From Myxococcales bacterium UBA1203 (GTDB lineage: Bacteria > Myxococcota > Myxococcia > Myxococcales > UBA5297), in the NCBI GenBank assembly GCA_002309695.1, contig DBXV01000004.1, forward strand, positions 36,458 through 100,457: 64,000 nt of DNA, given 5' to 3'. Numbering within the stretch: the stretch's first letter is position 1; each line of letters begins with the position of its first letter. The translations under genes were made by a program, and so were the position numbers. Of this stretch, positions 1 through 64,000 are shown piece after piece. A model generated the notes under the pieces. It was given only the letters and a program-made list of their open reading frames with translations, made no database searches and was not told where the DNA came from.

Positions 1-684
1 CGAAAAAGTCAGGCGGAAGGGGTGTCCCTCCTCTGTGTAGCGCCGAATCGCGGGGGCCACGCCCGCCGTGGAAATCGTGATGTTCCGCCCGGAAATCTGC
101 AGGCCGCCCGACTGCGTGAACAGCACCGCCGCCCGAATCACGTTGTCGTAGTTGAGGAAGGGCTCGCCCATGCCCATGAAAACCACGTGGCGCACCGGCA
201 GCTCGGCTTCGTCGCGAATGACGCGGACCTGCTCGACCATCTCCCAGGTTTCGAGATTGCGGGAAAACCCCAGGCGGCCGGTGGAGCAGAAGACGCAGCC
301 CAGAGCGCACCCCACCTGCGAGCTGATGCACACCACGTGCTTTCGTCCGAAGAGGGGAATGCGCACCGCCTCGAAGCAGCCGCCCAGCGGCGACTGAAAC
401 AGGTACTTCACGAACCCGTCCGCGGCCTGCCGCCTGTCCAGAACGCTGAGCTTCCCCCACGGCATGGCGCGAATGAGGTCCAGATGCCGGGGGCTCACCT
501 CGTCCACGCGCGCCGTTCCCTGACCGAGATCTGGTCTGCCCTTGCGATAGACGGCTGAAAACACCTTGCGCGCCTGCAGGCCGCTCAGGCCGATGTTTTC
601 CATCCGCGCCGTGAACTCCCCAAAGGACAAATCATTCAGGGGACGCTCCGTGCCGGCAGCACCTTCCGCGGCGGTGTCAGTCAT
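1..684 (-). CDS. rlmN: 23S rRNA (adenine2503-C2)-methyltransferase RlmN, radical SAM; 3' part runs off the window
   Basis: My translation of the minus strand from ATG 684..682 gives MTDTAAEG...GKLSVLDRRQAADGFVKYLFQ...VCISSQVGCALGCVFCSTGRLGF...VVFMGMGEPFLNYDNV. The CxxxCxxC cluster inside a GCxxxCxFC context and the MGMGEP motif are characteristic of RlmN/Cfr. Not in the ORF track because it is partial. Its ATG overlaps the stop of the upstream anti-sigma gene. Confidence 0.75.
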   Translation of the reverse strand, partial: MTDTAAEGAAGTERPLNDLSFGEFTARMENIGLSGLQARKVFSAVYRKGRPDLGQGTARVDEVSPRHLDLIRAMPWGKLSVLDRRQAADGFVKYLFQSPLGGCFEAVRIPLFGRKHVVCISSQVGCALGCVFCSTGRLGFSRNLETWEMVEQVRVIRDEAELPVRHVVFMGMGEPFLNYDNVIRAAVLFTQSGGLQISGRNITISTAGVAPAIRRYTEEGHPFRLTFS

Positions 685-1012
685 GCCCGTCTTCCGCGGC
701 GGCATCGGCAGCGCACGCGCCCTGAACATGCCCGCGAAGAAAGGCTTCCAGACGTTCGGCTGCCGCCTCGTCTAGGCCTCTGGGCGCCGAGGATTTCAGT
801 GCGGCCGCCACCAGTCCGGGCAGCGCCAGATACTGAGCCAGATATTCCCGGCACGGCGGGCACAGCTTGAAATGGCGGTCCAGCGCCCGGCGCCTGTCCT
901 CGTCCAGCGTCCCGTCGGAGTAGTCCAGCAGGCCAGCAATGACCTCGCGGCATGAAAGCCAGGGCGGAATCCCGGAGCCGCATCTCTTTTTGTCGCTCAC
1001 TTTGTCGCCCAC
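677..1012 (-). CDS. putative zinc-finger (zf-HC2) anti-sigma factor
   Basis: 111 aa; HFKLCPPCREY matches the HxxxCxxC anti-sigma zinc motif. Sits immediately downstream of the ECF sigma gene on the same strand. The track start is GTG, so the true start is uncertain. Confidence 0.55.
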   Translation of the reverse strand: MGDKVSDKKRCGSGIPPWLSCREVIAGLLDYSDGTLDEDRRRALDRHFKLCPPCREYLAQYLALPGLVAAALKSSAPRGLDEAAAERLEAFLRGHVQGACAADAAAEDGHD

Positions 1013-1113
1013 AGCGCATTCCCGAGCTGGCCACCCAGCGTGAAAATCTCAGCCGCGGTCACGTCCCGGGCACTCTGCTGCCGCACAACGAACCGCCCCC
1101 GCATGAACGTGCC

Positions 1114-1785
1114 TCAGATGCGTCCGCCCCCAAGTCGTTTCGGCTTTTTCCCGTAAAAATCGGCAATCGACTCGCGCAGCGCGAGGCGCGCCCGGTGCAG
1201 ACGGCTCTTCACCGCAGGAACAGTCATGCCCAGCGTCGAAGCTATGTCCTCGTAGGAGAACCCGTCATAGTCGCGGAGCAGAAAGACCACCCGGTAGTCG
1301 TCGGTCAGCTTCTCCGTCGCCTCTTCGATGGCCTGAGCCAGCTCCCGGTCCAGAACTTTTTCCTCTGTGCCGCGCGCCCATTCATAGGAGGGCACCGACA
1401 GGAGCGTCCCGTTGCCGTCAAAACGCGGCTCCGGCAGCACTGCGTCCTCCGTCAGCTCGGGCTCCAGCTTCTTCCGGCGCAGGCGCATCAGGGCAAAGTT
1501 GGCGCAAATCCGATGCAGCCAGGAACCGAACGAGGCGTCGCCGCGAAAACCGGGAAGATTCTGCCACGCGGAGAGGAATGTCTCCTGCGTCAGCTCCTCG
1601 GCGTCCCCCGGATTCCGAAGCATGCGCAGCGCGAGGGCATACACGGCCGACCTGTATCTGCGGACCAGCTCTTCAAAGGCCCGGTAGTCCCTCGCTCTGG
1701 CAAGCGCCACGAGGCGCGCCGCTTCCCGCGCCTCGTCCACGTCCTCACGCTGCCCTGCCGCTGCATCTGCCACGTCTGGCCTCAC
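1114..1785 (-). CDS. RNA polymerase ECF (sigma-24) sigma factor
   Basis: 223 aa; sigma-70 region 2 (LVALARARDYRAFEELVRRYRSAVYALALRMLRNPGDAEELTQETFLSAW) and a region 4 helix-turn-helix (YEDIASTLGMTVPAVKSRLHRAR). The track start is GTG with no upstream ATG, so the start is uncertain. Confidence 0.85.
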   Translation of the reverse strand: MRPDVADAAAGQREDVDEAREAARLVALARARDYRAFEELVRRYRSAVYALALRMLRNPGDAEELTQETFLSAWQNLPGFRGDASFGSWLHRICANFALMRLRRKKLEPELTEDAVLPEPRFDGNGTLLSVPSYEWARGTEEKVLDRELAQAIEEATEKLTDDYRVVFLLRDYDGFSYEDIASTLGMTVPAVKSRLHRARLALRESIADFYGKKPKRLGGGRI

Positions 1786-1827
1786 AACAATTGAAACATG
1801 CCGCTCCCAAAAGTCGGGAGGAGGCCG

Positions 1828-3564
1828 TCACCTCAGGGAACTTCGGACCATCTCCGCGTCAGGATGCTTCGGCCACTTGTTCAAAAACTCCCGGTAATAG
1901 TGGCTGGCCAACTCTGTATTTCCCTGAATGGCGTAGCAGGACCCCAGGAACATGACGGCCTGTCCGTAATTGGGATTTTCCCGGAGGAGCTGCCGCAGCA
2001 GCTTGATGGCGGGCTCGGGCGAATCGCACTCCGCGCCCAGATAGCCATCCAGCAGATTCATCTTGTCCGAGGGAATCTCCACGTAGGGATAGCTCTTCTT
2101 TGCCTTCTTCTTCGCCTTGCCGGCGGATGCCGCCGCTGCCCTGGCCGCGGCAGCTGCCCTGCTCTCCTGAACCTTCTCAATTTTCGCGGCCAGCGCTTTG
2201 GCCTGAGGTGCCAGCGCGCTCACCTCGGCGATGTCCGCCAGGCGCTTTTCCGCGTCCTCGAGATTGCCGGCCTCAAAAAATTCCGTCGCCGCCTCAAGGC
2301 TGTCTGCCGCCTCTGCTTCACTCGCCGCCTTTTCCTGAAGCTCTTCCGCGCCGGGCATCTTCAGCTCGACGGCCCGGGTGAGCTCCTGAACGGCTTCGGC
2401 AAATTTCCCCTCTTCGAGAAGGGCCTTCCCCTTCCGCATCGCCTCCAGCCCCTCTGCGTCGGACGCATTCCGGGCGGGCGCTCTGGGCGCCGGAGCCCGG
2501 GACGCGTCGGCCGCAGCGGACGAAGCGGAGGAAGCAGCAGGCACATCGGCAGAAGCTGCAGGTGCTGCAGATGACGCGGCCGCCGCGGGAGCAGGTCTTT
2601 CCGCCGAAGGTTCATCTGCGGCGGGAGGCTGCACCTCAGGCGCGGGAGAAGCCGGCGCGGCAGCAGGCGGCAGCGGCGGTGGAATGTAAACCACGGGCTC
2701 AGGGGGAGGTGCCTTCCGGCCGAACGCCAGAAAGACAATCACGCCGAGGAGAGCGGCAAATCCAACAGCGCCGCCGATGATGGCGCTCTTGGGAAGTCCG
2801 CGGCCCGCGGCAGCCCCCATGCCCGCACCCGGCATAAAGAAGCAGAGCTTCACCTTGCCGGCCATGATGGTGTCGCCCGACGCCAGCGAGGACACCTCAT
2901 AGCGCTCGCCATTGACCTCGATGCCGTTGGCAGAGCCCAGGTCGATAATTTTCCATTCGCCGTTGGGCAGGCGGACGAATTTGCAGTGCTTCCGCGAGAG
3001 GCTTCGGTGGTCGATGGAAATGTCGTTCTCGAAGTCGCGGCCTAGGGTCAGAACGGTGCGGATGAAGGCGAATTCCTTGCCCTTGCTGTCGCCCGACTGA
3101 ACGACGAGGCGCGGCGCGCTCTCAATGGGAAGGTCATAGGAGGGGATGGTGTCGTAGGCCGTCGGATCATCGAGGCTGATAATCGACGTGGACATCCTCT
3201 GAGAGGGAACGTTCCCGAGGGGCGTGGGCGGCGCTTCCAGGTCGTGGGCGGCGGCAGGGACGCTGTCATCCGCATCCTTTTCGAGGACCAGCTCGTAATC
3301 GCCGATGCCGATGATGTCCCCGGGAGCGACAGAGACCTGCCCCTGAATCTGCCTCCCGTTCAGTGTGACGCCGCCGTAGCTGTGCTGGTCCTCCAGAAGG
3401 AACTGGCCGCCGGTGCGCGTCAGCTTCGCATGAGTTCGGGAGACGTTTCGCTCGGTCAGGCGGATGGCGTTGTCTTCCTGACGCCCAATCGTGAAGACCT
3501 TGTCCGCTGTCCCCAAAGGAATGCTGGTCTTCCGGCCTTCGTCGTCCTCGATAATCAGCTTCAT
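1828..3564 (-). CDS. FHA-domain membrane protein: two FHA domains, one TM helix, Pro-rich linker, C-terminal TPR-like repeats
   Basis: Long ORF; I place the start at ATG 3564..3562 (MKLIIEDDEGRK), preceded by a GGAGGA RBS. Two forkhead-associated (FHA) cores (TIGRQEDNAIRL...VSRTHAKL and LTLGRDFENDISI...LSRKHCKF), a hydrophobic helix (AIIGGAVGFAALLGVIVFLAF), a PPLPP-rich stretch, then helical TPR-like repeats (GNTELASHYYREFLNKWPKHPDAE). Confidence 0.8.
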   Translation of the reverse strand: MKLIIEDDEGRKTSIPLGTADKVFTIGRQEDNAIRLTERNVSRTHAKLTRTGGQFLLEDQHSYGGVTLNGRQIQGQVSVAPGDIIGIGDYELVLEKDADDSVPAAAHDLEAPPTPLGNVPSQRMSTSIISLDDPTAYDTIPSYDLPIESAPRLVVQSGDSKGKEFAFIRTVLTLGRDFENDISIDHRSLSRKHCKFVRLPNGEWKIIDLGSANGIEVNGERYEVSSLASGDTIMAGKVKLCFFMPGAGMGAAAGRGLPKSAIIGGAVGFAALLGVIVFLAFGRKAPPPEPVVYIPPPLPPAAAPASPAPEVQPPAADEPSAERPAPAAAASSAAPAASADVPAASSASSAAADASRAPAPRAPARNASDAEGLEAMRKGKALLEEGKFAEAVQELTRAVELKMPGAEELQEKAASEAEAADSLEAATEFFEAGNLEDAEKRLADIAEVSALAPQAKALAAKIEKVQESRAAAAARAAAASAGKAKKKAKKSYPYVEIPSDKMNLLDGYLGAECDSPEPAIKLLRQLLRENPNYGQAVMFLGSCYAIQGNTELASHYYREFLNKWPKHPDAEMVRSSLR

Positions 3565-3909
3565 CCGTCCTCCGCTGCGGAGCTTTTCTGTCGGCGGCCC
3601 GCGCGTCCCGGCTGGCCCGGGACGAATGATCTCAGCGGTGCGGCGCCCGAAAAAAAGCGGCCTTTTGGCACGCAGCCGGATGGCTCTCAAGAAATCTCAG
3701 GGGGACACCCACACGGAAATTCCTGCCGGAAATTTCAGAGTGAAAAAGACGCACGCGGCGCCTTTCCGGCATCCTGTCATGTCCGTCCACCGCCATCGCT
3801 CCCCTCGGCGAAATTCCCCCAAAAAAATCTGAAATAATTTCTTGACTCTGCCTTGGAAAACGACTAAAAGGCCGCTCCGTTGTTGACGCGGCCTCCATCA
3901 AAGCCGTCA

Positions 3910-3985
3910 GGGCGGGTAGCTCAGTTGGTCAGAGCACTGGCCTTACAAGCCGGGGGTCACAGGTTCGAGACCTGTTCCGCCCACA
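3910..3985 (+). tRNA. tRNA-Val (anticodon TAC)
   Basis: GGGCGGGTAGCTCAGTTGGTCAGAGCACTGGCCTTACAAGCCGGGGGTCACAGGTTCGAGACCTGTTCCGCCCA. Cloverleaf folds by eye: 7-bp acceptor stem, D-arm GCTCAGTTGG, anticodon loop CTTACAA, T-loop GGTTCGAGACC. CCA is not encoded. Confidence 0.85.
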
Positions 3986-4007
3986 ACAAAGCAGCACCGC
4001 AGCATCT

Positions 4008-4084
4008 GGGACGGTAGTTAAGTTGGTTATAACGTCGGCCTGTCACGCCGAAGGGCGCGGGTTCGAGTCCCGTCCGTCCCGCTT
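4008..4084 (+). tRNA. tRNA-Asp (anticodon GTC)
   Basis: GGGACGGTAGTTAAGTTGGTTATAACGTCGGCCTGTCACGCCGAAGGGCGCGGGTTCGAGTCCCGTCCGTCCCG. Acceptor stem GGGACGG/CCGTCCC, anticodon loop CTGTCAC. Confidence 0.85.
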
Positions 4085-4086
4085 AA

Positions 4087-4120
4087 AAAGCCGGAAATCG
4101 AAAGGTTTCCGGCTTTTTTT
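4087..4120 (+). terminator. rho-independent terminator after the tRNA pair
   Basis: aagccggaaatcgaaaggtttccggcttttttt: perfect hairpin followed by a T-run. Confidence 0.7.
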
Positions 4121-4217
4121 GTGTCCGAAGCCCGCCGGAAGTCCGCGCCTCCAATCCGACAGGCACCTCCTCCCGCCTGACCGAACGGACCGAACGCCTA
4201 TAAATCCCATAAATAAA

Positions 4218-4262
4218 AAAGGCGGGCTTCCCCATTCTCGGAAGTCCGCCCTTCAAGCTCTT
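4218..4262 (-). terminator. rho-independent terminator for the lipoprotein gene below
   Basis: On the minus strand: gaagggcggacttccgagaatggggaagcccgccttttttatttatg. GC-rich hairpin plus U-run just past the stop at 4284. Confidence 0.6.
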
Positions 4263-4283
4263 CAGCTGCTGTGCTGGTGCGCC

Positions 4284-4922
4284 TTAGTTGGGGTTGGCCG
4301 CGGGTGCATCAGCTGTCGGTGTCGGGGCTGGTGCATCCTGAGATGCAGCGGGAGCCGCCGACTCAGGCTCGCGGATCTCCACCTCATACCATTTGGCGTC
4401 CTCGACCTGGCTCTTGCCGAAAGTGAAGGCGACGCTGGAGGCAAAGTCCGCCTCCCACTTCACCGACTTCTTGGCGCGCCCGATTTCCTCGTCTGCGGCG
4501 TTGAAGAGCTTGGCTGTGAACTCCACCTCGGCGGCGTCAAACTTCTCGGGCCCGACGATGTACACCGTCAGTTTTTCCATGACACTGTTGATGTCCGCAG
4601 TCGTCACCTTGAAGCCCTTCTCAGCCATGCGCTTGCCGAGGCGAATCTTCTGAAGAGCCGTCTTGTCGTCCCGGAAGTCCTCCGTGAGGCCGGTGGCCGT
4701 CCCCTTCACCGTGCCGCTCATGGCGCCGCCAATCGCCTCGCCGACGGTCTTGCCCACCTTGTGGCTGAGACTCTCGGTTTTGGCTGGCGCGCCGTCCTTC
4801 TGCTCCGCCTTTTTGGAGTCACCGCCCAAAAATCCGCAGGCGGGAAGCGCGGAGAGAGCGCTCAGGGCGAACGCGGTGACCAAACTTCTGAACAGACGAC
4901 GGGGTTCGGATGAATTTTTCAT
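4284..4922 (-). CDS. hypothetical lipoprotein
   Basis: I place the start at ATG 4922..4920 (MKNSSEPRRLFRSLVTAFALSALSALPACG...): positive n-region, hydrophobic core, lipobox LPAC. Ala/Pro-rich C-terminus. No recognisable family. Confidence 0.65.
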   Translation of the reverse strand: MKNSSEPRRLFRSLVTAFALSALSALPACGFLGGDSKKAEQKDGAPAKTESLSHKVGKTVGEAIGGAMSGTVKGTATGLTEDFRDDKTALQKIRLGKRMAEKGFKVTTADINSVMEKLTVYIVGPEKFDAAEVEFTAKLFNAADEEIGRAKKSVKWEADFASSVAFTFGKSQVEDAKWYEVEIREPESAAPAASQDAPAPTPTADAPAANPN

Positions 4923-5000
4923 TCGAGAAACCTCTCTCTCAGTGTGTGTGCATTGATTCGCCAGCGGAGCATGCCCCGCTGACGTCATCTGGCGGGTGCA

Positions 5001-6569
5001 TCAGGGCAGGCTGTCGATTTCCTCAAGGCTTCCCAGCCCCAGTTTGTCGGCCCGCAGCGCGGCGACGATGATTTCAATCTCGAAGTCCTGACGCCGGTCA
5101 TCCACCGTCATGGGAACAAGAGCGCGGACGGCGTCGTAAACGCGGCGGTTGCCCTCGGAGACGCCATTCAGTCCGTGCAGATCTAGGGCCTGGCAGGCGC
5201 CGAGCAGCGTGATGGCCAGCGTGCGCTCCGTGAGCTCGATGACGCGCAGTGCGTCGCGCGCGGCAATCGTCCCCATCGAGACCTTGTCCTGGTTGTGGCA
5301 CTCGGTGGAGCGGCTGAAAACGCTGGCAGGCATGGTCAGCTTCAGCGCCTCGGCGGTCAGGGCGCTCGCCGAAATCTGCATGGCCTTGAAGCCGTGGTGC
5401 GCATGCGCCTCGGGGCCGGTCTTGCCGAGCAGATTCGCGGGCAGGCCGTTGTTGAACGACTCGTTGCACATGAGCGCCAGCTGGCGGTCGGCGAGGTCGG
5501 ACAGATTCGCCACCGCGTTTTTGAGGCCGTCCATCGCGAAGCAGGCATGGCCGCCGTAGAAATTGCCGCTGTGCAGCACGTCGCCCGTCTCCGGGTCGAT
5601 GAGCGGGTTGTCGTTCACGCCGTTCAGCTCAACTTCGAGGAAGCGGCGAATCCAGGGCAGCGCGTCGAGGAGCACGCCGATCACGTGGGGCGCGCAGCGA
5701 ATCGAGTAGCGGTCCTGCACGCGCTTGGGATGCACGCATGTGTCCTTGTTGTAGGCGAGCTGCTCGGCAATCCATCGGGCCGCGAGGCGTTGTCCTGGAT
5801 GGGGCTTGAGGGCAAAAATGCGGTCGTCGAAGTGAGCCGCCTCGCCGCCCATGGCCGCACTGGCGAGCGCCGTAATCGCGCAGGCCATTTTTGCGAGACG
5901 ACGTGCGCGGTCAAAAGCAATGCAGCCCAGGGCCGTCATCACGCTCGTGCCGTTCATAATGGCGAGACCCTCTTTGGGCGCGAGGTGAATCGTCTCGATG
6001 CCGGCCTTCTTCATCGCCTCGGCAGAGGGCATCACCTTCCCGTCCAGCATGGCCTCGCGCTCGCCGATGAGCACAGCGGCTACATAGGAAAGAGGGGTCA
6101 GGTCGCCGCTCGCGCCCACCGAGCCCTCCTCGGGGATGCAGGGCAGGACGCGGGCGTTGAGGATGTCGCAGAGCTTTTCGAGCATCACGCGGCGCACGCC
6201 GGAATAGCCGCGTCCCAGCGCAGCCAGCCGCACGGCCAGCACCGCCGCCGCTTCGTACTCGCCCAGAATCCGCCCCGTGCCGCAGCCGTGGTAGCGCACG
6301 AGATTGTGCGGAAGTTCCTTCGCGAGCTCCGGCGAGAGCTTGTTCACGCAGCTGTCGCCCAGGCCGGTGCTGACGCCGTAAATCGTGAATCCGCCCGCCA
6401 GCTTCACGTTGAGCGCGTGGGAGCTCTTCTCAATCCGCCCGCTGAGCGCCGGGGAGGCGTCCAGCTCGATGCGGGTCTTGCCCCTGGCCAGGCCAAGGAT
6501 GTCCTCAATGGAGAGCGGCTTCTCGCCGACGCTGATGGTTTTGCGCTTGTCGTTCTTCAGATCGTTCAT
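5001..6569 (-). CDS. MIO-dependent aromatic amino acid ammonia-lyase family protein (histidine/phenylalanine/tyrosine ammonia-lyase fold)
   Basis: 522 aa; GSVGASGDLTPLSY contains the Ala-Ser-Gly triad that forms the MIO prosthetic group, and YGVSTGLG matches the HAL/PAL family N-domain. Substrate cannot be assigned by eye: the selectivity position reads YH, not the classic SH of HutH. Confidence 0.85.
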   Translation of the reverse strand: MNDLKNDKRKTISVGEKPLSIEDILGLARGKTRIELDASPALSGRIEKSSHALNVKLAGGFTIYGVSTGLGDSCVNKLSPELAKELPHNLVRYHGCGTGRILGEYEAAAVLAVRLAALGRGYSGVRRVMLEKLCDILNARVLPCIPEEGSVGASGDLTPLSYVAAVLIGEREAMLDGKVMPSAEAMKKAGIETIHLAPKEGLAIMNGTSVMTALGCIAFDRARRLAKMACAITALASAAMGGEAAHFDDRIFALKPHPGQRLAARWIAEQLAYNKDTCVHPKRVQDRYSIRCAPHVIGVLLDALPWIRRFLEVELNGVNDNPLIDPETGDVLHSGNFYGGHACFAMDGLKNAVANLSDLADRQLALMCNESFNNGLPANLLGKTGPEAHAHHGFKAMQISASALTAEALKLTMPASVFSRSTECHNQDKVSMGTIAARDALRVIELTERTLAITLLGACQALDLHGLNGVSEGNRRVYDAVRALVPMTVDDRRQDFEIEIIVAALRADKLGLGSLEEIDSLP

Positions 6570-6825
6570 GTCGAAATGTGCCCTGTTCGCAAAAGGAATC
6601 CCACGAGGGCGGGCCGGACGCTCCAGACAAAGCCGCGCCGGTCAGCCCGGACTGTTTTTCTCGTTTTCCCCGGATTTCCGCCTGCCTCTCCCGGGCGCGG
6701 ACAGAAACAGCCGCCGGAAAAACGGGGGGCCCTTTAGCCGCTGGGACGCGAATGGGAATCAGCGAAAAACAAAAGATTTCCCGCACGAACCTCACATGCC
6801 CCACCTGCCCCAGGGACACCGGCCG

Positions 6826-7215
6826 TCAGCCGAAAAGCCAGATCATCAAGAGGGTGGCGGCACAGATGACCACAGCCAGAACGACAAACTCGTTGCCCTC
6901 CAGCCACGGCTTGGGCGCGGCAGCCTTGAGCTCGGGCATCACTCCGGCCTTGCGCCAGATGTCAGTCCCGGCGCGCCTCACGTCGTCCTCCGGCTCCAGA
7001 AATCCCAGATGATAGAGCTTTTGCAGCTCGGCCATGTCCGCCACGCCCATCTCCCGGCCCGAGGACCGAATGTAAAAGCGAAAGGCGGGCGTCTGCGGGT
7101 TTTGGACTGAGCTGCTGCCGGAAGTGCCCTCCGCCGGCCCCGCTTCACTCACGCGCGGCACAGCCTCGCCATCCGGGCCGTTTCCGACGTTTTCAGTTCG
7201 TTCCGCTTCCTCCAT
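6826..7215 (-). CDS. DUF4339-like (GYF-like) domain protein with C-terminal TM anchor
   Basis: 129 aa; AAGGAG RBS 7 nt upstream of ATG 7215. FRFYIRSSGREMGVADMAELQKLYHLGFLEPEDDVRRAGTDIWRKAG resembles the DUF4339 consensus. C-terminal hydrophobic helix FVVLAVVICAATLLMIWLFG. Confidence 0.55.
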   Translation of the reverse strand: MEEAERTENVGNGPDGEAVPRVSEAGPAEGTSGSSSVQNPQTPAFRFYIRSSGREMGVADMAELQKLYHLGFLEPEDDVRRAGTDIWRKAGVMPELKAAAPKPWLEGNEFVVLAVVICAATLLMIWLFG

Positions 7216-7503
7216 GCCGCGCTCCTTCAGGGCCGGCGCCTTTTGCCCGACCGGAGCAGCGCTTATTCACAAACGTCGGCCCGATGAAAACGGCTTTTCC
7301 GGACCTGCTCTGACGCCGCTTTTCGCCGCGCATCCCGGCCCAAATTCGGGGGTCAATCCGCCCGGAAACGCATTGACTGACAGAGGCCTGGCGACTAAGG
7401 GGCGCCGCCTTTTTTGGGAGCGGCGCCATTCGGTGTCCGCTCCTTTTTTCGGAGCGCCCGAAAAACCGGGCCTCACCCCAAACCAGAAGCGAGGAAACAC
7501 CGC

Positions 7504-8583
7504 ATGGCTAAGTTTGCGATCAATGGTTTCGGCCGCATCGGCCGCAACATCGTCCGCGCCATCTATGAGCGCGGTCTTGAGAAGGAAATCGACATCGTTG
7601 CCATCAACGACCTGACGGACGCCAAGACGCTGGCCTACCTGCTCAAGCACGACAGCATCCATGGCACCTTCAAGGGCGACATCACCTATGAGAACGCCGA
7701 GAAGGACGCCGACGGCAAGATCGTCAAGAACGGCTCCATCACCATCAACGGCAAGAAGATTGTGATTCTGAGCCTCCGCGATCCCGTCTATCCCTGGAAG
7801 GAACTGGGCGTGGACATCGTCTTCGAGTGCACCGGCATCTTCTGCAAGAAGCCCGGCGCGGCCAACGTCCACCTCGATCGCGGCGCCAAGAAGGTCATCA
7901 TCAGCGCTCCTGCCAAGGGCCCGGACAAGACCATCGTCATGGGCGTCAATGACAAGGAGTACGACAAGGCCAAGCATCACGTCATCTCCAACGCCTCCTG
8001 CACGACCAACTGCCTGGCCCCCATGGCCAAGGTGCTGCTGAACAAATTCGGCATCGTGAAGGGCCTGATGACCACGATTCACTCCTACACGAACGACCAG
8101 CGCATCCTCGACCTGCCCCACAGCGACCTGCGCCGCGCCCGTGCGGCCGCTCTGTCGATGATTCCGACGACCACCGGCGCCGCCAAGGCTGTTGGTGAGG
8201 TTCTGCCGGTGCTCAAGGGCAAGCTGGACGGTCTCGCGATCCGCGTTCCGACCCCCAACGTCTCCGTCGTCGACCTGACCGTCGAGCTGGAGAAGGAAGT
8301 CTCCGTCAAGGAAGTCAACGCCGCCATGAAGGCCGCCGCTGAGGGCGAGCTCAAGGGCATCCTCAACTACTCGGAAGAGATGACCGTCTCCACCGACTAC
8401 AACGACTGCCCCGCCTCCAGCACCTTCGACGCCCTCGACACCTACGTCATCGCCGACCGCGTTGATGATAAGGGCGAGAAATACGGCAAGATGGTCAAGG
8501 TCATGTCCTGGTACGACAACGAGTACGGTTACTCCAATCGCATGATCGACCTGGGCAAGATGATCGCCGACAAGGGCTTCTGA
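7504..8583 (+). CDS. gap: glyceraldehyde-3-phosphate dehydrogenase, type I
   Basis: Start at ATG 7504 ([19 protein letters not shown]) with a GAGGAA RBS. NAD-binding GFGRIGR motif, catalytic [21 protein letters not shown] near the C-terminus. Confidence 0.95.
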
Positions 8584-8618
8584 GCTTCAAAGCGCCGTTG
8601 AAGGCGCTGACGCCTGCA

Positions 8619-8662
8619 AAGGCCCGCTCCTCTCGACAAAAGATGGGCGGGCCTTTTTTGCT
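8619..8662 (+). terminator. rho-independent terminator after gap
   Basis: ggcccgctcctctcgacaaaagatgggcgggccttttttg: 7-bp GC stem plus T-run, preceded by a smaller hairpin gcgccgttgaaggcgc. Confidence 0.65.
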
Positions 8663-8725
8663 TTTCAAAAGCCCCGGCCCCCGCGCCCCGCTTCTTCATC
8701 TTCCAGCCACTTCAGGACCAGTCCC

Positions 8726-9313
8726 GTGATTCGCTCAGTCAAAAATATCCCGCTTGCCGGACGGCGCGTGTTCATCCGCGCAGACTTCGACCTGCCTCTG
8801 GGCAAAAAAAGCGGCCTTCCCGAACGCAGAATCAACGAATCGCTGCCGACCATCCGCCTGGCGCTGGAACAGAAGGCCCGCGTCGTTGTCCTCACGCATC
8901 AGGGCAGCCTCAAAGCCAGCTGGAACCCGGCGCGGACCATTGAGCCCAGCGTTCAATACGTCGTCAGTCAGCTGGATACCGAGGCGCGCCTGGCGGACGA
9001 CTGCGCCGGAGATGCCGTGCGCAAGCTGCTGAGCGAGCTGGGTGAGGGGCAGCTGCTCTTTCTGGAAAATCTGGCCTGCCGTCCGGACGAGATTGAGGCC
9101 AGCCAGGATTACGCCGCGTTTCTGGCCAGATACTGCGACGTCTATGTGAACGAGGCCTTCGCTCAGGCCAACCGGCGGCTGACCTCGACCGTCCTTCTGC
9201 CCGCGCTGGTGAAGGACAGGTGCGCGGGCCTCCACTTCATGGAGGAGGCCGTTCGGCTGGACGCCGTGCGCTTCAAGCATCTGCCGGCGTGCGAGGCGCT
9301 GAACGAGAGCTGA
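8726..9313 (+). pseudogene. phosphoglycerate kinase N-terminal (substrate-binding) domain only: truncated or degenerate pgk-like ORF
   Basis: 195 aa, GTG start. RVFIRADFDLPLG, VVLTHQGSL and DVYVNEAFAQANRRLTS align by eye with PGK RVFVRVDFNVPL / SHLGRP / DVYVNDAFGTAHRAHAS. Conserved basic residues of the 3-PG site are substituted. The ORF stops after the N-domain and no ATP-binding C-domain follows. Sits in the classical gap-pgk position but downstream of a terminator. Confidence 0.5.
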
Positions 9314-9410
9314 AACGCCGCTTTGGACCTCGCGTTTCCCTCGCCGCCATCATCATCGCTCGCTGAGGCGAGCCATCCCGCTCGCAAAACCGAGCCAAAG
9401 GATTGCCGCG

Positions 9411-10385
9411 ATGCACGTCAGGAATTTCCTTTCCCGGGACAAAATTCATTTGCTGCTGGCCGCCGCCGCAGCCCTCCATCTCGCCGCCTGCACCTCGGAA
9501 CCTCCGCCGCCTCCCCCGCCTCCCCCGCCGCCTCCTGAGCAGGCCAAGCCGCCCGAGCCGCCGCCTCCCCCGCCCGTCACGCCGTCGCTGACCCCCGAAG
9601 ACGAAGCGCGCCTGCAGACGGTCAAAATTGAAATCCAGGGCTCGCTGGAGGGCTCGCTGCGCAAGGCGCTGGACCGGGAGGTGGCCATTCCTCTCTCGCA
9701 GGTGACGGCCCGCATGCTGGTCTGGTGGGTCAACGTGGCCCGCGACCTCCGCAAAGGCGATGTGCTGACCATCGCCTACGAGGTGCAGAAGGGAAAAGAG
9801 CCCCTCCTCCACGCCGTGCGCTTCAACTCGGAAAAGGCCGGCAAGACCTTCCGCGCCTATCGCTTCAAGCCCGCGGGCCAGCCCTTCGCGCACTACTACG
9901 ACGAGACGGGGACCGAGATTGAGCAGACGCTGGTGGACAGCCCCATCGACGACTACGACCAGATCACGAGCATTCTGAAGGACGGCCGCAATCACAAAGG
10001 CGTCGATTTCCGCGCTCCCTCGGGCACGCCGGTGAAGATGCCTTTCAACGGCACGCTGGTGCGCAAGAACTGGAAGTTCACCGGCAACGGCAACTGCCTC
10101 GAATTTAAGGACCCCAAGGGACGCCGCATCATCTTCCTGCACCTGGAGGAGCTGCCCGAGGACCTCAAGGTCGGGCGCCAGTTCAAGAAGAGCGACGTGG
10201 TGGCCAAATCGGGCAACAGCGGCCGCTCATTCGCGCCCCACCTTCACTACCAGCTGGAAGACGCCAAGGGCCGGGTGCTGGACCCGTTCGAGGTCCACGA
10301 GACCTACCGCAAGACGATTCCCGCGGCGTCCAAGGCCTCCTTTGAGCTCACGGTCCTTCGCTACAACGAGCTGATGGACAAGTGA
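9411..10385 (+). CDS. M23 family metallopeptidase lipoprotein with poly-Pro linker
   Basis: Lipobox LAAC after a hydrophobic leader; PPPPPPPPPPPP...PPEPPPPPP linker; M23 motifs HKGVDF (HxxxD) and SFAPHLHYQL (HxH). Confidence 0.85.
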   Translation: MHVRNFLSRDKIHLLLAAAAALHLAACTSEPPPPPPPPPPPPEQAKPPEPPPPPPVTPSLTPEDEARLQTVKIEIQGSLEGSLRKALDREVAIPLSQVTARMLVWWVNVARDLRKGDVLTIAYEVQKGKEPLLHAVRFNSEKAGKTFRAYRFKPAGQPFAHYYDETGTEIEQTLVDSPIDDYDQITSILKDGRNHKGVDFRAPSGTPVKMPFNGTLVRKNWKFTGNGNCLEFKDPKGRRIIFLHLEELPEDLKVGRQFKKSDVVAKSGNSGRSFAPHLHYQLEDAKGRVLDPFEVHETYRKTIPAASKASFELTVLRYNELMDK

Positions 10386-10454
10386 GTTTCCAGAGGCAGC
10401 CGGCCTTTCGCGAGGGCCATTCACGCGAACGCAGTGACTGAGGAGACAAACGCC

Positions 10455-11651
10455 ATGACCCGCTGCACGCAATTTGGCCGGGTTCGCTTCGGCATCGACG
10501 TCCTGAGGGCGGACAATTTCCGGGCGCTCAAAGGGCTGAAAGTGGGTGCCATCTGCAACATCACCAGCGTGGACGGCGCCTTTGACCACCTGGCCGACCT
10601 CCTGATGGAAGCCGACGGCGTGACGCTGGGCGCGCTCTTCGGGCCGGAACACGGCGTGCGCGGCGAGGCGCAGGACATGATCGGCGTCTCCCACGCGCCC
10701 GACCCGGTGACGAAAATCCCAACGCACTCGCTCTACGGCGCGACCTTCGACTCGCTCTCGCCGACGCCGGAATCGCTCGACGGCCTCGACGCGCTCGTCT
10801 TCGACATCCAGGATGTGGGGAGCCGCTACTACACCTACGTCTATACGATGGCGCTCGCGATGAAGGCCGCCGCCCAAAAAGGCCTCGCCTTCTTCGTCCT
10901 CGACCGGCCCAACCCCATCAACGGCGTCACGCTCGAAGGGAACATCGTCCATCCCGGCTTTGAGTCGTTCGTCGGTCTCTATCCCCTGCCCAACCGCCAC
11001 GGCATGACGGCGGGCGAGCTCGCGCGTTACTTCAACGAGGTTCACGGCATCGGCTGCGACCTCCGCGTCATCGGCTGCGAGGGCTGGAAGCGCACGATGT
11101 GGTGGGAGGACACGGGGCGCGCCTTCATTCCGCCTTCGCCCAACATGCCCACTGTGGACACCGCCGTGGTCTATCCGGGCCTCTGCTTCATCGAGGGAAC
11201 GAACATGTCCGAGGGGCGCGGCACGACGAAGCCCTTCGAGTGGATTGGCGCGCCTTTCCTCGATCCTGTGGCCTTCACACATGCGCTGGAGGCCGAAGAC
11301 CTGCCCGGCGTCGCCTTCCGCGCAACCTCCTTCCGACCCACCTTCCAGAAGCACGCGGGCAAGAGCTGCGGCGGCGCCATGATTCACGTCACCGACCGGA
11401 ATTCATTTCTGCCCGTGCGCACCGGCATCGCGATTTTGAGGGCCGCGCGGGCGGTCGGCGGCGAGGCGTTTCAGTGGCGCACCGAAAAATACGAATTCAT
11501 CGACGACAAGCCCGCCATCGACCTCCTCACCGGCACGGACACGGTCCGCAAAGCCATCGACGCGGGAAAGAGCCTCGATGCGTGCATGGCGGGGTTTGAT
11601 GATGAATTGAATACATTCAAAAAAGTCAGGGAAAGGTTTTTGGGGGATTAA
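10455..11651 (+). CDS. DUF1343 family protein (exo-beta-N-acetylmuramidase NamZ-like)
   Basis: The track ORF starts at GTG 10434. I prefer ATG 10455 (MTRCTQFG), which has a GAGGAG RBS. FGIDVLRADNFRALKGLKVGAICNITSVDG matches the DUF1343/NamZ N-terminus. Full length ~400 aa as in that family. Confidence 0.8.
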   Translation: MTRCTQFGRVRFGIDVLRADNFRALKGLKVGAICNITSVDGAFDHLADLLMEADGVTLGALFGPEHGVRGEAQDMIGVSHAPDPVTKIPTHSLYGATFDSLSPTPESLDGLDALVFDIQDVGSRYYTYVYTMALAMKAAAQKGLAFFVLDRPNPINGVTLEGNIVHPGFESFVGLYPLPNRHGMTAGELARYFNEVHGIGCDLRVIGCEGWKRTMWWEDTGRAFIPPSPNMPTVDTAVVYPGLCFIEGTNMSEGRGTTKPFEWIGAPFLDPVAFTHALEAEDLPGVAFRATSFRPTFQKHAGKSCGGAMIHVTDRNSFLPVRTGIAILRAARAVGGEAFQWRTEKYEFIDDKPAIDLLTGTDTVRKAIDAGKSLDACMAGFDDELNTFKKVRERFLGD

Positions 11652-11692
11652 TCAGCATGCATTCAAGCCAAACCTGACAGAATAGATCGAAT

Positions 11693-11732
11693 CCCAAATC
11701 CCCGCAGAGTCCCTTCTGCGGGGATTTTTTTA
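11693..11732 (+). terminator. rho-independent terminator for the DUF1343 gene
   Basis: atccccgcagagtcccttctgcggggattttttt. Confidence 0.7.
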
Positions 11733-11748
11733 TATTCGTCGGCAGTCT

Positions 11749-11796
11749 GAAAATAAAAAAGCGGGCCGATAATCTCGCATGAGACCACCGGCCCGC
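11749..11796 (-). terminator. rho-independent terminator for giant gene A
   Basis: Minus strand: cgggccggtggtctcatgcgagattatcggcccgc followed by ttttttatttt. Confidence 0.65.
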
Positions 11797-11833
11797 TGGG
11801 CATTTTGTTCTGTTATTTCAGCAAGTTAGAAAA

Positions 11834-14800
11834 TTACTGCTCGTAAATCTTCACCTCCACTGGTCCGGCGCCAGTTGTTCGTGTGCCATTGGTAGTGGCG
11901 ACAATGGTCAGAGTCTGACCTGGGCTCATTGTATAGCGAATACAGGAATGATGGCTGCCCTGATAACGCGAATAGCAGGTGGAGTCGCTGCCGTTGTCGT
12001 TGCTAGTATAAGTACTTAATCCACCATATCCTCTCGGCCGGAATGGCGCTGGAACCAAATATAAATAGCCATCAATACCGCTCTGGAACAAAGCCTCGAA
12101 TATCAGTCGCTTGGATGTATCCGAGTCATTGGTAATGGTATAGGCTTTATATGGATATGTATAATTATTGTTATAATATGGTGTGGTAGAAGATCCTCTG
12201 TTCATAAAATAAGGCGATCCGGAGGAGTTATAGGCACCTCCCACCGTATTATCATCGGAATAGTCAGATAATGCGACTGGATAATACGTATCGCTGTCCA
12301 GTCGAATGACCGTATCCGGACAGGTTTCCAGCGTATCACCTACGCCGTCACCGCACGGTGATTCTGCGCAAACAGAAGGCTGCACAATGGAGCAAACATA
12401 CCCGTCCTCCACCTGGCAGTTATCATTACAGCCGTCACCATTGTCCGTATTATAGTCATCACATTGTTCGCCACTAAACATCCTGCCATCACCACAGGGA
12501 TTGCACAGCGAATAATAAACATTTCCATAAGCCTGTCGTCCTAATGAATCTCTGGGTCCCCAGACTGTATTTCCATAGTAAGAATTTGCGCAGTGATACC
12601 CATATTCCACTGTGCAGGAAGAAGAGCAGCCATCATCATCGTAGGTATTGCCGTCATCGCATCCCTCGCCATTGGAATAAATTCTGTCACCGCAGGTGAT
12701 GGGATAACAAATACTTCCGTGCAAATAATGACGCTCGTAACTGATATTATAATACTGCGAAGAAACACACTGCCAGCCGCTCTCCACACCACACGTCGAG
12801 CTGCATCCATCTCCGTCATCTAAGTTTCCGTCGTCGCAGCTTTCATTGTTGCCGCCGGTATAGCCATTACCGCAGACATATTTCGCACATTGTTCCCTGC
12901 ATGTCCCATAAGAACAGGTATAAGTACAATACCCATTCTCCGGCTGGCAGGAGCTGCTGCATCCATCTCCGTCCTCTAAGTTGCCGTCATCACAAGATTC
13001 ATTGCCTGTACGCAATCCGTTTCCGCACCCGGACTTAAAGAGATGCAATGCGCTCTTTCCCGTTTGATTTGTATAATAAGATGTAACAACAATGTATGCT
13101 GTTTCTCCAACGCCAATAACTTTTTCTTTCAGGCTGTTATGATAACCATAATAATAATTAACAGATTGGCTGTTCGAACAGGATGACGAAGGGAACGATC
13201 CTCGATAATAATACATCGAGTAATAATTATAGTAATTGCTCGTAAGCAGCGCATCCAGCTTCTGCTCAGTGCCTGTTTCATTCACGATAGCATAAACATT
13301 ATAATAATAACTTCCTCCTGACAGAGTATTGGAGCAGGTGCGATCCCACCGCCGACTGTCTGTTGTCAGCCTGTCATAAACAATTAAATCCAGGCTGGAA
13401 CCGTCTTTCCACCGATAGGCACAGGAAGAGGTGCAGTTGGAGGACTCCGTTCCATTCAAAGCACCGTCGTCGCACGTCTCGCCGGGGTCCTGAATGCCGT
13501 CGCCGCAGGTGATTCGGCCATTGCGGGTGCAGCTGGAGGTGCAGAGGTCGCCGCCATTGTCTTCCCCCTCGTCGCATTCCTCTCTGGCGTCCCGGATTCC
13601 GTCGCCGCAAATCATGGATGTGCAGTCGAGGCGGCATGTGGCTTCGGGGCTAAATCCATTAGCTGTTCCCTGGTCACACTCCTCGCCGGACTCGCGGTAG
13701 TTGTTGCCGCAATACGCCTCCGTCTGCCCGTCGCAGGTCTTATTGCAGTAGCCGCGGATGCCATTGAAGATGCCGTCGTCGCAGATTTCTCCCTCGTCTT
13801 CGTCCACGCGTCCGTCGCCGCAGACAGGGCCAGTCCCCTTACAGCCGGGGAGGCAGTGGCCATAAGTGCCGTCGTTCACGCCATCGTCGCAGTATTCGCC
13901 GTAATTTCGATCCATGAGGCCATCGCCGCAGCTGGGCAGCTTGCAGTTGGGACGGCAGCGGTTGGGCAGCATCATGTTGTATTCAGTGCCCTCATCGCAT
14001 TCCTCGCCGTTCAGACGCGAAATCATGCCGTCGCCGCAGAAGGCGCCGTATTCGCGGCAGTGGTAGCACTTCTTCTCGCCCTCGCTCGCGGCATAGCGGC
14101 CCGTGTTGACGCCGTCGTCGCACACTTCGCCCTCATCCAGCTCGCCGTCGCCGCAGTAGCTGCCATAGCCCCGGCACTCCAGGCACTTGGGCTGACCGCC
14201 GAAGCCGACATAGGCGCCGGTATTGACGCCGTCGTCGCAGACCTCGTCCGCGTCTTTGATGGCGTCGCCGCAGCCGGAGAGGCGGCAGTTCGTCCGGCAG
14301 ACCTGTTCCGTAGCACCGGCAGCCAGAGGAGCATCCGTGTTGCGGGCGCCATCGTCGCACTCCTCGCCCTCGTCCAGGATGCCGTCGCCGCAGGACACCA
14401 GGTGGCATTCGCTCGCGCCGGTGGAAGCGTTCACCGTGCATTTCCAGCCGTCCATCTGATGGCAGCTTGTGTCACATCCTTGGGTTCCGTCCGGTGTGCC
14501 AAAGTTCTCGATACTGCCGAAGTCGCAGTCCTCACCGCTGTCCACCACGCCGTCGCCGCAGCGGGCAGGGGTGCAGTTGGTGCGGCAGGTCAGGCCAATC
14601 ACGCCGCCGAAATCGCTGTTGGACTGGCCGTTGTCGCAGCGCTCGCCGTCGGTCGTCGCGCCGTCGCCGCAGTAGGGGCCCCAGCCGGTGCAGGCCAGGC
14701 AGCGGACTTCACGCGCATTGGCCGCCCAGCGCCGCGAGTTGTCGCCGTCGTCACAGACTTCGCCGTCGTTGACCACGTTGTCGCCGCACCACGGCAGGCG

Positions 14801-17800
14801 GCAGTTGAGGCGGCACTTGTGCGCGGCGGTGGAGCCGTTGCCGGCCGAATAGAGATAGGGGTTGGTGATGAGGCCCGCGGTTCCAAGGTCGCATTCCTCG
14901 CCCTCGTCCAGATAGCCGTCGCCGCAGGTGATTTGCCGACAGGCAGAGACGCCGCCCATATCCCAGCGGCACATCCAGCCTTCGGCCACGGAGCAGTCGG
15001 CCATGCAGCCGTCCGAGCCGTCCAGCGGCAGCTCATTCTCCAGCGAGCCCGTGTCGCACAGTTCGCCGTCGTCCTTCACGCCGTCGCCGCAGCGGGTGTT
15101 CATGCAGTTGGCGCGGCACCTGGCGTTGGGCAGGTTGGAATTGCCCGAGACGTAGCGTCCCTGAGCGTCCAGAACTTCCGGCCCATCGTCGCAGGACTCA
15201 CCCTCATCGACGATGCCGTCGCCGCACGTGGCCAGAATGCAGGTGGTCCGGCACAGAGAGCCCTCCTGGCCCGGCTCGTCGCTGTTCTGCTCACCCAGAT
15301 CGCACTCTTCGCCGTTGTCCACGACGCCGTCGCCGCAGCGTCCCGGCGTGCAGTCCAGACGGCAGGTGGCATTCGGTTTTTCAGAGTTGCCCGAGACGTA
15401 ATTGCCTCTCGCATCGGTGATTTCCGGGCCGTCGTCGCACTCCTCGTTCTGGTCCCGCGTGCCGTCGCCGCACCGGCGGGCAGTGCAGTCCGTCCGGCAG
15501 GGCACATCGGGGCCATTGCCGTTGGCAGTGCCGTTGTCGCAGCTCTCATTCGGGTCCTGAATGCCGTCGCCGCAGCGGGCGGGCGTGCAGTCTTTGCGGC
15601 AGGACGCGCCCGATTCATTGCTGTTGGCGTCTCCCTCGTCGCAGGTCTCGCCGTCATCCACCACGCCGTCGCCGCAGCTCGCCAGACGGCAGGTTTCGGG
15701 ACGGCAGGTCTCGCCGTGAATGCCGGCCAGAGCGCTGTTGGCGTCGCCCAAATCGCACTCTTCGCCGCTGTCCTTCACGCCGTCGCCGCAGCGCCGCGCG
15801 CGGCAGTTGGTCCGGCAGGGCGCATCCGGCGCTTCGCTGTTGGCCTCGCCCTGATCACACTCCTCGTTCCCCGTGACTTTGCCGTCGCCGCACGAGAGGA
15901 ACTTGCAGGCTTCTCCGCATTCAGCGCCGTCAGTGCCGTTGAGCGCGCCCAGGTCGCACGCCTCGCTCGAATCCACCACGCCGTCGCCGCAGCTGGGCAG
16001 CGCGCAGTTCGTCCGGCAGGCATCCGCCGCCGTGTCGCTGTTGGCATCCCCGTTGTCGCAGGCCTCGCGCCGGTCCTTCACGCCGTCGCCGCACCGGGGC
16101 TTTTGACAGTCAGGACGGCAGGGCGCGTCGGGAAGCAGGCTGTTGCCTTCGGCCGCGTCGCAGGCCTCGCCCTCATCGACAAAACCATCGCCGCATCTGG
16201 GAGCCGTGCAGTCCACGTGGCAGGCGTTCGCGGTCTGGCTGTTGTTCTGGCCGTCGTCGCACTGCTCGCCCTCGTCCTTCACGCCGTCGCCGCACGTGGG
16301 CAGCGCACAGTTCGTGCGGCAGGCATCCGCCGTCGTGTCGCTGTTGTCTCCGCCCTCGTCGCACTGCTCGCCGTCATCTGTCACGCCGTCGCCGCAGCGC
16401 CTGAGCGAACAATCCAGCCGGCACTCCGCATTGGGCGCGTCGCTGTTGGCATCCCCCAGGTCACAGGACTCATCCGCGTCTTTCACGCCGTCGCCGCAGC
16501 GGCGGGGCGTGCAGTCCGTCCGGCACTCCGCGTTGGGCGCATCGCTGTTCTGCTCGCCAAGATCGCAGGATTCGCCGTCATCGACGATGCCGTCACCGCA
16601 CCGCTGGGCTGTGCAGTCCGTCCGGCAGAGGGCATCCGGCTCGTCGCTGTTCTGCAAGCCCAAGTCGCACGTCTCGCCCTCGTCCTTCACGCCGTCGCCG
16701 CACCGCTGAGCGGTGCAGTCCGACCGGCAGGGAACATCGGGCAGGTCAGCATTGCCGGAAACATACGCGCCCTCGTCATCGGCCACATACGCCCCCAGAT
16801 CGCAGGCCTCGCCCTCATCGGTCACGCCGTCGCCGCAATGGGCAGGCGTGCAGTCCGTCCGGCAGGCATTGGCCTCTGTGTCACTGTTCTGCTCGCCCAG
16901 GTCGCAGATCTCGCCGTCATCGACCACGCCGTCGCCGCACCGCTTCACCCGGCAGTCCGGGCGGCAGCGCGCGTCGGGCAGAAGGCTGTTGCCTGACACC
17001 AGCGCGCCGGTGGCCTCGTCAAAAACTTCGGGACCCTCGTCGCAGGCTTCCTCAAAGGCCGTCTCAAAGGCCTCGCCGTTGTCCACAACGCCGTCACCGC
17101 ATCTGGGCAGCGTGCAGTTCGTCCGGCAGGTCAGAGGATCTGTGTCGCTGTTGGCATTTCCCTCATCGCACTGCTCGATGGAGTTCTTCACGCCGTCGCC
17201 GCAGGCCGCGGGAACACAGTTGGGACGGCAGACGGCCTCATCCGCCGCACTGTTGCCCGAGACCCACTCGCCCGCGTCATTCAGAACCTCGGCGCCCTGG
17301 TCACAGCCCTCGTCCGCGTCCTTCACGCCGTCGCCGCACTTGGGCAGCGCGCAGTTCGTCCGGCAGGCGTCCGCCTCTGTGTCGCTGTTCGCCGCGCCGT
17401 TGTCGCAGGCCTCGCCCTCATCCACGACGCTGTCGCCGCACCGTTTCAGCGTGCAGTCTGTCCGGCATTCCGCGTTGGGTTCGTCCGAATTCGCCTCGCC
17501 CAGATCGCAGGCTTCTTCGGAATCGCGCACGCCGTCGCCGCACCGGGGCAGGCCGCAATTTGTCCGACATTTAGCACCCGCGGCATCCGAATTGGCGCCG
17601 CCGAGGTCACAAGCCTCACCTTCATCTACAACACCGTCACCACAGCGCCTGAGTGTGCAGTCCGTCCGGCATTCCGCATTGGGCTCATTGGAATTTTGTT
17701 CACCCAAATCGCACTGCTCGCCGTCGTCCAAGGTTCCGTTGCCGCAGAGAATGTTCACGGGGACAGAGGCGTCCTCTTCTTTCTCTTTGCTGCTTTCATT

Positions 17801-17947
17801 GCAGCCGGGCAGAGCGCAGGCAGCGGCCAGAGAAACAGCCATGACCAATGATGAAATTCTTCCTCGAAATACAAAACGTCCGACAGAGGAAAGAATACCG
17901 GCATTATTTATAGATTTCATTGTCGTCATATCCGTTCTCCTTTCCAT
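11834..17947 (-). CDS. giant (2037 aa) secreted lipoprotein: ~34 tandem Myxococcus-type cysteine-rich repeats (TIGR02232-like, CGDG..D.GE.CD.G) plus a ~530-aa Tyr/Asn/Ser-rich C-terminal beta region
   Basis: Single uninterrupted ORF. N-terminal signal/lipobox (MKSINNAGILSSVGRFVFRGRISSLVMAVSLAAACALPGC). aa ~60-1505 are repeats of the form C(G/R)DG(V/I)xDxGExCDxGxxNS...CRTxCxLP(R/K). The CAYRW transition at nt ~13425 leads into a beta-rich region with four CGNG..E.CDDGN..DGDGCS..C..E.G modules. ATG 17947..17945 overlaps the stop of gene B. Confidence 0.85.
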   Translation of the reverse strand: MERRTDMTTMKSINNAGILSSVGRFVFRGRISSLVMAVSLAAACALPGCNESSKEKEEDASVPVNILCGNGTLDDGEQCDLGEQNSNEPNAECRTDCTLRRCGDGVVDEGEACDLGGANSDAAGAKCRTNCGLPRCGDGVRDSEEACDLGEANSDEPNAECRTDCTLKRCGDSVVDEGEACDNGAANSDTEADACRTNCALPKCGDGVKDADEGCDQGAEVLNDAGEWVSGNSAADEAVCRPNCVPAACGDGVKNSIEQCDEGNANSDTDPLTCRTNCTLPRCGDGVVDNGEAFETAFEEACDEGPEVFDEATGALVSGNSLLPDARCRPDCRVKRCGDGVVDDGEICDLGEQNSDTEANACRTDCTPAHCGDGVTDEGEACDLGAYVADDEGAYVSGNADLPDVPCRSDCTAQRCGDGVKDEGETCDLGLQNSDEPDALCRTDCTAQRCGDGIVDDGESCDLGEQNSDAPNAECRTDCTPRRCGDGVKDADESCDLGDANSDAPNAECRLDCSLRRCGDGVTDDGEQCDEGGDNSDTTADACRTNCALPTCGDGVKDEGEQCDDGQNNSQTANACHVDCTAPRCGDGFVDEGEACDAAEGNSLLPDAPCRPDCQKPRCGDGVKDRREACDNGDANSDTAADACRTNCALPSCGDGVVDSSEACDLGALNGTDGAECGEACKFLSCGDGKVTGNEECDQGEANSEAPDAPCRTNCRARRCGDGVKDSGEECDLGDANSALAGIHGETCRPETCRLASCGDGVVDDGETCDEGDANSNESGASCRKDCTPARCGDGIQDPNESCDNGTANGNGPDVPCRTDCTARRCGDGTRDQNEECDDGPEITDARGNYVSGNSEKPNATCRLDCTPGRCGDGVVDNGEECDLGEQNSDEPGQEGSLCRTTCILATCGDGIVDEGESCDDGPEVLDAQGRYVSGNSNLPNARCRANCMNTRCGDGVKDDGELCDTGSLENELPLDGSDGCMADCSVAEGWMCRWDMGGVSACRQITCGDGYLDEGEECDLGTAGLITNPYLYSAGNGSTAAHKCRLNCRLPWCGDNVVNDGEVCDDGDNSRRWAANAREVRCLACTGWGPYCGDGATTDGERCDNGQSNSDFGGVIGLTCRTNCTPARCGDGVVDSGEDCDFGSIENFGTPDGTQGCDTSCHQMDGWKCTVNASTGASECHLVSCGDGILDEGEECDDGARNTDAPLAAGATEQVCRTNCRLSGCGDAIKDADEVCDDGVNTGAYVGFGGQPKCLECRGYGSYCGDGELDEGEVCDDGVNTGRYAASEGEKKCYHCREYGAFCGDGMISRLNGEECDEGTEYNMMLPNRCRPNCKLPSCGDGLMDRNYGEYCDDGVNDGTYGHCLPGCKGTGPVCGDGRVDEDEGEICDDGIFNGIRGYCNKTCDGQTEAYCGNNYRESGEECDQGTANGFSPEATCRLDCTSMICGDGIRDAREECDEGEDNGGDLCTSSCTRNGRITCGDGIQDPGETCDDGALNGTESSNCTSSCAYRWKDGSSLDLIVYDRLTTDSRRWDRTCSNTLSGGSYYYNVYAIVNETGTEQKLDALLTSNYYNYYSMYYYRGSFPSSSCSNSQSVNYYYGYHNSLKEKVIGVGETAYIVVTSYYTNQTGKSALHLFKSGCGNGLRTGNESCDDGNLEDGDGCSSSCQPENGYCTYTCSYGTCREQCAKYVCGNGYTGGNNESCDDGNLDDGDGCSSTCGVESGWQCVSSQYYNISYERHYLHGSICYPITCGDRIYSNGEGCDDGNTYDDDGCSSSCTVEYGYHCANSYYGNTVWGPRDSLGRQAYGNVYYSLCNPCGDGRMFSGEQCDDYNTDNGDGCNDNCQVEDGYVCSIVQPSVCAESPCGDGVGDTLETCPDTVIRLDSDTYYPVALSDYSDDNTVGGAYNSSGSPYFMNRGSSTTPYYNNNYTYPYKAYTITNDSDTSKRLIFEALFQSGIDGYLYLVPAPFRPRGYGGLSTYTSNDNGSDSTCYSRYQGSHHSCIRYTMSPGQTLTIVATTNGTRTTGAGPVEVKIYEQ
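13425..17770 (-). repeat. coding tandem repeat array (~34 copies x ~126 nt) inside giant gene A
   Basis: Periodic CGDG/CDDG-encoding units visible across the whole interval at both DNA and protein level. Boundaries estimated by residue counting. Confidence 0.7.
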
Positions 17948-20900
17948 TAGTCCTCAGTATAAACATTAACTCTGGCCAGACCGCCGCCTGTCAGGCGTGT
18001 ATCATTGGTTGTCACGACAACCGATACGGTCTCGCCCGGCGCCAATGTATAATGCAGACAGGAATGACCGGTTCCCTGATTGCCTGTGTACGGAGTCTTA
18101 CAAGATTCTTCTGAGCCGCCCCATGTGGATGTCAGCCAGCCTGACCTTGACGAAGGATTAAACGGCGGGGTGAATAATTCGATAACGCCATTTCTCTCGT
18201 ATTTTGCTTCAATAATCAGCGCCTTATATTCAGATGTCGCATTCGTTAATGTGTAAGCGCGGAAGGGCGAGAATCCGCAATTATCCTGATTTTGGCTCTG
18301 CTGACTCGGAGAGCATGAATACTTCGGATAAATATAAGGCGTATCAATGACGCTGTTTAATGTTCCGCCCAGAAGATCTCCTTCTTCCGCCGACAGAGCC
18401 AGAGGGAACTCGGTCGAATTAGTGATCTTTATTCCGCATTCAGCACCTTCCATGACGCCGTCGCCGCAGACATCGGGGCCGCACATGGAGGGCCATGAAG
18501 CTGAACAAATATATCCATCTTCTACTTGGCACGCAGAGCTGCATCCGTCGCTGCCAGCCAGATTCCCGTCATCGCAGCTCTCACCGCCCTTCACCCTGCC
18601 ATTACCGCAGAAATCGCAGGAAGACATGGCAGACCAGACGTGCATGGCCAGAGTGCTGCTGATAGTCTGAGTCAATGTCTGATCTTCAATTGTGCATGAA
18701 GCATTCGCCTCCACTGTACAATCGGCAGCGCAGCCATCTCCATCTGCATTGTTGCCGTCGTCACATTCCTCGTTGCTGTCTTGGAAGCCATCACCGCAAA
18801 TGTTGGCTTCACAATGATTACCCACGTAGAAGCGTGAAACATCATCCGTCATATAAGTATAAACGGCCTGAATACATGTGCGTCCATCCTCGATGGTGCA
18901 GTCGGCAGCACATCCGTCACCATCTTCCCGGTTTCCATCATCGCATTCCTCAAAACCGTCTCTCGAACCATTGCCGCACATGGGGCTTTCAGGCTCAATA
19001 AGCTGATTGGCAGACAGGCATTCCCCGTCGTAGCAGGGGCACATAAGTTTGGTAAAGCCCTCCCAGCACCAGGCCTCGCAGCGGCCATACTCCGACTTGC
19101 AGTCGCTGCTGCATCCATCGCCGTCGATGTTATTTCCATCATCGCATTCTTCACCGTGGTAACTATCCCCATACCAAATAGGATAGCCGTCGGCGCCGCG
19201 TTCCAGATCACGAATGCCATTGCCGCAGCCCGTTTTGGCAATGCGAATCAGACCATGACAATTCTGCATTTCCGAGTAGGAATAGTCATTATCATAGGTG
19301 GATATTATTATGTAAGCGGTTCGTCCCGCAGGAAGGGACATTTCCTGCAAAATACTCTGCCATGAATCCCCGCAGTCATCGTCGTCACCATCATCATTGT
19401 AATTACAGCCATTGTTTGGGAAATTATCCAAATAATAGAAAAGATAACCGTCACAGCTAAAGTTAGCTTTAATATCAATGATCAAATCTTCAGTTGTTTC
19501 ATTAGTCAGAGCATATTTCTGATAGCGATGGGTTCCTGGCATTAGAACATCAGTACACTGGCTGTTGTGCCCATCATACCAATAGGGGCGTTCCCACGTC
19601 GGACTCGATTCATCCAAGGCATGGAAAATCGTCCAACGGGCATTGGGATCAGTCCAGCGATATGCACATTCTGATGTGCAGTTAGAGCCTTCGGTTCCAT
19701 TCAGGTCGCCGTCGTCGCAGGCTTCACCCGGATCCTGAATACCGTCGCCGCAGGTCGCCTCTCCTGCGCGCTTGCAGTCTGTTGTGCAGAGTTCGCCGCC
19801 GTTGTCGCTGCCGAGGTCGCAGTCTTCCATGGCATCTCTGCGTCCATCACCGCACACAATGGAAGTGCAGTCGGAATGGCAGGTCGAAACGGGGAATTCG
19901 CCATTGTAGTATTCGTCATCACACTCTTCTCCCTCATCCACATTGCCGTCGCCGCAGAAAGCCGCCACAGCCAGGCCCGGATCGCTGGAAGAGGTCATGG
20001 CCGTGCAGCTGACATTGCACCTGCCGGGGAGGCCATTGAGGATGCCGTCGTCGCAGTTTTCGATGCCGTTCTGAATGCCGTCGCCGCAGCCAAAGGCCAG
20101 CGCGCTGCAGTTGGACATGCAGTGTCCGTAGGTGCCGTCGTTGATGCCGTCGTCGCACCACTCGCCCACGTCGAGAATGGCGTCGCCGCAGCCGGCAAAG
20201 ACACATGAAGTCCGGCAGGGGGGAACCATTTCAGAGCCGGTCATGGGCGCATCGGTGTTTCCCGCGCCGTCGTCACACTGCTCGCCATTGGAGGGCACGC
20301 CGTCGCCGCAGTAGCTGTTCCACGACTGGCACCTGCTGCAGGTGCGTCCGGCGGCCGTGGGGGAATAGCGGCCTGGCGTGTTCACGCCGTCGTCGCAGAC
20401 TTCGCCCTTATCCGCATCCACATGGCCGTCGCCGCAGTGGGCGTCGAAGGAAGCGCACCCGGGGGCACAGATGGGCGCCTGTCCCGCTGCCGCATAGCCG
20501 CCCGCGTTCACGCCGTCGTCGCAGGCTTCACCGCTGTCCACGATGCCGTCGCCGCATCCGGCAATTTTGCACGTCGTCCGGCAGACAGCGGTGGTCTCGT
20601 GTCCGGTCAGGGGCGCGTCGCTGTTGCCCGCCGAGGTGACGGCGGGATTCGTGACCATGCCCACGGTGCCGTTGTCGCATTCCTCGCCTTCATCCAGCCA
20701 GCCGTTGCCGCAGCCCACTGTCCGGCAGCTGGTGACGCCGCCCGTGACAGAGCACGTCCAGCCGCTCGCCACCTGGCAGGACGCGGTGCAGCCGTCGGTG
20801 CCGTCCAGAGGCTTCGTCCGATCGAGACTTCCAGTGTCGCAGGATTCGCCGGGGTCCAGAACGCCGTCGCCGCAGCGGGCGGCCATGCAGTTCATCCGGC

Positions 20901-23900
20901 AGAGCGCGCCGGGTGCGTTGCTGTTGTCAGATCCCGCGTCGCAGGTTTCTCGTGCATCCACGATGTTGTCGCCGCAGATGACCTTCGTGCAGTCTGCGCG
21001 GCAGGTGGGATTGGCGCCGGCGCCGTTCAGGCGGCCGTTGTCGCATTCTTCGCTGGTGTCCTTTACGCCGTCGCCGCAGGAGGGCAGCTTGCAGTTTTTG
21101 CGGCAGGCTGCGCCTTCCGTGTCTGCATTGCCGGGGGTGGTGACGCCGGGATTGGTAATCATTCCCGCCGTGCCGAGGTCGCATTCTTCGCTGGCATCCT
21201 GATAGCCGTCGCCGCAGATGATGGGACGGCAGGAAGTCGCGCCCGTGGCGCCGACGCTGTCGCAGATCCAGCCATTCCTGACCTGGCACGCGGCGGTGCA
21301 TCCATCCGCGCCGCTGAGCATGGACATGCTGTCGATGCTGCCCGTGTCGCAGACCTCGCCCGGATCCAAAATGCCGTCGCCGCAGCGGCCGGGCAGGCAA
21401 TTCTCGCGGCAGGCGGCACCGGCCGCGTTGGAGTTGGCGGCGGCCAGATCGCAGGCTTCACCGCTGTCCACCACGCCGTCGCCGCACTTGGGCAGCGTGC
21501 AGTCCGGGCGGCACGCTGCGTCGGCCAGATTGCTGTTCTGACGTCCGGCATCGCAGGCCTCGCCGCTGTCCACCACGCCGTCGCCGCATCTGGGCAGCGT
21601 GCAGTCCGTCCGGCACTCAGCATTGGGCGCGTTGCTGTTGGAGGAGCCCTTGTCGCATTCCTCGCCTTCATCCTTCACGCCGTCGCCGCAGCGGGGACGC
21701 GTGCAGTCCGTCCGGCACGCGGAATCCGCCGCGTCGCTGTTCTCTTCACCCAAGTCGCAGACCTCGCCCACGTCGATCACGCCGTCGCCGCAGCGTGCGT
21801 AGGTGCAGTCAGGACGGCAGGTGATGCCGTGGGTGCCGCCGACCGAGGCGCTGTTGGCCTTGCCCGCGTCGCACTCCTCGCCCTCGTCCTTCACGCCGTC
21901 GCCGCACTTGGGCAGCGTGCAGTCCGTCCGGCAGGCCGCGCCGGCCACATCGGCGTTGGCGCTTCCCAAATCGCATTCCTCGCCCGGGTCCTGGATGCCG
22001 TCGCCGCAGCCGCTCCTGAGGCAGCTGCTTCTGCAAATGGCACCGGCCGCGTCGCTGTTGCCGGAGACATAGGCGCCCGTTTCGTCCAGAACTTCCGGCC
22101 CCTCGTCGCAGGCCTCACTGTTCAGGCTGTCCACCACGCCGTCGCCGCAGCGCCGCGGCTGGCAGTCGGGACGGCACGCTGCATTGGCGCGCAGGCTGTT
22201 CATCCGCCCCTCGTCGCACACCTCTGCATGGACGGTTTCAAAGGCCTCGCCCACGTCGATCACGCCGTCGCCGCATCTGGGCAGCATGCAGTTCGTCCGA
22301 CAGGCCAGTGCCGCCGTGTCGCTGTTTTGTTCGCCCTCGTCGCAGTCCTCGGCCGCATCCTTCACGCCGTCGCCGCACTTGGGCAGCGTGCAGTCAGGAC
22401 GGCAGTCAGCGTCGGGCAGCCGGCTGTTGCCCAAAACGTAAGCGCCCGAATCGTCCAGAACCTCTTCGCCCTCGTCGCAGGCCTCATCCGCCGACTTCAC
22501 GCCGTCGCCGCAGCGGGCAGGCGTGCAGTCAGGACGGCAGGCAGCCATCGGAGACGCACTGTTGCCGGCAGTCCACGCGCCCGATTCATCCAGGACTTCC
22601 TCGCCGTCGTCGCAGGTCTCGCCGTCATCAATCACGCCGTCGCCGCAGTGCGCCGCCTGGCAGTCCGTCCGGCAGGCGCCGGAAACCACGTCACTGTTGC
22701 CCGAAACGTAGGCGCCCTCTTCGTCCGTCACGGTCTCGCCGTCGTCGCAGGTCTCGCCGTCATCAATCACGCCATCGCCGCAGTATGCGGCCTTGCAGTC
22801 CGTTCGGCAGGCACCGGCAATCACGTCGCTGTTGCCAGAAACGTAGGCTCCCTCTTCGTCCGTCACGGTCTCGCCGTCGTCGCATTCCTCATCGGCAGAC
22901 TGCACGCCGTCGCCGCAGCGGGCAGGCGTGCAGTCAGGACGGCAGGCAGCCATGGGAGAGAGGCTGTTGCCCGAGAAATAGACGCCGGTCTCGTCCATGT
23001 TCTCAGGCCCGTCATCACAGGTCTCGCCGTCATCAATCACGCCGTCGCCGCAGTGCGCCGCCATGCAGTTCGTCCGGCAGGCGCCGGGAACGGTGTCGCT
23101 GTTGCCCGAGACGTAAGTGTCCTCGTCATCCGTCACGGTCTTGCCGTCGTCGCAGGCCTCGCCCTCGTCCTTCACGCCGTCGCCGCACCTGGGCAGCGTG
23201 CAGTTCGTTCGGCAGGTGTCCGGGAGCGTGTCGCTGTTGCCCGAGACATGGGCGCCCTCGTCATCCAAAACTTCCGCGCCCTCGTCGCAGTCTTCGCCCG
23301 CGTTGGGAACGCCGTCGCCGCACGAGGCCAGACGGCACTCAGGCAGGCAGTTGGCGCCCGGCGCGCTGCTGTTGCCCGAAATCCACGCGCCCGATTCCTC
23401 GTCGAGAACTTCCGCGCCCTCATCGCAGCCCTCATCTGCCGATTTCACGCCATCGCCGCAGCGGGCGGGTGTGCAGTCAGGACGGCAGCTGGCCGCCGGA
23501 GAGAGGCTGTTGCCGGACGTCCATTCGCCCGACGTCTCATCGAGAACTTCCGCGCCGTCGTCACACGTCTCGCCCTCGTCCTTCACGCCGTCGCCGCAGT
23601 GCGCCACCATGCAGTTCGTCCGGCAGGCGCCGGGAATGGTGTCGCTGTTGCCCGAGACGTAAGCGCCCGATTCGTCGAGGACTTCCGCGCCGTCGTCGCA
23701 TTCTTCGCCCTCGTCCTTCATGCCGTCGCCGCACTGAGGAAGGGTGCAGTCCGCCCGGCAGGGAACGTCCTGAATGCCCGGGTCGCAGGCCTCGCCTTTG
23801 TCCAGAACGCCGTTGCCGCACAAAACGGTCGTGGGCGGATCAATCACCTGAATTTTGTCCTCGCCGCACCCGCCGCCGGTCGCCAGCGCCACAACAGCGA

Positions 23901-23976
23901 TGCAGGAACCCAAAAGCGTTTTGAACTTTTTGCAGGCAAACACAGCCTCAGCCTGAGCCCGGAATGCGACTTTCAT
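17947..23976 (-). CDS. giant (2009 aa) secreted lipoprotein, paralog of gene A: ~33 Myxococcus-type Cys-rich repeats plus a ~570-aa C-terminal beta region
   Basis: ATG 23976..23974. Signal sequence (MKVAFRAQAEAVFACKKFKTLLGSCIAVVALATGGGCGED). Same repeat and C-terminal architecture as gene A. The C-terminal last ~50 aa are conserved between the two (SHSC(I/L)(R/H)YT..PG(Q/E)T...V.TTN.TR.TG.G). Stop TAA 17949..17947 overlaps the gene A start (TAATG). Confidence 0.85.
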   Translation of the reverse strand: MKVAFRAQAEAVFACKKFKTLLGSCIAVVALATGGGCGEDKIQVIDPPTTVLCGNGVLDKGEACDPGIQDVPCRADCTLPQCGDGMKDEGEECDDGAEVLDESGAYVSGNSDTIPGACRTNCMVAHCGDGVKDEGETCDDGAEVLDETSGEWTSGNSLSPAASCRPDCTPARCGDGVKSADEGCDEGAEVLDEESGAWISGNSSAPGANCLPECRLASCGDGVPNAGEDCDEGAEVLDDEGAHVSGNSDTLPDTCRTNCTLPRCGDGVKDEGEACDDGKTVTDDEDTYVSGNSDTVPGACRTNCMAAHCGDGVIDDGETCDDGPENMDETGVYFSGNSLSPMAACRPDCTPARCGDGVQSADEECDDGETVTDEEGAYVSGNSDVIAGACRTDCKAAYCGDGVIDDGETCDDGETVTDEEGAYVSGNSDVVSGACRTDCQAAHCGDGVIDDGETCDDGEEVLDESGAWTAGNSASPMAACRPDCTPARCGDGVKSADEACDEGEEVLDDSGAYVLGNSRLPDADCRPDCTLPKCGDGVKDAAEDCDEGEQNSDTAALACRTNCMLPRCGDGVIDVGEAFETVHAEVCDEGRMNSLRANAACRPDCQPRRCGDGVVDSLNSEACDEGPEVLDETGAYVSGNSDAAGAICRSSCLRSGCGDGIQDPGEECDLGSANADVAGAACRTDCTLPKCGDGVKDEGEECDAGKANSASVGGTHGITCRPDCTYARCGDGVIDVGEVCDLGEENSDAADSACRTDCTRPRCGDGVKDEGEECDKGSSNSNAPNAECRTDCTLPRCGDGVVDSGEACDAGRQNSNLADAACRPDCTLPKCGDGVVDSGEACDLAAANSNAAGAACRENCLPGRCGDGILDPGEVCDTGSIDSMSMLSGADGCTAACQVRNGWICDSVGATGATSCRPIICGDGYQDASEECDLGTAGMITNPGVTTPGNADTEGAACRKNCKLPSCGDGVKDTSEECDNGRLNGAGANPTCRADCTKVICGDNIVDARETCDAGSDNSNAPGALCRMNCMAARCGDGVLDPGESCDTGSLDRTKPLDGTDGCTASCQVASGWTCSVTGGVTSCRTVGCGNGWLDEGEECDNGTVGMVTNPAVTSAGNSDAPLTGHETTAVCRTTCKIAGCGDGIVDSGEACDDGVNAGGYAAAGQAPICAPGCASFDAHCGDGHVDADKGEVCDDGVNTPGRYSPTAAGRTCSRCQSWNSYCGDGVPSNGEQCDDGAGNTDAPMTGSEMVPPCRTSCVFAGCGDAILDVGEWCDDGINDGTYGHCMSNCSALAFGCGDGIQNGIENCDDGILNGLPGRCNVSCTAMTSSSDPGLAVAAFCGDGNVDEGEECDDEYYNGEFPVSTCHSDCTSIVCGDGRRDAMEDCDLGSDNGGELCTTDCKRAGEATCGDGIQDPGEACDDGDLNGTEGSNCTSECAYRWTDPNARWTIFHALDESSPTWERPYWYDGHNSQCTDVLMPGTHRYQKYALTNETTEDLIIDIKANFSCDGYLFYYLDNFPNNGCNYNDDGDDDDCGDSWQSILQEMSLPAGRTAYIIISTYDNDYSYSEMQNCHGLIRIAKTGCGNGIRDLERGADGYPIWYGDSYHGEECDDGNNIDGDGCSSDCKSEYGRCEAWCWEGFTKLMCPCYDGECLSANQLIEPESPMCGNGSRDGFEECDDGNREDGDGCAADCTIEDGRTCIQAVYTYMTDDVSRFYVGNHCEANICGDGFQDSNEECDDGNNADGDGCAADCTVEANASCTIEDQTLTQTISSTLAMHVWSAMSSCDFCGNGRVKGGESCDDGNLAGSDGCSSACQVEDGYICSASWPSMCGPDVCGDGVMEGAECGIKITNSTEFPLALSAEEGDLLGGTLNSVIDTPYIYPKYSCSPSQQSQNQDNCGFSPFRAYTLTNATSEYKALIIEAKYERNGVIELFTPPFNPSSRSGWLTSTWGGSEESCKTPYTGNQGTGHSCLHYTLAPGETVSVVVTTNDTRLTGGGLARVNVYTED
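19670..23830 (-). repeat. coding tandem repeat array (~33 copies) inside giant gene B
   Basis: Same periodic CGDG/CDDG units as gene A. Boundaries from residue counting. Confidence 0.7.
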
Positions 23977-24357
23977 CTGCGTCCCCTCTCTCCCCTGAAA
24001 AAGATGCGTTCACTCAATGCAGCTTTTCAAAAGCAGCGGCCAATTCCCCACAAACAGGCGCATTCAATCAAACCGGACGAAAGCAGGGAAGAATTTCCTT
24101 CGTTGCCGAGTCAAAAAAACACGATGTACCGAATTAACGCGCCTGTATTTACAGACGGCACTTTTGAAGACAGGAGAAATAATAAAGAATGGACGCACCT
24201 TCACCTCCCGCCAGGCATCAATTTGTCCTGGAAATTCTCAAAAAATGCGTTGCGCGGTTTTGGTGAATCTGCTGAGTATTTTGTCCAGCAATTCAGCCCT
24301 TCAAAAAGAGAGTTATGTTCTCCTCATTTTTCTCTTCCTTCCCCTCGGAGGTTCCTC

Positions 24358-25242
24358 ATGCCAAGACTTGGACAAACAAATGACTGGGACAACGATAATT
24401 GGGACAGCGGCAATAACGACCAGAATTTGGGAGATAAACTTCAGCATTCGCAGGAAGCGGCCCGTCTGGCGGCGTTTGGCGGCATGGATCGTGTCCAGAG
24501 CGATGGAGAAGCAATAGAATTTCTTGATGATGATAATACAAGCAATACTACAAATAATGTAATTGATGACGAAGATGAAGTTTTTATGGAGAGCCGGCGC
24601 CAATTTATGGGCCGTGTTTACAACTGGATGTTTGGCGGCCTCGCGCTGACGGCAGCGGCGGCGTGGTTTGTTTCACATTCCCAGGAGGCCCTGCAGCTTC
24701 TGATGCCGATTATGGGACAATTGCTGTTCGTGCCATTGGTTCTGGTTATTGTTATGAATCTGTGCATGAACAAAATGTCCGCGGCCGTCATGAGATTTTG
24801 TTTTATTCTTTACGCCGCTGTGACGGGCATCACGTTCGCGCCCATCTGCCTCGCCTACAAAATTTCCTCTCTGGCATCGGCATTTGCCGTCACATCCGCA
24901 ATGTTCGCCGCGCTCAGCCTCTACGGCCACTTCACGCGGCGCAATCTGTCCGGTCTGGGCGCTTTCTGCCTCATGGGCCTCGTCGGCGTGCTTCTGGGCA
25001 GCATCATCAATTTGTTCCTGGGCAATCCCATGGTGGATTTCATCGTCACCTGCTCAGGAATTATCGTATTTGCGGGATTGACGGCCTACGACACCAAAAA
25101 GCTGAAAACTATTCATAAGAATCTTTACGCCCACGGGGGAAATGATGAAAAAACACAGAAAATGGCCATCCGCGGTGCGCTCATACTTTATCTGGATTTC
25201 ATCAATCTGTTCCTGAAACTTTTAAGCCGCCGCAGGCGATGA
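24358..25242 (+). CDS. Bax inhibitor-1/YccA family membrane protein with an unusual ~80-aa Asn/Asp-rich N-terminal extension
   Basis: ATG 24358 with GGAGG 6 nt upstream. C-terminal GALILYLDFINLFLKLL is the family signature motif. Seven hydrophobic helices from FGGLALTAAAAWFV onward. N-terminus MPRLGQTNDWDNDNWDSGNNDQ...DDDNTSNTTNNVIDDEDE is low-complexity and low-GC. Alternative in-frame starts exist (MDRVQSD, MESRRQF). In the ORF track this gene is fused to an antisense shadow ORF (20422..25242). Confidence 0.8.
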   Translation: MPRLGQTNDWDNDNWDSGNNDQNLGDKLQHSQEAARLAAFGGMDRVQSDGEAIEFLDDDNTSNTTNNVIDDEDEVFMESRRQFMGRVYNWMFGGLALTAAAAWFVSHSQEALQLLMPIMGQLLFVPLVLVIVMNLCMNKMSAAVMRFCFILYAAVTGITFAPICLAYKISSLASAFAVTSAMFAALSLYGHFTRRNLSGLGAFCLMGLVGVLLGSIINLFLGNPMVDFIVTCSGIIVFAGLTAYDTKKLKTIHKNLYAHGGNDEKTQKMAIRGALILYLDFINLFLKLLSRRRR

Positions 25243-25253
25243 CTGAGAGGGCA

Positions 25254-25298
25254 TAAAAAAATCCCCTCTCCATATTTGTTTGGAGAGGGGATTTTTTT
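25254..25298. terminator. bidirectional rho-independent terminator between the convergent BI-1 and FISUMP genes
   Basis: aaaaaaatcccctctccatatttgtttggagaggggattttttt: 10-bp stem with an A-run on one side and a T-run on the other. Confidence 0.75.
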
Positions 25299-25324
25299 GT
25301 CAGCATTTCTTTTTATCTGTGAGT

Positions 25325-28228
25325 TTACTTCTTAATACACCGCACCGAAAGCGCCGACGTTTTTGCGGAAACAAACATGTCCATCTTGACGCTGCTCACC
25401 GAGGTAGTCACAGGAATTCTGTTCAAATACATTCCCCAGCCTTCACTGTCGGTGGAGGCATCCGAGGTCCAGAAGGCGGCGACCTCACCAAAACCGAGGT
25501 AAGTCTCCCTGTAATAACCCGCGGGCACCGCTGCAAAACCATAAGTATCAATGCCATTATTGAACAAGCCGCTTTTCCAGCTTTTATCCATTAATTCGGT
25601 CGGGAAGCTGGCGGTATTCAGCAGCGCCTCATATTCGGCTTTTGTCGGCAGCCGCCATCCGGACGGGCAGAAATTTCCGCCGGAAGCTGTATCCCAGTCA
25701 TAGAGCAGCCCATAGGCGGTCATATTATTCTGGTTTCCATTGGGATAAGTATAATCCAAATAAGCCTGTGAATGAGGAACATGATCCACTGTTTTCCTCT
25801 TTCTCTTATAATTCTCGGCCATCCACTCCCGGCCATTGATAATCACGGTTTTATATACATTATTTTCAATATCCTTCACAGAACCGTAGGCCGTGCAGTT
25901 TTCGCCATAGCCGCTGCTGCATTCATCGCAGTCGCTGCCGGTCCACAGTCCCGTGCAGGTGCCGCTCACGCAGTGCCCCGTCTTTTGATCGAGCGTTCCG
26001 TGCGCGCATTTCACACGAATGTCGCAGTTCACGCCAAGCCAGCCCTCGTCGCACGTGTAATCCTTAATGCAGCGGACCGATTTCCCTCTGCTCCGCTTGT
26101 CGTCCATCATACCGGCGCGGGCAGTACCGTCGGTTCCCTTGCTAATCGCCAGTTCCCAGGCGGCATCAAACGCGGTTTCATCCGATTCCGTGGACGTCCA
26201 GAAGGAGGTGGTGCTTCCCAAACCATCGTATGTTCCGTCTTCCCAAAAACCCGCGGGAAGGGCGCCAAAATGATACGTATTCTGACCGCCCCAGCTTTCA
26301 GCCATTAAATTCTTCGCTCCGGCCGCAGTTGGCCCGCCGACATGCGCCAACAGATATTCAAATTCTTCTTTTGTCGGCAAATGCCAGCCGCTGGGGCAAA
26401 CTCTCTTGGCATCATTCCACACATAGAGACAGCCATAGTTTTTAACAAAATCAGGGACCGCCTCGATATTGGCATGGCAGGTAATTGTGCCCAAATCGAT
26501 TTTGTCTGGATTGCTCCCCATGGCCATATTTTCGGCCGTCCAGACGTGATTTCCAATACCGACGATATTGTATTTATTGCCCTCGCCGTCGGTGATGGAA
26601 TCAAACTCCGCGCAGTTGTCGCCATAGCCGCCGTTGCACACATTGCAGTTGGCGCCGGTCCATTTGCCCGAGCATTCATCGCAGTCCCGGCCGGCGAATC
26701 TTTCCTCGCAGCTGCCGCTGATGCAGTGACCTGTCTCGGGATTGAGTTCACCGTGAACGCTGCATTTCTTTTCAATATCGCAGTTTGCGCCCAGCCAGCC
26801 GGAAGCGCACTGGTCGCAGTTCGGACCGTCCCAGCCGGCATCACACGAGGAACATTGCCCGTCGCCGTCCCTGCCCTCTTTACAAATGCCATGCTTGCAG
26901 GTGCATTCACCGCAATTCTCGCCAAAGTGACCGGCCGAGCAGTCCTGATAAGCGCTCTCCATAATGCAGCGGACAGAGAGACCGACCTTGGGTCCATTCT
27001 GATCCAGCGAGGCGGTGTTATAACCGAGCAGCAGGGCGTAGTTGCCGTTGGCTGAGCTCTCCGGCTTCGTTGAGGAAGACCAGAGGAAAGTCACATTGCT
27101 GAAATCATTGATCTCACTTGACCACCACCCCGTGGGCATCGCGCCAAAGCCAAAATCATCCCCGCCCTGATTCTGATAACTTTTCCAGGCGTCCGTTTTG
27201 GCAATCAGCGATAAAAAGACATTGCTGCTCGTTTTATGTTCACCCGCATAAGCCAAAAGGTCGTCAAATTCTTCCTTTGTCGGCAGCCGCCAGCCGGCGG
27301 GACACGCTTTGACGGCATCATTCAAATTATAGAGGCAGCCATATTTTTTAATATAATCTGGATCTTTCGCCGTATCGAAATTGCAGGTCACTTCTTCTTC
27401 ATCCTGCAGGGCCATGCTCTCGGCCATCCACTTCCGGCAGTTAATGGCGGTCGTTTTATACGATTTATTGTCGCGCGTGTCGGTCAGTGACCCGATTGTT
27501 TTATCGGCTATTGTGCATTCATCGCAATTCGCCCCGGTCATCAATGTATTCGCGCACTTATTACAGTCAGGACCGGCAAAATTCGGCTCGCAGCTGTCAG
27601 CCGCGCAGTGACCCGTCTCGGGATCGAGCGTGCCATGGACGCATTTCTTCTCAAAATTGCAGTTTTCCCCGGTCCAGCCGGCGCCGCATTGATTACAATT
27701 ATCGCCCGTCCAGCCGGTATTTTCCTGACACGAAGTGCATTTGCCGGTGCCATTCAGGCCAAGACTCGGCGTGCCGTGCTCGCAGGTCGGCGCCTTGTCG
27801 CAGTTTGCGCCCCAATAATTGCCGGTGCATTCATCACAATTATCGCCAGACCAGCCCGTATTGGCCTCGCACGAAGCGCACTGACCATTTCCATGAACGC
27901 CGACGGCCGGCGTGCCGTGTTTGCAGGTAATTGTATCCTGATCGCAGTTCGGCCCCCAGTAATTGCCGGTGCATTCGCCGCAGTTCGGACCAAAATGCCC
28001 GGCCGCCTCGCATTCGTTAATAACGCCGCCGTCCCCGGAGACCACGCCAGAATCAGTATCCTCATCCGCCGGCTTGTCCCCGGAACCCCCGCAGGCCGCG
28101 GCCGAAATAGATAAGGCGAGTGCTGAAATTAAAATAAGAATTGGATTGAAGCATTTGTGTCCAATAGAGGCGCCATCTGTTCCTCCCCCGTCGTACCTAT
28201 TTACTGCGCTTTTATTATTACACTGCAT
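25325..28228 (-). CDS. large (967 aa) lipoprotein: EGF/laminin-EGF-like Cys-rich modules alternating with three Fibrobacter-succinogenes-major-paralogous (FISUMP, TIGR02145-like) domains
   Basis: I place the start at ATG 28228..28226 (MQCNNKSAV...NPILILISALALSISAAACGG, lipobox) with GGAGG upstream. Repeated GxNCxxCxxGWxGxNC modules. Three copies of ...Y(K/N)TVxI...WMAEN...YG(C/L)LY(N/D)W..A...CP.GW(R/H)LPTK.E(F/Y)..LL...SVRCI(K/M), which is the FISUMP signature. GC visibly lower than flanks. Confidence 0.85.
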   Translation of the reverse strand: MQCNNKSAVNRYDGGGTDGASIGHKCFNPILILISALALSISAAACGGSGDKPADEDTDSGVVSGDGGVINECEAAGHFGPNCGECTGNYWGPNCDQDTITCKHGTPAVGVHGNGQCASCEANTGWSGDNCDECTGNYWGANCDKAPTCEHGTPSLGLNGTGKCTSCQENTGWTGDNCNQCGAGWTGENCNFEKKCVHGTLDPETGHCAADSCEPNFAGPDCNKCANTLMTGANCDECTIADKTIGSLTDTRDNKSYKTTAINCRKWMAESMALQDEEEVTCNFDTAKDPDYIKKYGCLYNLNDAVKACPAGWRLPTKEEFDDLLAYAGEHKTSSNVFLSLIAKTDAWKSYQNQGGDDFGFGAMPTGWWSSEINDFSNVTFLWSSSTKPESSANGNYALLLGYNTASLDQNGPKVGLSVRCIMESAYQDCSAGHFGENCGECTCKHGICKEGRDGDGQCSSCDAGWDGPNCDQCASGWLGANCDIEKKCSVHGELNPETGHCISGSCEERFAGRDCDECSGKWTGANCNVCNGGYGDNCAEFDSITDGEGNKYNIVGIGNHVWTAENMAMGSNPDKIDLGTITCHANIEAVPDFVKNYGCLYVWNDAKRVCPSGWHLPTKEEFEYLLAHVGGPTAAGAKNLMAESWGGQNTYHFGALPAGFWEDGTYDGLGSTTSFWTSTESDETAFDAAWELAISKGTDGTARAGMMDDKRSRGKSVRCIKDYTCDEGWLGVNCDIRVKCAHGTLDQKTGHCVSGTCTGLWTGSDCDECSSGYGENCTAYGSVKDIENNVYKTVIINGREWMAENYKRKRKTVDHVPHSQAYLDYTYPNGNQNNMTAYGLLYDWDTASGGNFCPSGWRLPTKAEYEALLNTASFPTELMDKSWKSGLFNNGIDTYGFAAVPAGYYRETYLGFGEVAAFWTSDASTDSEGWGMYLNRIPVTTSVSSVKMDMFVSAKTSALSVRCIKK

Positions 28229-28436
28229 TATACTGCCTCCATGAAAAAAGCCGGAGAAACTCCGGCCGGGTAAAATCCCCCTGTTGATATTGTCAGGCAA
28301 AAAAAGCGGCGGCGTCTATGGAGGCGAAAAAGGCAAGTCAACCGGGAAACATGCCCCCTTGCCTCCCTGTGCCTGTCTGCGCCATAGCGCCCCGCTTTTC
28401 GTGCCTTTCATCATCACTTTGCCCCGCGAGGCCCCC

Positions 28437-29228
28437 ATGAGCGACCAGAAGAAGGACACGCATCCGGCCCAAGACGCCAAAAAAGACGGCGTTGTCATTC
28501 CGGCGCAGCATTCGGCGCTGATTCATTCGCTGCCCGAGGATATGATGGCGCATTTGCGGAATTGTCCGCGCGACAGGCCGGTCATTTTGCTGATGCGGCA
28601 TTCCATCCGCGGGCCTCTGCCCAAATCGGGCGGCGACGAAGTGCCTCTGACGGACGAGGGGCGAAATCTGGCGCGGCAGTTCGGCGGACAAATCGCCCGG
28701 GCCGAGCCTCCGTGCCTTCTGGCGAGCGTCCATTCCAGCCCTGTTCTCCGCTGCCGTCAGACGGCGCAGGAAATTATGAATGGCGCGGACCGCGTTTTTC
28801 CTCCGGACCCCATGCCCTGCCTGTCGCTGCCGGGGATTTTTCTGCTGGACAGCGGCGCGGCCGTGAATGCCTGGCGGGAGCTGGGCGGCGACGAGGTTCT
28901 GCGCCGCATGTCTCTGGAAGTGCCGCTGCCTCTGCCGGGAATGACGCCTGTCGAGAGCGCGGTGGCGGCCGTTTTGATTCAGATGTTCAGCAAAACAGAC
29001 AATTTACCTGGCCTGCATGTCTTTGTGACCCACGACGCCATCGTCCTGCCCGTGGCCGCGCGCCTTCTTGGACAAGAGCTGAGCATGAAGGACTGGCCCG
29101 CCTTTCTGGATGGTATTTTTATCTGGAATGATGATCAGGGAAACATCCGCTCTTTATATCAAAAAAATGCGGGCTGTCGGCCAGCGGACAGAATTCTTCA
29201 TCCCGCATCCCCCAAATTGCAGCCTTGA
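28437..29228 (+). CDS. histidine phosphatase superfamily (phosphoglycerate-mutase-like) protein
   Basis: Start at ATG 28437 (MSDQKKD). VILLMRHSIRGP (RH phospho-acceptor motif) and the second conserved His in HVFVTHDAIVLPV. Confidence 0.65.
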   Translation: MSDQKKDTHPAQDAKKDGVVIPAQHSALIHSLPEDMMAHLRNCPRDRPVILLMRHSIRGPLPKSGGDEVPLTDEGRNLARQFGGQIARAEPPCLLASVHSSPVLRCRQTAQEIMNGADRVFPPDPMPCLSLPGIFLLDSGAAVNAWRELGGDEVLRRMSLEVPLPLPGMTPVESAVAAVLIQMFSKTDNLPGLHVFVTHDAIVLPVAARLLGQELSMKDWPAFLDGIFIWNDDQGNIRSLYQKNAGCRPADRILHPASPKLQP

Positions 29229-29264
29229 CGCGGCAAAACCCCAAAGACTAAACGCCGCGCCGCC

Positions 29265-30020
29265 ATGCCAGAGACCACTGAACCGAACCGTTCACCGCGC
29301 TATCCGCGCATTCTTCTCAAACTTTCCGGCGAAGCACTGATGGGCGAGACGACTTCGGCCATCGACCGCGGCACCATCGACAGCATCGCCGCGCAAATCG
29401 CCGAAATTTCCCGGCTGGGCGTGCAGACGGGCATCGTCATCGGCGGCGGAAATATCTTCCGGGGGGTGTCCGGCGCATCTCAGGGCATTGACCGGGCGGG
29501 CGGTGACGCGATGGGCATGCTGGCCACGGTCATCAATTCTCTGGCGCTTCAGGATGCGCTGCGCCGTCAGGGTGCCGAGGCGCGGGTCATGACCTCCATC
29601 GCCATGCAGGACGTGGCCGAGCCATTCGACCGGCAGCGGGCAGTCCGCCATCTCGAAAAAGGCCGGATTGTTATTTTTGGCGGCGGCACCGGCAGCCCTT
29701 ACTTCACCACCGATACCGCGGCCTGCCTTCGTGCGCTGCAAATCAAGGCCGACGTGGTGATGAAGGCGACAAAGGTGGACGGTGTCTATACAGATGACCC
29801 GATGAAGGTTCCGACGGCACAGCGTTTTGCCGCCATTGATGTCAGCGAAGTGCTGACGCGCGGGCTCAAAGTCATGGACGCCGCCGCTTTTTCACTCTGC
29901 CGGGACAATGGTCTGAAAATACTGGTTTTCAGCATGAATACTCCGGGCAACATTCGGCGCGCCGTCATGGGGGAGGACATTGGGACGCTGGTCGGCGCCA
30001 CGGAGACGAAGCTCGCCTGA
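29265..30020 (+). CDS. pyrH: UMP kinase
   Basis: [13 protein letters not shown]...[12 protein letters not shown]...[16 protein letters not shown] (amino-acid kinase family, PyrH signatures). 251 aa. Confidence 0.93.
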
Positions 30021-30101
30021 CAGATTCCCGGCTTTCATCAGCCTTCAGCCGCAATCATCTTACCCAACACGAAACAGCTGCTTTTCAGCAGGAGACAAAT
30101 C

Positions 30102-30665
30102 ATGGCCATTGTTGACGATGTTTTGAACGACCTGAAATCCCGCATCGATTCCACCCTCGATGTTCTCCGCAAAGAATACACGCGCATTCGGACCGGCCGT
30201 GCCAGCCTGTCGCTCCTCGACGGCGTTCGCGTGGATTACTACGGCACGCCGACCCCTCTGAACGGCGTGGCGAATATGACCGTGGCCGACCCCCGCCTCA
30301 TTATTGTCCGCCCCTGGGAAAAGAAAATGGTTCAGGTGGTTGATCGGGCACTGCGGGAGGCCAATCTGGGCATCAATCCCGTGTGCGAAGGCGATGTTAT
30401 TCGCCTGCCCATTCCGCCGCTGACCGAGGAGCGCCGCAAGGAAATCGTCAAGCAGGTGAAATCCAAGGCCGAAGAGCGGAAGGTGGCCGTGCGGAATGAG
30501 CGGCGCGACGCCAATGAAATGCTCAAGACCTATCAGAAGGACGGCGAGATTACTGAGGACGACCTGAAAAAAGGTCTGGAGAAAATTCAGAAAGAAACCG
30601 ACGCGGGCATCGCCAAAATTGATGAAATCGCCGCGAAGAAAGAAAAAGAAATCGCCGAGGTGTGA
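30102..30665 (+). CDS. frr: ribosome recycling factor
   Basis: 187 aa; AGGAG RBS. LLDGVRVDYYGTPTPLNGVANMTVADPRLIIVRPWEK...NLGINP typical of RRF. Classical pyrH-frr order. Confidence 0.93.
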   Translation: MAIVDDVLNDLKSRIDSTLDVLRKEYTRIRTGRASLSLLDGVRVDYYGTPTPLNGVANMTVADPRLIIVRPWEKKMVQVVDRALREANLGINPVCEGDVIRLPIPPLTEERRKEIVKQVKSKAEERKVAVRNERRDANEMLKTYQKDGEITEDDLKKGLEKIQKETDAGIAKIDEIAAKKEKEIAEV

Positions 30666-30696
30666 TTTCTTAATTTCTTCAAAATAAAACAAATAC

Positions 30697-30732
30697 AAAG
30701 CCCGGGACATAATATTTGTCTCGGGCTTTTTT
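30697..30732 (+). terminator. rho-independent terminator after frr
   Basis: agcccgggacataatatttgtctcgggctttttt. Confidence 0.7.
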
Positions 30733-30735
30733 ATT

Positions 30736-31010
30736 GCCCTCTCCGTCATCGTCTTCGGCGCTGACAGCTCGCCCGCTAAGATTTTATTCGATATTGTTAT
30801 TAAAACAATTCACATCATCCCTGTATCGCCCGGGATTCCATCCCGGGATGTTATATTTCGCCCCTTTGGGATGGCCCTCTCAGTCATCGCCTTCGGCGCT
30901 GACAGCTCCCCCAAAGGGGGAGCCAAGAAATTAAATAAATTCAGTGAATAATAATCTTGCCTCCCCCTCTGGGGGAGGTGGCGCCGCCAACGGCGGCGAC
31001 GGAGAGGGTT
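30736..31010. repeat. cluster of short interspersed/inverted repeats and nested hairpins (REP/MITE-like) in the frr-flotillin intergenic region
   Basis: Copy 1 (30737-30781) ccctctccgtcatcgtcttcggcgctgacagctcgccc. Copy 2 (30873-30912) ccctctcagtcatcgccttcggcgctgacagctccccc, flanked by the inverted repeats cccctttggg / cccaaagggg. A degenerate inverted copy sits near 30978-31005 (gccaacggcggcgacggagaggg). Extra palindromes: cccgggattccatcccggg, cctccccctctgggggagg. Confidence 0.55.
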
Positions 31011-31053
31011 TGATTGGCCGGAGAGGGAATTTATTCCGGGCGGCCGCTATAAT

Positions 31054-31110
31054 AAAAAAAGCCCCTCCGGAATCCGCATCCGGAAGGGCTTTTATTTTTA
31101 TCTTTATGAA
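31054..31110. terminator. bidirectional terminator-like hairpin with A-run/T-run (serves the flotillin gene on the minus strand)
   Basis: ataataaaaaaagcccctccggaatccgcatccggaagggcttttatttttatc. Confidence 0.55.
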
Positions 31111-31166
31111 GCGGCGCATTTTGCAGGCGCCGCCTCAATGTCCGCCTTATCGGGTGTCTGTCCGAC

Positions 31167-32834
31167 TTACTGCTTCACCGGAGCTGCGGGCCTGACGGGA
31201 ACCGCGGCACGGGCCGGAGCAGCGGCGCCAGCCTGAGGCTTGGCTGCGGCCTGAGCCAGCTTGGCGGGCGCGGCGGCGGCCTGACTGAACATGCTGGGCG
31301 CCTGCACGCCGGTCATCTTGAACAGGTCGCTGATGGGCGGCACCGCCTTGGTGATGGAATTGAGGAAGTTGGCGGTGGTCGAAGCGCCGTCGGCGCCGTT
31401 CATCGAATCCCACACGGTGATCTTGTCGATGTTGATGCCCTTGATGGCCTCCACCTGGATCTTCACCAGCTCCTCGATCTTGTTGGCCATCATCAGCTGA
31501 ATGGCCGCGTCGGCATCGCCGCCCGCAGAGCGAATGATCTGGGCATAGCCTTCGGCCTGCTTGGAGAGGATTTCCTGAAGACCGCGGGCCTGAGCCTGCA
31601 TCTTGGCGAACATGGCGTCGGCTTCACCCTGGGCTGTCCGGCGCGCCTGCTCCGCGTCGGCCTCAGCTTCGAGCTCCATGCGGCGCTTCTCGATTTCGGC
31701 CTTGACCAGAACGTCGGCCTCCATCGTGGCCTTCTCCTTGGCGGCACGGGCCTTTTCAGCGGCTTCCTCAGCGGCAAACGCTTCCTGCAGAGCGCCGGCC
31801 GCCTGAACCTTTTCGGTCGCGAGGGCGCGCCGCTTGGCCTCGGCCTCGCGCTCGCGGCGGCTGGCCTCGGACTGCATGATGCGGATTTTCGCCTCGTTCT
31901 CGCCTTCGACGGCCTCGGCATCGAGGTTGGCCATGCGAATACGGTTCTTCGACTCGGCGGTCTTCTCACCTTCGAGGGCGCGGGCGTCGAGCTCGGCCAG
32001 CTTGATGCGGTTCTTCGCCTCGGCCTCTTTCTGGCCCGCGTCGGTGTCGGCCTGCGCCTGAGCCATGGCAATCTTCTGGTCTGCCTCAAAGCGGGCGACG
32101 CTCTTCACGGCCAGCGTGGTCTGCTCAGAGACGCCAATCTTCTCTTCGCTGTTGGCCTTCGCCTTACCCATGTTGCCGTCCCTGTTCTTCTCGGCGACGT
32201 TCACTTTGGCGTCGTTGATGGCCTTGGCGGCGGCTTCCTGGCCCAGGGCGTCGATGTAGCCGGACTCGTCGGTAATGTCGGTCACGTTCACGTTGATGAG
32301 GCGGATGCCGATTTTGCGCAGCTCGGATTCCACGTTCTCGGTGATCTTCGACTGGAAGCCGTCGCGGTCGGTGTTGATTTCCTCAATGTTCATCGAGGCA
32401 ATCACCAAGCGGAGCTGTCCGAAGATGATGTCGCCGGCCAGGTTCTGAACCTCTTCCAGTTTGAGCCCCAGAAGGCGCTCGGCGGCGTTCTGCATGACGC
32501 CCGGCTCAGTGGAGATGCCGACGGTGAATCGTGCGGGGACGTCGATGCGGATGTTCTGCTTGGAGAGGGCGTTGCGGAGGTCAATGTTGATGGAGAAGGG
32601 GGTCAGGTCGAGGTACTGATAATCCTGAAAAATGGGCCAGACGAAGGCGGCACCGCCGTGCAGGCACTTGGAGGAACGGGAGGAACCGTCGCGGCCGCTG
32701 CCCACCTTTCCGTAAATGACCATGACCTTGTCGGAAGGGCACTTCCGATAGCGGCCCAAAATGGCCAGCACCGCGCCGAAAAAGACCATCACGGCGACGG
32801 CGCCAAGCATCAGAACTGAACTCATATCTTCCAT
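31167..32834 (-). CDS. flotillin family protein (SPFH/band-7 domain, FloT/YuaG-like)
   Basis: 555 aa; N-terminal TM helix (VLMLGAVAVMVFFGAVLAIL), SPFH core, long Ala/Glu/Lys-rich coiled-coil (EAEAKNRIKLAELDARALEGE...), Ala/Pro-rich tail. GAGGAG RBS. Confidence 0.85.
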   Translation of the reverse strand: MEDMSSVLMLGAVAVMVFFGAVLAILGRYRKCPSDKVMVIYGKVGSGRDGSSRSSKCLHGGAAFVWPIFQDYQYLDLTPFSINIDLRNALSKQNIRIDVPARFTVGISTEPGVMQNAAERLLGLKLEEVQNLAGDIIFGQLRLVIASMNIEEINTDRDGFQSKITENVESELRKIGIRLINVNVTDITDESGYIDALGQEAAAKAINDAKVNVAEKNRDGNMGKAKANSEEKIGVSEQTTLAVKSVARFEADQKIAMAQAQADTDAGQKEAEAKNRIKLAELDARALEGEKTAESKNRIRMANLDAEAVEGENEAKIRIMQSEASRREREAEAKRRALATEKVQAAGALQEAFAAEEAAEKARAAKEKATMEADVLVKAEIEKRRMELEAEADAEQARRTAQGEADAMFAKMQAQARGLQEILSKQAEGYAQIIRSAGGDADAAIQLMMANKIEELVKIQVEAIKGINIDKITVWDSMNGADGASTTANFLNSITKAVPPISDLFKMTGVQAPSMFSQAAAAPAKLAQAAAKPQAGAAAPARAAVPVRPAAPVKQ

Positions 32835-32978
32835 GTTTGCTCCTCAGTGGTTGGTGTGTTTGTTCCTGCTGCTGCCTGCTTCGTGAATGCGGCGAGTCGA
32901 AATGAACCGCCAAAACAAAAGTTCTCCCCTGATTTCCCTCTGGCTGAACCGCTCTCCCCCGCTCTCCTTTGGATGGCC

Positions 32979-33653
32979 TCACTGAATCATCATCTTCGGG
33001 GCGGTCAGCTGCTTTTCGGGCTGTTCGGGGGCAACGGCCAGAACGCCGCCGCTCTCGATGCCAACCACGCGGACAGAGGCGCCGGTGGGGATTTCCTTGT
33101 CGATGGAGACGGCATCAAATTCCCGAAGCTGCTCCTGGACGACGACGCTGACTTTGCCCATGCCCTTCCCTGCCTCGGGAATGCGCAGATAGACGTTGCC
33201 CATTTTCCCGAGCGCATTCTTCTTGGAGACGTTGCCCGACTCCTGAAGGTGCATGAGGCTCTGAATCATCTTGGCCAGAGCCACCATCGTCGCCGCGCCT
33301 GCGAGAACGGCCACAAGCAGAGCAATCAGGGCGGGCACGCTGTTGCTGAGGCAGGCAAAACCGGCCCAGCCGCCAATCGCGAAGAAGCTGACGATGCCCC
33401 GGATTGAAAAGACGTGCAGGCCGTCATCGCCGTGTCCGTCGCCTCCGTCGCCATCGTGGCCGCCCTGAACATCGTGGACGTCAGCCGAATCCAGAGCTTC
33501 CGGGCTGCCTGCCGCATCAGCGGCCGAGGATTCATCCCCGCCCAGGCCAATGACCAGCATCACCGTCTGGATGAGCAGAATCAGCGACGCAGGAAAGGCC
33601 ATGATGAAAAAGATTCGCTGCATCAGCGAGAGGGCCGCCCACCATTCGTTCAT
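32979..33653 (-). CDS. NfeD-family membrane protein (flotillin-associated, YuaF-like)
   Basis: Start ATG 33653 (MNEWWAALSLMQRIFFIMAFPASLILLIQTVMLVIGL) with GGAGGAG upstream. Two or three TM helices, an acidic Gly/Asp/His-rich loop, a C-terminal beta-rich OB-like region. Located immediately upstream of the flotillin gene, the conserved NfeD-flotillin arrangement. Confidence 0.7.
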   Translation of the reverse strand: MNEWWAALSLMQRIFFIMAFPASLILLIQTVMLVIGLGGDESSAADAAGSPEALDSADVHDVQGGHDGDGGDGHGDDGLHVFSIRGIVSFFAIGGWAGFACLSNSVPALIALLVAVLAGAATMVALAKMIQSLMHLQESGNVSKKNALGKMGNVYLRIPEAGKGMGKVSVVVQEQLREFDAVSIDKEIPTGASVRVVGIESGGVLAVAPEQPEKQLTAPKMMIQ

Positions 33654-33760
33654 CCCGAAGTCTCCTCCTGACGTCTCTGCGACGCGAAAGCGGGCGGGCA
33701 CATCGCATTTTCAGAGGCAAACGGAAAGCGGCCAATCCGCACGGCAGGGCCGAAAAATCG

Positions 33761-35056
33761 TCAGAACCGATAGTTGCCGCCGAAGACAAAACCGACGTTG
33801 CGGCCGGAGGCGCTGTACGTCTCCTCGACGCCGTCGGAAGGCGACACAACCACGTTGCCGTCCAGCCACGAGACGCGGACGGCGAACGTGAAGTCGTAGT
33901 TGCCCCGCGTGAAGGTGGCGCCGGCCGTGCCGCCGTATTCGTCCCAGCAGTTCATCAGATTGTCCGCGTTGAGCCTGGCGCTGGAGCGGTTGGTGAAGGC
34001 GCCGACCCGCAGCGTGATGCCGTCGCCCAGATAGAACTCGCTGGCGAGCGAGGCGTTGAGCGTGGCCAGCTTGACGACTTCGGTCCCGAAACTCTCGTAG
34101 CGGACATAGCCGTGCAGCGTCAGGTCCGCGGCCAGAGTCCAGACGGGAAACACCTTCCAGGCGACACCGAGGCCAATCATCGGCGGCGTTCTGGAAGCGC
34201 CCTTGCTGTTCTCGTCATCCCCCGCCATCCGCACGAAGTACTGCTCGTCGTCGTTGGGCGCATCGAAGCCCACCCACAGCGTCCGCTTGGAGGAAGAGCT
34301 GCTGGAAACGTTGACGCCCGTGCGGATGGTCAAACCGATGCTCAGCGGCCCGTCGTCTCCCAGAGGCGACCACAGCAGCCCGGCCAGCAGCATGAGCCCG
34401 TGCTGGACCATGTGATCGCTCGTATCCAGCTCGATGGAGTTGGCGCCGCTCTCGGCCTCCGGGTTCTCGTAATTGAAGTAGATGGAGCTGTGAGAGCTCT
34501 GCACCTGGTAGAGGTAGCCCGCGCCGATGCCCAGAGAGAGTCCGCGGCCAACCTTCGCGCCGTAGGAGATGCCCACCAGATAGCTGGTGTTGGACTCCTC
34601 GCTGGTAATGCGACCGTCGAGCACGCCCTGACCTGAAAAGGTCTGATCCAGCTGGGAATTGTCCTGCATGGGCTGCAGCGCCATGAACGCGATGTTGCCG
34701 TTGCCCAGCGCCGTAGTGGTGATGCCCGCCGGCGAGAACGCCTCCATGGACTTGAACTGCAGGTCCCTGTCGTAGCCGGTATCGACGGTCATGCGCCTGG
34801 CCAGGAGCGCCGTCGTGCTGACCGTCACCGTCGTGCTGGATTTCCGGCCCAGACCGGCGGGGTTGTACCAGGCGGTCGAAGCATCATCCGCGAGGCCAAT
34901 CATCGTTCCCGCCAGACCCGCGGCTCTGGGGCCCATGAAGGTGTCGTTGTAGTGAAACTCATCGGCAGCGGCGCCGGACGGCATCAGGGCACAGGCGGCC
35001 AGAATCAGAGCGAGCGGGGCGAGCCGGCAGGCTTCATGTGAAGCGATTTCTGCCAT
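33761..35056 (-). CDS. outer-membrane beta-barrel protein (FadL/OmpP1-like?), ends in aromatic C-terminal residue
   Basis: The track start is GTG 35059. I prefer ATG 35056, which overlaps the upstream stop (TGATG). Alternating amphipathic beta-strands throughout; terminal GGNYRF (C-terminal Phe is the OMP signature). Hydrophobic leader. Family assignment is tentative. Confidence 0.65.
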   Translation of the reverse strand: MAEIASHEACRLAPLALILAACALMPSGAAADEFHYNDTFMGPRAAGLAGTMIGLADDASTAWYNPAGLGRKSSTTVTVSTTALLARRMTVDTGYDRDLQFKSMEAFSPAGITTTALGNGNIAFMALQPMQDNSQLDQTFSGQGVLDGRITSEESNTSYLVGISYGAKVGRGLSLGIGAGYLYQVQSSHSSIYFNYENPEAESGANSIELDTSDHMVQHGLMLLAGLLWSPLGDDGPLSIGLTIRTGVNVSSSSSSKRTLWVGFDAPNDDEQYFVRMAGDDENSKGASRTPPMIGLGVAWKVFPVWTLAADLTLHGYVRYESFGTEVVKLATLNASLASEFYLGDGITLRVGAFTNRSSARLNADNLMNCWDEYGGTAGATFTRGNYDFTFAVRVSWLDGNVVVSPSDGVEETYSASGRNVGFVFGGNYRF

Positions 35057-35682
35057 CACCGCGCTTCAAGCCTGTGGCTGACGAGCTCCACCAGCGCCTG
35101 CGGAATCAGCTGGCTGCCGTCCCTGAGCTTCGTCTCAATTTTCACGATGCCCACGCCCGGCGCGTAGGTCCACTCGTTCTCCAGCTGCTTCGTGCTGTCG
35201 ATGCGGTTGGAGGCATGGACCACCACGCAGTGCTCAAATTTGCCGGCAGGCGTCTCAACGGTGACGTCCGTCCCGGTGATTTCGTAGCGCTCCGTCGAAG
35301 AAGGACTCACCACCGCCATCCATTTGCTGCCGCGCGCAATCGGGTTTTTCAGCAGGTAGCGCTTGTCGTCGCGCAGCCCGTCCCGGTCGATTTTCATCCG
35401 GCCGCCCGCGTCATCGACGAAAAAACCCTGATCGATGCCCAGCGTGGTGATGCTCTTTTCCACCGTCTGGCCGCCCATCGTTCCCCGGTAAGTCCATCGG
35501 TTGCCGATGGCCAGAGGCTGGTAGTCCGACGCCTGCGCGGCTCCGGAGACCGGCACAGATGAATCGGAAGCAGCGGAACCGGCGGCGCTGCCATTGGCAG
35601 AAGCACCGTTTGTGGACGCGCAGGCGGCCGTCAGAAGAACGGCCGCAGCGGCAGGGAGCAGAAGTCTGTGAGGCATGCGCAT
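35056..35682 (-). CDS. hypothetical lipoprotein
   Basis: I prefer ATG 35682 (MRMPHRLLLPAAAAVLLTAACAS, lipobox LTAAC). Ser/Ala/Gly-rich linker then a beta-rich domain. The track ORF extends to GTG 35715. Confidence 0.6.
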   Translation of the reverse strand: MRMPHRLLLPAAAAVLLTAACASTNGASANGSAAGSAASDSSVPVSGAAQASDYQPLAIGNRWTYRGTMGGQTVEKSITTLGIDQGFFVDDAGGRMKIDRDGLRDDKRYLLKNPIARGSKWMAVVSPSSTERYEITGTDVTVETPAGKFEHCVVVHASNRIDSTKQLENEWTYAPGVGIVKIETKLRDGSQLIPQALVELVSHRLEAR

Positions 35683-35740
35683 GTGCAAAAGGTGTCCTTT
35701 CTGTTCCCCGCGCACCTGCCGGGAAACATTCAGTCATCAG

Positions 35741-36730
35741 TCAGTTCTTCTCGTTTTCAGCATCTGCGGGATGCGCGGCCTGCCCGTCCGCCGGCCTGCC
35801 GGCCATTTCAGCCAGCTGTGCCCGCGCCGCCGCACGGATGTCCTCGTCCGGATGCCCGCCGGCCAGGGTGAACAGATAGCCCTCGGCCATCTCGCCCCCC
35901 AGCTGCCCGACGGCGGCCATGAGCGTCACCTTCTCTTCGACCGACCCCACGTGCTCGGCGGCGTCAATCAGGGCGGGAACAGCTGACGGCGAACCGCTCT
36001 CCGCCAGAATCCCGGCCGCGTGAAGGACGAGCTCAGACTCCGTCCCCTCGCTCGAAACCAGCCGCATCAGGGGTTCCAGCGCATCGGTCGGGTCGCGTCC
36101 GTCCAGCGCACGCAGCGCCCGGGCGCGCCGCTCAAACGACGTCGAGGAAAGCGCCTCTCCCAGCTCCCGGGTCGTCAAATCCATGTCGGCCAGCTGCGGT
36201 CCCAGCTGCAGAAGCGCCGCTTCCAGAGCCCGCCCGAGAGCCGTGACAAAAACCTCTCTGCGCGCATCGTCGGACACACCGGCAGGAAGAGAAGCCCTGC
36301 CCATGCCATCCGCGGAAACGGCGATTTCTTCCGAACCCGCGGACTCCCCCGGGCGCAGCAGCCGGATTTCCAGCTCAATCGACGCGTCCTTCCCGCCGCT
36401 GACCACCTCGGAGGGCTCCGTCCGGGCCGAATAGATAATCAGCTGAAAGATGAAAGCTCTGGCCGGATTGCCGGGCTTCCTCCCGCGGGTGAGGACGGTC
36501 AGGTGCTTCATCGGCGCCATGGCGCGGCTCAGCTTTTTGCGCAGCGTCTTTTCGTCGAAGAACACCTCACTGCGGCCAGGCTCCACGTCATTCTGGGTCG
36601 CCCGGAACGAAATAATCTCCCAGACCTTCCCGTCGGCGCTGCCGCGGTGGCATCCCGAAGCCGCGGCCAGGACGGCAAAGAGGCAGAGGACGCCAAGTTT
36701 TCGGACAACCCGTAGTGCAGTCATCGGCAC
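35741..36730 (-). CDS. HEAT-repeat (PBS-lyase-like) lipoprotein
   Basis: Lipobox LAAASGC. C-terminal half has HEAT-like repeats (DGRDPTDALEPLMRLVSSEGTESELVLHAAGILAESGSPSAVPALIDAAEHVGSVEEKVTLMAAVGQLGG). Start is GTG 36730 or ATG 36724. Confidence 0.65.
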   Translation of the reverse strand: MPMTALRVVRKLGVLCLFAVLAAASGCHRGSADGKVWEIISFRATQNDVEPGRSEVFFDEKTLRKKLSRAMAPMKHLTVLTRGRKPGNPARAFIFQLIIYSARTEPSEVVSGGKDASIELEIRLLRPGESAGSEEIAVSADGMGRASLPAGVSDDARREVFVTALGRALEAALLQLGPQLADMDLTTRELGEALSSTSFERRARALRALDGRDPTDALEPLMRLVSSEGTESELVLHAAGILAESGSPSAVPALIDAAEHVGSVEEKVTLMAAVGQLGGEMAEGYLFTLAGGHPDEDIRAAARAQLAEMAGRPADGQAAHPADAENEKN

Positions 36731-36803
36731 GCATCCGGTCAGCGTTCAGGACGAAAGGGGCGGCGCTTTTAATCGGCACAGTCAGAGCGTCAATCGCCCC
36801 TCC

Positions 36804-37760
36804 TCAGGCCTCGCCCATGCCGCCGGAGGCGCCGTACCAGGCAGCGGGCAGTCCTGCTTCGTCCCTCACCCGCCCGGCAATGTCCCGCAGCGCCTCGTCG
36901 GGCAAAGGCTGGAAGGGACCGCCGCGGGACGAGCGCGCAGACGTGTAAACCTGAACGCCCCGAATCGCCGCGCCGCCCGCCTTCAAATCGCGCAGGCGGC
37001 CAATCCACGCGCCGATTTCCGCGGGCTGAGGCGGCTCACCTTCGAGAACGCCGAACATGCTCTGGATGAACAGCGGACGGCGGCGCCCCTCGGCCAGCAG
37101 ATTGTCCAAAACCAGCGAAAACGGCACGCGCGCGCGGTTCATGCTCAGGTAGTGCGCCTCTGTTCCCGCATCGAGTTTGGCCCAGATTTCCGCCATCTCA
37201 GGCCCAAGCGCTTCCAGCCCGCGCTGAACGCGGGGCAGGTGCAGCGCCGTGGCATTGGTGATGAGCACCGCTTTGGGAGCGGGCCATTCGCCGCTGCCGC
37301 GCGCCGCGTCTCCCAGACGGCGAATCAGCCGGCAGACCTCGGCAAAGGAGGGCGACAGCGTCGGCTCGCCGGAACCGCTGAGGGCGATGTCGTTCAGCCG
37401 CCGAAATGCGGGCGGCGTCTCACGGAACTGCGCCAGCTGAAACAGCTGCCCGGAGAGCGCCAGGCCGAGAGCACTTTTCAGCTCACTTTCGAGGACATCC
37501 ATCGCCGCGGGGCGGGCCAGCGCCTGAGGATGCGCGCCTTTGTCCGCGTCCGCGCTGGCGGACAGCTCTTCCTGCGTGACGGGGTCGCCCTCTCGCTTCG
37601 CCAGTTCGCTGCAATAGACGCAGCGGAACGTGCAGCGCTCATGCGTCAGGTCGATGCCGATAGAGGCGCCCCGGGAACGCCGGCTGATCACGGGATAGAC
37701 GTAGCGGTTGTTCTCAAAACTGCGGTCGTGGTGCTGGAAGACATTCATGTTCGTGCTCAC
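36804..37760 (-). CDS. radical SAM protein, uncharacterised family (COG0731/TYW1-like core; N-terminal YVYPVISRRSRGASIGIDL...CTFRCVYC)
   Basis: CxxxCxxC (CTFRCVYC) radical-SAM cluster motif and Gly-rich SAM motif GSGEPTL. The track start is GTG 37760, which overlaps the ampG stop; the first ATG is at 37748 (MNVFQHH). Confidence 0.75.
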   Translation of the reverse strand: MSTNMNVFQHHDRSFENNRYVYPVISRRSRGASIGIDLTHERCTFRCVYCSELAKREGDPVTQEELSASADADKGAHPQALARPAAMDVLESELKSALGLALSGQLFQLAQFRETPPAFRRLNDIALSGSGEPTLSPSFAEVCRLIRRLGDAARGSGEWPAPKAVLITNATALHLPRVQRGLEALGPEMAEIWAKLDAGTEAHYLSMNRARVPFSLVLDNLLAEGRRRPLFIQSMFGVLEGEPPQPAEIGAWIGRLRDLKAGGAAIRGVQVYTSARSSRGGPFQPLPDEALRDIAGRVRDEAGLPAAWYGASGGMGEA

Positions 37761-39376
37761 TCCTTCGTTTTTTCGGCAGCGCAGGCTTTGAGGTCCCTGA
37801 TTCGAGCGGCGGCCGCGGTCAGAGCCGCACCCAGTCCGGCGCAGAGGGCGCCCAGCAGCGGCAGACAGCCTCCCAGCGAGTCAGGGCAAAAGAACCCGCG
37901 CAGCCAGCCGCCCATCTGAAACGCGCCGCCTTCATTCCAGGCTTTCAGCGCGTCGAGGCCGGCCAGCACTGCCGAGGCAGCCGGGAAAACCAGCACAAAC
38001 CCGCACAGCGCCGGAAGTGCCAGCCGTGACCAGGGAAGATGCCGCCAGAAATCATCGTCCGCCTCAGCGGCGCAGGCATCCGCTTCATCGCTCCCCTCGA
38101 TGCCGGCAGGCAGGTCCTTCATCCGCCAGGGCACAAAGCGCTGGAGCAGCAGAAGTCCGGGAACGCTGAACAGGATGGAGAGGATGAAGAAGTTCCTCCA
38201 GCCGAAGGCGTCCGCGAGGCTGGCCGCCAGAGGTCCGCACAGCGTCCGGCCCAGAGCAAACATGCTGGAAAAGAGGGCGTACTGCGTGGCGCTGAACCGC
38301 CTGGAGGTCAGCCGCAGAAGAAGAACCATGAAGGCGCCGGTTCCGAGGCCAGAGGTGCCGGAATCGAGAATGGTGGCGGCGTAGAGCAGCGGCTGATTGG
38401 GCCCCGCAGCGGCGACGGCCGCATAGCCTGCATTGCCGAATGCCTGGAGAATCCCGAAGACCCACAGCGCGCGGCCGACGCCAATCTTCCCCGTGAGCAG
38501 GCCGCCCAGGAATGTCCCCGCCAGCGTCGCGGCGAGGCCCACCGTTCCGCTGGCTACGCCCACGACGAAGGTCGAGAAGCCGACCTCCACCAGAAAGGGC
38601 CTCACGAGGGACACCGCCAGATTGTCGGCCAGCTTGTAGAGCAGCAGGAAGGCGACGATTTCCAGTGCGCGGGGCTTGGACAGAAAGCCGACAAAGGGCG
38701 CCACGACCGATTCGGCAAAGGACTGAGGTCTGGGCGGCGGGTGCGCCGGAGCCGGAGCCAGAAACGCCGACGGCGTCATCAGCAGGAACACAACAGCCAG
38801 AGCGCCCATCGTCCATCCCCATCCCAGAGGGCTGTCCGGCGACATGATGCAGACGCCGCTGAGCGTGATGGCGAAGGAGCCGCCGAGCCACATGGCCGCC
38901 CGATACACGGCGGAGCGAAGTCCGACAGCCGCGCCCTGCTCGTCCTTTTCCAGCGTCTCCACGGCGTAGGCATCGACGGCGATGTCCTGAGTGGCCGAGG
39001 CAAATGCCAGGGCAAAGGACAGGACAATCACCGCGCCGGCGGACGGCATCCCCGCCTGGAGTGCCAGCAGTCCCGTGAGAAGGGCCAGCGCCAGCTGAGA
39101 CGCCAGCGTCCACCCGCGCTTCCCTCCCAGAAACGGCAGCGACAGCCTGTCCACCAGCGGCGACCAGAGAAACTTGAAGGCGTAGGGCGCCTGGGCCGCG
39201 GTCACGAGTCCCACAGTGCGAAGGTCTGCCCCTGCCATCGTCATCCACGCGGGGATGGAAATGGTGATGAGCCCCAGCGGCAGTCCCGAGGAAAACGACT
39301 GTACGGCGACGGCTGACAGGCGCGGGCTCGCCAGAACTGCCTTCAATTTGTGTGTGAGCGCTGTGAGCTTGGTCAT
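37757..39376 (-). CDS. ampG: AmpG-family MFS muropeptide permease
   Basis: 539 aa; AVQSFSSGLPLGLITISIPAWMTMAGADLRTVGLVTAAQAPYAFKFLWSPLVDR is the AmpG/PAT-family signature. 12-14 predicted TM helices plus a ~100-aa Cys-containing C-terminal extension. Confidence 0.8.
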   Translation of the reverse strand: MTKLTALTHKLKAVLASPRLSAVAVQSFSSGLPLGLITISIPAWMTMAGADLRTVGLVTAAQAPYAFKFLWSPLVDRLSLPFLGGKRGWTLASQLALALLTGLLALQAGMPSAGAVIVLSFALAFASATQDIAVDAYAVETLEKDEQGAAVGLRSAVYRAAMWLGGSFAITLSGVCIMSPDSPLGWGWTMGALAVVFLLMTPSAFLAPAPAHPPPRPQSFAESVVAPFVGFLSKPRALEIVAFLLLYKLADNLAVSLVRPFLVEVGFSTFVVGVASGTVGLAATLAGTFLGGLLTGKIGVGRALWVFGILQAFGNAGYAAVAAAGPNQPLLYAATILDSGTSGLGTGAFMVLLLRLTSRRFSATQYALFSSMFALGRTLCGPLAASLADAFGWRNFFILSILFSVPGLLLLQRFVPWRMKDLPAGIEGSDEADACAAEADDDFWRHLPWSRLALPALCGFVLVFPAASAVLAGLDALKAWNEGGAFQMGGWLRGFFCPDSLGGCLPLLGALCAGLGAALTAAAARIRDLKACAAEKTKE

Positions 39377-39576
39377 GCCCGTGAAAAATCGGCGGAGAAC
39401 GGGGCGGAAGGCGGCGTCTGAACCGCCGGCGCGCCGGATTCCTCAGAGGCGGCCAAAAACAAAACGGCCGCTTCCCCTGAGGAACGGGAAACGGCCGCTG
39501 CAAAACTGAGATTTATCTGACGTGCATGAACCGCTGATTCCGAAGCCCGGCACAAATCTGAGCGGAAGGAGTCACC

Positions 39577-40083
39577 TCACATGCCGCCGCGTTCCACGGT
39601 GACGCCGCCCTCGACGCTCGTGGCCGCGCCCGAGGAAGCTGCGCCATCGCCGCGCTCCACCACGACGCCGTTTTCCTTGCCGTCGGCGGAGCCGGAGGAC
39701 TTCTTGGCGGCCTCAGCCTTCTTCGCCTCTTCGGCCTTCTTCTGCTCATCGATGCGCTTGGCGTGCTGCTCGCGGGACTTGTCGATGGAGGAGCCCTTGG
39801 AGGCGTGCATCATTGTCGAGTTGTAGGACGCCCGGGACACGTTGTTGTCCTTCAGGACCTGCTTCTCGATCTCCATGCTCTTCTTTTCGTACTTCTGCCG
39901 CTCGTGAGCGTTGAGCTGCTCGGGGCTGCGGCCGTCAAATTCCTTCTTCAGGTATTCCTGCCTCTGCGAATCCATCTCAGCGGTCAGACGGCCGGCGTCA
40001 TCGTTGGACAGGCGCTGGGCCATGGCGGCGGACGACGAGAAAGCGAGAGCAAAGGCGCACACTGCGAGTGCAATTCGTTTCAT
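39577..40083 (-). CDS. secreted Lys/Glu-rich hypothetical protein
   Basis: Signal peptide MKRIALAVCAFALAFSSSAAMA; AGGAG RBS; charged helical body. Confidence 0.55.
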   Translation of the reverse strand: MKRIALAVCAFALAFSSSAAMAQRLSNDDAGRLTAEMDSQRQEYLKKEFDGRSPEQLNAHERQKYEKKSMEIEKQVLKDNNVSRASYNSTMMHASKGSSIDKSREQHAKRIDEQKKAEEAKKAEAAKKSSGSADGKENGVVVERGDGAASSGAATSVEGGVTVERGGM

Positions 40084-40167
40084 TGGGCATCTCCTGGGTC
40101 AGAAGGGTTGCTTCCAAAAAAGGCGCGGCGTCTTTGGGTCAACGCCATCAGGCCGTCAAGCGCCGCC

Positions 40168-40845
40168 TCAGCTGAGAAGGCTCCGGGCAATCCTCAGCGA
40201 TTCAGCGTCGGTCCTGCGGGACTCGGCGATTTTGCGGACGGCCATCCCGCGGGTCACTTCATCCGCCGCGCGAATGACAGGCACGGTGAGACCGCGAAAC
40301 CGGATGAAGCAGATGGACAGGCACCAGGCCACAGCCATCCGCGCGTAGTAGGCGGGACAATCCGCCCGGGGCAGGCGCTCCAGAACGCGCCCCACATGCG
40401 CTTCATCGACGAAGTGACAGAGCATCAGCACCACGGCGAAGCGGACAGGAAACTCGCCGCCCCTCTCCAGCTGGGAATCCACGAATCGAAACGACTCCTC
40501 GGGCCATTTGCGGACGCCTTTCAGCCCGGCGCACACGCTGTCGCAGACGGACCAGTTGTCGATTTTGGGGACGAAGGCTCCGACGAGGGGAAACAGCTCT
40601 TCGGCAGGCAGTTTCAGACAGCCCAGAACCATGCCCTGGAGCATGACTTCCTCGAACGAGGCGTCCGTCAGAATCCCGCTGAAGGAGAGGCCGTTCTCGC
40701 GGGCGATTCGCGCCGCCAGCCTGCGCAGCGTCGGCAGCCGCACGCCCATGAGCCCTGTGACGCCGGGCAGAAGTTTCCCCGAAAAATCCCGATAAGCGGG
40801 CTCGGCGCAGCGGTTCAGCTCGGCCAGAAGTTCGTCCCTGTTCAT
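40168..40845 (-). CDS. DNA alkylation repair protein (AlkD/AlkC-like HEAT-repeat glycosylase family)
   Basis: I prefer ATG 40845 (MNRDELLAEL) with a GGAAGGA RBS. NWSVCDSVC and the overall helical repeat pattern match the DNA_alkylation family. Confidence 0.7.
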   Translation of the reverse strand: MNRDELLAELNRCAEPAYRDFSGKLLPGVTGLMGVRLPTLRRLAARIARENGLSFSGILTDASFEEVMLQGMVLGCLKLPAEELFPLVGAFVPKIDNWSVCDSVCAGLKGVRKWPEESFRFVDSQLERGGEFPVRFAVVLMLCHFVDEAHVGRVLERLPRADCPAYYARMAVAWCLSICFIRFRGLTVPVIRAADEVTRGMAVRKIAESRRTDAESLRIARSLLS

Positions 40846-40888
40846 GTTCCCCGCGTCCTTCCCGCCGGACCGCACCTCGGCGCGCGCC

Positions 40889-42166
40889 TCAGTACATGCG
40901 AATGATTTCGGCCCCCCGGTAGTAGTGCTCCAGAATCTGCCGGTAGTTCTTGCCCTGCGCGGCCAGCCGGTTGGCGCCCCACTGGCACATGCCCGCGCCG
41001 TGGCCGAAGCCCTTGCCGGAAAAGGTGAAGCGGTCCCCCTTCCGCTCCTTTTCCACGGAAAACCACAGGCTCTTGAGCTCGCCGTAGCCCAGCCGGCGCC
41101 GCACCTCGACGCCCGTCATCTCCTTCGTGGCTTTGGCGCTCTTGAGCTCGACCTTTTCCACGCGGCCGGTGGCGCTTCTGGACGTCACGCGAATGCTGCG
41201 GAGGCCGGGAATCAGCTTCTCCATCTCCCTGCCCGTAAACGTGTGCTTCCAGGACGACTGCGGCACCTCTTTGCAGGGGCAGCTGACCGGCTTGAGGTAA
41301 TCGAGCGGCCGCCCCAGCGCCGCGCCGCCGTCCTCGGTCTTTCCGCCGCAGCTCGAATGGAAATAGGCCTCCACGAGGTCCATTTTGTAGATGAGGACCT
41401 CCCCCCGCGTGGCGTCCACAGCCACCCGCGTTCTGGGGTCTTCGGCCCGCGTCCCGCCGTAAACCTGATGCAGGACCGTGGAGCCCAGATGGTAGGGCTT
41501 GCCCCAGGCGGCGATTTTCTTCTGCAGCGCATAGGTGCGGGCGGCGACGGCCTGAGCCTTGAGCGCCTCGGGAGGAAAAGACGCGGGCATCTCTGAGCCC
41601 AGGACGGCGTGGAGATACGACTCAAGAGGCACCACGTTGATGGCTGTGAGGCCGCCTTTGCTCCCGGGCCGGACCTCGATTTGCCCCCTCACCGGCTTGT
41701 CCGCGGCGTGGACCACCTCTTCGGAGCGGTAGCGGACGCCGTCGGGCGACGTGACCTTCACGCCATCGAGGTACATCCCGTCTTTTTTCAGGGTGACAAC
41801 CGACTTGCCGTCCCTGGCTTTGACGTAGCGGCCGCCCTCGGTCAGCAGGCGCACCTCCAGTCCCTTGCCCGAGAGGCGCACCTCTTTGACCCCCTCGGCG
41901 ATGGCAATGCGCACCGTCTCCTCCGCCGACGCCGGCGCCGGCAGCAGAATGAGGAGCAGCATGACCAGAAGGAGGAAGGCGCGGCGCAATGCGAAAGGTC
42001 CGGAAAAATTGGGGGAGGCAGGGACGTTGTAAAACGGCGAAAAAAAGAACCGCCCCGAATGAAAGCCGGGACCTTTAGCGAAGGCGCTTTTGACGAAACA
42101 ACCGGGGAAATCCGGGGACACGAAGCGGCTGGCAGGTCTGAAAAGCGGCGAAATGCCGTCAAGCAT
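40889..42166 (-). CDS. SpoIID/LytB domain protein (peptidoglycan-associated)
   Basis: GKGFGHGAGMCQWGANRLAAQGKNYRQILEHYY is the SpoIID/LytB signature. A signal-like segment (RRAFLLLVMLLLILLPAPASA) lies ~55 aa inside the track ORF, so the true start is probably a non-ATG codon near 41990-42010. Confidence 0.7.
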   Translation of the reverse strand: MLDGISPLFRPASRFVSPDFPGCFVKSAFAKGPGFHSGRFFFSPFYNVPASPNFSGPFALRRAFLLLVMLLLILLPAPASAEETVRIAIAEGVKEVRLSGKGLEVRLLTEGGRYVKARDGKSVVTLKKDGMYLDGVKVTSPDGVRYRSEEVVHAADKPVRGQIEVRPGSKGGLTAINVVPLESYLHAVLGSEMPASFPPEALKAQAVAARTYALQKKIAAWGKPYHLGSTVLHQVYGGTRAEDPRTRVAVDATRGEVLIYKMDLVEAYFHSSCGGKTEDGGAALGRPLDYLKPVSCPCKEVPQSSWKHTFTGREMEKLIPGLRSIRVTSRSATGRVEKVELKSAKATKEMTGVEVRRRLGYGELKSLWFSVEKERKGDRFTFSGKGFGHGAGMCQWGANRLAAQGKNYRQILEHYYRGAEIIRMY

Positions 42167-42227
42167 TCATCTGGGGGAGCCCAATGAGGGGGACGCACCT
42201 CACGGCCGGACTTTTTGGGTGTCCCCG

Positions 42228-44321
42228 TCAGTCAGGCTTGACGACGGCAGCGCTGCTGAGAGGTCCGCCCGCGGTCCAGAAGGCTCTGACTTCCCCGATG
42301 TCTGAGCACCGCCTGGCCGGAGGCAGACTCTTCAAAAAAGCGCCGCCGTAGCGCTTGGTCGTCAGCCGCGGGTCGAGAATTGCCACGATGCCCCTGTCGG
42401 TGCGCGTGCGAATCAGCCGTCCGAAGCCCTGGCGCAGCGACAGCGCCGCCTGCGGCACCTGATAACAGATGAACGGCACGCGCCCCGCCGCCCTGAGCCA
42501 TTCGACCCTGGCCGCCACCACCGGGTCCGTGGGAGAGGCAAAGGGCAGCCTGTCGATGACCACGAGTGACAGCGCCTCGCCGGGAATGTCCACGCCCTCC
42601 CAGAAGCTGTGGGAAGCAAACAGCGCCGACGGCTCGTTCTTAAAGCGGGAAATGAGTGCGCTCCGAGGCGCCTCGCCCTGAATCATCACCGGACAGGGAA
42701 GCCGGCCGCGAAGCAGCGCGTGGGCGAGCGTCATGTTTTTCAGGCTGGTGAAGAGAAGCAGGGCCCGCCCGCCGGTAATCCCGCACAGCGCTTCAATCTC
42801 CTCTGCCGCGCGGCCGATGAACTCCGGCTCGTTGGGCTCAGGAAGATGGCGCGGCGTGTAGAGAGCGGCCTGCTGTCCGTAGTCAAAAGGCGAATCCAGA
42901 AGCAGCTCATCCACGGGCGTCACAAAACGCCGCATCGTCCCCGAATCGCCATGGAAGGCTGTCTCCGAAGCCTCGTTGCCGGCGGCAGCTTTTTCTTCTT
43001 CGGCATTTCCGCCGGCCTGCTCCCCGGACGAAGGAAGCCCCAGCCTTCGGCGGGTAAAATCCAGCCTGCCCTCCGCCGCCAGCGTGGCCGACGTGAAAAT
43101 GATGGTGTCCGCCGTCGTGTAGAGCCGCGACCTGAACTCACGGGCCACATCGATGGGCGCCGCCCGGAGAAACACCTGCGTCTTGCCGCGCCGCTCCTCC
43201 CAATAGACGAAGCCCGGGTCATCCATGGCGGCCATGAACTCCAGACCCGCGGTCAGATCGTTGATGCGGCGGAGGAACGTCTCCTTCTCCACGGATTCGA
43301 GCTGAGAAATGGCACCCGGAAGCGCCCGCAGCGCCTCTGTCAGCGGCTCGATCTGAACGGACAGCTCATCCGCATCGAGAGGCGCCGTCAGCCGCCGGAC
43401 CGGCTCTGTCTCGGGAATGCCCAGGCCGCGCTGATTGAAGAGCCGCGTCCCGAACTGCTCGATGCGCTCCAGAATCATCGGCGCCAGCGGACAGGCGTTC
43501 GGCTCCTGCGAAAGAGCGCGCTCCACGTCCTCCGTCAGCTCATGGATGCGGAAGGCGCACAGCGAGACGCCGAAAAAATCGGTGGCCACGTCCTCCACAG
43601 CGTGCGCCTCGTCGAACACCACCGCCTGATAGGGCGGAATCACCTGCGCCCCGCTCCCGGGAACATCAGTTTTCAGGGCCAGATCGGCGAAGAGCAGGTG
43701 GTGATTGACGATGATGAGGTCGCTGTCCGCCGCCTCGCGCCGCGCACGGGAGACGAAGCACACGCTGTTGTAGGGGCACTTGCGGCCCGGACAGCTTTCA
43801 GAGGCGCAGGACAGCTCTTTCCGGACCTGGCTTCCCTCGGGCAGGTTCAGCTCACTCCACTCGCCTGTCTCCGTCTGCCGGGACCAGCTGACCACCGCCT
43901 CGTATTCGCGCCGGGCACTGGCAAACAGGTGCGCCTGGCCCGCGGTCTCGGCCAGCTCCAGCCGATAGCGGCACAGGTAGTTCGACCTTCCCTTGAGAAC
44001 GGTGGCCTTGAACTCGATGCCCGCCGCCTTGCGGAGCAGGGGCAGGTCCTTGTCGAGAATCTGGTCCTGGAGCGTCTTGGTCGCCGTCGAGACCACCACG
44101 CGCCGCCCGGAGAGAAGCGCCGGAATCAGATACGCCAGCGTCTTGCCCGTGCCCGTTCCGGCCTCCACCAGACAGTAGCGCCGCTCATCCAGCGCCCGGC
44201 GCACCAGCCGCGCCATCTGCAGCTGCTGAGGCCGGTGCTCGTAGGCGGGAAACGCTCTGGCGAGGATGCCGTCAGGGCCGAGATATTTCTGAATCGGGTC
44301 GGAAAAAACGCTCATGGTCAT
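42228..44321 (-). CDS. dinG: ATP-dependent DNA helicase, DinG/Rad3 (XPD) family
   Basis: I prefer ATG 44321 (MTMSVFSDPIQ). Walker A AGTGTGKT, DEAH box FDEAH, Fe-S cluster cysteines (CASESCPGRKCPYNSVC). The first ~80 aa of the track ORF lack homology. Confidence 0.85.
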   Translation of the reverse strand: MTMSVFSDPIQKYLGPDGILARAFPAYEHRPQQLQMARLVRRALDERRYCLVEAGTGTGKTLAYLIPALLSGRRVVVSTATKTLQDQILDKDLPLLRKAAGIEFKATVLKGRSNYLCRYRLELAETAGQAHLFASARREYEAVVSWSRQTETGEWSELNLPEGSQVRKELSCASESCPGRKCPYNSVCFVSRARREAADSDLIIVNHHLLFADLALKTDVPGSGAQVIPPYQAVVFDEAHAVEDVATDFFGVSLCAFRIHELTEDVERALSQEPNACPLAPMILERIEQFGTRLFNQRGLGIPETEPVRRLTAPLDADELSVQIEPLTEALRALPGAISQLESVEKETFLRRINDLTAGLEFMAAMDDPGFVYWEERRGKTQVFLRAAPIDVAREFRSRLYTTADTIIFTSATLAAEGRLDFTRRRLGLPSSGEQAGGNAEEEKAAAGNEASETAFHGDSGTMRRFVTPVDELLLDSPFDYGQQAALYTPRHLPEPNEPEFIGRAAEEIEALCGITGGRALLLFTSLKNMTLAHALLRGRLPCPVMIQGEAPRSALISRFKNEPSALFASHSFWEGVDIPGEALSLVVIDRLPFASPTDPVVAARVEWLRAAGRVPFICYQVPQAALSLRQGFGRLIRTRTDRGIVAILDPRLTTKRYGGAFLKSLPPARRCSDIGEVRAFWTAGGPLSSAAVVKPD

Positions 44322-44561
44322 CGAAAGAAGGAACTGCCGGCAGGGCAAAAGGGCCGGCGCCGATACATGATTCCCGGCAAAAAAAATGCGGCCTGCCGCC
44401 GAAAAAGAGGCCTTAAGCTCCCCCTCTCCTTCACCGCCGGACAAAGCCTCTCTTTGAAGAGGCTCCTCACCTGCCCGCCGTCTGTCCGCGTCTCTGAAAC
44501 TGAAATTTTCGGACGAAGCGCGGCGGCACCCGCAGGAATCCCGGCTTTCCTGAGTCACGCC

Positions 44562-46262
44562 ATGTCCTCCAGAACTTCCGCATCGCTCCTCGCGCTCGGG
44601 CTCTGTGCCTTCCTCGCCGCCTGCTCATCGGAAAAAACAGAGGACGCCCCCGACGCGTCGCTGCCGCCACTGGTTCTCCCCGACGGCGGCTGTGTCCCGC
44701 GCGCGTTGTGTCCCGACGAATTTGAGTGCGGCGAAATGGACGACGGCTGCGGCGGAAAGCTCTCGTGCGGCACATGCGGCGGCATCCGCGAATGCAGCGA
44801 GCATGTCTGCTCCGAATGCGTCCCCGTGACGACCTGCGAGAGCGAGGGGCGGGTGTGCGGCAAACTGACCGACGAATGCGGCGACACTGTGGACTGCGGC
44901 GGCTGCGACACGGGCGAAAGATGCAGCGACAGCGGCGACGCGTGCGAGCCCTGCACTCCCCTCGAATGCGGAAGTCTCCCGGCTGAGGTCTGCGGCGAAA
45001 TGGATGACGGCTGCGGCGGGACGATCTCGTGCGGGTGCCAGGCGAATTACCGCTGCGAGGACAGCGCCTGCGAGCTCTGCCCCGACTACGGCTGCGCGGA
45101 CTTCGGCGCCGAGTGCGGAGCTGTCGATGAGGGCTGCAGCCGCGAACCGCTGTTCTGCGGGGAATGCACTGAGGACGGCCAAAGCTGCGTGAACAACAAG
45201 TGCGTCTTCTGCACCCCCGGAACGGCTCAGGAGCGCTGCGCTTTGGCTGGCGCCCAGTGCGGAACGGTGAGCGACGGCTGCGGCGGCACAGTGGACTGCG
45301 GACTCTGCGGCGCGCCTGATTCGTGCGTGAACGGCGCCTGCATCTGCGTGCCCGTCACCTGCGAGGAGCAGGGCGTGACCTGCGGCGAGGCCTACGACGG
45401 CTGCGGGCACTTCATTCAGTGCGGGCCCGCCTGCGCTGACGCTGAAAGCGCCGTGATCCGCCTGGTGACGGGCAACATCACAAGCGGGAATCACCAGTCG
45501 TACGACGAGGGACACGGCCTGCGCATTTTCCGCGGCCTGAAGCCTCAGATTGCCCTCGTTCAGGAGTTCAACTTCGGCAGCTGCAGTGCCCGCGACCTCC
45601 GGCAGATGGTGATTCAGGGCTTCGGCGAACGCTTTTTCCACGTCGTTCAGAGCCGGAGCGATGTCGTCACCATCCCCAACGGCATCGTCAGCTACTACCC
45701 CATCAAGTCCTGGGGGATTCTGAAGGACATCACTCTCGACGAGCGCGACCACGTCTGGGCCCGCATCGACATTCCCGGCAAAGCCGACCTCTGGGCCGTC
45801 AGCATCCACTTCTCGACCAAGAGCGAGAAGCGCCAGAAGAGCATCGCCGATCTCGTGGAGCGGCTGGACGAACTGGGCATTCCCAAGGGCGACTTCGTGG
45901 CCGTCGGCGGCGACTTCAACACGACGAGCCGCACCCAGGACAAGGGGCTCGCGTTCCTCGACAACACGGGGCTCATCGTCCTCGACACGGATGACGACTG
46001 TCCCATCGACCAGAGCGGCAACGACAACACCAACGGCTCGCGGCAGAAGGACTACGACGCGATTTACACGAGTCAGAACCTCAAGGATTTGCAGACGCCG
46101 GTGGTCATCAGCGGCGCCCAGAATCTGACGGAGCGGGGGCTCGTCTTTGACAGCCGCGTCTTCACGCCGCTCTCGGCCGTTTCGCCCGTGAAGAAGAATG
46201 ACAGCGGCGCCAGCAACGTGCAGCACATGGCCGTGGTGAAGGACTACGCCATTCCCAGATAG
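44562..46262 (+). CDS. lipoprotein with ~7 Cys-rich repeats fused to an endonuclease/exonuclease/phosphatase (EEP) domain
   Basis: ATG 44562 (MSSRTSASLLALGLCAFLAAC, lipobox). Repeats of E/DCGxxDDGCGGTxxCGxC. C-terminal half has EEP motifs (VTGNITSGN..., AVSIHFSTKSE, AVGGDFNT). In the track this gene is fused to a long antisense shadow ORF (42609..46262). Confidence 0.8.
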   Translation: MSSRTSASLLALGLCAFLAACSSEKTEDAPDASLPPLVLPDGGCVPRALCPDEFECGEMDDGCGGKLSCGTCGGIRECSEHVCSECVPVTTCESEGRVCGKLTDECGDTVDCGGCDTGERCSDSGDACEPCTPLECGSLPAEVCGEMDDGCGGTISCGCQANYRCEDSACELCPDYGCADFGAECGAVDEGCSREPLFCGECTEDGQSCVNNKCVFCTPGTAQERCALAGAQCGTVSDGCGGTVDCGLCGAPDSCVNGACICVPVTCEEQGVTCGEAYDGCGHFIQCGPACADAESAVIRLVTGNITSGNHQSYDEGHGLRIFRGLKPQIALVQEFNFGSCSARDLRQMVIQGFGERFFHVVQSRSDVVTIPNGIVSYYPIKSWGILKDITLDERDHVWARIDIPGKADLWAVSIHFSTKSEKRQKSIADLVERLDELGIPKGDFVAVGGDFNTTSRTQDKGLAFLDNTGLIVLDTDDDCPIDQSGNDNTNGSRQKDYDAIYTSQNLKDLQTPVVISGAQNLTERGLVFDSRVFTPLSAVSPVKKNDSGASNVQHMAVVKDYAIPR

Positions 46263-46299
46263 CCCGGCCCGCAGCAGACAAACCGTTCCCTTCCCAAAG

Positions 46300-46332
46300 C
46301 TCTCCCCTCCTCGCGCAGGGGAGGGCTTTTTC
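46300..46332 (+). terminator. rho-independent terminator after the EEP gene
   Basis: ctcccctcctcgcgcaggggagggcttttt. Confidence 0.6.
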
Positions 46333-46514
46333 ATTTTCTTTTTGCGCCGTGCGCTCCGCTGTCGAAGGTCCCCCCATTTGAGGTGTGGAAAACAAAAAGC
46401 GCTGTGCTAGAGAGCGCGCCCCGTTCGCCGGGGGACGAATAAATTCTCTGTAATTTCAATAAGTTAGACCATCTCAGGCGCATGTTTGGCGCCTTCTGTG
46501 GCGAGGCGGCGCAC

Positions 46515-46952
46515 ATGGCACTTTCAGGCAAGGACCGAAGATTTCTGCGGGCACTGGGTCATCACCTCAAACCAGTGGTGCAGGTGGGCAAGGACGGCGT
46601 CAGCGACGCTGCCGCCAAGGCCGCGGATCAGGCCCTTCGGGACCACGAGCTCATCAAGGTCAAAGTCGGCGAAAGCTGCCCGCTGGAGAGGCAGGAGGCC
46701 GCTGAGGCGCTGGCCCAGGCTACGGGTGCCGAGATTGCCCAGCTTCTGGGCCGCACGATTCTTCTCTATCGGCCTGACCCGGAAGAGCCCGGCATCCGGC
46801 TGCCCAAAGCGCCGTCCGGCGAGGCGGGGAACGAGATGAATCAGGCTGAAAAAAAAGCCGCGCCCGCTGCCGAGAAGCATTCGCCCGCGCCCGTCCGTCA
46901 GCCCCGGCGCGGACGCCTGCCGCACCGCTCGTCCAAAAACGCTCTTCGCTGA
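46515..46952 (+). CDS. yhbY: YhbY/CRS1 (CRM-domain) RNA-binding protein with a ~50-aa basic C-terminal extension
   Basis: MALSGKDRRFLRALGHHLKPVVQVGKDGVSDAAAKAADQALRDHELIKVKV...LLGRTILLYRP parallels E. coli YhbY almost position by position. Confidence 0.8.
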   Translation: MALSGKDRRFLRALGHHLKPVVQVGKDGVSDAAAKAADQALRDHELIKVKVGESCPLERQEAAEALAQATGAEIAQLLGRTILLYRPDPEEPGIRLPKAPSGEAGNEMNQAEKKAAPAAEKHSPAPVRQPRRGRLPHRSSKNALR

Positions 46953-47025
46953 ACTGCCTCATCGGCCCGCTGTGCGGCTTCCTCCCGTTTTCAGCCGGAG
47001 CGGGCCGCCGCGAGGTTCCCACGCC

Positions 47026-47937
47026 ATGACAGACACCAAGGACCCATTGGCTCAGTCCGACCTGCACAACGCCAGGGGCATCGAGCTGGCCGACCGGGGA
47101 TGGCTCGACGAGGCGGCCAATGAATTTCGCAAGGCCATCGAGCTGGACCCGAAAAGCGCCCACGCCCACGACAATCTGGCCACCGTTCATGCGGAGAAGG
47201 GGCGCTACCGCGAGGCGCTGACCGAGTACCTGACCGCTCTGGAACTGGAGCCGGACAGCCCCACTGCCCACTACAACCTGGCCTGCTTTCTCTCGTCCCA
47301 CTCGCTGGACATGGCCGTCAGCGAATATCAGCGGGCGATTGAGGAAGAGCCCGGCTACCGGGACGCTCACGTCAATCTGGGAATCACCTACGCCGACATG
47401 GGCAAATACGACGAGGCGAAGGAATCGCTGAAAACCGCCATCAGTCTGGAGCCGGACGACACTTTTGCCCGTCTGGAACTGGCCGACCTCTACATGGACG
47501 ACGACGAGCTCCGCGACGCCATCGCGCAGCTCAAGGATGTCACCCGCATCGACCCCAACGAATACGAGGGCTTCCTCAATCTGGGCATCTGCTACGCCCA
47601 GAAGGGTTTCTACGCCGAGGCCGAGCGCTGCTACCTGCGGGCCCTCGAACTGAACGCGCAGGAAGCGCTGATTCCCTACAATCTGTCGGCGCTCTACGCG
47701 CTCTGGGGACGCCCGGACGACTGCATCCGCTTCATGCGTCAGGCCGTGGTTCTCTCGCGGGATGAGGTCCTCGCCTGGCTGGCCGAGGACAACATGTTCG
47801 ACGCTGTCCGGGAGCTTCCCGAATTTCAGGCGAGCCTGACCGCCGTGCCCGAAGGCGCCGGCGCGGCAGACGGAAGCTCCGACGAAGATGATGACGCCGC
47901 CGGGGACGCTGATTCGCCGGAACCGCTGACCAAATGA
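47026..47937 (+). CDS. TPR-repeat protein
   Basis: 6-7 consecutive 34-aa TPR units (AHAHDNLATVHAEKGRYREALTEYLTALELEPD...). The track start is GTG 46972; the first ATG is 47026 (MTDTKDP). Confidence 0.7.
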   Translation: MTDTKDPLAQSDLHNARGIELADRGWLDEAANEFRKAIELDPKSAHAHDNLATVHAEKGRYREALTEYLTALELEPDSPTAHYNLACFLSSHSLDMAVSEYQRAIEEEPGYRDAHVNLGITYADMGKYDEAKESLKTAISLEPDDTFARLELADLYMDDDELRDAIAQLKDVTRIDPNEYEGFLNLGICYAQKGFYAEAERCYLRALELNAQEALIPYNLSALYALWGRPDDCIRFMRQAVVLSRDEVLAWLAEDNMFDAVRELPEFQASLTAVPEGAGAADGSSDEDDDAAGDADSPEPLTK

Positions 47938-48833
47938 GGGCTGACGACGTGTCTGGCATTCGGCGAGTGGGCTTTGTGGTGAACGTGCAGAAGGGCAGGT
48001 CCGCCGAACTGACGGCCAGCCTGACGGCCATCCTCCGCAAGCGGGGCATCGAATTTTTCTGCGAGGCGGAAAACGCCGAGATGCTGGGAATGCCGGGCGC
48101 GGGCGCGGACAGCTTTCAGTCGGCCGATCTGTGCGTGGTCCTGGGCGGCGACGGGACGATGCTCCGCGCCTCGCGGATTCTGGGGAACAGCGAGGTGCCG
48201 CTCCTGGGCATCCATCTGGGGTCACTGGGCTTCCTGATGGAGAACATGGCGGACGAGGCCAAAGCGGCTCTGGACAGCGCGCTGACCGGCGACATCGAGG
48301 TCACGCCCCGCCTCCGCCTGCGCGTCCGCGTGTTTTCCGGATTCGAAGACGAGCGCGTCTCTCCCGAGCCCCGCTACGACGTGCTGGCGCTGAATGAGGC
48401 CACCGTCAGCCGCGGTCTTCTCTCGCGCATCATCGAGCTGAAAACCTGCATCGATGGCTTTCCCGTCACCTGCTACCGCGCCGACGGCGTCATCATTTCT
48501 TCGCCCACGGGCTCCACGGGCTATTCGCTGTCCGCCGGAGGTCCCATTCTGGCGCCCTCGCTGGATGCCATCGCCGTCACGCCCATCTGCCCGCACACCC
48601 TGGCCCAGCGCCCGCTCGTCATTCCCGGCGGAAGCCACATTGAGCTGACGCTCCTGCCCGGGTCCTCGGAAGTCATCCTCTCGATTGACGGCCAGCAGAG
48701 CTGCCCGCTGGAGGCCTTCGACCGCATCCGCATCGAGGCCGCTGCCACCCGGACGCTCATCGTCCGCAACCGCAACGTGGACTTCTTCTCCATTCTCCGC
48801 TCCCGCCTGGGCTGGGGCGGCGGCAGGCGCTGA
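47934..48833 (+). CDS. nadK: NAD(+) kinase
   Basis: GGDGTML motif, NEATVSRG, DGVIISSPTGSTGYSLSAGGPIL. ATGA overlap with the TPR gene stop. Confidence 0.88.
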   Translation: MRADDVSGIRRVGFVVNVQKGRSAELTASLTAILRKRGIEFFCEAENAEMLGMPGAGADSFQSADLCVVLGGDGTMLRASRILGNSEVPLLGIHLGSLGFLMENMADEAKAALDSALTGDIEVTPRLRLRVRVFSGFEDERVSPEPRYDVLALNEATVSRGLLSRIIELKTCIDGFPVTCYRADGVIISSPTGSTGYSLSAGGPILAPSLDAIAVTPICPHTLAQRPLVIPGGSHIELTLLPGSSEVILSIDGQQSCPLEAFDRIRIEAAATRTLIVRNRNVDFFSILRSRLGWGGGRR

Positions 48834-48884
48834 TTCGTCACGGGCATTCCCCGGCGCTCAGCGCCCTGTCCGAAAGTCCATCGC

Positions 48885-50600
48885 ATGATTACTGAACTCA
48901 GGATTCGGAACCTCGCCATTGTCGAGTCCGCGGACATCCGCTTCGACGGCGGCTTCAACGTCATCACCGGCGAGACCGGCGCAGGCAAATCGCTTCTGGT
49001 GGATGCCCTGCACCTGATTCTCGGCGGACGCGCCAGCACCGACCTGATTCGCACCGGCGAGCGCGAGGCCTCGGTGGAGGCTTTTTTTGAGGGGCTGGAC
49101 GGCAGCGGCATCCGCGGCCTGCTCGACGAGATGGGGCTCCCGGACGAGGAGAACGGCGAGCTGCTGGTCCGGCGGACGGTGAACGCTCAGGGCAAGAGCC
49201 GCGTCTGGCTGAACGGCGCTCTGGCCACTGTCGGGCAGCTGGAAAAGCTCTCGCGGTTCCTCGTGGACATCAGCGGTCAGCACGAACACGTCAGCCTGCT
49301 GAGGCCGGAGCTGCACCTCGGACTCCTCGACGCTTTCGCGGGCACCGGCGAACAGCTGAATCACTTTCGCGAGGCGTTCGATGCGCTTCTGGCCCGGAAA
49401 AAAGAGCGCGATGTCCTGGCCAGTGACGACGCGGCCCGTGCCGACAGATGCGGCTGGCTGAAATTCCAGCTGGAAGAGCTGGATGCCGTGGACCCCAAAC
49501 CGGGCGAGCTGGAAGAGCTGGAACAGCAGCGGCGCTCTCTCGAATCGGTGGAAAAGCAGCGGCGGATGCTGAGTGAGGCAGACGCCCTGATTTATTCGGG
49601 TGACGGGTGTGCCCTGGGGCAGGTCACCGCCGCCTGCGCGGCCCTGAAAGCTATCGCCGACGTGTCGCCCGAAGCGGCCGCCTGGGAAAAATCGCTCGAT
49701 GAGATTCGCCTGGAGCTGAGCGAGCTGGCGCGGGACGTGGCCCGGCACAGCGGGGGACTCAATGAGGACCCGGAGGCGCTGGAACACGTCATTGAGCGCG
49801 AGGAGGACATCCGGCGGCTGACGCGCAAGCACGGCGGCACAGTGGAGGAGGTTCTGGCCCGGCGCGGGCGCATGCGGGAGGAGCTGGACAGCCTCGAACG
49901 CCGGGATGAGCGGCTGGAGGAACTGGACGCGGACATCCGGAAGCTGACAGCGGAAGCGCTGACGCGGGCCCGTGCGCTGTCCGAGGCGCGGCGCGCGGCG
50001 GCGAAGACCTTTGCCGAAGCCGTTGAGAACGAGCTGAAAAAGCTGGCCATGGAGCGGACGGTTTTTGAAGCAGCGCTCACGCCCTGTCAGGCCGGGACCG
50101 GTGCCATGCCGCTGGAAGGCGGCGGCTTTCTGACCCGCGCCGGACTGGAAAACGGTGAATTTCTCATCGCGCCCAATGCCGGCGAAACGATTCGGCCGCT
50201 CGCCCGCATTGCCTCCGGCGGCGAGCTGTCCCGCGTCATGCTGGCCATCAAGCGCGTCCTGGCCCGGGCTGATCCCGTCTTCACCTATGTCTTTGACGAA
50301 GTGGATACCGGCATGAGCGGCGCGGCTGCGGACGCTGTGGGCCGTCTGCTTCAGGAGGTCTCGCTGGGGCGGCAAATCATCGTCATCACGCACCTGCCCC
50401 AGATTGCCGCCTTCGGGACGCGCCACTTCACCGTCAGCAAGGAGTCCTCGGACGACGGCCGCGTGCGCACCAGAATCGAACCTCTGGACGAGGGCGGCCG
50501 CGAGCGCGAGCTGGCGCGGATGCTGGCGGGAAGCCACGTCACCGAAGCCGCTCTGGTCAACGCCCGGGCCATGCTCAGGGCGTGCGCCGCCGGCGTCTGA
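48885..50600 (+). CDS. recN: DNA repair protein RecN
   Basis: MITELRIRNLAIVESADIRFDGGFNVITGETGAGKSLLVDAL (SMC-like Walker A), long coiled-coil, C-terminal Walker B region. Conserved nadK-recN order. Confidence 0.9.
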   Translation: MITELRIRNLAIVESADIRFDGGFNVITGETGAGKSLLVDALHLILGGRASTDLIRTGEREASVEAFFEGLDGSGIRGLLDEMGLPDEENGELLVRRTVNAQGKSRVWLNGALATVGQLEKLSRFLVDISGQHEHVSLLRPELHLGLLDAFAGTGEQLNHFREAFDALLARKKERDVLASDDAARADRCGWLKFQLEELDAVDPKPGELEELEQQRRSLESVEKQRRMLSEADALIYSGDGCALGQVTAACAALKAIADVSPEAAAWEKSLDEIRLELSELARDVARHSGGLNEDPEALEHVIEREEDIRRLTRKHGGTVEEVLARRGRMREELDSLERRDERLEELDADIRKLTAEALTRARALSEARRAAAKTFAEAVENELKKLAMERTVFEAALTPCQAGTGAMPLEGGGFLTRAGLENGEFLIAPNAGETIRPLARIASGGELSRVMLAIKRVLARADPVFTYVFDEVDTGMSGAAADAVGRLLQEVSLGRQIIVITHLPQIAAFGTRHFTVSKESSDDGRVRTRIEPLDEGGRERELARMLAGSHVTEAALVNARAMLRACAAGV

Positions 50601-50759
50601 ACCCGCAAACGAAGCGGGCCTTTTCCCCCTCCGGAGCCCGGGTTGACGCTGTGGGGGCCGTGAAGTAACCCGCCGCGCCTTTTTCGGACCCGCCCTGTTC
50701 CAGTGGGCCGTCCGATGCCGGAACCCACCCGGTTCCACATTCCAGAATCGAGGAGCCAA

Positions 50760-50963
50760 ATGAGCAAAGCCACCGATGCCGATGTTTTCGACAAGCGCGT
50801 CGTCAATCGCCTCATCCAGAACGGAACCATCACTGAGGCCGACTACAAAAAGCACCTGAAAGGCCTGCCCGACCGGGCCAAGGATGCCCTCCCCCTCGAA
50901 GCCCGGCTGGAAGAGACCGACCTCTCCACCTATCTGACCGGCAAGGACAAAGAGAAAGACTGA
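50760..50963 (+). CDS. small hypothetical protein (67 aa)
   Basis: ATG 50760 with a GAGGAG RBS. Charged and helical. No family recognised. Confidence 0.4.
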   Translation: MSKATDADVFDKRVVNRLIQNGTITEADYKKHLKGLPDRAKDALPLEARLEETDLSTYLTGKDKEKD

Positions 50964-51169
50964 GGTCAAAGGCTTTGAGGCCGACGGACGTGCGCCGCCT
51001 CTTCGGGGCGCAGCCGAAAAGCCGAGGCCATTGGCAGCAAATCAGGGCCGTTCCGGAACGCCGTCCGCGGCGATGCCAGGACGGCCCGTGTTGTATGGAC
51101 CGGGCGCTTTTTCAGGCGGCTTTCGTTCCCTCCCTCACATCGCGCCCGCGCATCCATGCGGAGTGACCC

Positions 51170-51634
51170 ATGAGTGACGACACCGAAGGCAAGGGATTTC
51201 AGGTCAACGACCGGCGCATCAAATTCGATGAGAACGAGGCCGGTGCGGCCGCTTCCGATACGGCGAATGGCGGCGCGGCCACATCATCGGCTGCATCGGG
51301 GAACACCTCTTCCGGCGGCAGCAGAACGGTCGAGGGACCGGGCTGGAAGATGGAGCACCAGGACGAAAAAAAGCCCTCTGACCAGCTGCCGCCCATGGAT
51401 TTCACCCACTTCTGCCTGTCCCTGGCCGGGTCAGCGCTCATCAATCTGGGCGACGCCGCCAGTCCCGAGTCGGGCAAGACCGAGTCTGACCTGAACATGG
51501 CCCGGCAGACCATCGACATTCTGGCGATGCTGGAAGCGAAGACGCAGGGCAACCTCACGGAAGACGAGTCCAAGCTCCTGTCCACTGTCCTCTACGACCT
51601 GAGGATGCGCTTCCTCAGCAAGTCCAGGCCTTAA
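51170..51634 (+). CDS. DUF1844 domain protein
   Basis: C-terminal DFTHFCLSLAGSALINLG...NLTEDESKLLSTVLYDLRMRFL resembles DUF1844. Gly/Ser/Ala-rich N-terminal half. Confidence 0.55.
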   Translation: MSDDTEGKGFQVNDRRIKFDENEAGAAASDTANGGAATSSAASGNTSSGGSRTVEGPGWKMEHQDEKKPSDQLPPMDFTHFCLSLAGSALINLGDAASPESGKTESDLNMARQTIDILAMLEAKTQGNLTEDESKLLSTVLYDLRMRFLSKSRP

Positions 51635-51721
51635 CCCGCCGACAGCTTCGTCCACGCAATGACGCTTTGGCCCAAGCCACAGACCGCCCTCCACACCTGA
51701 AAGCCTCCCGACGGCCATCCC

Positions 51722-52801
51722 ATGTCACTTCCGCTCCTCATGCTTTCGGCCGCACTGGCCGCCGCGCCCTCGGGAAGCAGGGCTCCCGCGTCCATCGACA
51801 TCGCCTGGGTGCAGCGCCGCTCGCAGCGATCGGCGGCCCTCATTCTGCGCGAGGCGGACAGCCGTCTGATGGCCCGCTGCTTCGACCCCGAAGGCCTGGA
51901 CCCGGATGAGGTGGAGCGGACTTCCGAAGCGATGACCGGCACAGAGGTTTCCCTGTTTCTGGGGCCGCGCCGCATCGCGCGGGGAGAAATCACCGGCGTG
52001 GAGACGGCCGCGGACCCGCTTCTGCCCTGCGCCGTCACTGTTCTGGCCGACTTCGACAGGCCGCTTCCCATTCTGGCGAGAGGCGACGTTCTCTGGGCCA
52101 CCAACCGGGCTCTGGGTTCCACGCCGCGCGAACCCGTTCGTCCCGAAGTCGTGGAGCGCGCCCGCGCGGCTCTTCCTGAAAAACTGAATCAGGCGTGCCT
52201 GTCGCAGAAGAGCGTTGCCCGCCGGGGGACCAAGCGCGGCACCTATGTCGGCTTCACCTGCCCCATGGACAGCGCCGTCAGTTCCGCCGTGGTCTTCGTT
52301 CCCAAATCCGGCCAGCCGGACGCGGCGCCGCGGCTGGTCCTCACGGAAGCCGGCGATTACGGGACGCTCAGTCTGGTGGAAGTGCTCGACCCGCGTTCCG
52401 AGAAGGGCCACCGGCTCGTGATGCTTCGGGAATGGGACGAGATTGAGCTCAGGCGCCTAGAAATCTGGGACGACGACGGAACTTCTGCGCGGACGGCTGC
52501 CTCCGAAGCGCTGGCCGAAGACATGATGTTTCTCGCGGGTGAAGACGCGCGCCGGCGCCGTGCCGCTCCTTTTGGAGACGCTTTTGACACCGATGGCGGG
52601 GGCGACGACGCGGCTGCTTCAGTTTCTTCCGAGGAAGAGCTGCCGCCCGGAACCATCGAAGGACTGCCCATCCGCCTGATGCCGAATGACGGAAGCGGTA
52701 CGGGGACGCCTTCGGAGCGGACCAATGCCGCCGGGGATGGAGACGCTTCCACGAACTGGCAGTCGGAGCCGCCGATGTCCGTTCCGACACAGCAGAATTG
52801 A
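51722..52801 (+). CDS. hypothetical secreted protein with acidic C-terminal tail
   Basis: Signal-like N-terminus MSLPLLMLSAALAAAPSG. Long ORF in a compact region. No family recognised. Confidence 0.45.
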   Translation: MSLPLLMLSAALAAAPSGSRAPASIDIAWVQRRSQRSAALILREADSRLMARCFDPEGLDPDEVERTSEAMTGTEVSLFLGPRRIARGEITGVETAADPLLPCAVTVLADFDRPLPILARGDVLWATNRALGSTPREPVRPEVVERARAALPEKLNQACLSQKSVARRGTKRGTYVGFTCPMDSAVSSAVVFVPKSGQPDAAPRLVLTEAGDYGTLSLVEVLDPRSEKGHRLVMLREWDEIELRRLEIWDDDGTSARTAASEALAEDMMFLAGEDARRRRAAPFGDAFDTDGGGDDAAASVSSEEELPPGTIEGLPIRLMPNDGSGTGTPSERTNAAGDGDASTNWQSEPPMSVPTQQN

Positions 52802-52805
52802 CGGG

Positions 52806-53252
52806 TCAGTCGCCGCTCTGAGTGGCGATGGCCAGATTCGTCAGTCCCCTGGCGCGGGCGGACTCCATGACCTCCACTACCCGCCCGTGCGGCACATTTT
52901 TGTCCGCCTGGAGAATCACCGTGGTCTGACTGGAGACGCGAAACGCGGATTCAAACAGCTCCGACAGTCCGCTCTCGTCGAGATCGCGCCCGCCGCTGAC
53001 CACGCGGCCATCTTCGAGAATGGCGACAATCAGGTCGTTCTCGCTCCCCACATCGTCCGCGGCGGTCCCCTTGCCCGGCAGATTCACGTTGACGCCCGTC
53101 TGGCCGCCGGCCTCCACGATGGCCGAGCTGGTGACCATGAAAATAATCAGCAGCACCAGAAAGATGTCGGTGAGCGGCGTGATGTTGATTTCGGCCACCA
53201 CGCCGTCGTCGATGAAATCATCGCCGCTGTCCTGACGATTGCCCGCTGCCAT
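52806..53252 (-). CDS. exbD: ExbD/TolR biopolymer transport protein
   Basis: ATG 53252 (MAAGNRQDSGDDFIDDGVVAEINITPLTDIFLVLLIIFMVTS...): the ExbD N-terminal TM pattern plus periplasmic domain. Immediately follows the exbB stop. Confidence 0.8.
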   Translation of the reverse strand: MAAGNRQDSGDDFIDDGVVAEINITPLTDIFLVLLIIFMVTSSAIVEAGGQTGVNVNLPGKGTAADDVGSENDLIVAILEDGRVVSGGRDLDESGLSELFESAFRVSSQTTVILQADKNVPHGRVVEVMESARARGLTNLAIATQSGD

Positions 53253-53253
53253 T

Positions 53254-54009
53254 TCAGCCCGCCTCCGGCGCTGATGCCGAAGCAGAAGCCGGCGCCGGGG
53301 CAGCTGATGAGGGCTCCGACGCACCGGAGGAAGGCGAAGGAGCAGCCGACGCTCCCGGCGTGCCGCCGCTTCGCTCAGGCGCGGGCAAATCGGCCAGAAG
53401 CTCGCAGAACTCCTCGGAGAGAAGTTTCAGCTCCGCCGAGATGTTCCCCAGACGCGCCTGAAAAAAATTGAAGAAGACCACCGCCTCGATGGCCACGGCG
53501 ATGCCGCTGGCTGTGGCGATGAGTGCCTGGGAAATGCCGGCCGCCACCACCGCGAAGCCGCCCGTCCCCGACTCAGCCATGGAGGAAAAGGCGCTCATAA
53601 TGCCGACGACGGTGCCGAAGAGGCCGATGAAGGGGGCGATGGTGCCGATGGTGCCGATGGCCCACAGACGGCGCTTGAGCGTCAGAACGCGGGACAGCCG
53701 CTCCCGGTCCACAACCGACTCAAAGCCGCGCCCGCCCTTCTGACGCCAGCGGGCAAAGCCGGCCAGATAGATGTCGGCCGCGAAGGCCTTGCTGCGGGCC
53801 GCCAGCTGCTCCGCGCTCACCGCATCCCCGCGCAAAAGTTCTCTGCTCACCGCGTCATGCAGCGCTTTGGCATCCGCGACGACGCGCCGCATGGCCAGCA
53901 GCCGCTCAATCGCCAGCGTCAGGGCAATGACCGAGGCGAGTGCGATGAAAACCAGCGTGCCGCCGCCGTGGGTCACCAGACCGATGAGCTCTTCCCGGGT
54001 CATGTTCAT
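53254..54009 (-). CDS. exbB: MotA/TolQ/ExbB proton-channel protein
   Basis: Three TM helices; IGTIAPFIGLFGTVVGIMSAF and GGFAVVAAGISQALIATASGIAVAI are TolQ/ExbB signatures. Ser/Ala/Pro-rich C-terminal tail. Confidence 0.8.
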   Translation of the reverse strand: MNMTREELIGLVTHGGGTLVFIALASVIALTLAIERLLAMRRVVADAKALHDAVSRELLRGDAVSAEQLAARSKAFAADIYLAGFARWRQKGGRGFESVVDRERLSRVLTLKRRLWAIGTIGTIAPFIGLFGTVVGIMSAFSSMAESGTGGFAVVAAGISQALIATASGIAVAIEAVVFFNFFQARLGNISAELKLLSEEFCELLADLPAPERSGGTPGASAAPSPSSGASEPSSAAPAPASASASAPEAG

Positions 54010-54095
54010 GGTGTGCCGAGGAAACTGAAAAGCGGCCCTCCCAAATTCAGGGAAGGCCGCTTCAAACTGCCAAAACGCACAAAGGCCCTGGAAAA

Positions 54096-55049
54096 TCAGA
54101 GGAAGGACAGAACCAGGTAGGCGCCGATGGTTCCGCGCATGTCCCCGTTGTAGACGCCACCCTGGGCCCGAAGCTGAAGCCCCATGCGAAGAACATCCAC
54201 CACCGGGAATTCCATGCCGAGCCCGACCTGTCCGTTGACTCCGACCTGCGTGCAGTCGCTCTCCGTCTTGTAATCGAGGGTCATGCCGCCCACGCCGATG
54301 CCCAGCTGAAAGTAGAGATTGTGCATCGCGTAGATGTCCATGATCACGCTGCCCGCAAACTCAGACACGCCGTCCACCGTGTAGCGGCTGCTCCGGCCGC
54401 TGAGCCAGGGGTGATAGTTGGCGGCGATGTCCACGCCCATCATCAGAGGGACGCGGGGATTGGGCCTGAATTTGAAGTCGAGGAAGCCGCCGAACCCGTG
54501 CGTTCCCGGCGATTCCCAGCGGTCGTCCCTGTCACCGTCGTCCGAGCTGCCGCTGTATTCGACCGCTCCAACACCCCAGCCCAGGCCCAGCTCCAGACGA
54601 ACTTGGCCGCCGTAGGTCCGGGAGTGCCTGCTGCGCTCTTCATGAATCCGAAGACGTTCCTCTTCGCGAATCCGACGGCGGTCTTCCCTCTCCTGGAAGC
54701 GCTCCTCGCGCACCTTTCGCCGCTCAGCCCTGACCATCGCCCGACGCTCCGCAGCCATCGCCCGACGCTCTGCCCGGCGGTCCGAAGCTGACGCAGCGGC
54801 AGGCTCCGCAGCAGCGTCATCACCAGTGTCTGCGTCAGCCGCAGAAGCTGTCTTTGATCGGTCCACATCATCTGATGAGAGCAGCGGGGCATTTTCGGCA
54901 TCATCCACTGCGGTCAGCGATGCCTCGGCATGGCCCGAAACCTGATCAGCGGCTCCGTCCGGCAGCGTCTCTGTGGCCCAGCCTGCTGTCGGCAGAAACA
55001 AAGCTGCGGCGAGGCAGCATCCAGTCAAAGGATTCATCCAGTTGTTCAT
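54096..55049 (-). CDS. secreted protein with charged Arg/Glu repeat linker and C-terminal 8-strand-like beta-barrel (OMP-like) domain; paralog of the next gene
   Basis: ATG 55049 (MNNWMNPLTGCCLAAALFLPTAGWA signal). ETLPDGAADQVSG, then an acidic region, then ERRAMVRAERRKVREERFQEREDRRRIREEERLRIHEER. The Gly-rich amphipathic beta-strand domain ends GAYLVLSFL. Confidence 0.65.
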   Translation of the reverse strand: MNNWMNPLTGCCLAAALFLPTAGWATETLPDGAADQVSGHAEASLTAVDDAENAPLLSSDDVDRSKTASAADADTGDDAAAEPAAASASDRRAERRAMAAERRAMVRAERRKVREERFQEREDRRRIREEERLRIHEERSRHSRTYGGQVRLELGLGWGVGAVEYSGSSDDGDRDDRWESPGTHGFGGFLDFKFRPNPRVPLMMGVDIAANYHPWLSGRSSRYTVDGVSEFAGSVIMDIYAMHNLYFQLGIGVGGMTLDYKTESDCTQVGVNGQVGLGMEFPVVDVLRMGLQLRAQGGVYNGDMRGTIGAYLVLSFL

Positions 55050-55175
55050 GTCACTTAAACCTCTTTCCGGCCCTTTGAATTCCCCCATGGCCCACTGCCA
55101 TGGAGGTGCTGCTCATGCGGCGGCATCCTCCTTCTGAAAGGATGGAGTCCGCCAGACGCATCCGACTCAGAAGAA

Positions 55176-56174
55176 TCAGAAGAAGGAGAGAACCAGATAG
55201 CCGCTGACGCCGCCGAAAAGGAGGTCCTTATTGAAGATGCCTCCCAGGAGCCGCAGCTGACCGCCCATACGGAAGCCCTTGGACAGCTCGAACTCCGCGC
55301 CAATCGCCGCCAGTCCGCTGATGCCGATGTCGATGTCGTTGCGGCTCCACGAGCGGTCCAGACCGCAGGCGCCGATGCCCAGCGTGATGTAGAGCTCCTT
55401 CATCGGATAGATGTCGAAGGCGACGTTCCCCGAAAACGCCGTCAGCCGGGCATTGGGGAAGTGGTCGTAGCGGTCCTGAACCCACGGCTGATGCGTGGCT
55501 GAAAGGTCGAGGCCGATGTGCAGCGGCACCTGCGCGCTGGGCCTGAATTTCAGAGCCAGAAATCCCGCGGGCCCGGAGCTGTTCAGCGTCTCCTCCGAAT
55601 AGACATCGTATGCCTGAGACTTCGTGGTGGACCCTGAACTCCAGCCGATGCCCAGTTCCAGCCTGAAAGGACCGCCGAACGTCTTGGCTTCCGCGGGCTG
55701 AGAACTCTGCGAGATGCGGCGCTCATCAATCTGCGGGGGCGGCGCCTGGCGGTAATGGTCCTGGCTCTGCGCCTCCATATTCGGCGGCGGCGCGAGATAG
55801 CGGGAGTTGTCTTCCTCTGCCTGGCCCTGCGCCGCGTCCCCGCCCTCGGCAGAAGCGGCCTCATTCGACTCGCCCTCGCCCGCCTGCGCCGACTGCTCCT
55901 GCGTCTGCGCACCCGCGGCTTCCGCAGCCTTCTTGGCGGCGGCCTCTTCTTCGAGCGCCTTGATTTCGTCCGCCTGCTTTTTGGCCGCCTCGTAGTCATC
56001 CGAGGTGGGCAGCGAATCGTCTCCGGAATCCAGAGCGTCGAATGAATCCTGGGCGTTGCCGCTCACCACGCCGCCTACGCCTTCGGGAAGAGTCTCGGCT
56101 GCCAACACATCTGCGGAGACGAAAAGAGCCGCGGCCAGGAAGCAGGAAAACGAGGTCATTGTCAGGCGTTTCAT
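55176..56174 (-). CDS. secreted protein, paralog of 54096..55049, with acidic/Ala-Glu-Lys linker and C-terminal OMP-like beta-barrel domain
   Basis: Signal MKRLTMTSFSCFLAAALFVSADVLA, AETLPEGVGGVVSG, acidic/AEK-rich region. C-terminal domain ends GVSGYLVLSFF, the same terminus as its paralog. Confidence 0.65.
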   Translation of the reverse strand: MKRLTMTSFSCFLAAALFVSADVLAAETLPEGVGGVVSGNAQDSFDALDSGDDSLPTSDDYEAAKKQADEIKALEEEAAAKKAAEAAGAQTQEQSAQAGEGESNEAASAEGGDAAQGQAEEDNSRYLAPPPNMEAQSQDHYRQAPPPQIDERRISQSSQPAEAKTFGGPFRLELGIGWSSGSTTKSQAYDVYSEETLNSSGPAGFLALKFRPSAQVPLHIGLDLSATHQPWVQDRYDHFPNARLTAFSGNVAFDIYPMKELYITLGIGACGLDRSWSRNDIDIGISGLAAIGAEFELSKGFRMGGQLRLLGGIFNKDLLFGGVSGYLVLSFF

Positions 56175-56476
56175 GTCTTTGGACTCCCATCGGGTGGAAA
56201 GGAAACACAGTGGGCCAGTTCAGCGGGCCACCTCAGCAAAGCGGCGCGCCTGTAAACGTCACAGTTCCGGCAATCAATGATTCATCTGGTTGTCTGTTCG
56301 TCTCACCGTCAGTCCGGCCGTGCCCGCCGGTATCAGGCGTTTCTTTTTGCGGAACGGAGGCCTATGCGCCGCGCTCCAAAATCGCCGGCCGCCGGAGGCC
56401 TTTCCTCTGTCTCCCCTGCCCGGCGGCACTTCTCCCTTCCGGCTCCTTTCCGGAGGGCATCGCTTCGGAGGCCCGA

Positions 56477-57895
56477 ATGCGCCGTCCATCGATTTCCTCA
56501 AGGCCCTCACCATTCTCGGCCATCCTGCTCTCTGCTGCGGTCTGCGCCCTCTCTGCCTGCGGCGGTGATGAAGCTGAAAGCGGCATCGAAGAGACCGATG
56601 CCTCCGCTGACGCCTCTTCTTCCGTGACCATCATCACCGATTCGGACGCGGGCCAGAGCGGCGGGAACGGCGATGGAGGGACCGACGTCTCGGATTCAGG
56701 TCCGGAGGCGCCGGACAGCTCGGCCGGCGGCGATGAAGAAGATGACGCCGGCAGCGGCGACGCCGACGCGAATGGGAATGCGTCCGACGGCGGCTCAGAC
56801 ATTGAGAGCGATGCCGGTGAAGACGCGGGAACAGAAGAGGAGTGCACGCCGCTCCCGTTGGGTTCCCAGCCGCCGCACCCCAATCTGACCGGCGAGTATT
56901 CCACCGTCTATCCGGACGGCTGTCCCATGACGGTCACGGCCTGGCGCGTGGCCCAGAAAAAGGGCGCCGGCGATTATGCCGTCCTCACCCGCTTCAAGGC
57001 TTTCGAGGTGGATGGCTTCGACGCCAGCGTCCTCTACGACACGCGCATCGTGGAAATCAGCGCGCCGGAGACTCACAAAAACGTGGTGCTCCTCGCCGCC
57101 GGCCAGAAGGGTCCCAGCGGCAGCGGGCACTCCAACGGCCTCACCGGGCAGGGGCTCGACTGGTTCGACGCCTGCGGCCGGGCCCGCTGCGAGGGCATCA
57201 AGCTCGACGGCAGGGCGATGGGGCTCAAGCTCAAGGCTCTCGGGTGGCTGCCTGAGGATGAGACCTACATGGCCTTCTCGCTCGACAACAACTTTGACTA
57301 CACGATGTCCGAGACCAAGCGGGACGCGGTGCTGCGCGGCTTCGTGGCCTGGCTGAAAACGAAAATCACGGCCGACACGGAGCGGGTGATTCTGGGCGGA
57401 AGTTCCCGGGGCGGGTGCCTCTCGATGCTCATCGCTCAGGCGCTTCGGGCGGACAGCGCCTACGACGGCGTCCGCATCTACGTCTCGTCCTTCGACGGCG
57501 TGTGCAAAAAGGAGAGCGAGCTGGGCGTCACCACCACCCGCATCGACAACCCGCTCAAGTCCTCTTACGGCGGCTGGGCCACAGATCTGAAAAGCCAGTT
57601 CCCCAGGCGCGACAGGCTGCGCATCTACCACCTGGCCGGCGGCGAAGAGGTGGTGACGATTTCCGGCGTTCGGGCCTTCTCCGCTTACGAGGGCACCACC
57701 CCGCCCGACACTGGGACGAACATCGACTGGGGCTGGTTCAAGCAGACGTGGGTGCCCTGGGCGCACAAGGAAGTTGGCTCCGCTTTCATTGTGCCCGATG
57801 TGGGCGACCGTCCTCAGGCCGTGGCGGACACCATCGACGCGCAGCTCAGCTGGCTCAAGGCGGGTCTGGACAGCGAGCACGCCGGCGAAAACTGA
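56477..57895 (+). CDS. lipoprotein, putative alpha/beta-hydrolase (serine esterase) with acidic Gly/Asp/Ser-rich N-terminal linker
   Basis: ATG 56477 with GGAGG upstream. LSACGG lipobox. GGSSRGGCLS fits the GxSxG nucleophile-elbow motif. In the track it is embedded in a longer ORF that starts at 56042. Confidence 0.65.
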   Translation: MRRPSISSRPSPFSAILLSAAVCALSACGGDEAESGIEETDASADASSSVTIITDSDAGQSGGNGDGGTDVSDSGPEAPDSSAGGDEEDDAGSGDADANGNASDGGSDIESDAGEDAGTEEECTPLPLGSQPPHPNLTGEYSTVYPDGCPMTVTAWRVAQKKGAGDYAVLTRFKAFEVDGFDASVLYDTRIVEISAPETHKNVVLLAAGQKGPSGSGHSNGLTGQGLDWFDACGRARCEGIKLDGRAMGLKLKALGWLPEDETYMAFSLDNNFDYTMSETKRDAVLRGFVAWLKTKITADTERVILGGSSRGGCLSMLIAQALRADSAYDGVRIYVSSFDGVCKKESELGVTTTRIDNPLKSSYGGWATDLKSQFPRRDRLRIYHLAGGEEVVTISGVRAFSAYEGTTPPDTGTNIDWGWFKQTWVPWAHKEVGSAFIVPDVGDRPQAVADTIDAQLSWLKAGLDSEHAGEN

Positions 57896-57917
57896 AAGAG
57901 CCGTCCCGATGACTGTC

Positions 57918-58625
57918 TCAGCCGCCCGTCTCCAGGTCTGAGCCGTCACCATCGGCAGCTTCGACCTCTTCCAGCGCTTCAGCCCTCTGCAGTTCCTGAG
58001 AGAACAGCAGCTCCAGACTTATCGATGACTGGAGCCCGACCACCATGCGCCCATTGATGTAGAGCGTCGGCGTGGCGTGGATGCCCAGGTCAATGCCCAT
58101 CTGCCAGTCTGCGTTGATGCGGTTCTTGGCGTCGCCGGACGAAAGGCACGCCTCAAAAGCGTCCGTGTCCATCCCCAGCTCGCGGGCATGCGCGGCGATG
58201 GTGTCGTCATCGAGGCTGGCATTTTTGGCCACCAGCCGGTCGAGCATCTCCCAGAAGAGCCCCTGGTCCTCAGCACACTCGACCGCCATCGCGGCCGGAA
58301 TCGCCCGGGGGTGGAGTCCGGGGATGGGGTAGTGCCGAAAGGCGACGCGCAGATCATTGGGATGCGCCGCGAAGAGATCCTTCACGTGGCGGACGGACAC
58401 GGAGCAGTAAGGACATTGAATGTCCACGAACTCCACAATGGTGACGCGGGCGTCTTCAGGCCCCAGAACGGGCGCGCCCTCCGCGCTGACCGGATAGCGG
58501 GTGTCATCCAATGTTGATGATGAGGACTGCTCCGTCCCGCAGGCGGCGCCTCCAAGCGCCATCGCCGCGAGAAAGGCGGGACCCAAAGCGGCAAAAACCG
58601 CGGATGTCTTCGGCAGCAGCGTCAT
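57918..58625 (-). CDS. DsbA-family thiol:disulfide oxidoreductase lipoprotein
   Basis: ATG 58625 (MTLLPKTSAVFAALGPAFLAAMALGGAACG) with GGAGG upstream. CPYC active site in a thioredoxin-fold context (VTIVEFVDIQCPYCS). Confidence 0.75.
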   Translation of the reverse strand: MTLLPKTSAVFAALGPAFLAAMALGGAACGTEQSSSSTLDDTRYPVSAEGAPVLGPEDARVTIVEFVDIQCPYCSVSVRHVKDLFAAHPNDLRVAFRHYPIPGLHPRAIPAAMAVECAEDQGLFWEMLDRLVAKNASLDDDTIAAHARELGMDTDAFEACLSSGDAKNRINADWQMGIDLGIHATPTLYINGRMVVGLQSSISLELLFSQELQRAEALEEVEAADGDGSDLETGG

Positions 58626-58699
58626 GGACACCTCCAAGACGAGGGGGGCGAGGGGCGGTCATTCACTTGCGGAGGCGAAGCAATGCCGCGGGGAAGTCC

Positions 58700-58745
58700 G
58701 CACAAAAAAGCCCCTTTTCCCGAAGCAGGAAAAAGGGGCCTTCAC
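58700..58745. terminator. bidirectional hairpin terminator between the carboxyltransferase and DsbA genes
   Basis: aaaaaagccccttttcccgaagcaggaaaaaggggcctt. Confidence 0.55.
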
Positions 58746-58779
58746 CGGCTCTGCTCCGCATGGAGTTACAGAGCAGAGT

Positions 58780-60276
58780 TCACAGCGTCTCAACCTTCAC
58801 CACGTGGCGCTGGCCGTTCACCGTCATCACAAAGTCGGTGATTTTGCCGCCCGCAGAGACCTGAGCATTCGCGGCAGCGGGCGCGGGAGCGGCGGCACCC
58901 GGCTTCTTGGGTGCCGTGGGGAACTTGGGGCCCTCGGGACGCGTCTGGAAGAATCCCGGCGCCACCTTGGGGAAGCAGGCGTAGGTCAGGACGTCCTCAT
59001 CGGTGCCGTTGAAGCCCGGGAGCTTGGCCGCCTCGGCCTTCATCTCTGCGAAGGTCTCGGTGATTTTGTCGGCGGGGCGGCAGGTGATGGGCGCCTTGCC
59101 CGACTTCTGCTGCGCCAGAGCCACCACCTCGGGATTCGGCTCCGCGATGTTCTTGCCATAGTAGCCGAGCATCAGATCCTGGAACTCGCCCGTCATCATC
59201 TTGTAGCGGCCGCCCATGAGGACGTTCATCACGGCCTGGGTGCCGACAATCTGGCTGGAGGGCGTGACGAGCGGCGGATAGCCCGCGTCCTTGCGGACGT
59301 TCGGCACCTCGGCGAGCACCTCGGCGAGGCGCTTCTCGGCCTTCTGCTGCTTCAGCTGGCTTTCGAGGTTCGAGAGCATGCCGCCGGGAATCTGGCTGAT
59401 GAACAGGTCGGTGTTCGCGCCGACCGTCTTCGTGAGGAAGTCGCTGTACTTGGGCAGCACTTTCTTGAAGTGATCGCGGGCGCGGAGAATCGGCTTGATG
59501 TCGAGGCCCGTCTCATAGCCCGTGCCTTCGAGCATCTCGTGGAAGCTCTCGGTGGGGTTGTGGCCCGTGCCCAGAGCGAGCGCGCTGACCGAGGTGTCCA
59601 CGCCGTCCACGCCCGCCTCCACGGCCTTCATCAGCGAGACCATGGTGACGCCGGTGGTCGAGTGGGTGTGCAGCCAGACGGGAATCTTCACGCGGGCCTT
59701 GATGGCCTTGACGAGGTCGTAGGCCACTTGGGGCTTAATGAGCGCGGCCATGTCCTTGATGCAGATGGAGTCGCAGCCCAGTGCCTCGTAATCGGAGGCC
59801 AGTTTGGCGAACGCCTCAACCGTGTGAACGGGGCTCACCGTGTAGCTGATGGTTCCCTGGGCGTGCTTCCCGGCCTTCTTCACGGCGTCGATGGCGCGCT
59901 TCACGTTGCGGGGGTCGTTGAGGGCGTCGAAGACGCGGAACACGTCGATGCCGTTCTCAGCGGCCTTCTCCACAAACCTGTCCACAATCTCGTCGCCGTA
60001 GTGGCGGTAGCCGAGCAGGTTCTGGCCGCGCAGCAGCATCTGGAGGCGCGTGTTGGGCAGGAGCTTCTTGAACTTGCGCAGGCGCTCCCAGGGGTCCTCA
60101 TTGAGGAAGCGGATGCAGGAGTCGAAGGTGGCGCCGCCCCAGCACTCCAGAGACCAGTAACCGGCGGCGTCCAGATCGGCACAGGCGGGAGCCATGTCGT
60201 CGAAGGTCATGCGGGTGGCCATCAGGCTCTGGTGGGCATCGCGGAGGATGACGTCGGTGACGTTGATTTTTTTCAT
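58780..60276 (-). CDS. pyruvate/oxaloacetate carboxyltransferase subunit (OadA/PycB 5S-type), without a biotinyl domain
   Basis: ATG 60276 (MKKINVTDVILRDAHQSL...) with an AAAGGA RBS. TIM-barrel carboxyltransferase motifs (DVFRVFDALND, WLHTHSTTGV). Ends VTVNGQRHVVKVETL with no AMKM biotin-attachment domain, like the transcarboxylase 5S subunit. Confidence 0.8.
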   Translation of the reverse strand: MKKINVTDVILRDAHQSLMATRMTFDDMAPACADLDAAGYWSLECWGGATFDSCIRFLNEDPWERLRKFKKLLPNTRLQMLLRGQNLLGYRHYGDEIVDRFVEKAAENGIDVFRVFDALNDPRNVKRAIDAVKKAGKHAQGTISYTVSPVHTVEAFAKLASDYEALGCDSICIKDMAALIKPQVAYDLVKAIKARVKIPVWLHTHSTTGVTMVSLMKAVEAGVDGVDTSVSALALGTGHNPTESFHEMLEGTGYETGLDIKPILRARDHFKKVLPKYSDFLTKTVGANTDLFISQIPGGMLSNLESQLKQQKAEKRLAEVLAEVPNVRKDAGYPPLVTPSSQIVGTQAVMNVLMGGRYKMMTGEFQDLMLGYYGKNIAEPNPEVVALAQQKSGKAPITCRPADKITETFAEMKAEAAKLPGFNGTDEDVLTYACFPKVAPGFFQTRPEGPKFPTAPKKPGAAAPAPAAANAQVSAGGKITDFVMTVNGQRHVVKVETL

Positions 60277-60528
60277 ACGCACAAATCCTTTCAGTCAGTG
60301 GGGGAAGGCGCGGCCAGGCAGGCGCCCCCCGGCCAAAAAAGCGGCGGGCCTCTAGTCGCGCGACCCTCAAAATTCAAGGCAGCGGGGGTGAGGGATACAA
60401 ACTGAAGGGAGGCTGAAAACCGGCTTCTTCGCGGCTGTAATTCCCCTCTTGAAATGTGCCCGCCGGACCGGAAACCGGCCCGCCCGTTTGTCCGTTCCGA
60501 ACCGTCTTCCCTGAGGAGGCGCACAGCC

Positions 60529-61623
60529 ATGACCGCCCAAGTCTATTTCGTCCCCATCACCGCGGATGAATCCGCTGCATCCGTGGACGCCAAAGCCGTC
60601 CGCCTTTTTGACGCCGCTGGCTTCGCTTCTCTCGCCGAACCCGATGACCTGGTGGGGCTCAAGGTCCACTTCGGCGAGGAGGGGAACACCAACTTCATTC
60701 CCTCGGCCTGGCTGAAATCGATTGTGGACAGGTTCAAATCCCAGGGTGCCAAGCCCTTCTGGACCGAGACCAGCACCCTCTACGCGGGGCAGCGGGCCAA
60801 CGCCGTCGATCACGCTCTCCTGGCGCACAGGCACGGCTACGGCATCGAGGACACGGGAATTCCTGTGGTGTTCAGCGACGGTCTGATTGGGCGCGGCGAA
60901 GTCGAGGTGGCGCTGCCCAAAGCGGGCGGCAAGGTGGTTCGCGTGGCGGAGGACGTGGCCAACATGAACGCGCTCCTTGTTCTGAGCCATGCCACGGGCC
61001 ACGTGGCGGCGGGCTACGGCGGCGCCTTCAAAAATCTGGGGATGGGGCTCTCCAGCCGCAAGGGCAAGCTCTGGCAGCACGCCGTGGTTCAGCCGTTCAT
61101 CGACGCCGAAAAATGCCGCGGGTGCGGGCTCTGCGCCCGGCACTGTCCTCAGGATGCCATCACCATGACGCCCCGAAGCGGCGGCGGCCCCAGACTGCTA
61201 GCGGCCATCAGTAAAAAGGCGTGCATCGGCTGCGGCGAATGTCTGGCCACCTGCCGCACCGACGCCGTGACCTTCGACTGGAACAGCGAGTCCGTGAAGC
61301 TCCAGGAGCGGCTTCTGGAACAGGCCGCCGGCGTCATCGAGCTGCTCCGGGGACGCATGGGCTTTATGAACTTCATCCACAGGGTCGGCAGCCTGTGCGA
61401 CTGCGCGCCGTCGTCGCCGAAGGACACTCTCATCGACGCGCTGGGCATTCTGGCCTCCAGTGACCCGCTGGCCATCGAGCAGGCGACGATCGACCTGATG
61501 AACCGGCGGCTTGGATGCGATTTCCACAGGCACTCCCACGGTGTGGATTTCGAGGTTCAGTTCAGGAGCGCGGAAAAGCTGGGGCTGGGCAGCCGCGACT
61601 ATGTGCTGATTGAGCTGGACTGA
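60529..61623 (+). CDS. DUF362 domain protein with 2x[4Fe-4S] ferredoxin motifs
   Basis: ATG 60529 with GAGGAGG upstream. CRGCGLCARHCP and CIGCGECLATC (CxxCxxCxxxCP ferredoxin motifs) embedded in a DUF362-like fold. Confidence 0.7.
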   Translation: MTAQVYFVPITADESAASVDAKAVRLFDAAGFASLAEPDDLVGLKVHFGEEGNTNFIPSAWLKSIVDRFKSQGAKPFWTETSTLYAGQRANAVDHALLAHRHGYGIEDTGIPVVFSDGLIGRGEVEVALPKAGGKVVRVAEDVANMNALLVLSHATGHVAAGYGGAFKNLGMGLSSRKGKLWQHAVVQPFIDAEKCRGCGLCARHCPQDAITMTPRSGGGPRLLAAISKKACIGCGECLATCRTDAVTFDWNSESVKLQERLLEQAAGVIELLRGRMGFMNFIHRVGSLCDCAPSSPKDTLIDALGILASSDPLAIEQATIDLMNRRLGCDFHRHSHGVDFEVQFRSAEKLGLGSRDYVLIELD

Positions 61624-61712
61624 CGGCTGGACACGCTGAACAGGCAGCTTTTCCGGACCTCGCATCCGCTCTCGACAAGCGTCCGAAAATGGCTAGAAGG
61701 CGCCGGCTTTCA

Positions 61713-61748
61713 GAGGGTGCGGCTGCTTCCCCACACCCTCTTTTTTCA
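61713..61748 (+). terminator. rho-independent terminator after the DUF362 gene
   Basis: gagggtgcggctgcttccccacaccctctttttt. Confidence 0.65.
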
Positions 61749-61869
61749 TGCCTTTTTCTTCTGAAAGCGCCGCCGGCCGGCGCCCAGGAAATGCGCCTTC
61801 GGCACGAGGGAGCCGCAGAGACAGCGCTAAGAGGCCAACACAGAAGAGGAAGAGCTGAAAGATTTGGAA

Positions 61870-63104
61870 TGGATATGACGCAGAGACGACGTGTCGCCAT
61901 TACGGGCATCGGCATGACAACTCCCATCGGCAACAGCCTCGACGAGGTTTCCGCTGCGTTGCGTGCCGGACGAAGCGGCATTCAGCGAATGAATGAGTGG
62001 GACAGCATCGATGGCCTGGCGACGCGGCTGGCCGCGCCCTGCGATGTGGACCTCTCCTGCCTGCCCCGGAAAAAGACCCGCACCATGGGTCGTGTGGCGC
62101 TGCTGTCCGCCTGGGCTACTCAGCAGGCCATCAATCAAGCCGGGCTCTCTTCCGAGGAGCTTTCCGACGGCCGGACGGGGCTGGCCTACGGTTCAACATC
62201 CGGGTCCACGCCGGCGTTTCAGCATTTCGTGGGCAAGCTCCTGTTTGAGAACACCACGAGCGGCATCCAGAGCAGCGTCTATCTCCAGCTGATGAGCCAC
62301 ACGACGACAGCGAACCTGGCCTCGTATTTCGGCATCCGCGGCCGCGTGTACACGACGTGCGCCGCCTGCGTTTCCGCCTCTCTGGCCATCGGCTACGGCT
62401 ATGAGGCGATTCGTTACGGGATGCAGGACCGCATGATTGTGGGCGGCGCGGAGGAGTGCCACGTCGCCAATGCCGTGGTCTTCGACATCATGTTTGCCAC
62501 CTCGCGCCGCTACAACGACGCCCCGGAGAGATCGCCGCGCCCCTTCGACAAAGACAGGGACGGGCTGGTTACCGGCGAGGGCGCATGCACCTTCGTTCTC
62601 GAAGAATACGAGAGCGCAAAGGCGCGCGGGGCGCAGATTCTCGCGGAAATCATCGGCTACGGGACCAACTGCGACGGCGGCCATCTGACGGCGCCCTCAC
62701 CGGAAGGCACGCAGGAGGTCATTCGGCTCTCTCTGGCAGACGCCGGGCTCAGGCCTCAGGACATCGACTATGTGAATGCCCACGCCACCTCCACAGACCT
62801 GGGGGACATCGTGGAGAGCCAGGCCATCGAGGCCGTTCTGGGCCGCAAAGTTCCAGTCAGCTCGACCAAGGGCTTCACCGGTCACACGCTGGGAGCCTGC
62901 GGCGCCATCGAGTCCGCATTCTGCATCGCCATGATGCGCGACGGATTTCTGGCCCCGAACCGCAATCTGGAAAACGTCGATCCCAGATGCGCCGCCCTCG
63001 ACTACGTGATGGGTGAGCCCCGCCAGGCCTCGCCCTCCATCGTTATGAACAACAACTTCGCCTTCGCTGGTCTGAATACGTCGCTCATTCTGAAAAAGGC
63101 CTAG
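61870..63104 (+). CDS. beta-ketoacyl-ACP synthase (KAS I/II, FabF/FabB-like)
   Basis: ATG 61870 (MDMTQRRRVAITGIGMTTPIGN...). Thiolase-fold KAS with active-site Cys (TTCAACVSASLAIG) and His/His (NAHATSTDLGD, GHTLGACGAIE). Confidence 0.85.
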
Positions 63105-63232
63105 GCGCTCCGGCGGCAGAAGCCCGCATCGAAGGCTGATCCGCCTCAACCGCCTTTGCCCGGTCCCGGCCACGGCCCCCAACTCCGGCATCCTGCGCTC
63201 CTCGGCGGCAGCAGGTGCCATCGGTCCCCACC

Positions 63233-64000
63233 ATGGCAACGACTCCTCCCTCTCCCCCAGAGCAATTTCCGCAGCCGTTCGGGAAGTACACGCTCCTCCG
63301 CAAGCTGGCGCGCGGCGGCATGGCGGAGCTGTTTCTGGCGCGGACTGCGGATTCTCCCCGGGTCTATGTGGTCAAGCGAATCCTGCCGGCCATGGCCAAG
63401 GACAAATCATTCCTGTCCATGTTCCTGACTGAGGCGCGGGTCGCGGCCCAGCTGGACCACCCCAACATCATCCGCATCGATGACCTGGGACGGGAGGGTC
63501 CCCACATCTATCAGGCGATGGAATACATCGACGGCATCGACCTGGAGCGCCTGCTTCGGGTGTGCGGCGGCCGGATTCCGCCCGATGTCATGGTGCAAAT
63601 CGCCATCTGCCTCTGCGACGCTCTCTACTACGCCTACAAGGCCATCGATCTCTCCACCGGCCGTCCGCTCAAGGTGGTGCACCGCGATGTGACTCCCGGG
63701 AACGTGATGATTACCCGCCAGGGCGTCGTGAAGCTGGTGGACTTCGGCGTGGCCAAGGCCACCGCGCAGCTGGAGCAGACCAAGGCCGGCGTGGTCAAAG
63801 GCAAGTTCCGCTACATGTCCCCCGAGCAGCTCCAGCTGAAAGAGCTGGACGGCCGGAGCGACCTGTTTTCCGTGGGCGTGCTCCTCTACGAAACCACCAC
63901 GGGCACGAAGCCCTTCGACCGGCCGCAAATCATGGACATCGTGCGGGCGCTGACCACCTGGGAACCGCCGCCGCCGGTCAAGGCCTTCGCCGGCTATCCG
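63233..64000 (+). CDS. Hanks-type Ser/Thr protein kinase, N-terminal part (continues beyond the window)
   Basis: ATG 63233. Gly-rich loop LARGGMAELF, VVKRIL Lys, HRDVTPGNVM catalytic loop, DFGVAK, SPEQ. Open through the window end, so not in the track. Confidence 0.8.
   Translation, partial: MATTPPSPPEQFPQPFGKYTLLRKLARGGMAELFLARTADSPRVYVVKRILPAMAKDKSFLSMFLTEARVAAQLDHPNIIRIDDLGREGPHIYQAMEYIDGIDLERLLRVCGGRIPPDVMVQIAICLCDALYYAYKAIDLSTGRPLKVVHRDVTPGNVMITRQGVVKLVDFGVAKATAQLEQTKAGVVKGKFRYMSPEQLQLKELDGRSDLFSVGVLLYETTTGTKPFDRPQIMDIVRALTTWEPPPPVKAFAGYP

Follow-up and report, generated by a model that had tools for sequence, protein, structure and literature searches.

In Fibrobacter succinogenes and other Fibrobacterota, FISUMP domains of ~180 aa occur, often in tandem, behind a lipoprotein signal in extracytoplasmic proteins with a presumed role in attachment. 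To our knowledge, no FISUMP ligand has been experimentally defined. The domains are numerous in these fiber-degrading bacteria, with 17–119 copies per Fibrobacteres genome against an average of ~0.1 per bacterial genome (PMC4704652), and have been proposed to be attachment or cohesin-like modules (PMC4704652). Structure prediction gives FISUMP domains a C-type-lectin-like fold, of the same bacterial kind as in the variable proteins of diversity-generating retroelements (DGRs; TvpA 2y3c, TaqVP 5vf4, Mtd 1yu0, and Legionella LdtA), the tips of invasin and intimin, the C-terminal domain of Legionella pneumophila Lcl, and the fiber tip of Bdellovibrio bacteriovorus Bd2740. Lcl is a type II secreted trimer on a collagen triple-helix stalk, whose disulfide-free C-terminal domain (Lcl-CTD, DUF1566, PDB 8q4e) binds sulphated glycosaminoglycans (PMC11162425). 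The MAT fiber Bd2740 (PDB 8oks), which is also trimeric and has one tip, is a surface-displayed prey-recognition fiber with a C-type-lectin tip (PMC10769870). Fib_succ_major/DUF1566 domains are targets of DGRs in surface lipoproteins and constitute DGR target category 'd' (PMC5758913).

The gene described here encodes a predicted surface lipoprotein of 967 aa in which FISUMP domains alternate with laminin-type EGF rods. It is an intact open reading frame at 25325..28228 on the minus strand of the window (the whole 64-kb stretch of DNA analyzed), counted from the ATG at 28228, although a longer form starting at a TTG at 28300 is possible. The organism is an uncultured member of the Myxococcota; a preliminary description had treated it as a GC-rich deltaproteobacterium, which we correct based on its DinG-type helicase, whose identity is ~50% with the Myxococcus and Archangium proteins and 67% with that of a 'Myxococcales' MAG. 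DinG homologues in the set P0064–P0069 reach 84% and 64%–67% identity. The gene lies between BI-1 and a His-phosphatase–pyrH–frr group, a position also seen in the independent assemblies L003 (Logan) and L007 (metagenome). Its leader carries a hairpin, and an Rfam scan of the window returned two tRNAs only, with no match in that leader. Several neighboring reading frames with GC1 > GC3 were set aside as shadow frames, and that at 30060–30749 (minus strand) was rejected as a shadow of frr. The features of the gene, listed in the order in which they are transcribed, are as follows.

28236..28240, minus strand: Shine-Dalgarno sequence GGAGG, 7 nt 5' of the ATG (read off the sequence).
28091..28228, minus strand: signal peptide with a long n-region and lipobox, aa 1–46, ending ...ALALSISAAA before C46 (PROSITE-like lipobox expression).
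28022..28090, minus strand: acidic Gly/Asp/Ser-rich linker, aa 47–69, GGSGDKPADEDTDSGVVSGDGGV (sequence).
27503..28021, minus strand: EGF block A, aa 70–242, 23 Cys, ~3.5 laminin-type EGF units (Pfam EGF_STAB1-2 and EGF_laminin, Cys spacing, motifs).
27963..28005, minus strand: upstream copy of a 43-bp repeat, encoding AGHFGPNCGEC (blastn, comparison with L007).
26957..27502, minus strand: FISUMP domain 1, aa 243–424 (custom HMM).
26612..26956, minus strand: EGF block B, aa 425–539, 18 Cys (best EGF_laminin stretch 442–489, motifs).
26895..26937, minus strand: downstream copy of the 43-bp repeat, encoding AGHFGENCGEC (blastn, junction alignment with L007).
26060..26611, minus strand: FISUMP domain 2, aa 540–723 (custom HMM envelope 540–723, alignment).
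25895..26059, minus strand: EGF block C, aa 724–778, 8 Cys (weak EGF_TEN stretch 723–784, Cys spacing).
25328..25894, minus strand: FISUMP domain 3, aa 779–967, the C-terminal end of the protein (HMM envelope, best Fib_succ_major stretch 795–966, Lcl_C 856–965).

The mature chain thus consists of three laminin-type EGF blocks of decreasing length alternating with three ~180-aa FISUMP domains (182, 184, and 189 aa, within the ~175–200 aa expected for the family). TIGR02145 (NCBIfam) matched the protein in three stretches with 308.4 bits (E 2.5e-92) against a curated cut-off of 41.65, as did PF09603 Fib_succ_major with 225.2 bits against 33.9, and Lcl_C/DUF1566 (PF07603) scored 53 bits, above its Pfam gathering threshold. 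The preliminary description had proposed three FISUMP copies, of a domain it regarded as typical of Fibrobacter and Bacteroidota, combined with EGF/laminin-EGF modules in a lipoprotein. The three TIGR02145 stretches confirm the first point, the published copy numbers show the domain to be rare outside Fibrobacterota, and Pfam, AF2, and Foldseek together support the EGF modules of the predicted lipoprotein. Among the EGF families, EGF_STAB1-2 (PF24887) reached 41.7 bits in five stretches (cut-off 27) and EGF_laminin (PF00053), which the description had named, reached 26.9 bits against a gathering threshold of 21; PF07974/EGF_2, also named there, was absent from the Pfam families reported at E<=1. 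The pattern C-x2-C-x(2-8)-[WFYM]-x-G-x2-C occurs nine times, spread over the three Cys-rich blocks, and 60 of the 63 Cys residues, an even number that would give 30 disulfides, belong to the mature chain. EGF block A was modeled by AF2 with a pLDDT of 88.6, and its best Foldseek matches were the LE modules of laminin gamma1 (1npe_B, E 2e-5; 1klo, E 4e-5; probability 1.0), followed by those of perlecan and netrin.

Lipid anchoring is predicted from the pattern ALALSISAAAC, which ends at C46, later than in typical lipoproteins. The n-region carries K6, R11, and K25 and precedes the h-region FNPILILISALALSISAAA; the two closest relatives (P0006 and P0008) share this long n-region, with lipoboxes at C45 and C50, and lipoboxes are present in most family members. 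Self-BLASTP of the protein returned no internal matches, and the domains were compared with HMMs and MAFFT. The three FISUMP domains are 37%–38% identical to one another and share a core of W, CPxGW[RH]LP, and SVRC; the Cys residues of CPxGW and SVRC are invariant across 46 sequences and are inferred to form a disulfide bond. Variability of the domain peaks at residues 151–170, immediately before SVRC, at about the position that the variable region occupies in DGR-diversified CLec proteins. As for a canonical Ca2+-dependent C-type lectin domain, the Pfam families reported for the protein did not include Lectin_C, and reading of the FISUMP sequences revealed no EPN or QPD motif. Sequence searches found no FISUMP-family member in the PDB, and the sole match of the full protein there, Mdm2 (E 0.38), was judged to be due to chance.

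The internal repeats have left a trace in strain variation. The two 43-bp copies match at 81% by blastn, and in the 95%–99% identical strain L007 the intervening 1068 bp (356 codons) are deleted in-frame, and with them one EGF+FISUMP unit. The repeat acted as a recombination site, and the in-frame loss in so close a strain shows repeat-mediated evolution, with the gene changing through recombination among its internal repeats. The L007 allele also has a stop at codon 26, and the gene may therefore be dispensable in some strains. When one metagenome was scanned with the flanking His-phosphatase, this near-identical strain was the only one found.

The architecture, which the preliminary description had called chimeric, is not a one-off. 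Of the 149 best 50%-identity representatives, 27 likewise alternate EGF and FISUMP modules, including a collinear protein of 2173 aa. So does a second paralogue, P0002, encoded elsewhere in the same sequencing run, and the family is multi-copy in genomes of ~48%–50% GC, including a divergent, probably Myxococcota MAG. MAG Tb.RUG.239 carries at least five such genes and another assembly at least nine on three contigs. FISUMP proteins proving common among relatives had been named as the finding that would count against an unusual, acquired gene, and they are common in the distant, probably Myxococcota lineage covered here. Fibrobacterota members among the matches are 24%–30% identical and lack EGF modules, and in a rough neighbor-joining tree without support values their FISUMP domains cluster apart from those of EGF-bearing proteins. 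A literature search for myxobacterial proteins with EGF-like domains came back empty. Going by its domain order, the protein is a previously undescribed but recurrent architectural variant of the known FISUMP domain family.

A foreign origin of the gene is supported by its composition. As the preliminary description had noted, its GC is lower than that of the surroundings (0.535 against ~0.64 for the window), and its GC3 is 0.615 compared with 0.75–0.90 in housekeeping genes. Because GC3 also falls far below the 0.794 expected from its amino acids (z = -14, where reference genes range from -4.2 to +5.7), the low GC can be traced to an unusual choice of synonymous codons. Paralogue P0002 and the C-terminal thirds of the two adjacent giant lipoprotein genes show the same shift away from the codon usage of this 64% GC genome, which also supports a foreign origin. 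Similarly, the codon log-likelihood, which is largely the GC3 signal again, favors a low-GC lineage for this gene (-0.12 per codon) and not for host genes (+0.05 to +0.32), and codon usage matches a lineage of ~49% GC better than the host. Family genes are compositionally native on the ~48%–50% GC contigs of Tb.RUG.239 and GCA_024712465.1, which, together with the foreign codon usage, makes horizontal acquisition probable. The earlier suggestion of such acquisition is thus consistent with codon usage, but nothing points to Fibrobacter or Bacteroidota as the direct donor because the EGF-type domains group apart in the tree. Based on these data, the gene was probably acquired as a complete EGF-FISUMP cassette from a lower-GC, unsampled donor and not directly from Fibrobacter; the best homologues found by BLASTP are only 31%–36% identical, so no donor can be assigned.

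That same distance would also suit an old resident gene whose low GC3 comes with its class, the repetitive Cys-rich genes for secreted proteins in this genome, owing, for example, to weak expression, selection for slow translation during disulfide folding, or repeat-driven mutation. Paralogue P0002 is merely 34% identical to the window protein, yet its GC3 is nearly equal (0.606, with neighbors at 0.82–0.87), and low GC3 in two paralogues this divergent could be an effect of gene class instead of recent transfer. No integrase, transposase, or tRNA was seen flanking the gene, and low-GC3 parts occur in all three adjacent surface-protein genes. The other two of these genes, at 11834–17947 and 17947–23976 (both minus strand), are the giant Cys-rich neighbors to which the preliminary description had pointed, and they are indeed predicted lipoproteins with lipoprotein-like signals, of 2037 and 2009 aa, with 9% Cys and DUF4215 repeats. 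However, GC3 switches sharply within each giant gene, from ~0.8–0.87 to 0.43–0.59 in the C-terminal third, while the N-terminal 1400 aa are equally Cys-rich and repetitive but host-like in GC3 (z 0.2 and 1.7). Expression level cannot account for a switch within one gene, presumably read as a single transcript, and the native composition of the family in ~48%–50% GC genomes likewise speaks against long residence, which we consider unlikely though deserving of some weight.

The reading we favor, with somewhat more confidence than doubt, is that the probably horizontally acquired cassette gene encodes a lipid-anchored, multivalent surface adhesin or lectin of Myxococcota. The binding role is deduced from the fold and from what is known of distant relatives at 10%–20% identity. 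The EGF rods would be stiff spacers holding the three heads off the membrane, and the heads would each engage a ligand of their own, with glycans, polymers, or molecules on the surface of other cells as the likeliest targets. Different ligands are probable because the heads are just 37%–38% identical and the domain is most variable right before SVRC. Compared with Lcl, the protein has an EGF-rod stalk in place of collagen, a conserved Cys pair in each head, three heads per chain, and a predicted lipid anchor, whereas Bd2740 lacks EGF modules, the FISUMP signature, and a lipoprotein anchor; a role in predation by likeness to Bd2740 is speculative. Unlike Fibrobacterota proteins, which resemble it in predicted extracytoplasmic location and presumed attachment role, the window protein alternates its FISUMP domains with laminin-type rods and belongs to a Myxococcota host. 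Selectins, thrombomodulin, and the LE rods of laminin and netrin resemble it in architecture only, with modules differing in order and number and with a lectin head that is of the bacterial FISUMP type in the window protein, unlike that of eukaryotic C-type-lectin and EGF receptors; nothing suggests that the architecture as a whole was inherited from a common ancestor.

A bolder version, in which horizontally mobile EGF-FISUMP cassettes give some Myxococcota selectin-like arrays of lectin-fold receptors for prey or host surfaces, with valency and specificity varied by recombination of EGF repeats (as in the unit lost from L007) and not by a DGR, seems doubtful to us; if true, its grafting of foreign modules would also account for the drop in GC3 over the last third of each giant gene. 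Quite improbable, in our estimate, is that FISUMP domains are cohesin-like docking modules assembling secreted proteins, such as hydrolases, at the surface of the cell. In favor of docking, a role akin to that of cohesins has been raised as a possibility for TIGR02145 in Fibrobacteres (PMC4704652), and C-type-lectin-like folds often bind proteins (snaclecs, intimin–Tir, Mtd–pertactin). Nonetheless, the scanned reading frames of the window include no linked enzyme gene or dockerin-like partner module, and P0015, another member of the family, has additional starch-binding modules (CBM20/AMPK1_CBM), which point to glycan targets. An enzymatic role like that of FGE (formylglycine-generating or sulfoxide-synthase-type) is highly unlikely: the domains are ~180 aa against 260–290 aa in FGE-like enzymes, identity is just 10%–17% across 135–146 aligned residues, the FGE-sulfatase family gave no Pfam match at E<=1, the invariant residues are one Cys pair and core aromatics, and three tandem copies on EGF stalks suit display. 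Hypermutation by a DGR toward the C-terminal end of a FISUMP domain can be given almost no weight, although the domain class is a known target category (PMC5758913), TvpA, TaqVP, and Mtd are structural neighbors, and variability is maximal right before SVRC, as a blastn comparison of the gene with all 64 kb of the window found intragenic repeats only and no template repeat, no reverse transcriptase was present among the scanned reading frames (part of those in the window), and variation here, in contrast to DGR proteins, consists of module gain and loss through recombination.

For the surface-adhesin reading, the domain boundaries are now defined, and a multivalent surface lectin or adhesin is a testable model. 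We regard the result as a well-supported upgrade in annotation and a modest case of convergent lectin-plus-EGF architecture revealing no new mechanism. For the family, it shows a distinct EGF-alternating FISUMP subfamily that occurs in lineages of Myxococcota and bears signs of module shuffling and of horizontal spread.

The gene is an unbroken minus-strand ORF of 967 aa, running from an ATG at 28228 to a stop at 25325-25327, with an alternative TTG start at 28300 that would add 24 residues. By curated thresholds its product genuinely belongs to the FISUMP (TIGR02145) and Lcl_C families and also qualifies as a laminin/stabilin-type EGF protein. The three FISUMP domains and EGF/laminin-EGF modules read from the sequence in the preliminary description were thus confirmed: TIGR02145 (NCBIfam) scored 308.4 bits over three stretches (E 2.5e-92, cut-off 41.65), and among Pfam families Fib_succ_major scored 225 bits over three stretches, Lcl_C 53 bits, EGF_STAB1-2 41.7 bits over five stretches (cut-off 27), and EGF_laminin 26.9 bits (cut-off 21). 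EGF_2 (PF07974), which had also been proposed, was absent from the Pfam families reported for the protein. FISUMP boundaries were drawn with an HMM built on the three copies, which share 37-38% pairwise identity. Cys-rich blocks precede and separate these domains, with nine matches to C-x2-C-x(2-8)-[WFYM]-x-G-x2-C, in the following layout:

GGAGG box, minus strand, 7 nt 5' of the ATG, read from the sequence
aa 70-242, EGF block A, 23 Cys
aa 243-424, FISUMP 1, HMM
aa 425-539, EGF block B, 18 Cys
aa 540-723, FISUMP 2, HMM
aa 724-778, EGF block C, 8 Cys
aa 779-967, FISUMP 3, HMM

The N-terminus combines a basic n-region, a hydrophobic core, and a lipobox-type ALALSISAAAC ending at C46; the closest relatives (P0006 and P0008) have an n-region of the same unusual length with the lipobox at C45/C50, and lipoboxes are present in most family members. 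The mature chain holds an even number of Cys (60). Immediately 5' of the Shine-Dalgarno box, the coding strand contains a strong terminator-like hairpin (28249-28267, minus strand; eight pairs, six of them G-C, then TTTTTT), which could be a leader/attenuator or could terminate an upstream transcript that is not annotated. It had no Rfam match, and the Rfam scan of the window returned two tRNAs and nothing else.

FISUMP 1 was modeled with AlphaFold2 from a 46-sequence domain alignment (pLDDT 95.9, pTM 0.90). Structural matches included the Legionella Lcl C-terminal domain (8.4, 20% identity), the Bdellovibrio Bd2740 C-terminal domain (8.3), mannose-receptor CRD-4 (8.0), TaqVP (7.9), and Mtd (7.0), followed at lower rank by dozens of animal C-type lectin domains, such as those of E-selectin and thrombomodulin. 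These matches show that the FISUMP domain has a C-type-lectin-like (CLec) fold of bacterial type. The protein falls outside the canonical Ca-dependent C-type lectins: Pfam Lectin_C was absent from its reported families, and inspection found no EPN or QPD motif within the three FISUMP domains. Invariant positions in the alignment were core aromatics and the Cys of CPxGW and of SVRC, and variability peaked at domain residues 151-170, directly before SVRC, which is roughly where CLec proteins diversified by diversity-generating retroelements (DGRs) have their variable region. We rejected the gene as a DGR target, as no template repeat was found in the 64-kb window and no reverse transcriptase among the window ORFs scanned. 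For EGF block A (pLDDT 88.6), the best PDB matches were the three laminin gamma1 LE modules (1npe_B, 1klo; E 2e-5, 4e-5), followed by LE rods of perlecan and netrin and by EGF arrays of Notch ligands, which makes the Cys-rich blocks laminin-type EGF rods.

The combination is recurrent in sequence databases rather than a unique chimera. A word-indexed search found about 15 proteins with FISUMP and EGF (30-36% identity), and an exhaustive search returned 34,528 representatives at E<=1e-3, of which 586 also passed E<=1e-30; FISUMP occurred in 144 of the best 149 representatives and FISUMP with EGF in 27. One of the 27 is collinear with the window protein and carries six FISUMP domains in 2173 aa. 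The alternating architecture was not found in the FISUMP/TIGR02145 papers examined and appears undescribed. One homolog, P0002, came from the same sequencing run and has high-GC neighbors and is therefore a second paralog. Five FISUMP genes lie on three contigs of the MAG Tb.RUG.239 (GCA_016283195.1, GC about 0.49) and nine on three contigs of GCA_024712465.1 (GC about 0.48-0.49). One contig of the latter (L005, 1-11027) carries five in 11 kb, some with EGF modules, interleaved with PIN, RhuM, and Transposase_31 genes, and so places the family in mobile-element-rich surroundings at ~49% genomic GC. The best named relatives of the Tb.RUG.239 ClpC-type chaperone, about 50-62% identical, were from Myxococcota, Myxococcales, "Deltaproteobacteria" MAGs, Anaeromyxobacter, and Vulgatibacter, so Tb.RUG.239 is probably a deep, lower-GC Myxococcota lineage.

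The remaining window is ordinary chromosome, encoding two tRNAs, histidine ammonia-lyase, GAPDH, M23 peptidase, NamZ, a BI-1 family protein, histidine phosphatase, pyrH, frr, SPFH, AmpG, SpoIID/LytB, a DinG/YoaA-type helicase, NAD kinase, a carboxyltransferase 5S subunit, and FabF. Genes for cell-wall turnover (M23 peptidase, the exo-muramidase NamZ, the AmpG muropeptide permease, and SpoIID/LytB) lie at 9411-11651 (plus strand) and 37757-42166 (minus strand). The helicase shares about 50% identity with its counterparts in Myxococcus, Archangium, Corallococcus, and Vulgatibacter and 64-84% with MAG proteins, one labeled "Myxococcales bacterium"; the host is therefore an uncultured member of the Myxococcota, the modern name for what had been called a GC-rich deltaproteobacterium. 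The order frr-pyrH-histidine phosphatase-[gene]-BI-1 recurs in an independent Logan assembly (L003) and in the metagenome contig of a near-identical strain (L007), so the junctions are not an assembly artifact. A 1606-aa ORF at 20422-25242 (plus strand) was dismissed as an Ala/Val/Gly-rich shadow frame antisense to the second of two neighboring giant lipoprotein genes; its reading frame joins that of the genuine BI-1 gene (about 24358/24586-25242), and 600 bp of AT-rich sequence separate giant 2 from BI-1. BI-1, 294 aa as called in L003, may have an Asn/Asp-rich N-terminal extension.

Possible horizontal acquisition had been proposed, in part from the low GC of the gene, within an interpretation that is partly supported overall. 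Its amino-acid content and the codon preferences of 16 reference genes predict a GC3 of 0.794 for the gene, but 0.615 was observed (z = -14; reference genes -4.2 to +5.7); the low GC is thus a codon effect, which amino-acid composition does not explain. GC3 stays uniformly low over the whole gene, whether EGF or FISUMP is encoded, which gives it the appearance of one unit rather than an in-situ fusion. P0002 behaved similarly (GC3 0.606; neighbors 0.82-0.87), and synonymous codon usage in both is closer to the ~49% GC lineage than to the host (-0.12 per codon; host genes +0.05 to +0.32), a test that largely repeats the GC3 signal. Family genes match their neighbors' GC3 in Tb.RUG.239 and on another GCA_024712465.1 contig (L008); on L005 the FISUMP genes span 0.40-0.63, and the mobile-element genes around them 0.38-0.56. 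In a neighbor-joining tree of 94 domains without support values, all domains of EGF-bearing proteins grouped apart from Fibrobacterota-type ones, which gives no indication of a direct Fibrobacter or Bacteroidota donor. On the best reading, neither was the direct donor, and the whole gene was probably acquired from a lower-GC lineage, as yet unsampled, where the family is at home. Two caveats are that the window gene has no mobile-element genes beside it and that its nearest homologs were only about 31-36% identical (BLASTP).

The giants, both built of DUF4215 repeats, are paralogs 44% identical end to end:

11834-17947, minus strand, 2037 aa
17947-23976, minus strand, 2009 aa

The stop of one and the start of the next coincide at 17947. 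With 9% Cys and a lipoprotein-like signal on each, they make "a set of disulfide-rich surface proteins" a fair description. Their N-terminal ~1400 aa are host-like (GC3 0.8-0.87; z 0.2 and 1.7), whereas GC3 falls to 0.43-0.59 (z -19 and -17) over the C-terminal 500-600 aa, where codon usage fits the ~49% GC lineage. Expression level cannot account for such a switch within an ORF, which suggests that foreign C-terminal modules were grafted onto resident repeat proteins in both. This domain-level compositional mosaicism is the most unusual by-product of the analysis.

The L007 strain contig (1-5202) corresponds to 22935-28831 and is 94.5-96.7% identical in the flanks and 99.2% over the 3' 1.7 kb of the gene; recent exchange or a sweep of the segment, or an assembly chimera, may underlie this unevenness. 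Missing from it is exactly the 1068 bp (356 codons) that separate the two copies of a 43-bp intragenic repeat coding AGHFG(P/E)NCGEC. The deletion is in frame, removing EGF block A and FISUMP 1 to leave a two-headed protein; in addition, codon 26 of this allele is a stop codon, perhaps through decay or an error in the metagenome. L007 (JAEEGL014622753.1) and Tb.RUG.239 (JAEEML01) have neighboring WGS prefixes and, by accession proximity only, may share project and habitat; a shared habitat, if true, would make transfer between the two lineages ecologically plausible.

The module order, folds, and signal-type sequence of the window protein are established. The protein would be lipid-anchored and surface-exposed, with EGF rods as putative stiff spacers and three divergent CLec heads that would bind ligands. 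Ligand binding by the heads is predicted from characterized structural relatives: the Lcl C-terminal domain (DUF1566) binds sulfated glycosaminoglycans (PMC11162425), and Bd2740 is a prey-recognition fiber, displayed on the surface, whose C-type-lectin tip is Ca-independent (PMC10769870). Fib_succ_major/DUF1566 domains form the diversified heads of surface lipoproteins, Legionella LdtA among them (PMC5758913), and for TIGR02145 in Fibrobacteres a role in attachment or as a cohesin-like module is proposed (PMC4704652). A Tb.RUG.239 homolog (P0015; contig L006, 10001-12832) with about 10 EGF units and one FISUMP domain has starch-binding CBM20/AMPK1_CBM modules placed between the two, a hint that the family targets glycans. 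From the host phylum, we may speculate that the window protein serves in attachment to prey or substrate.
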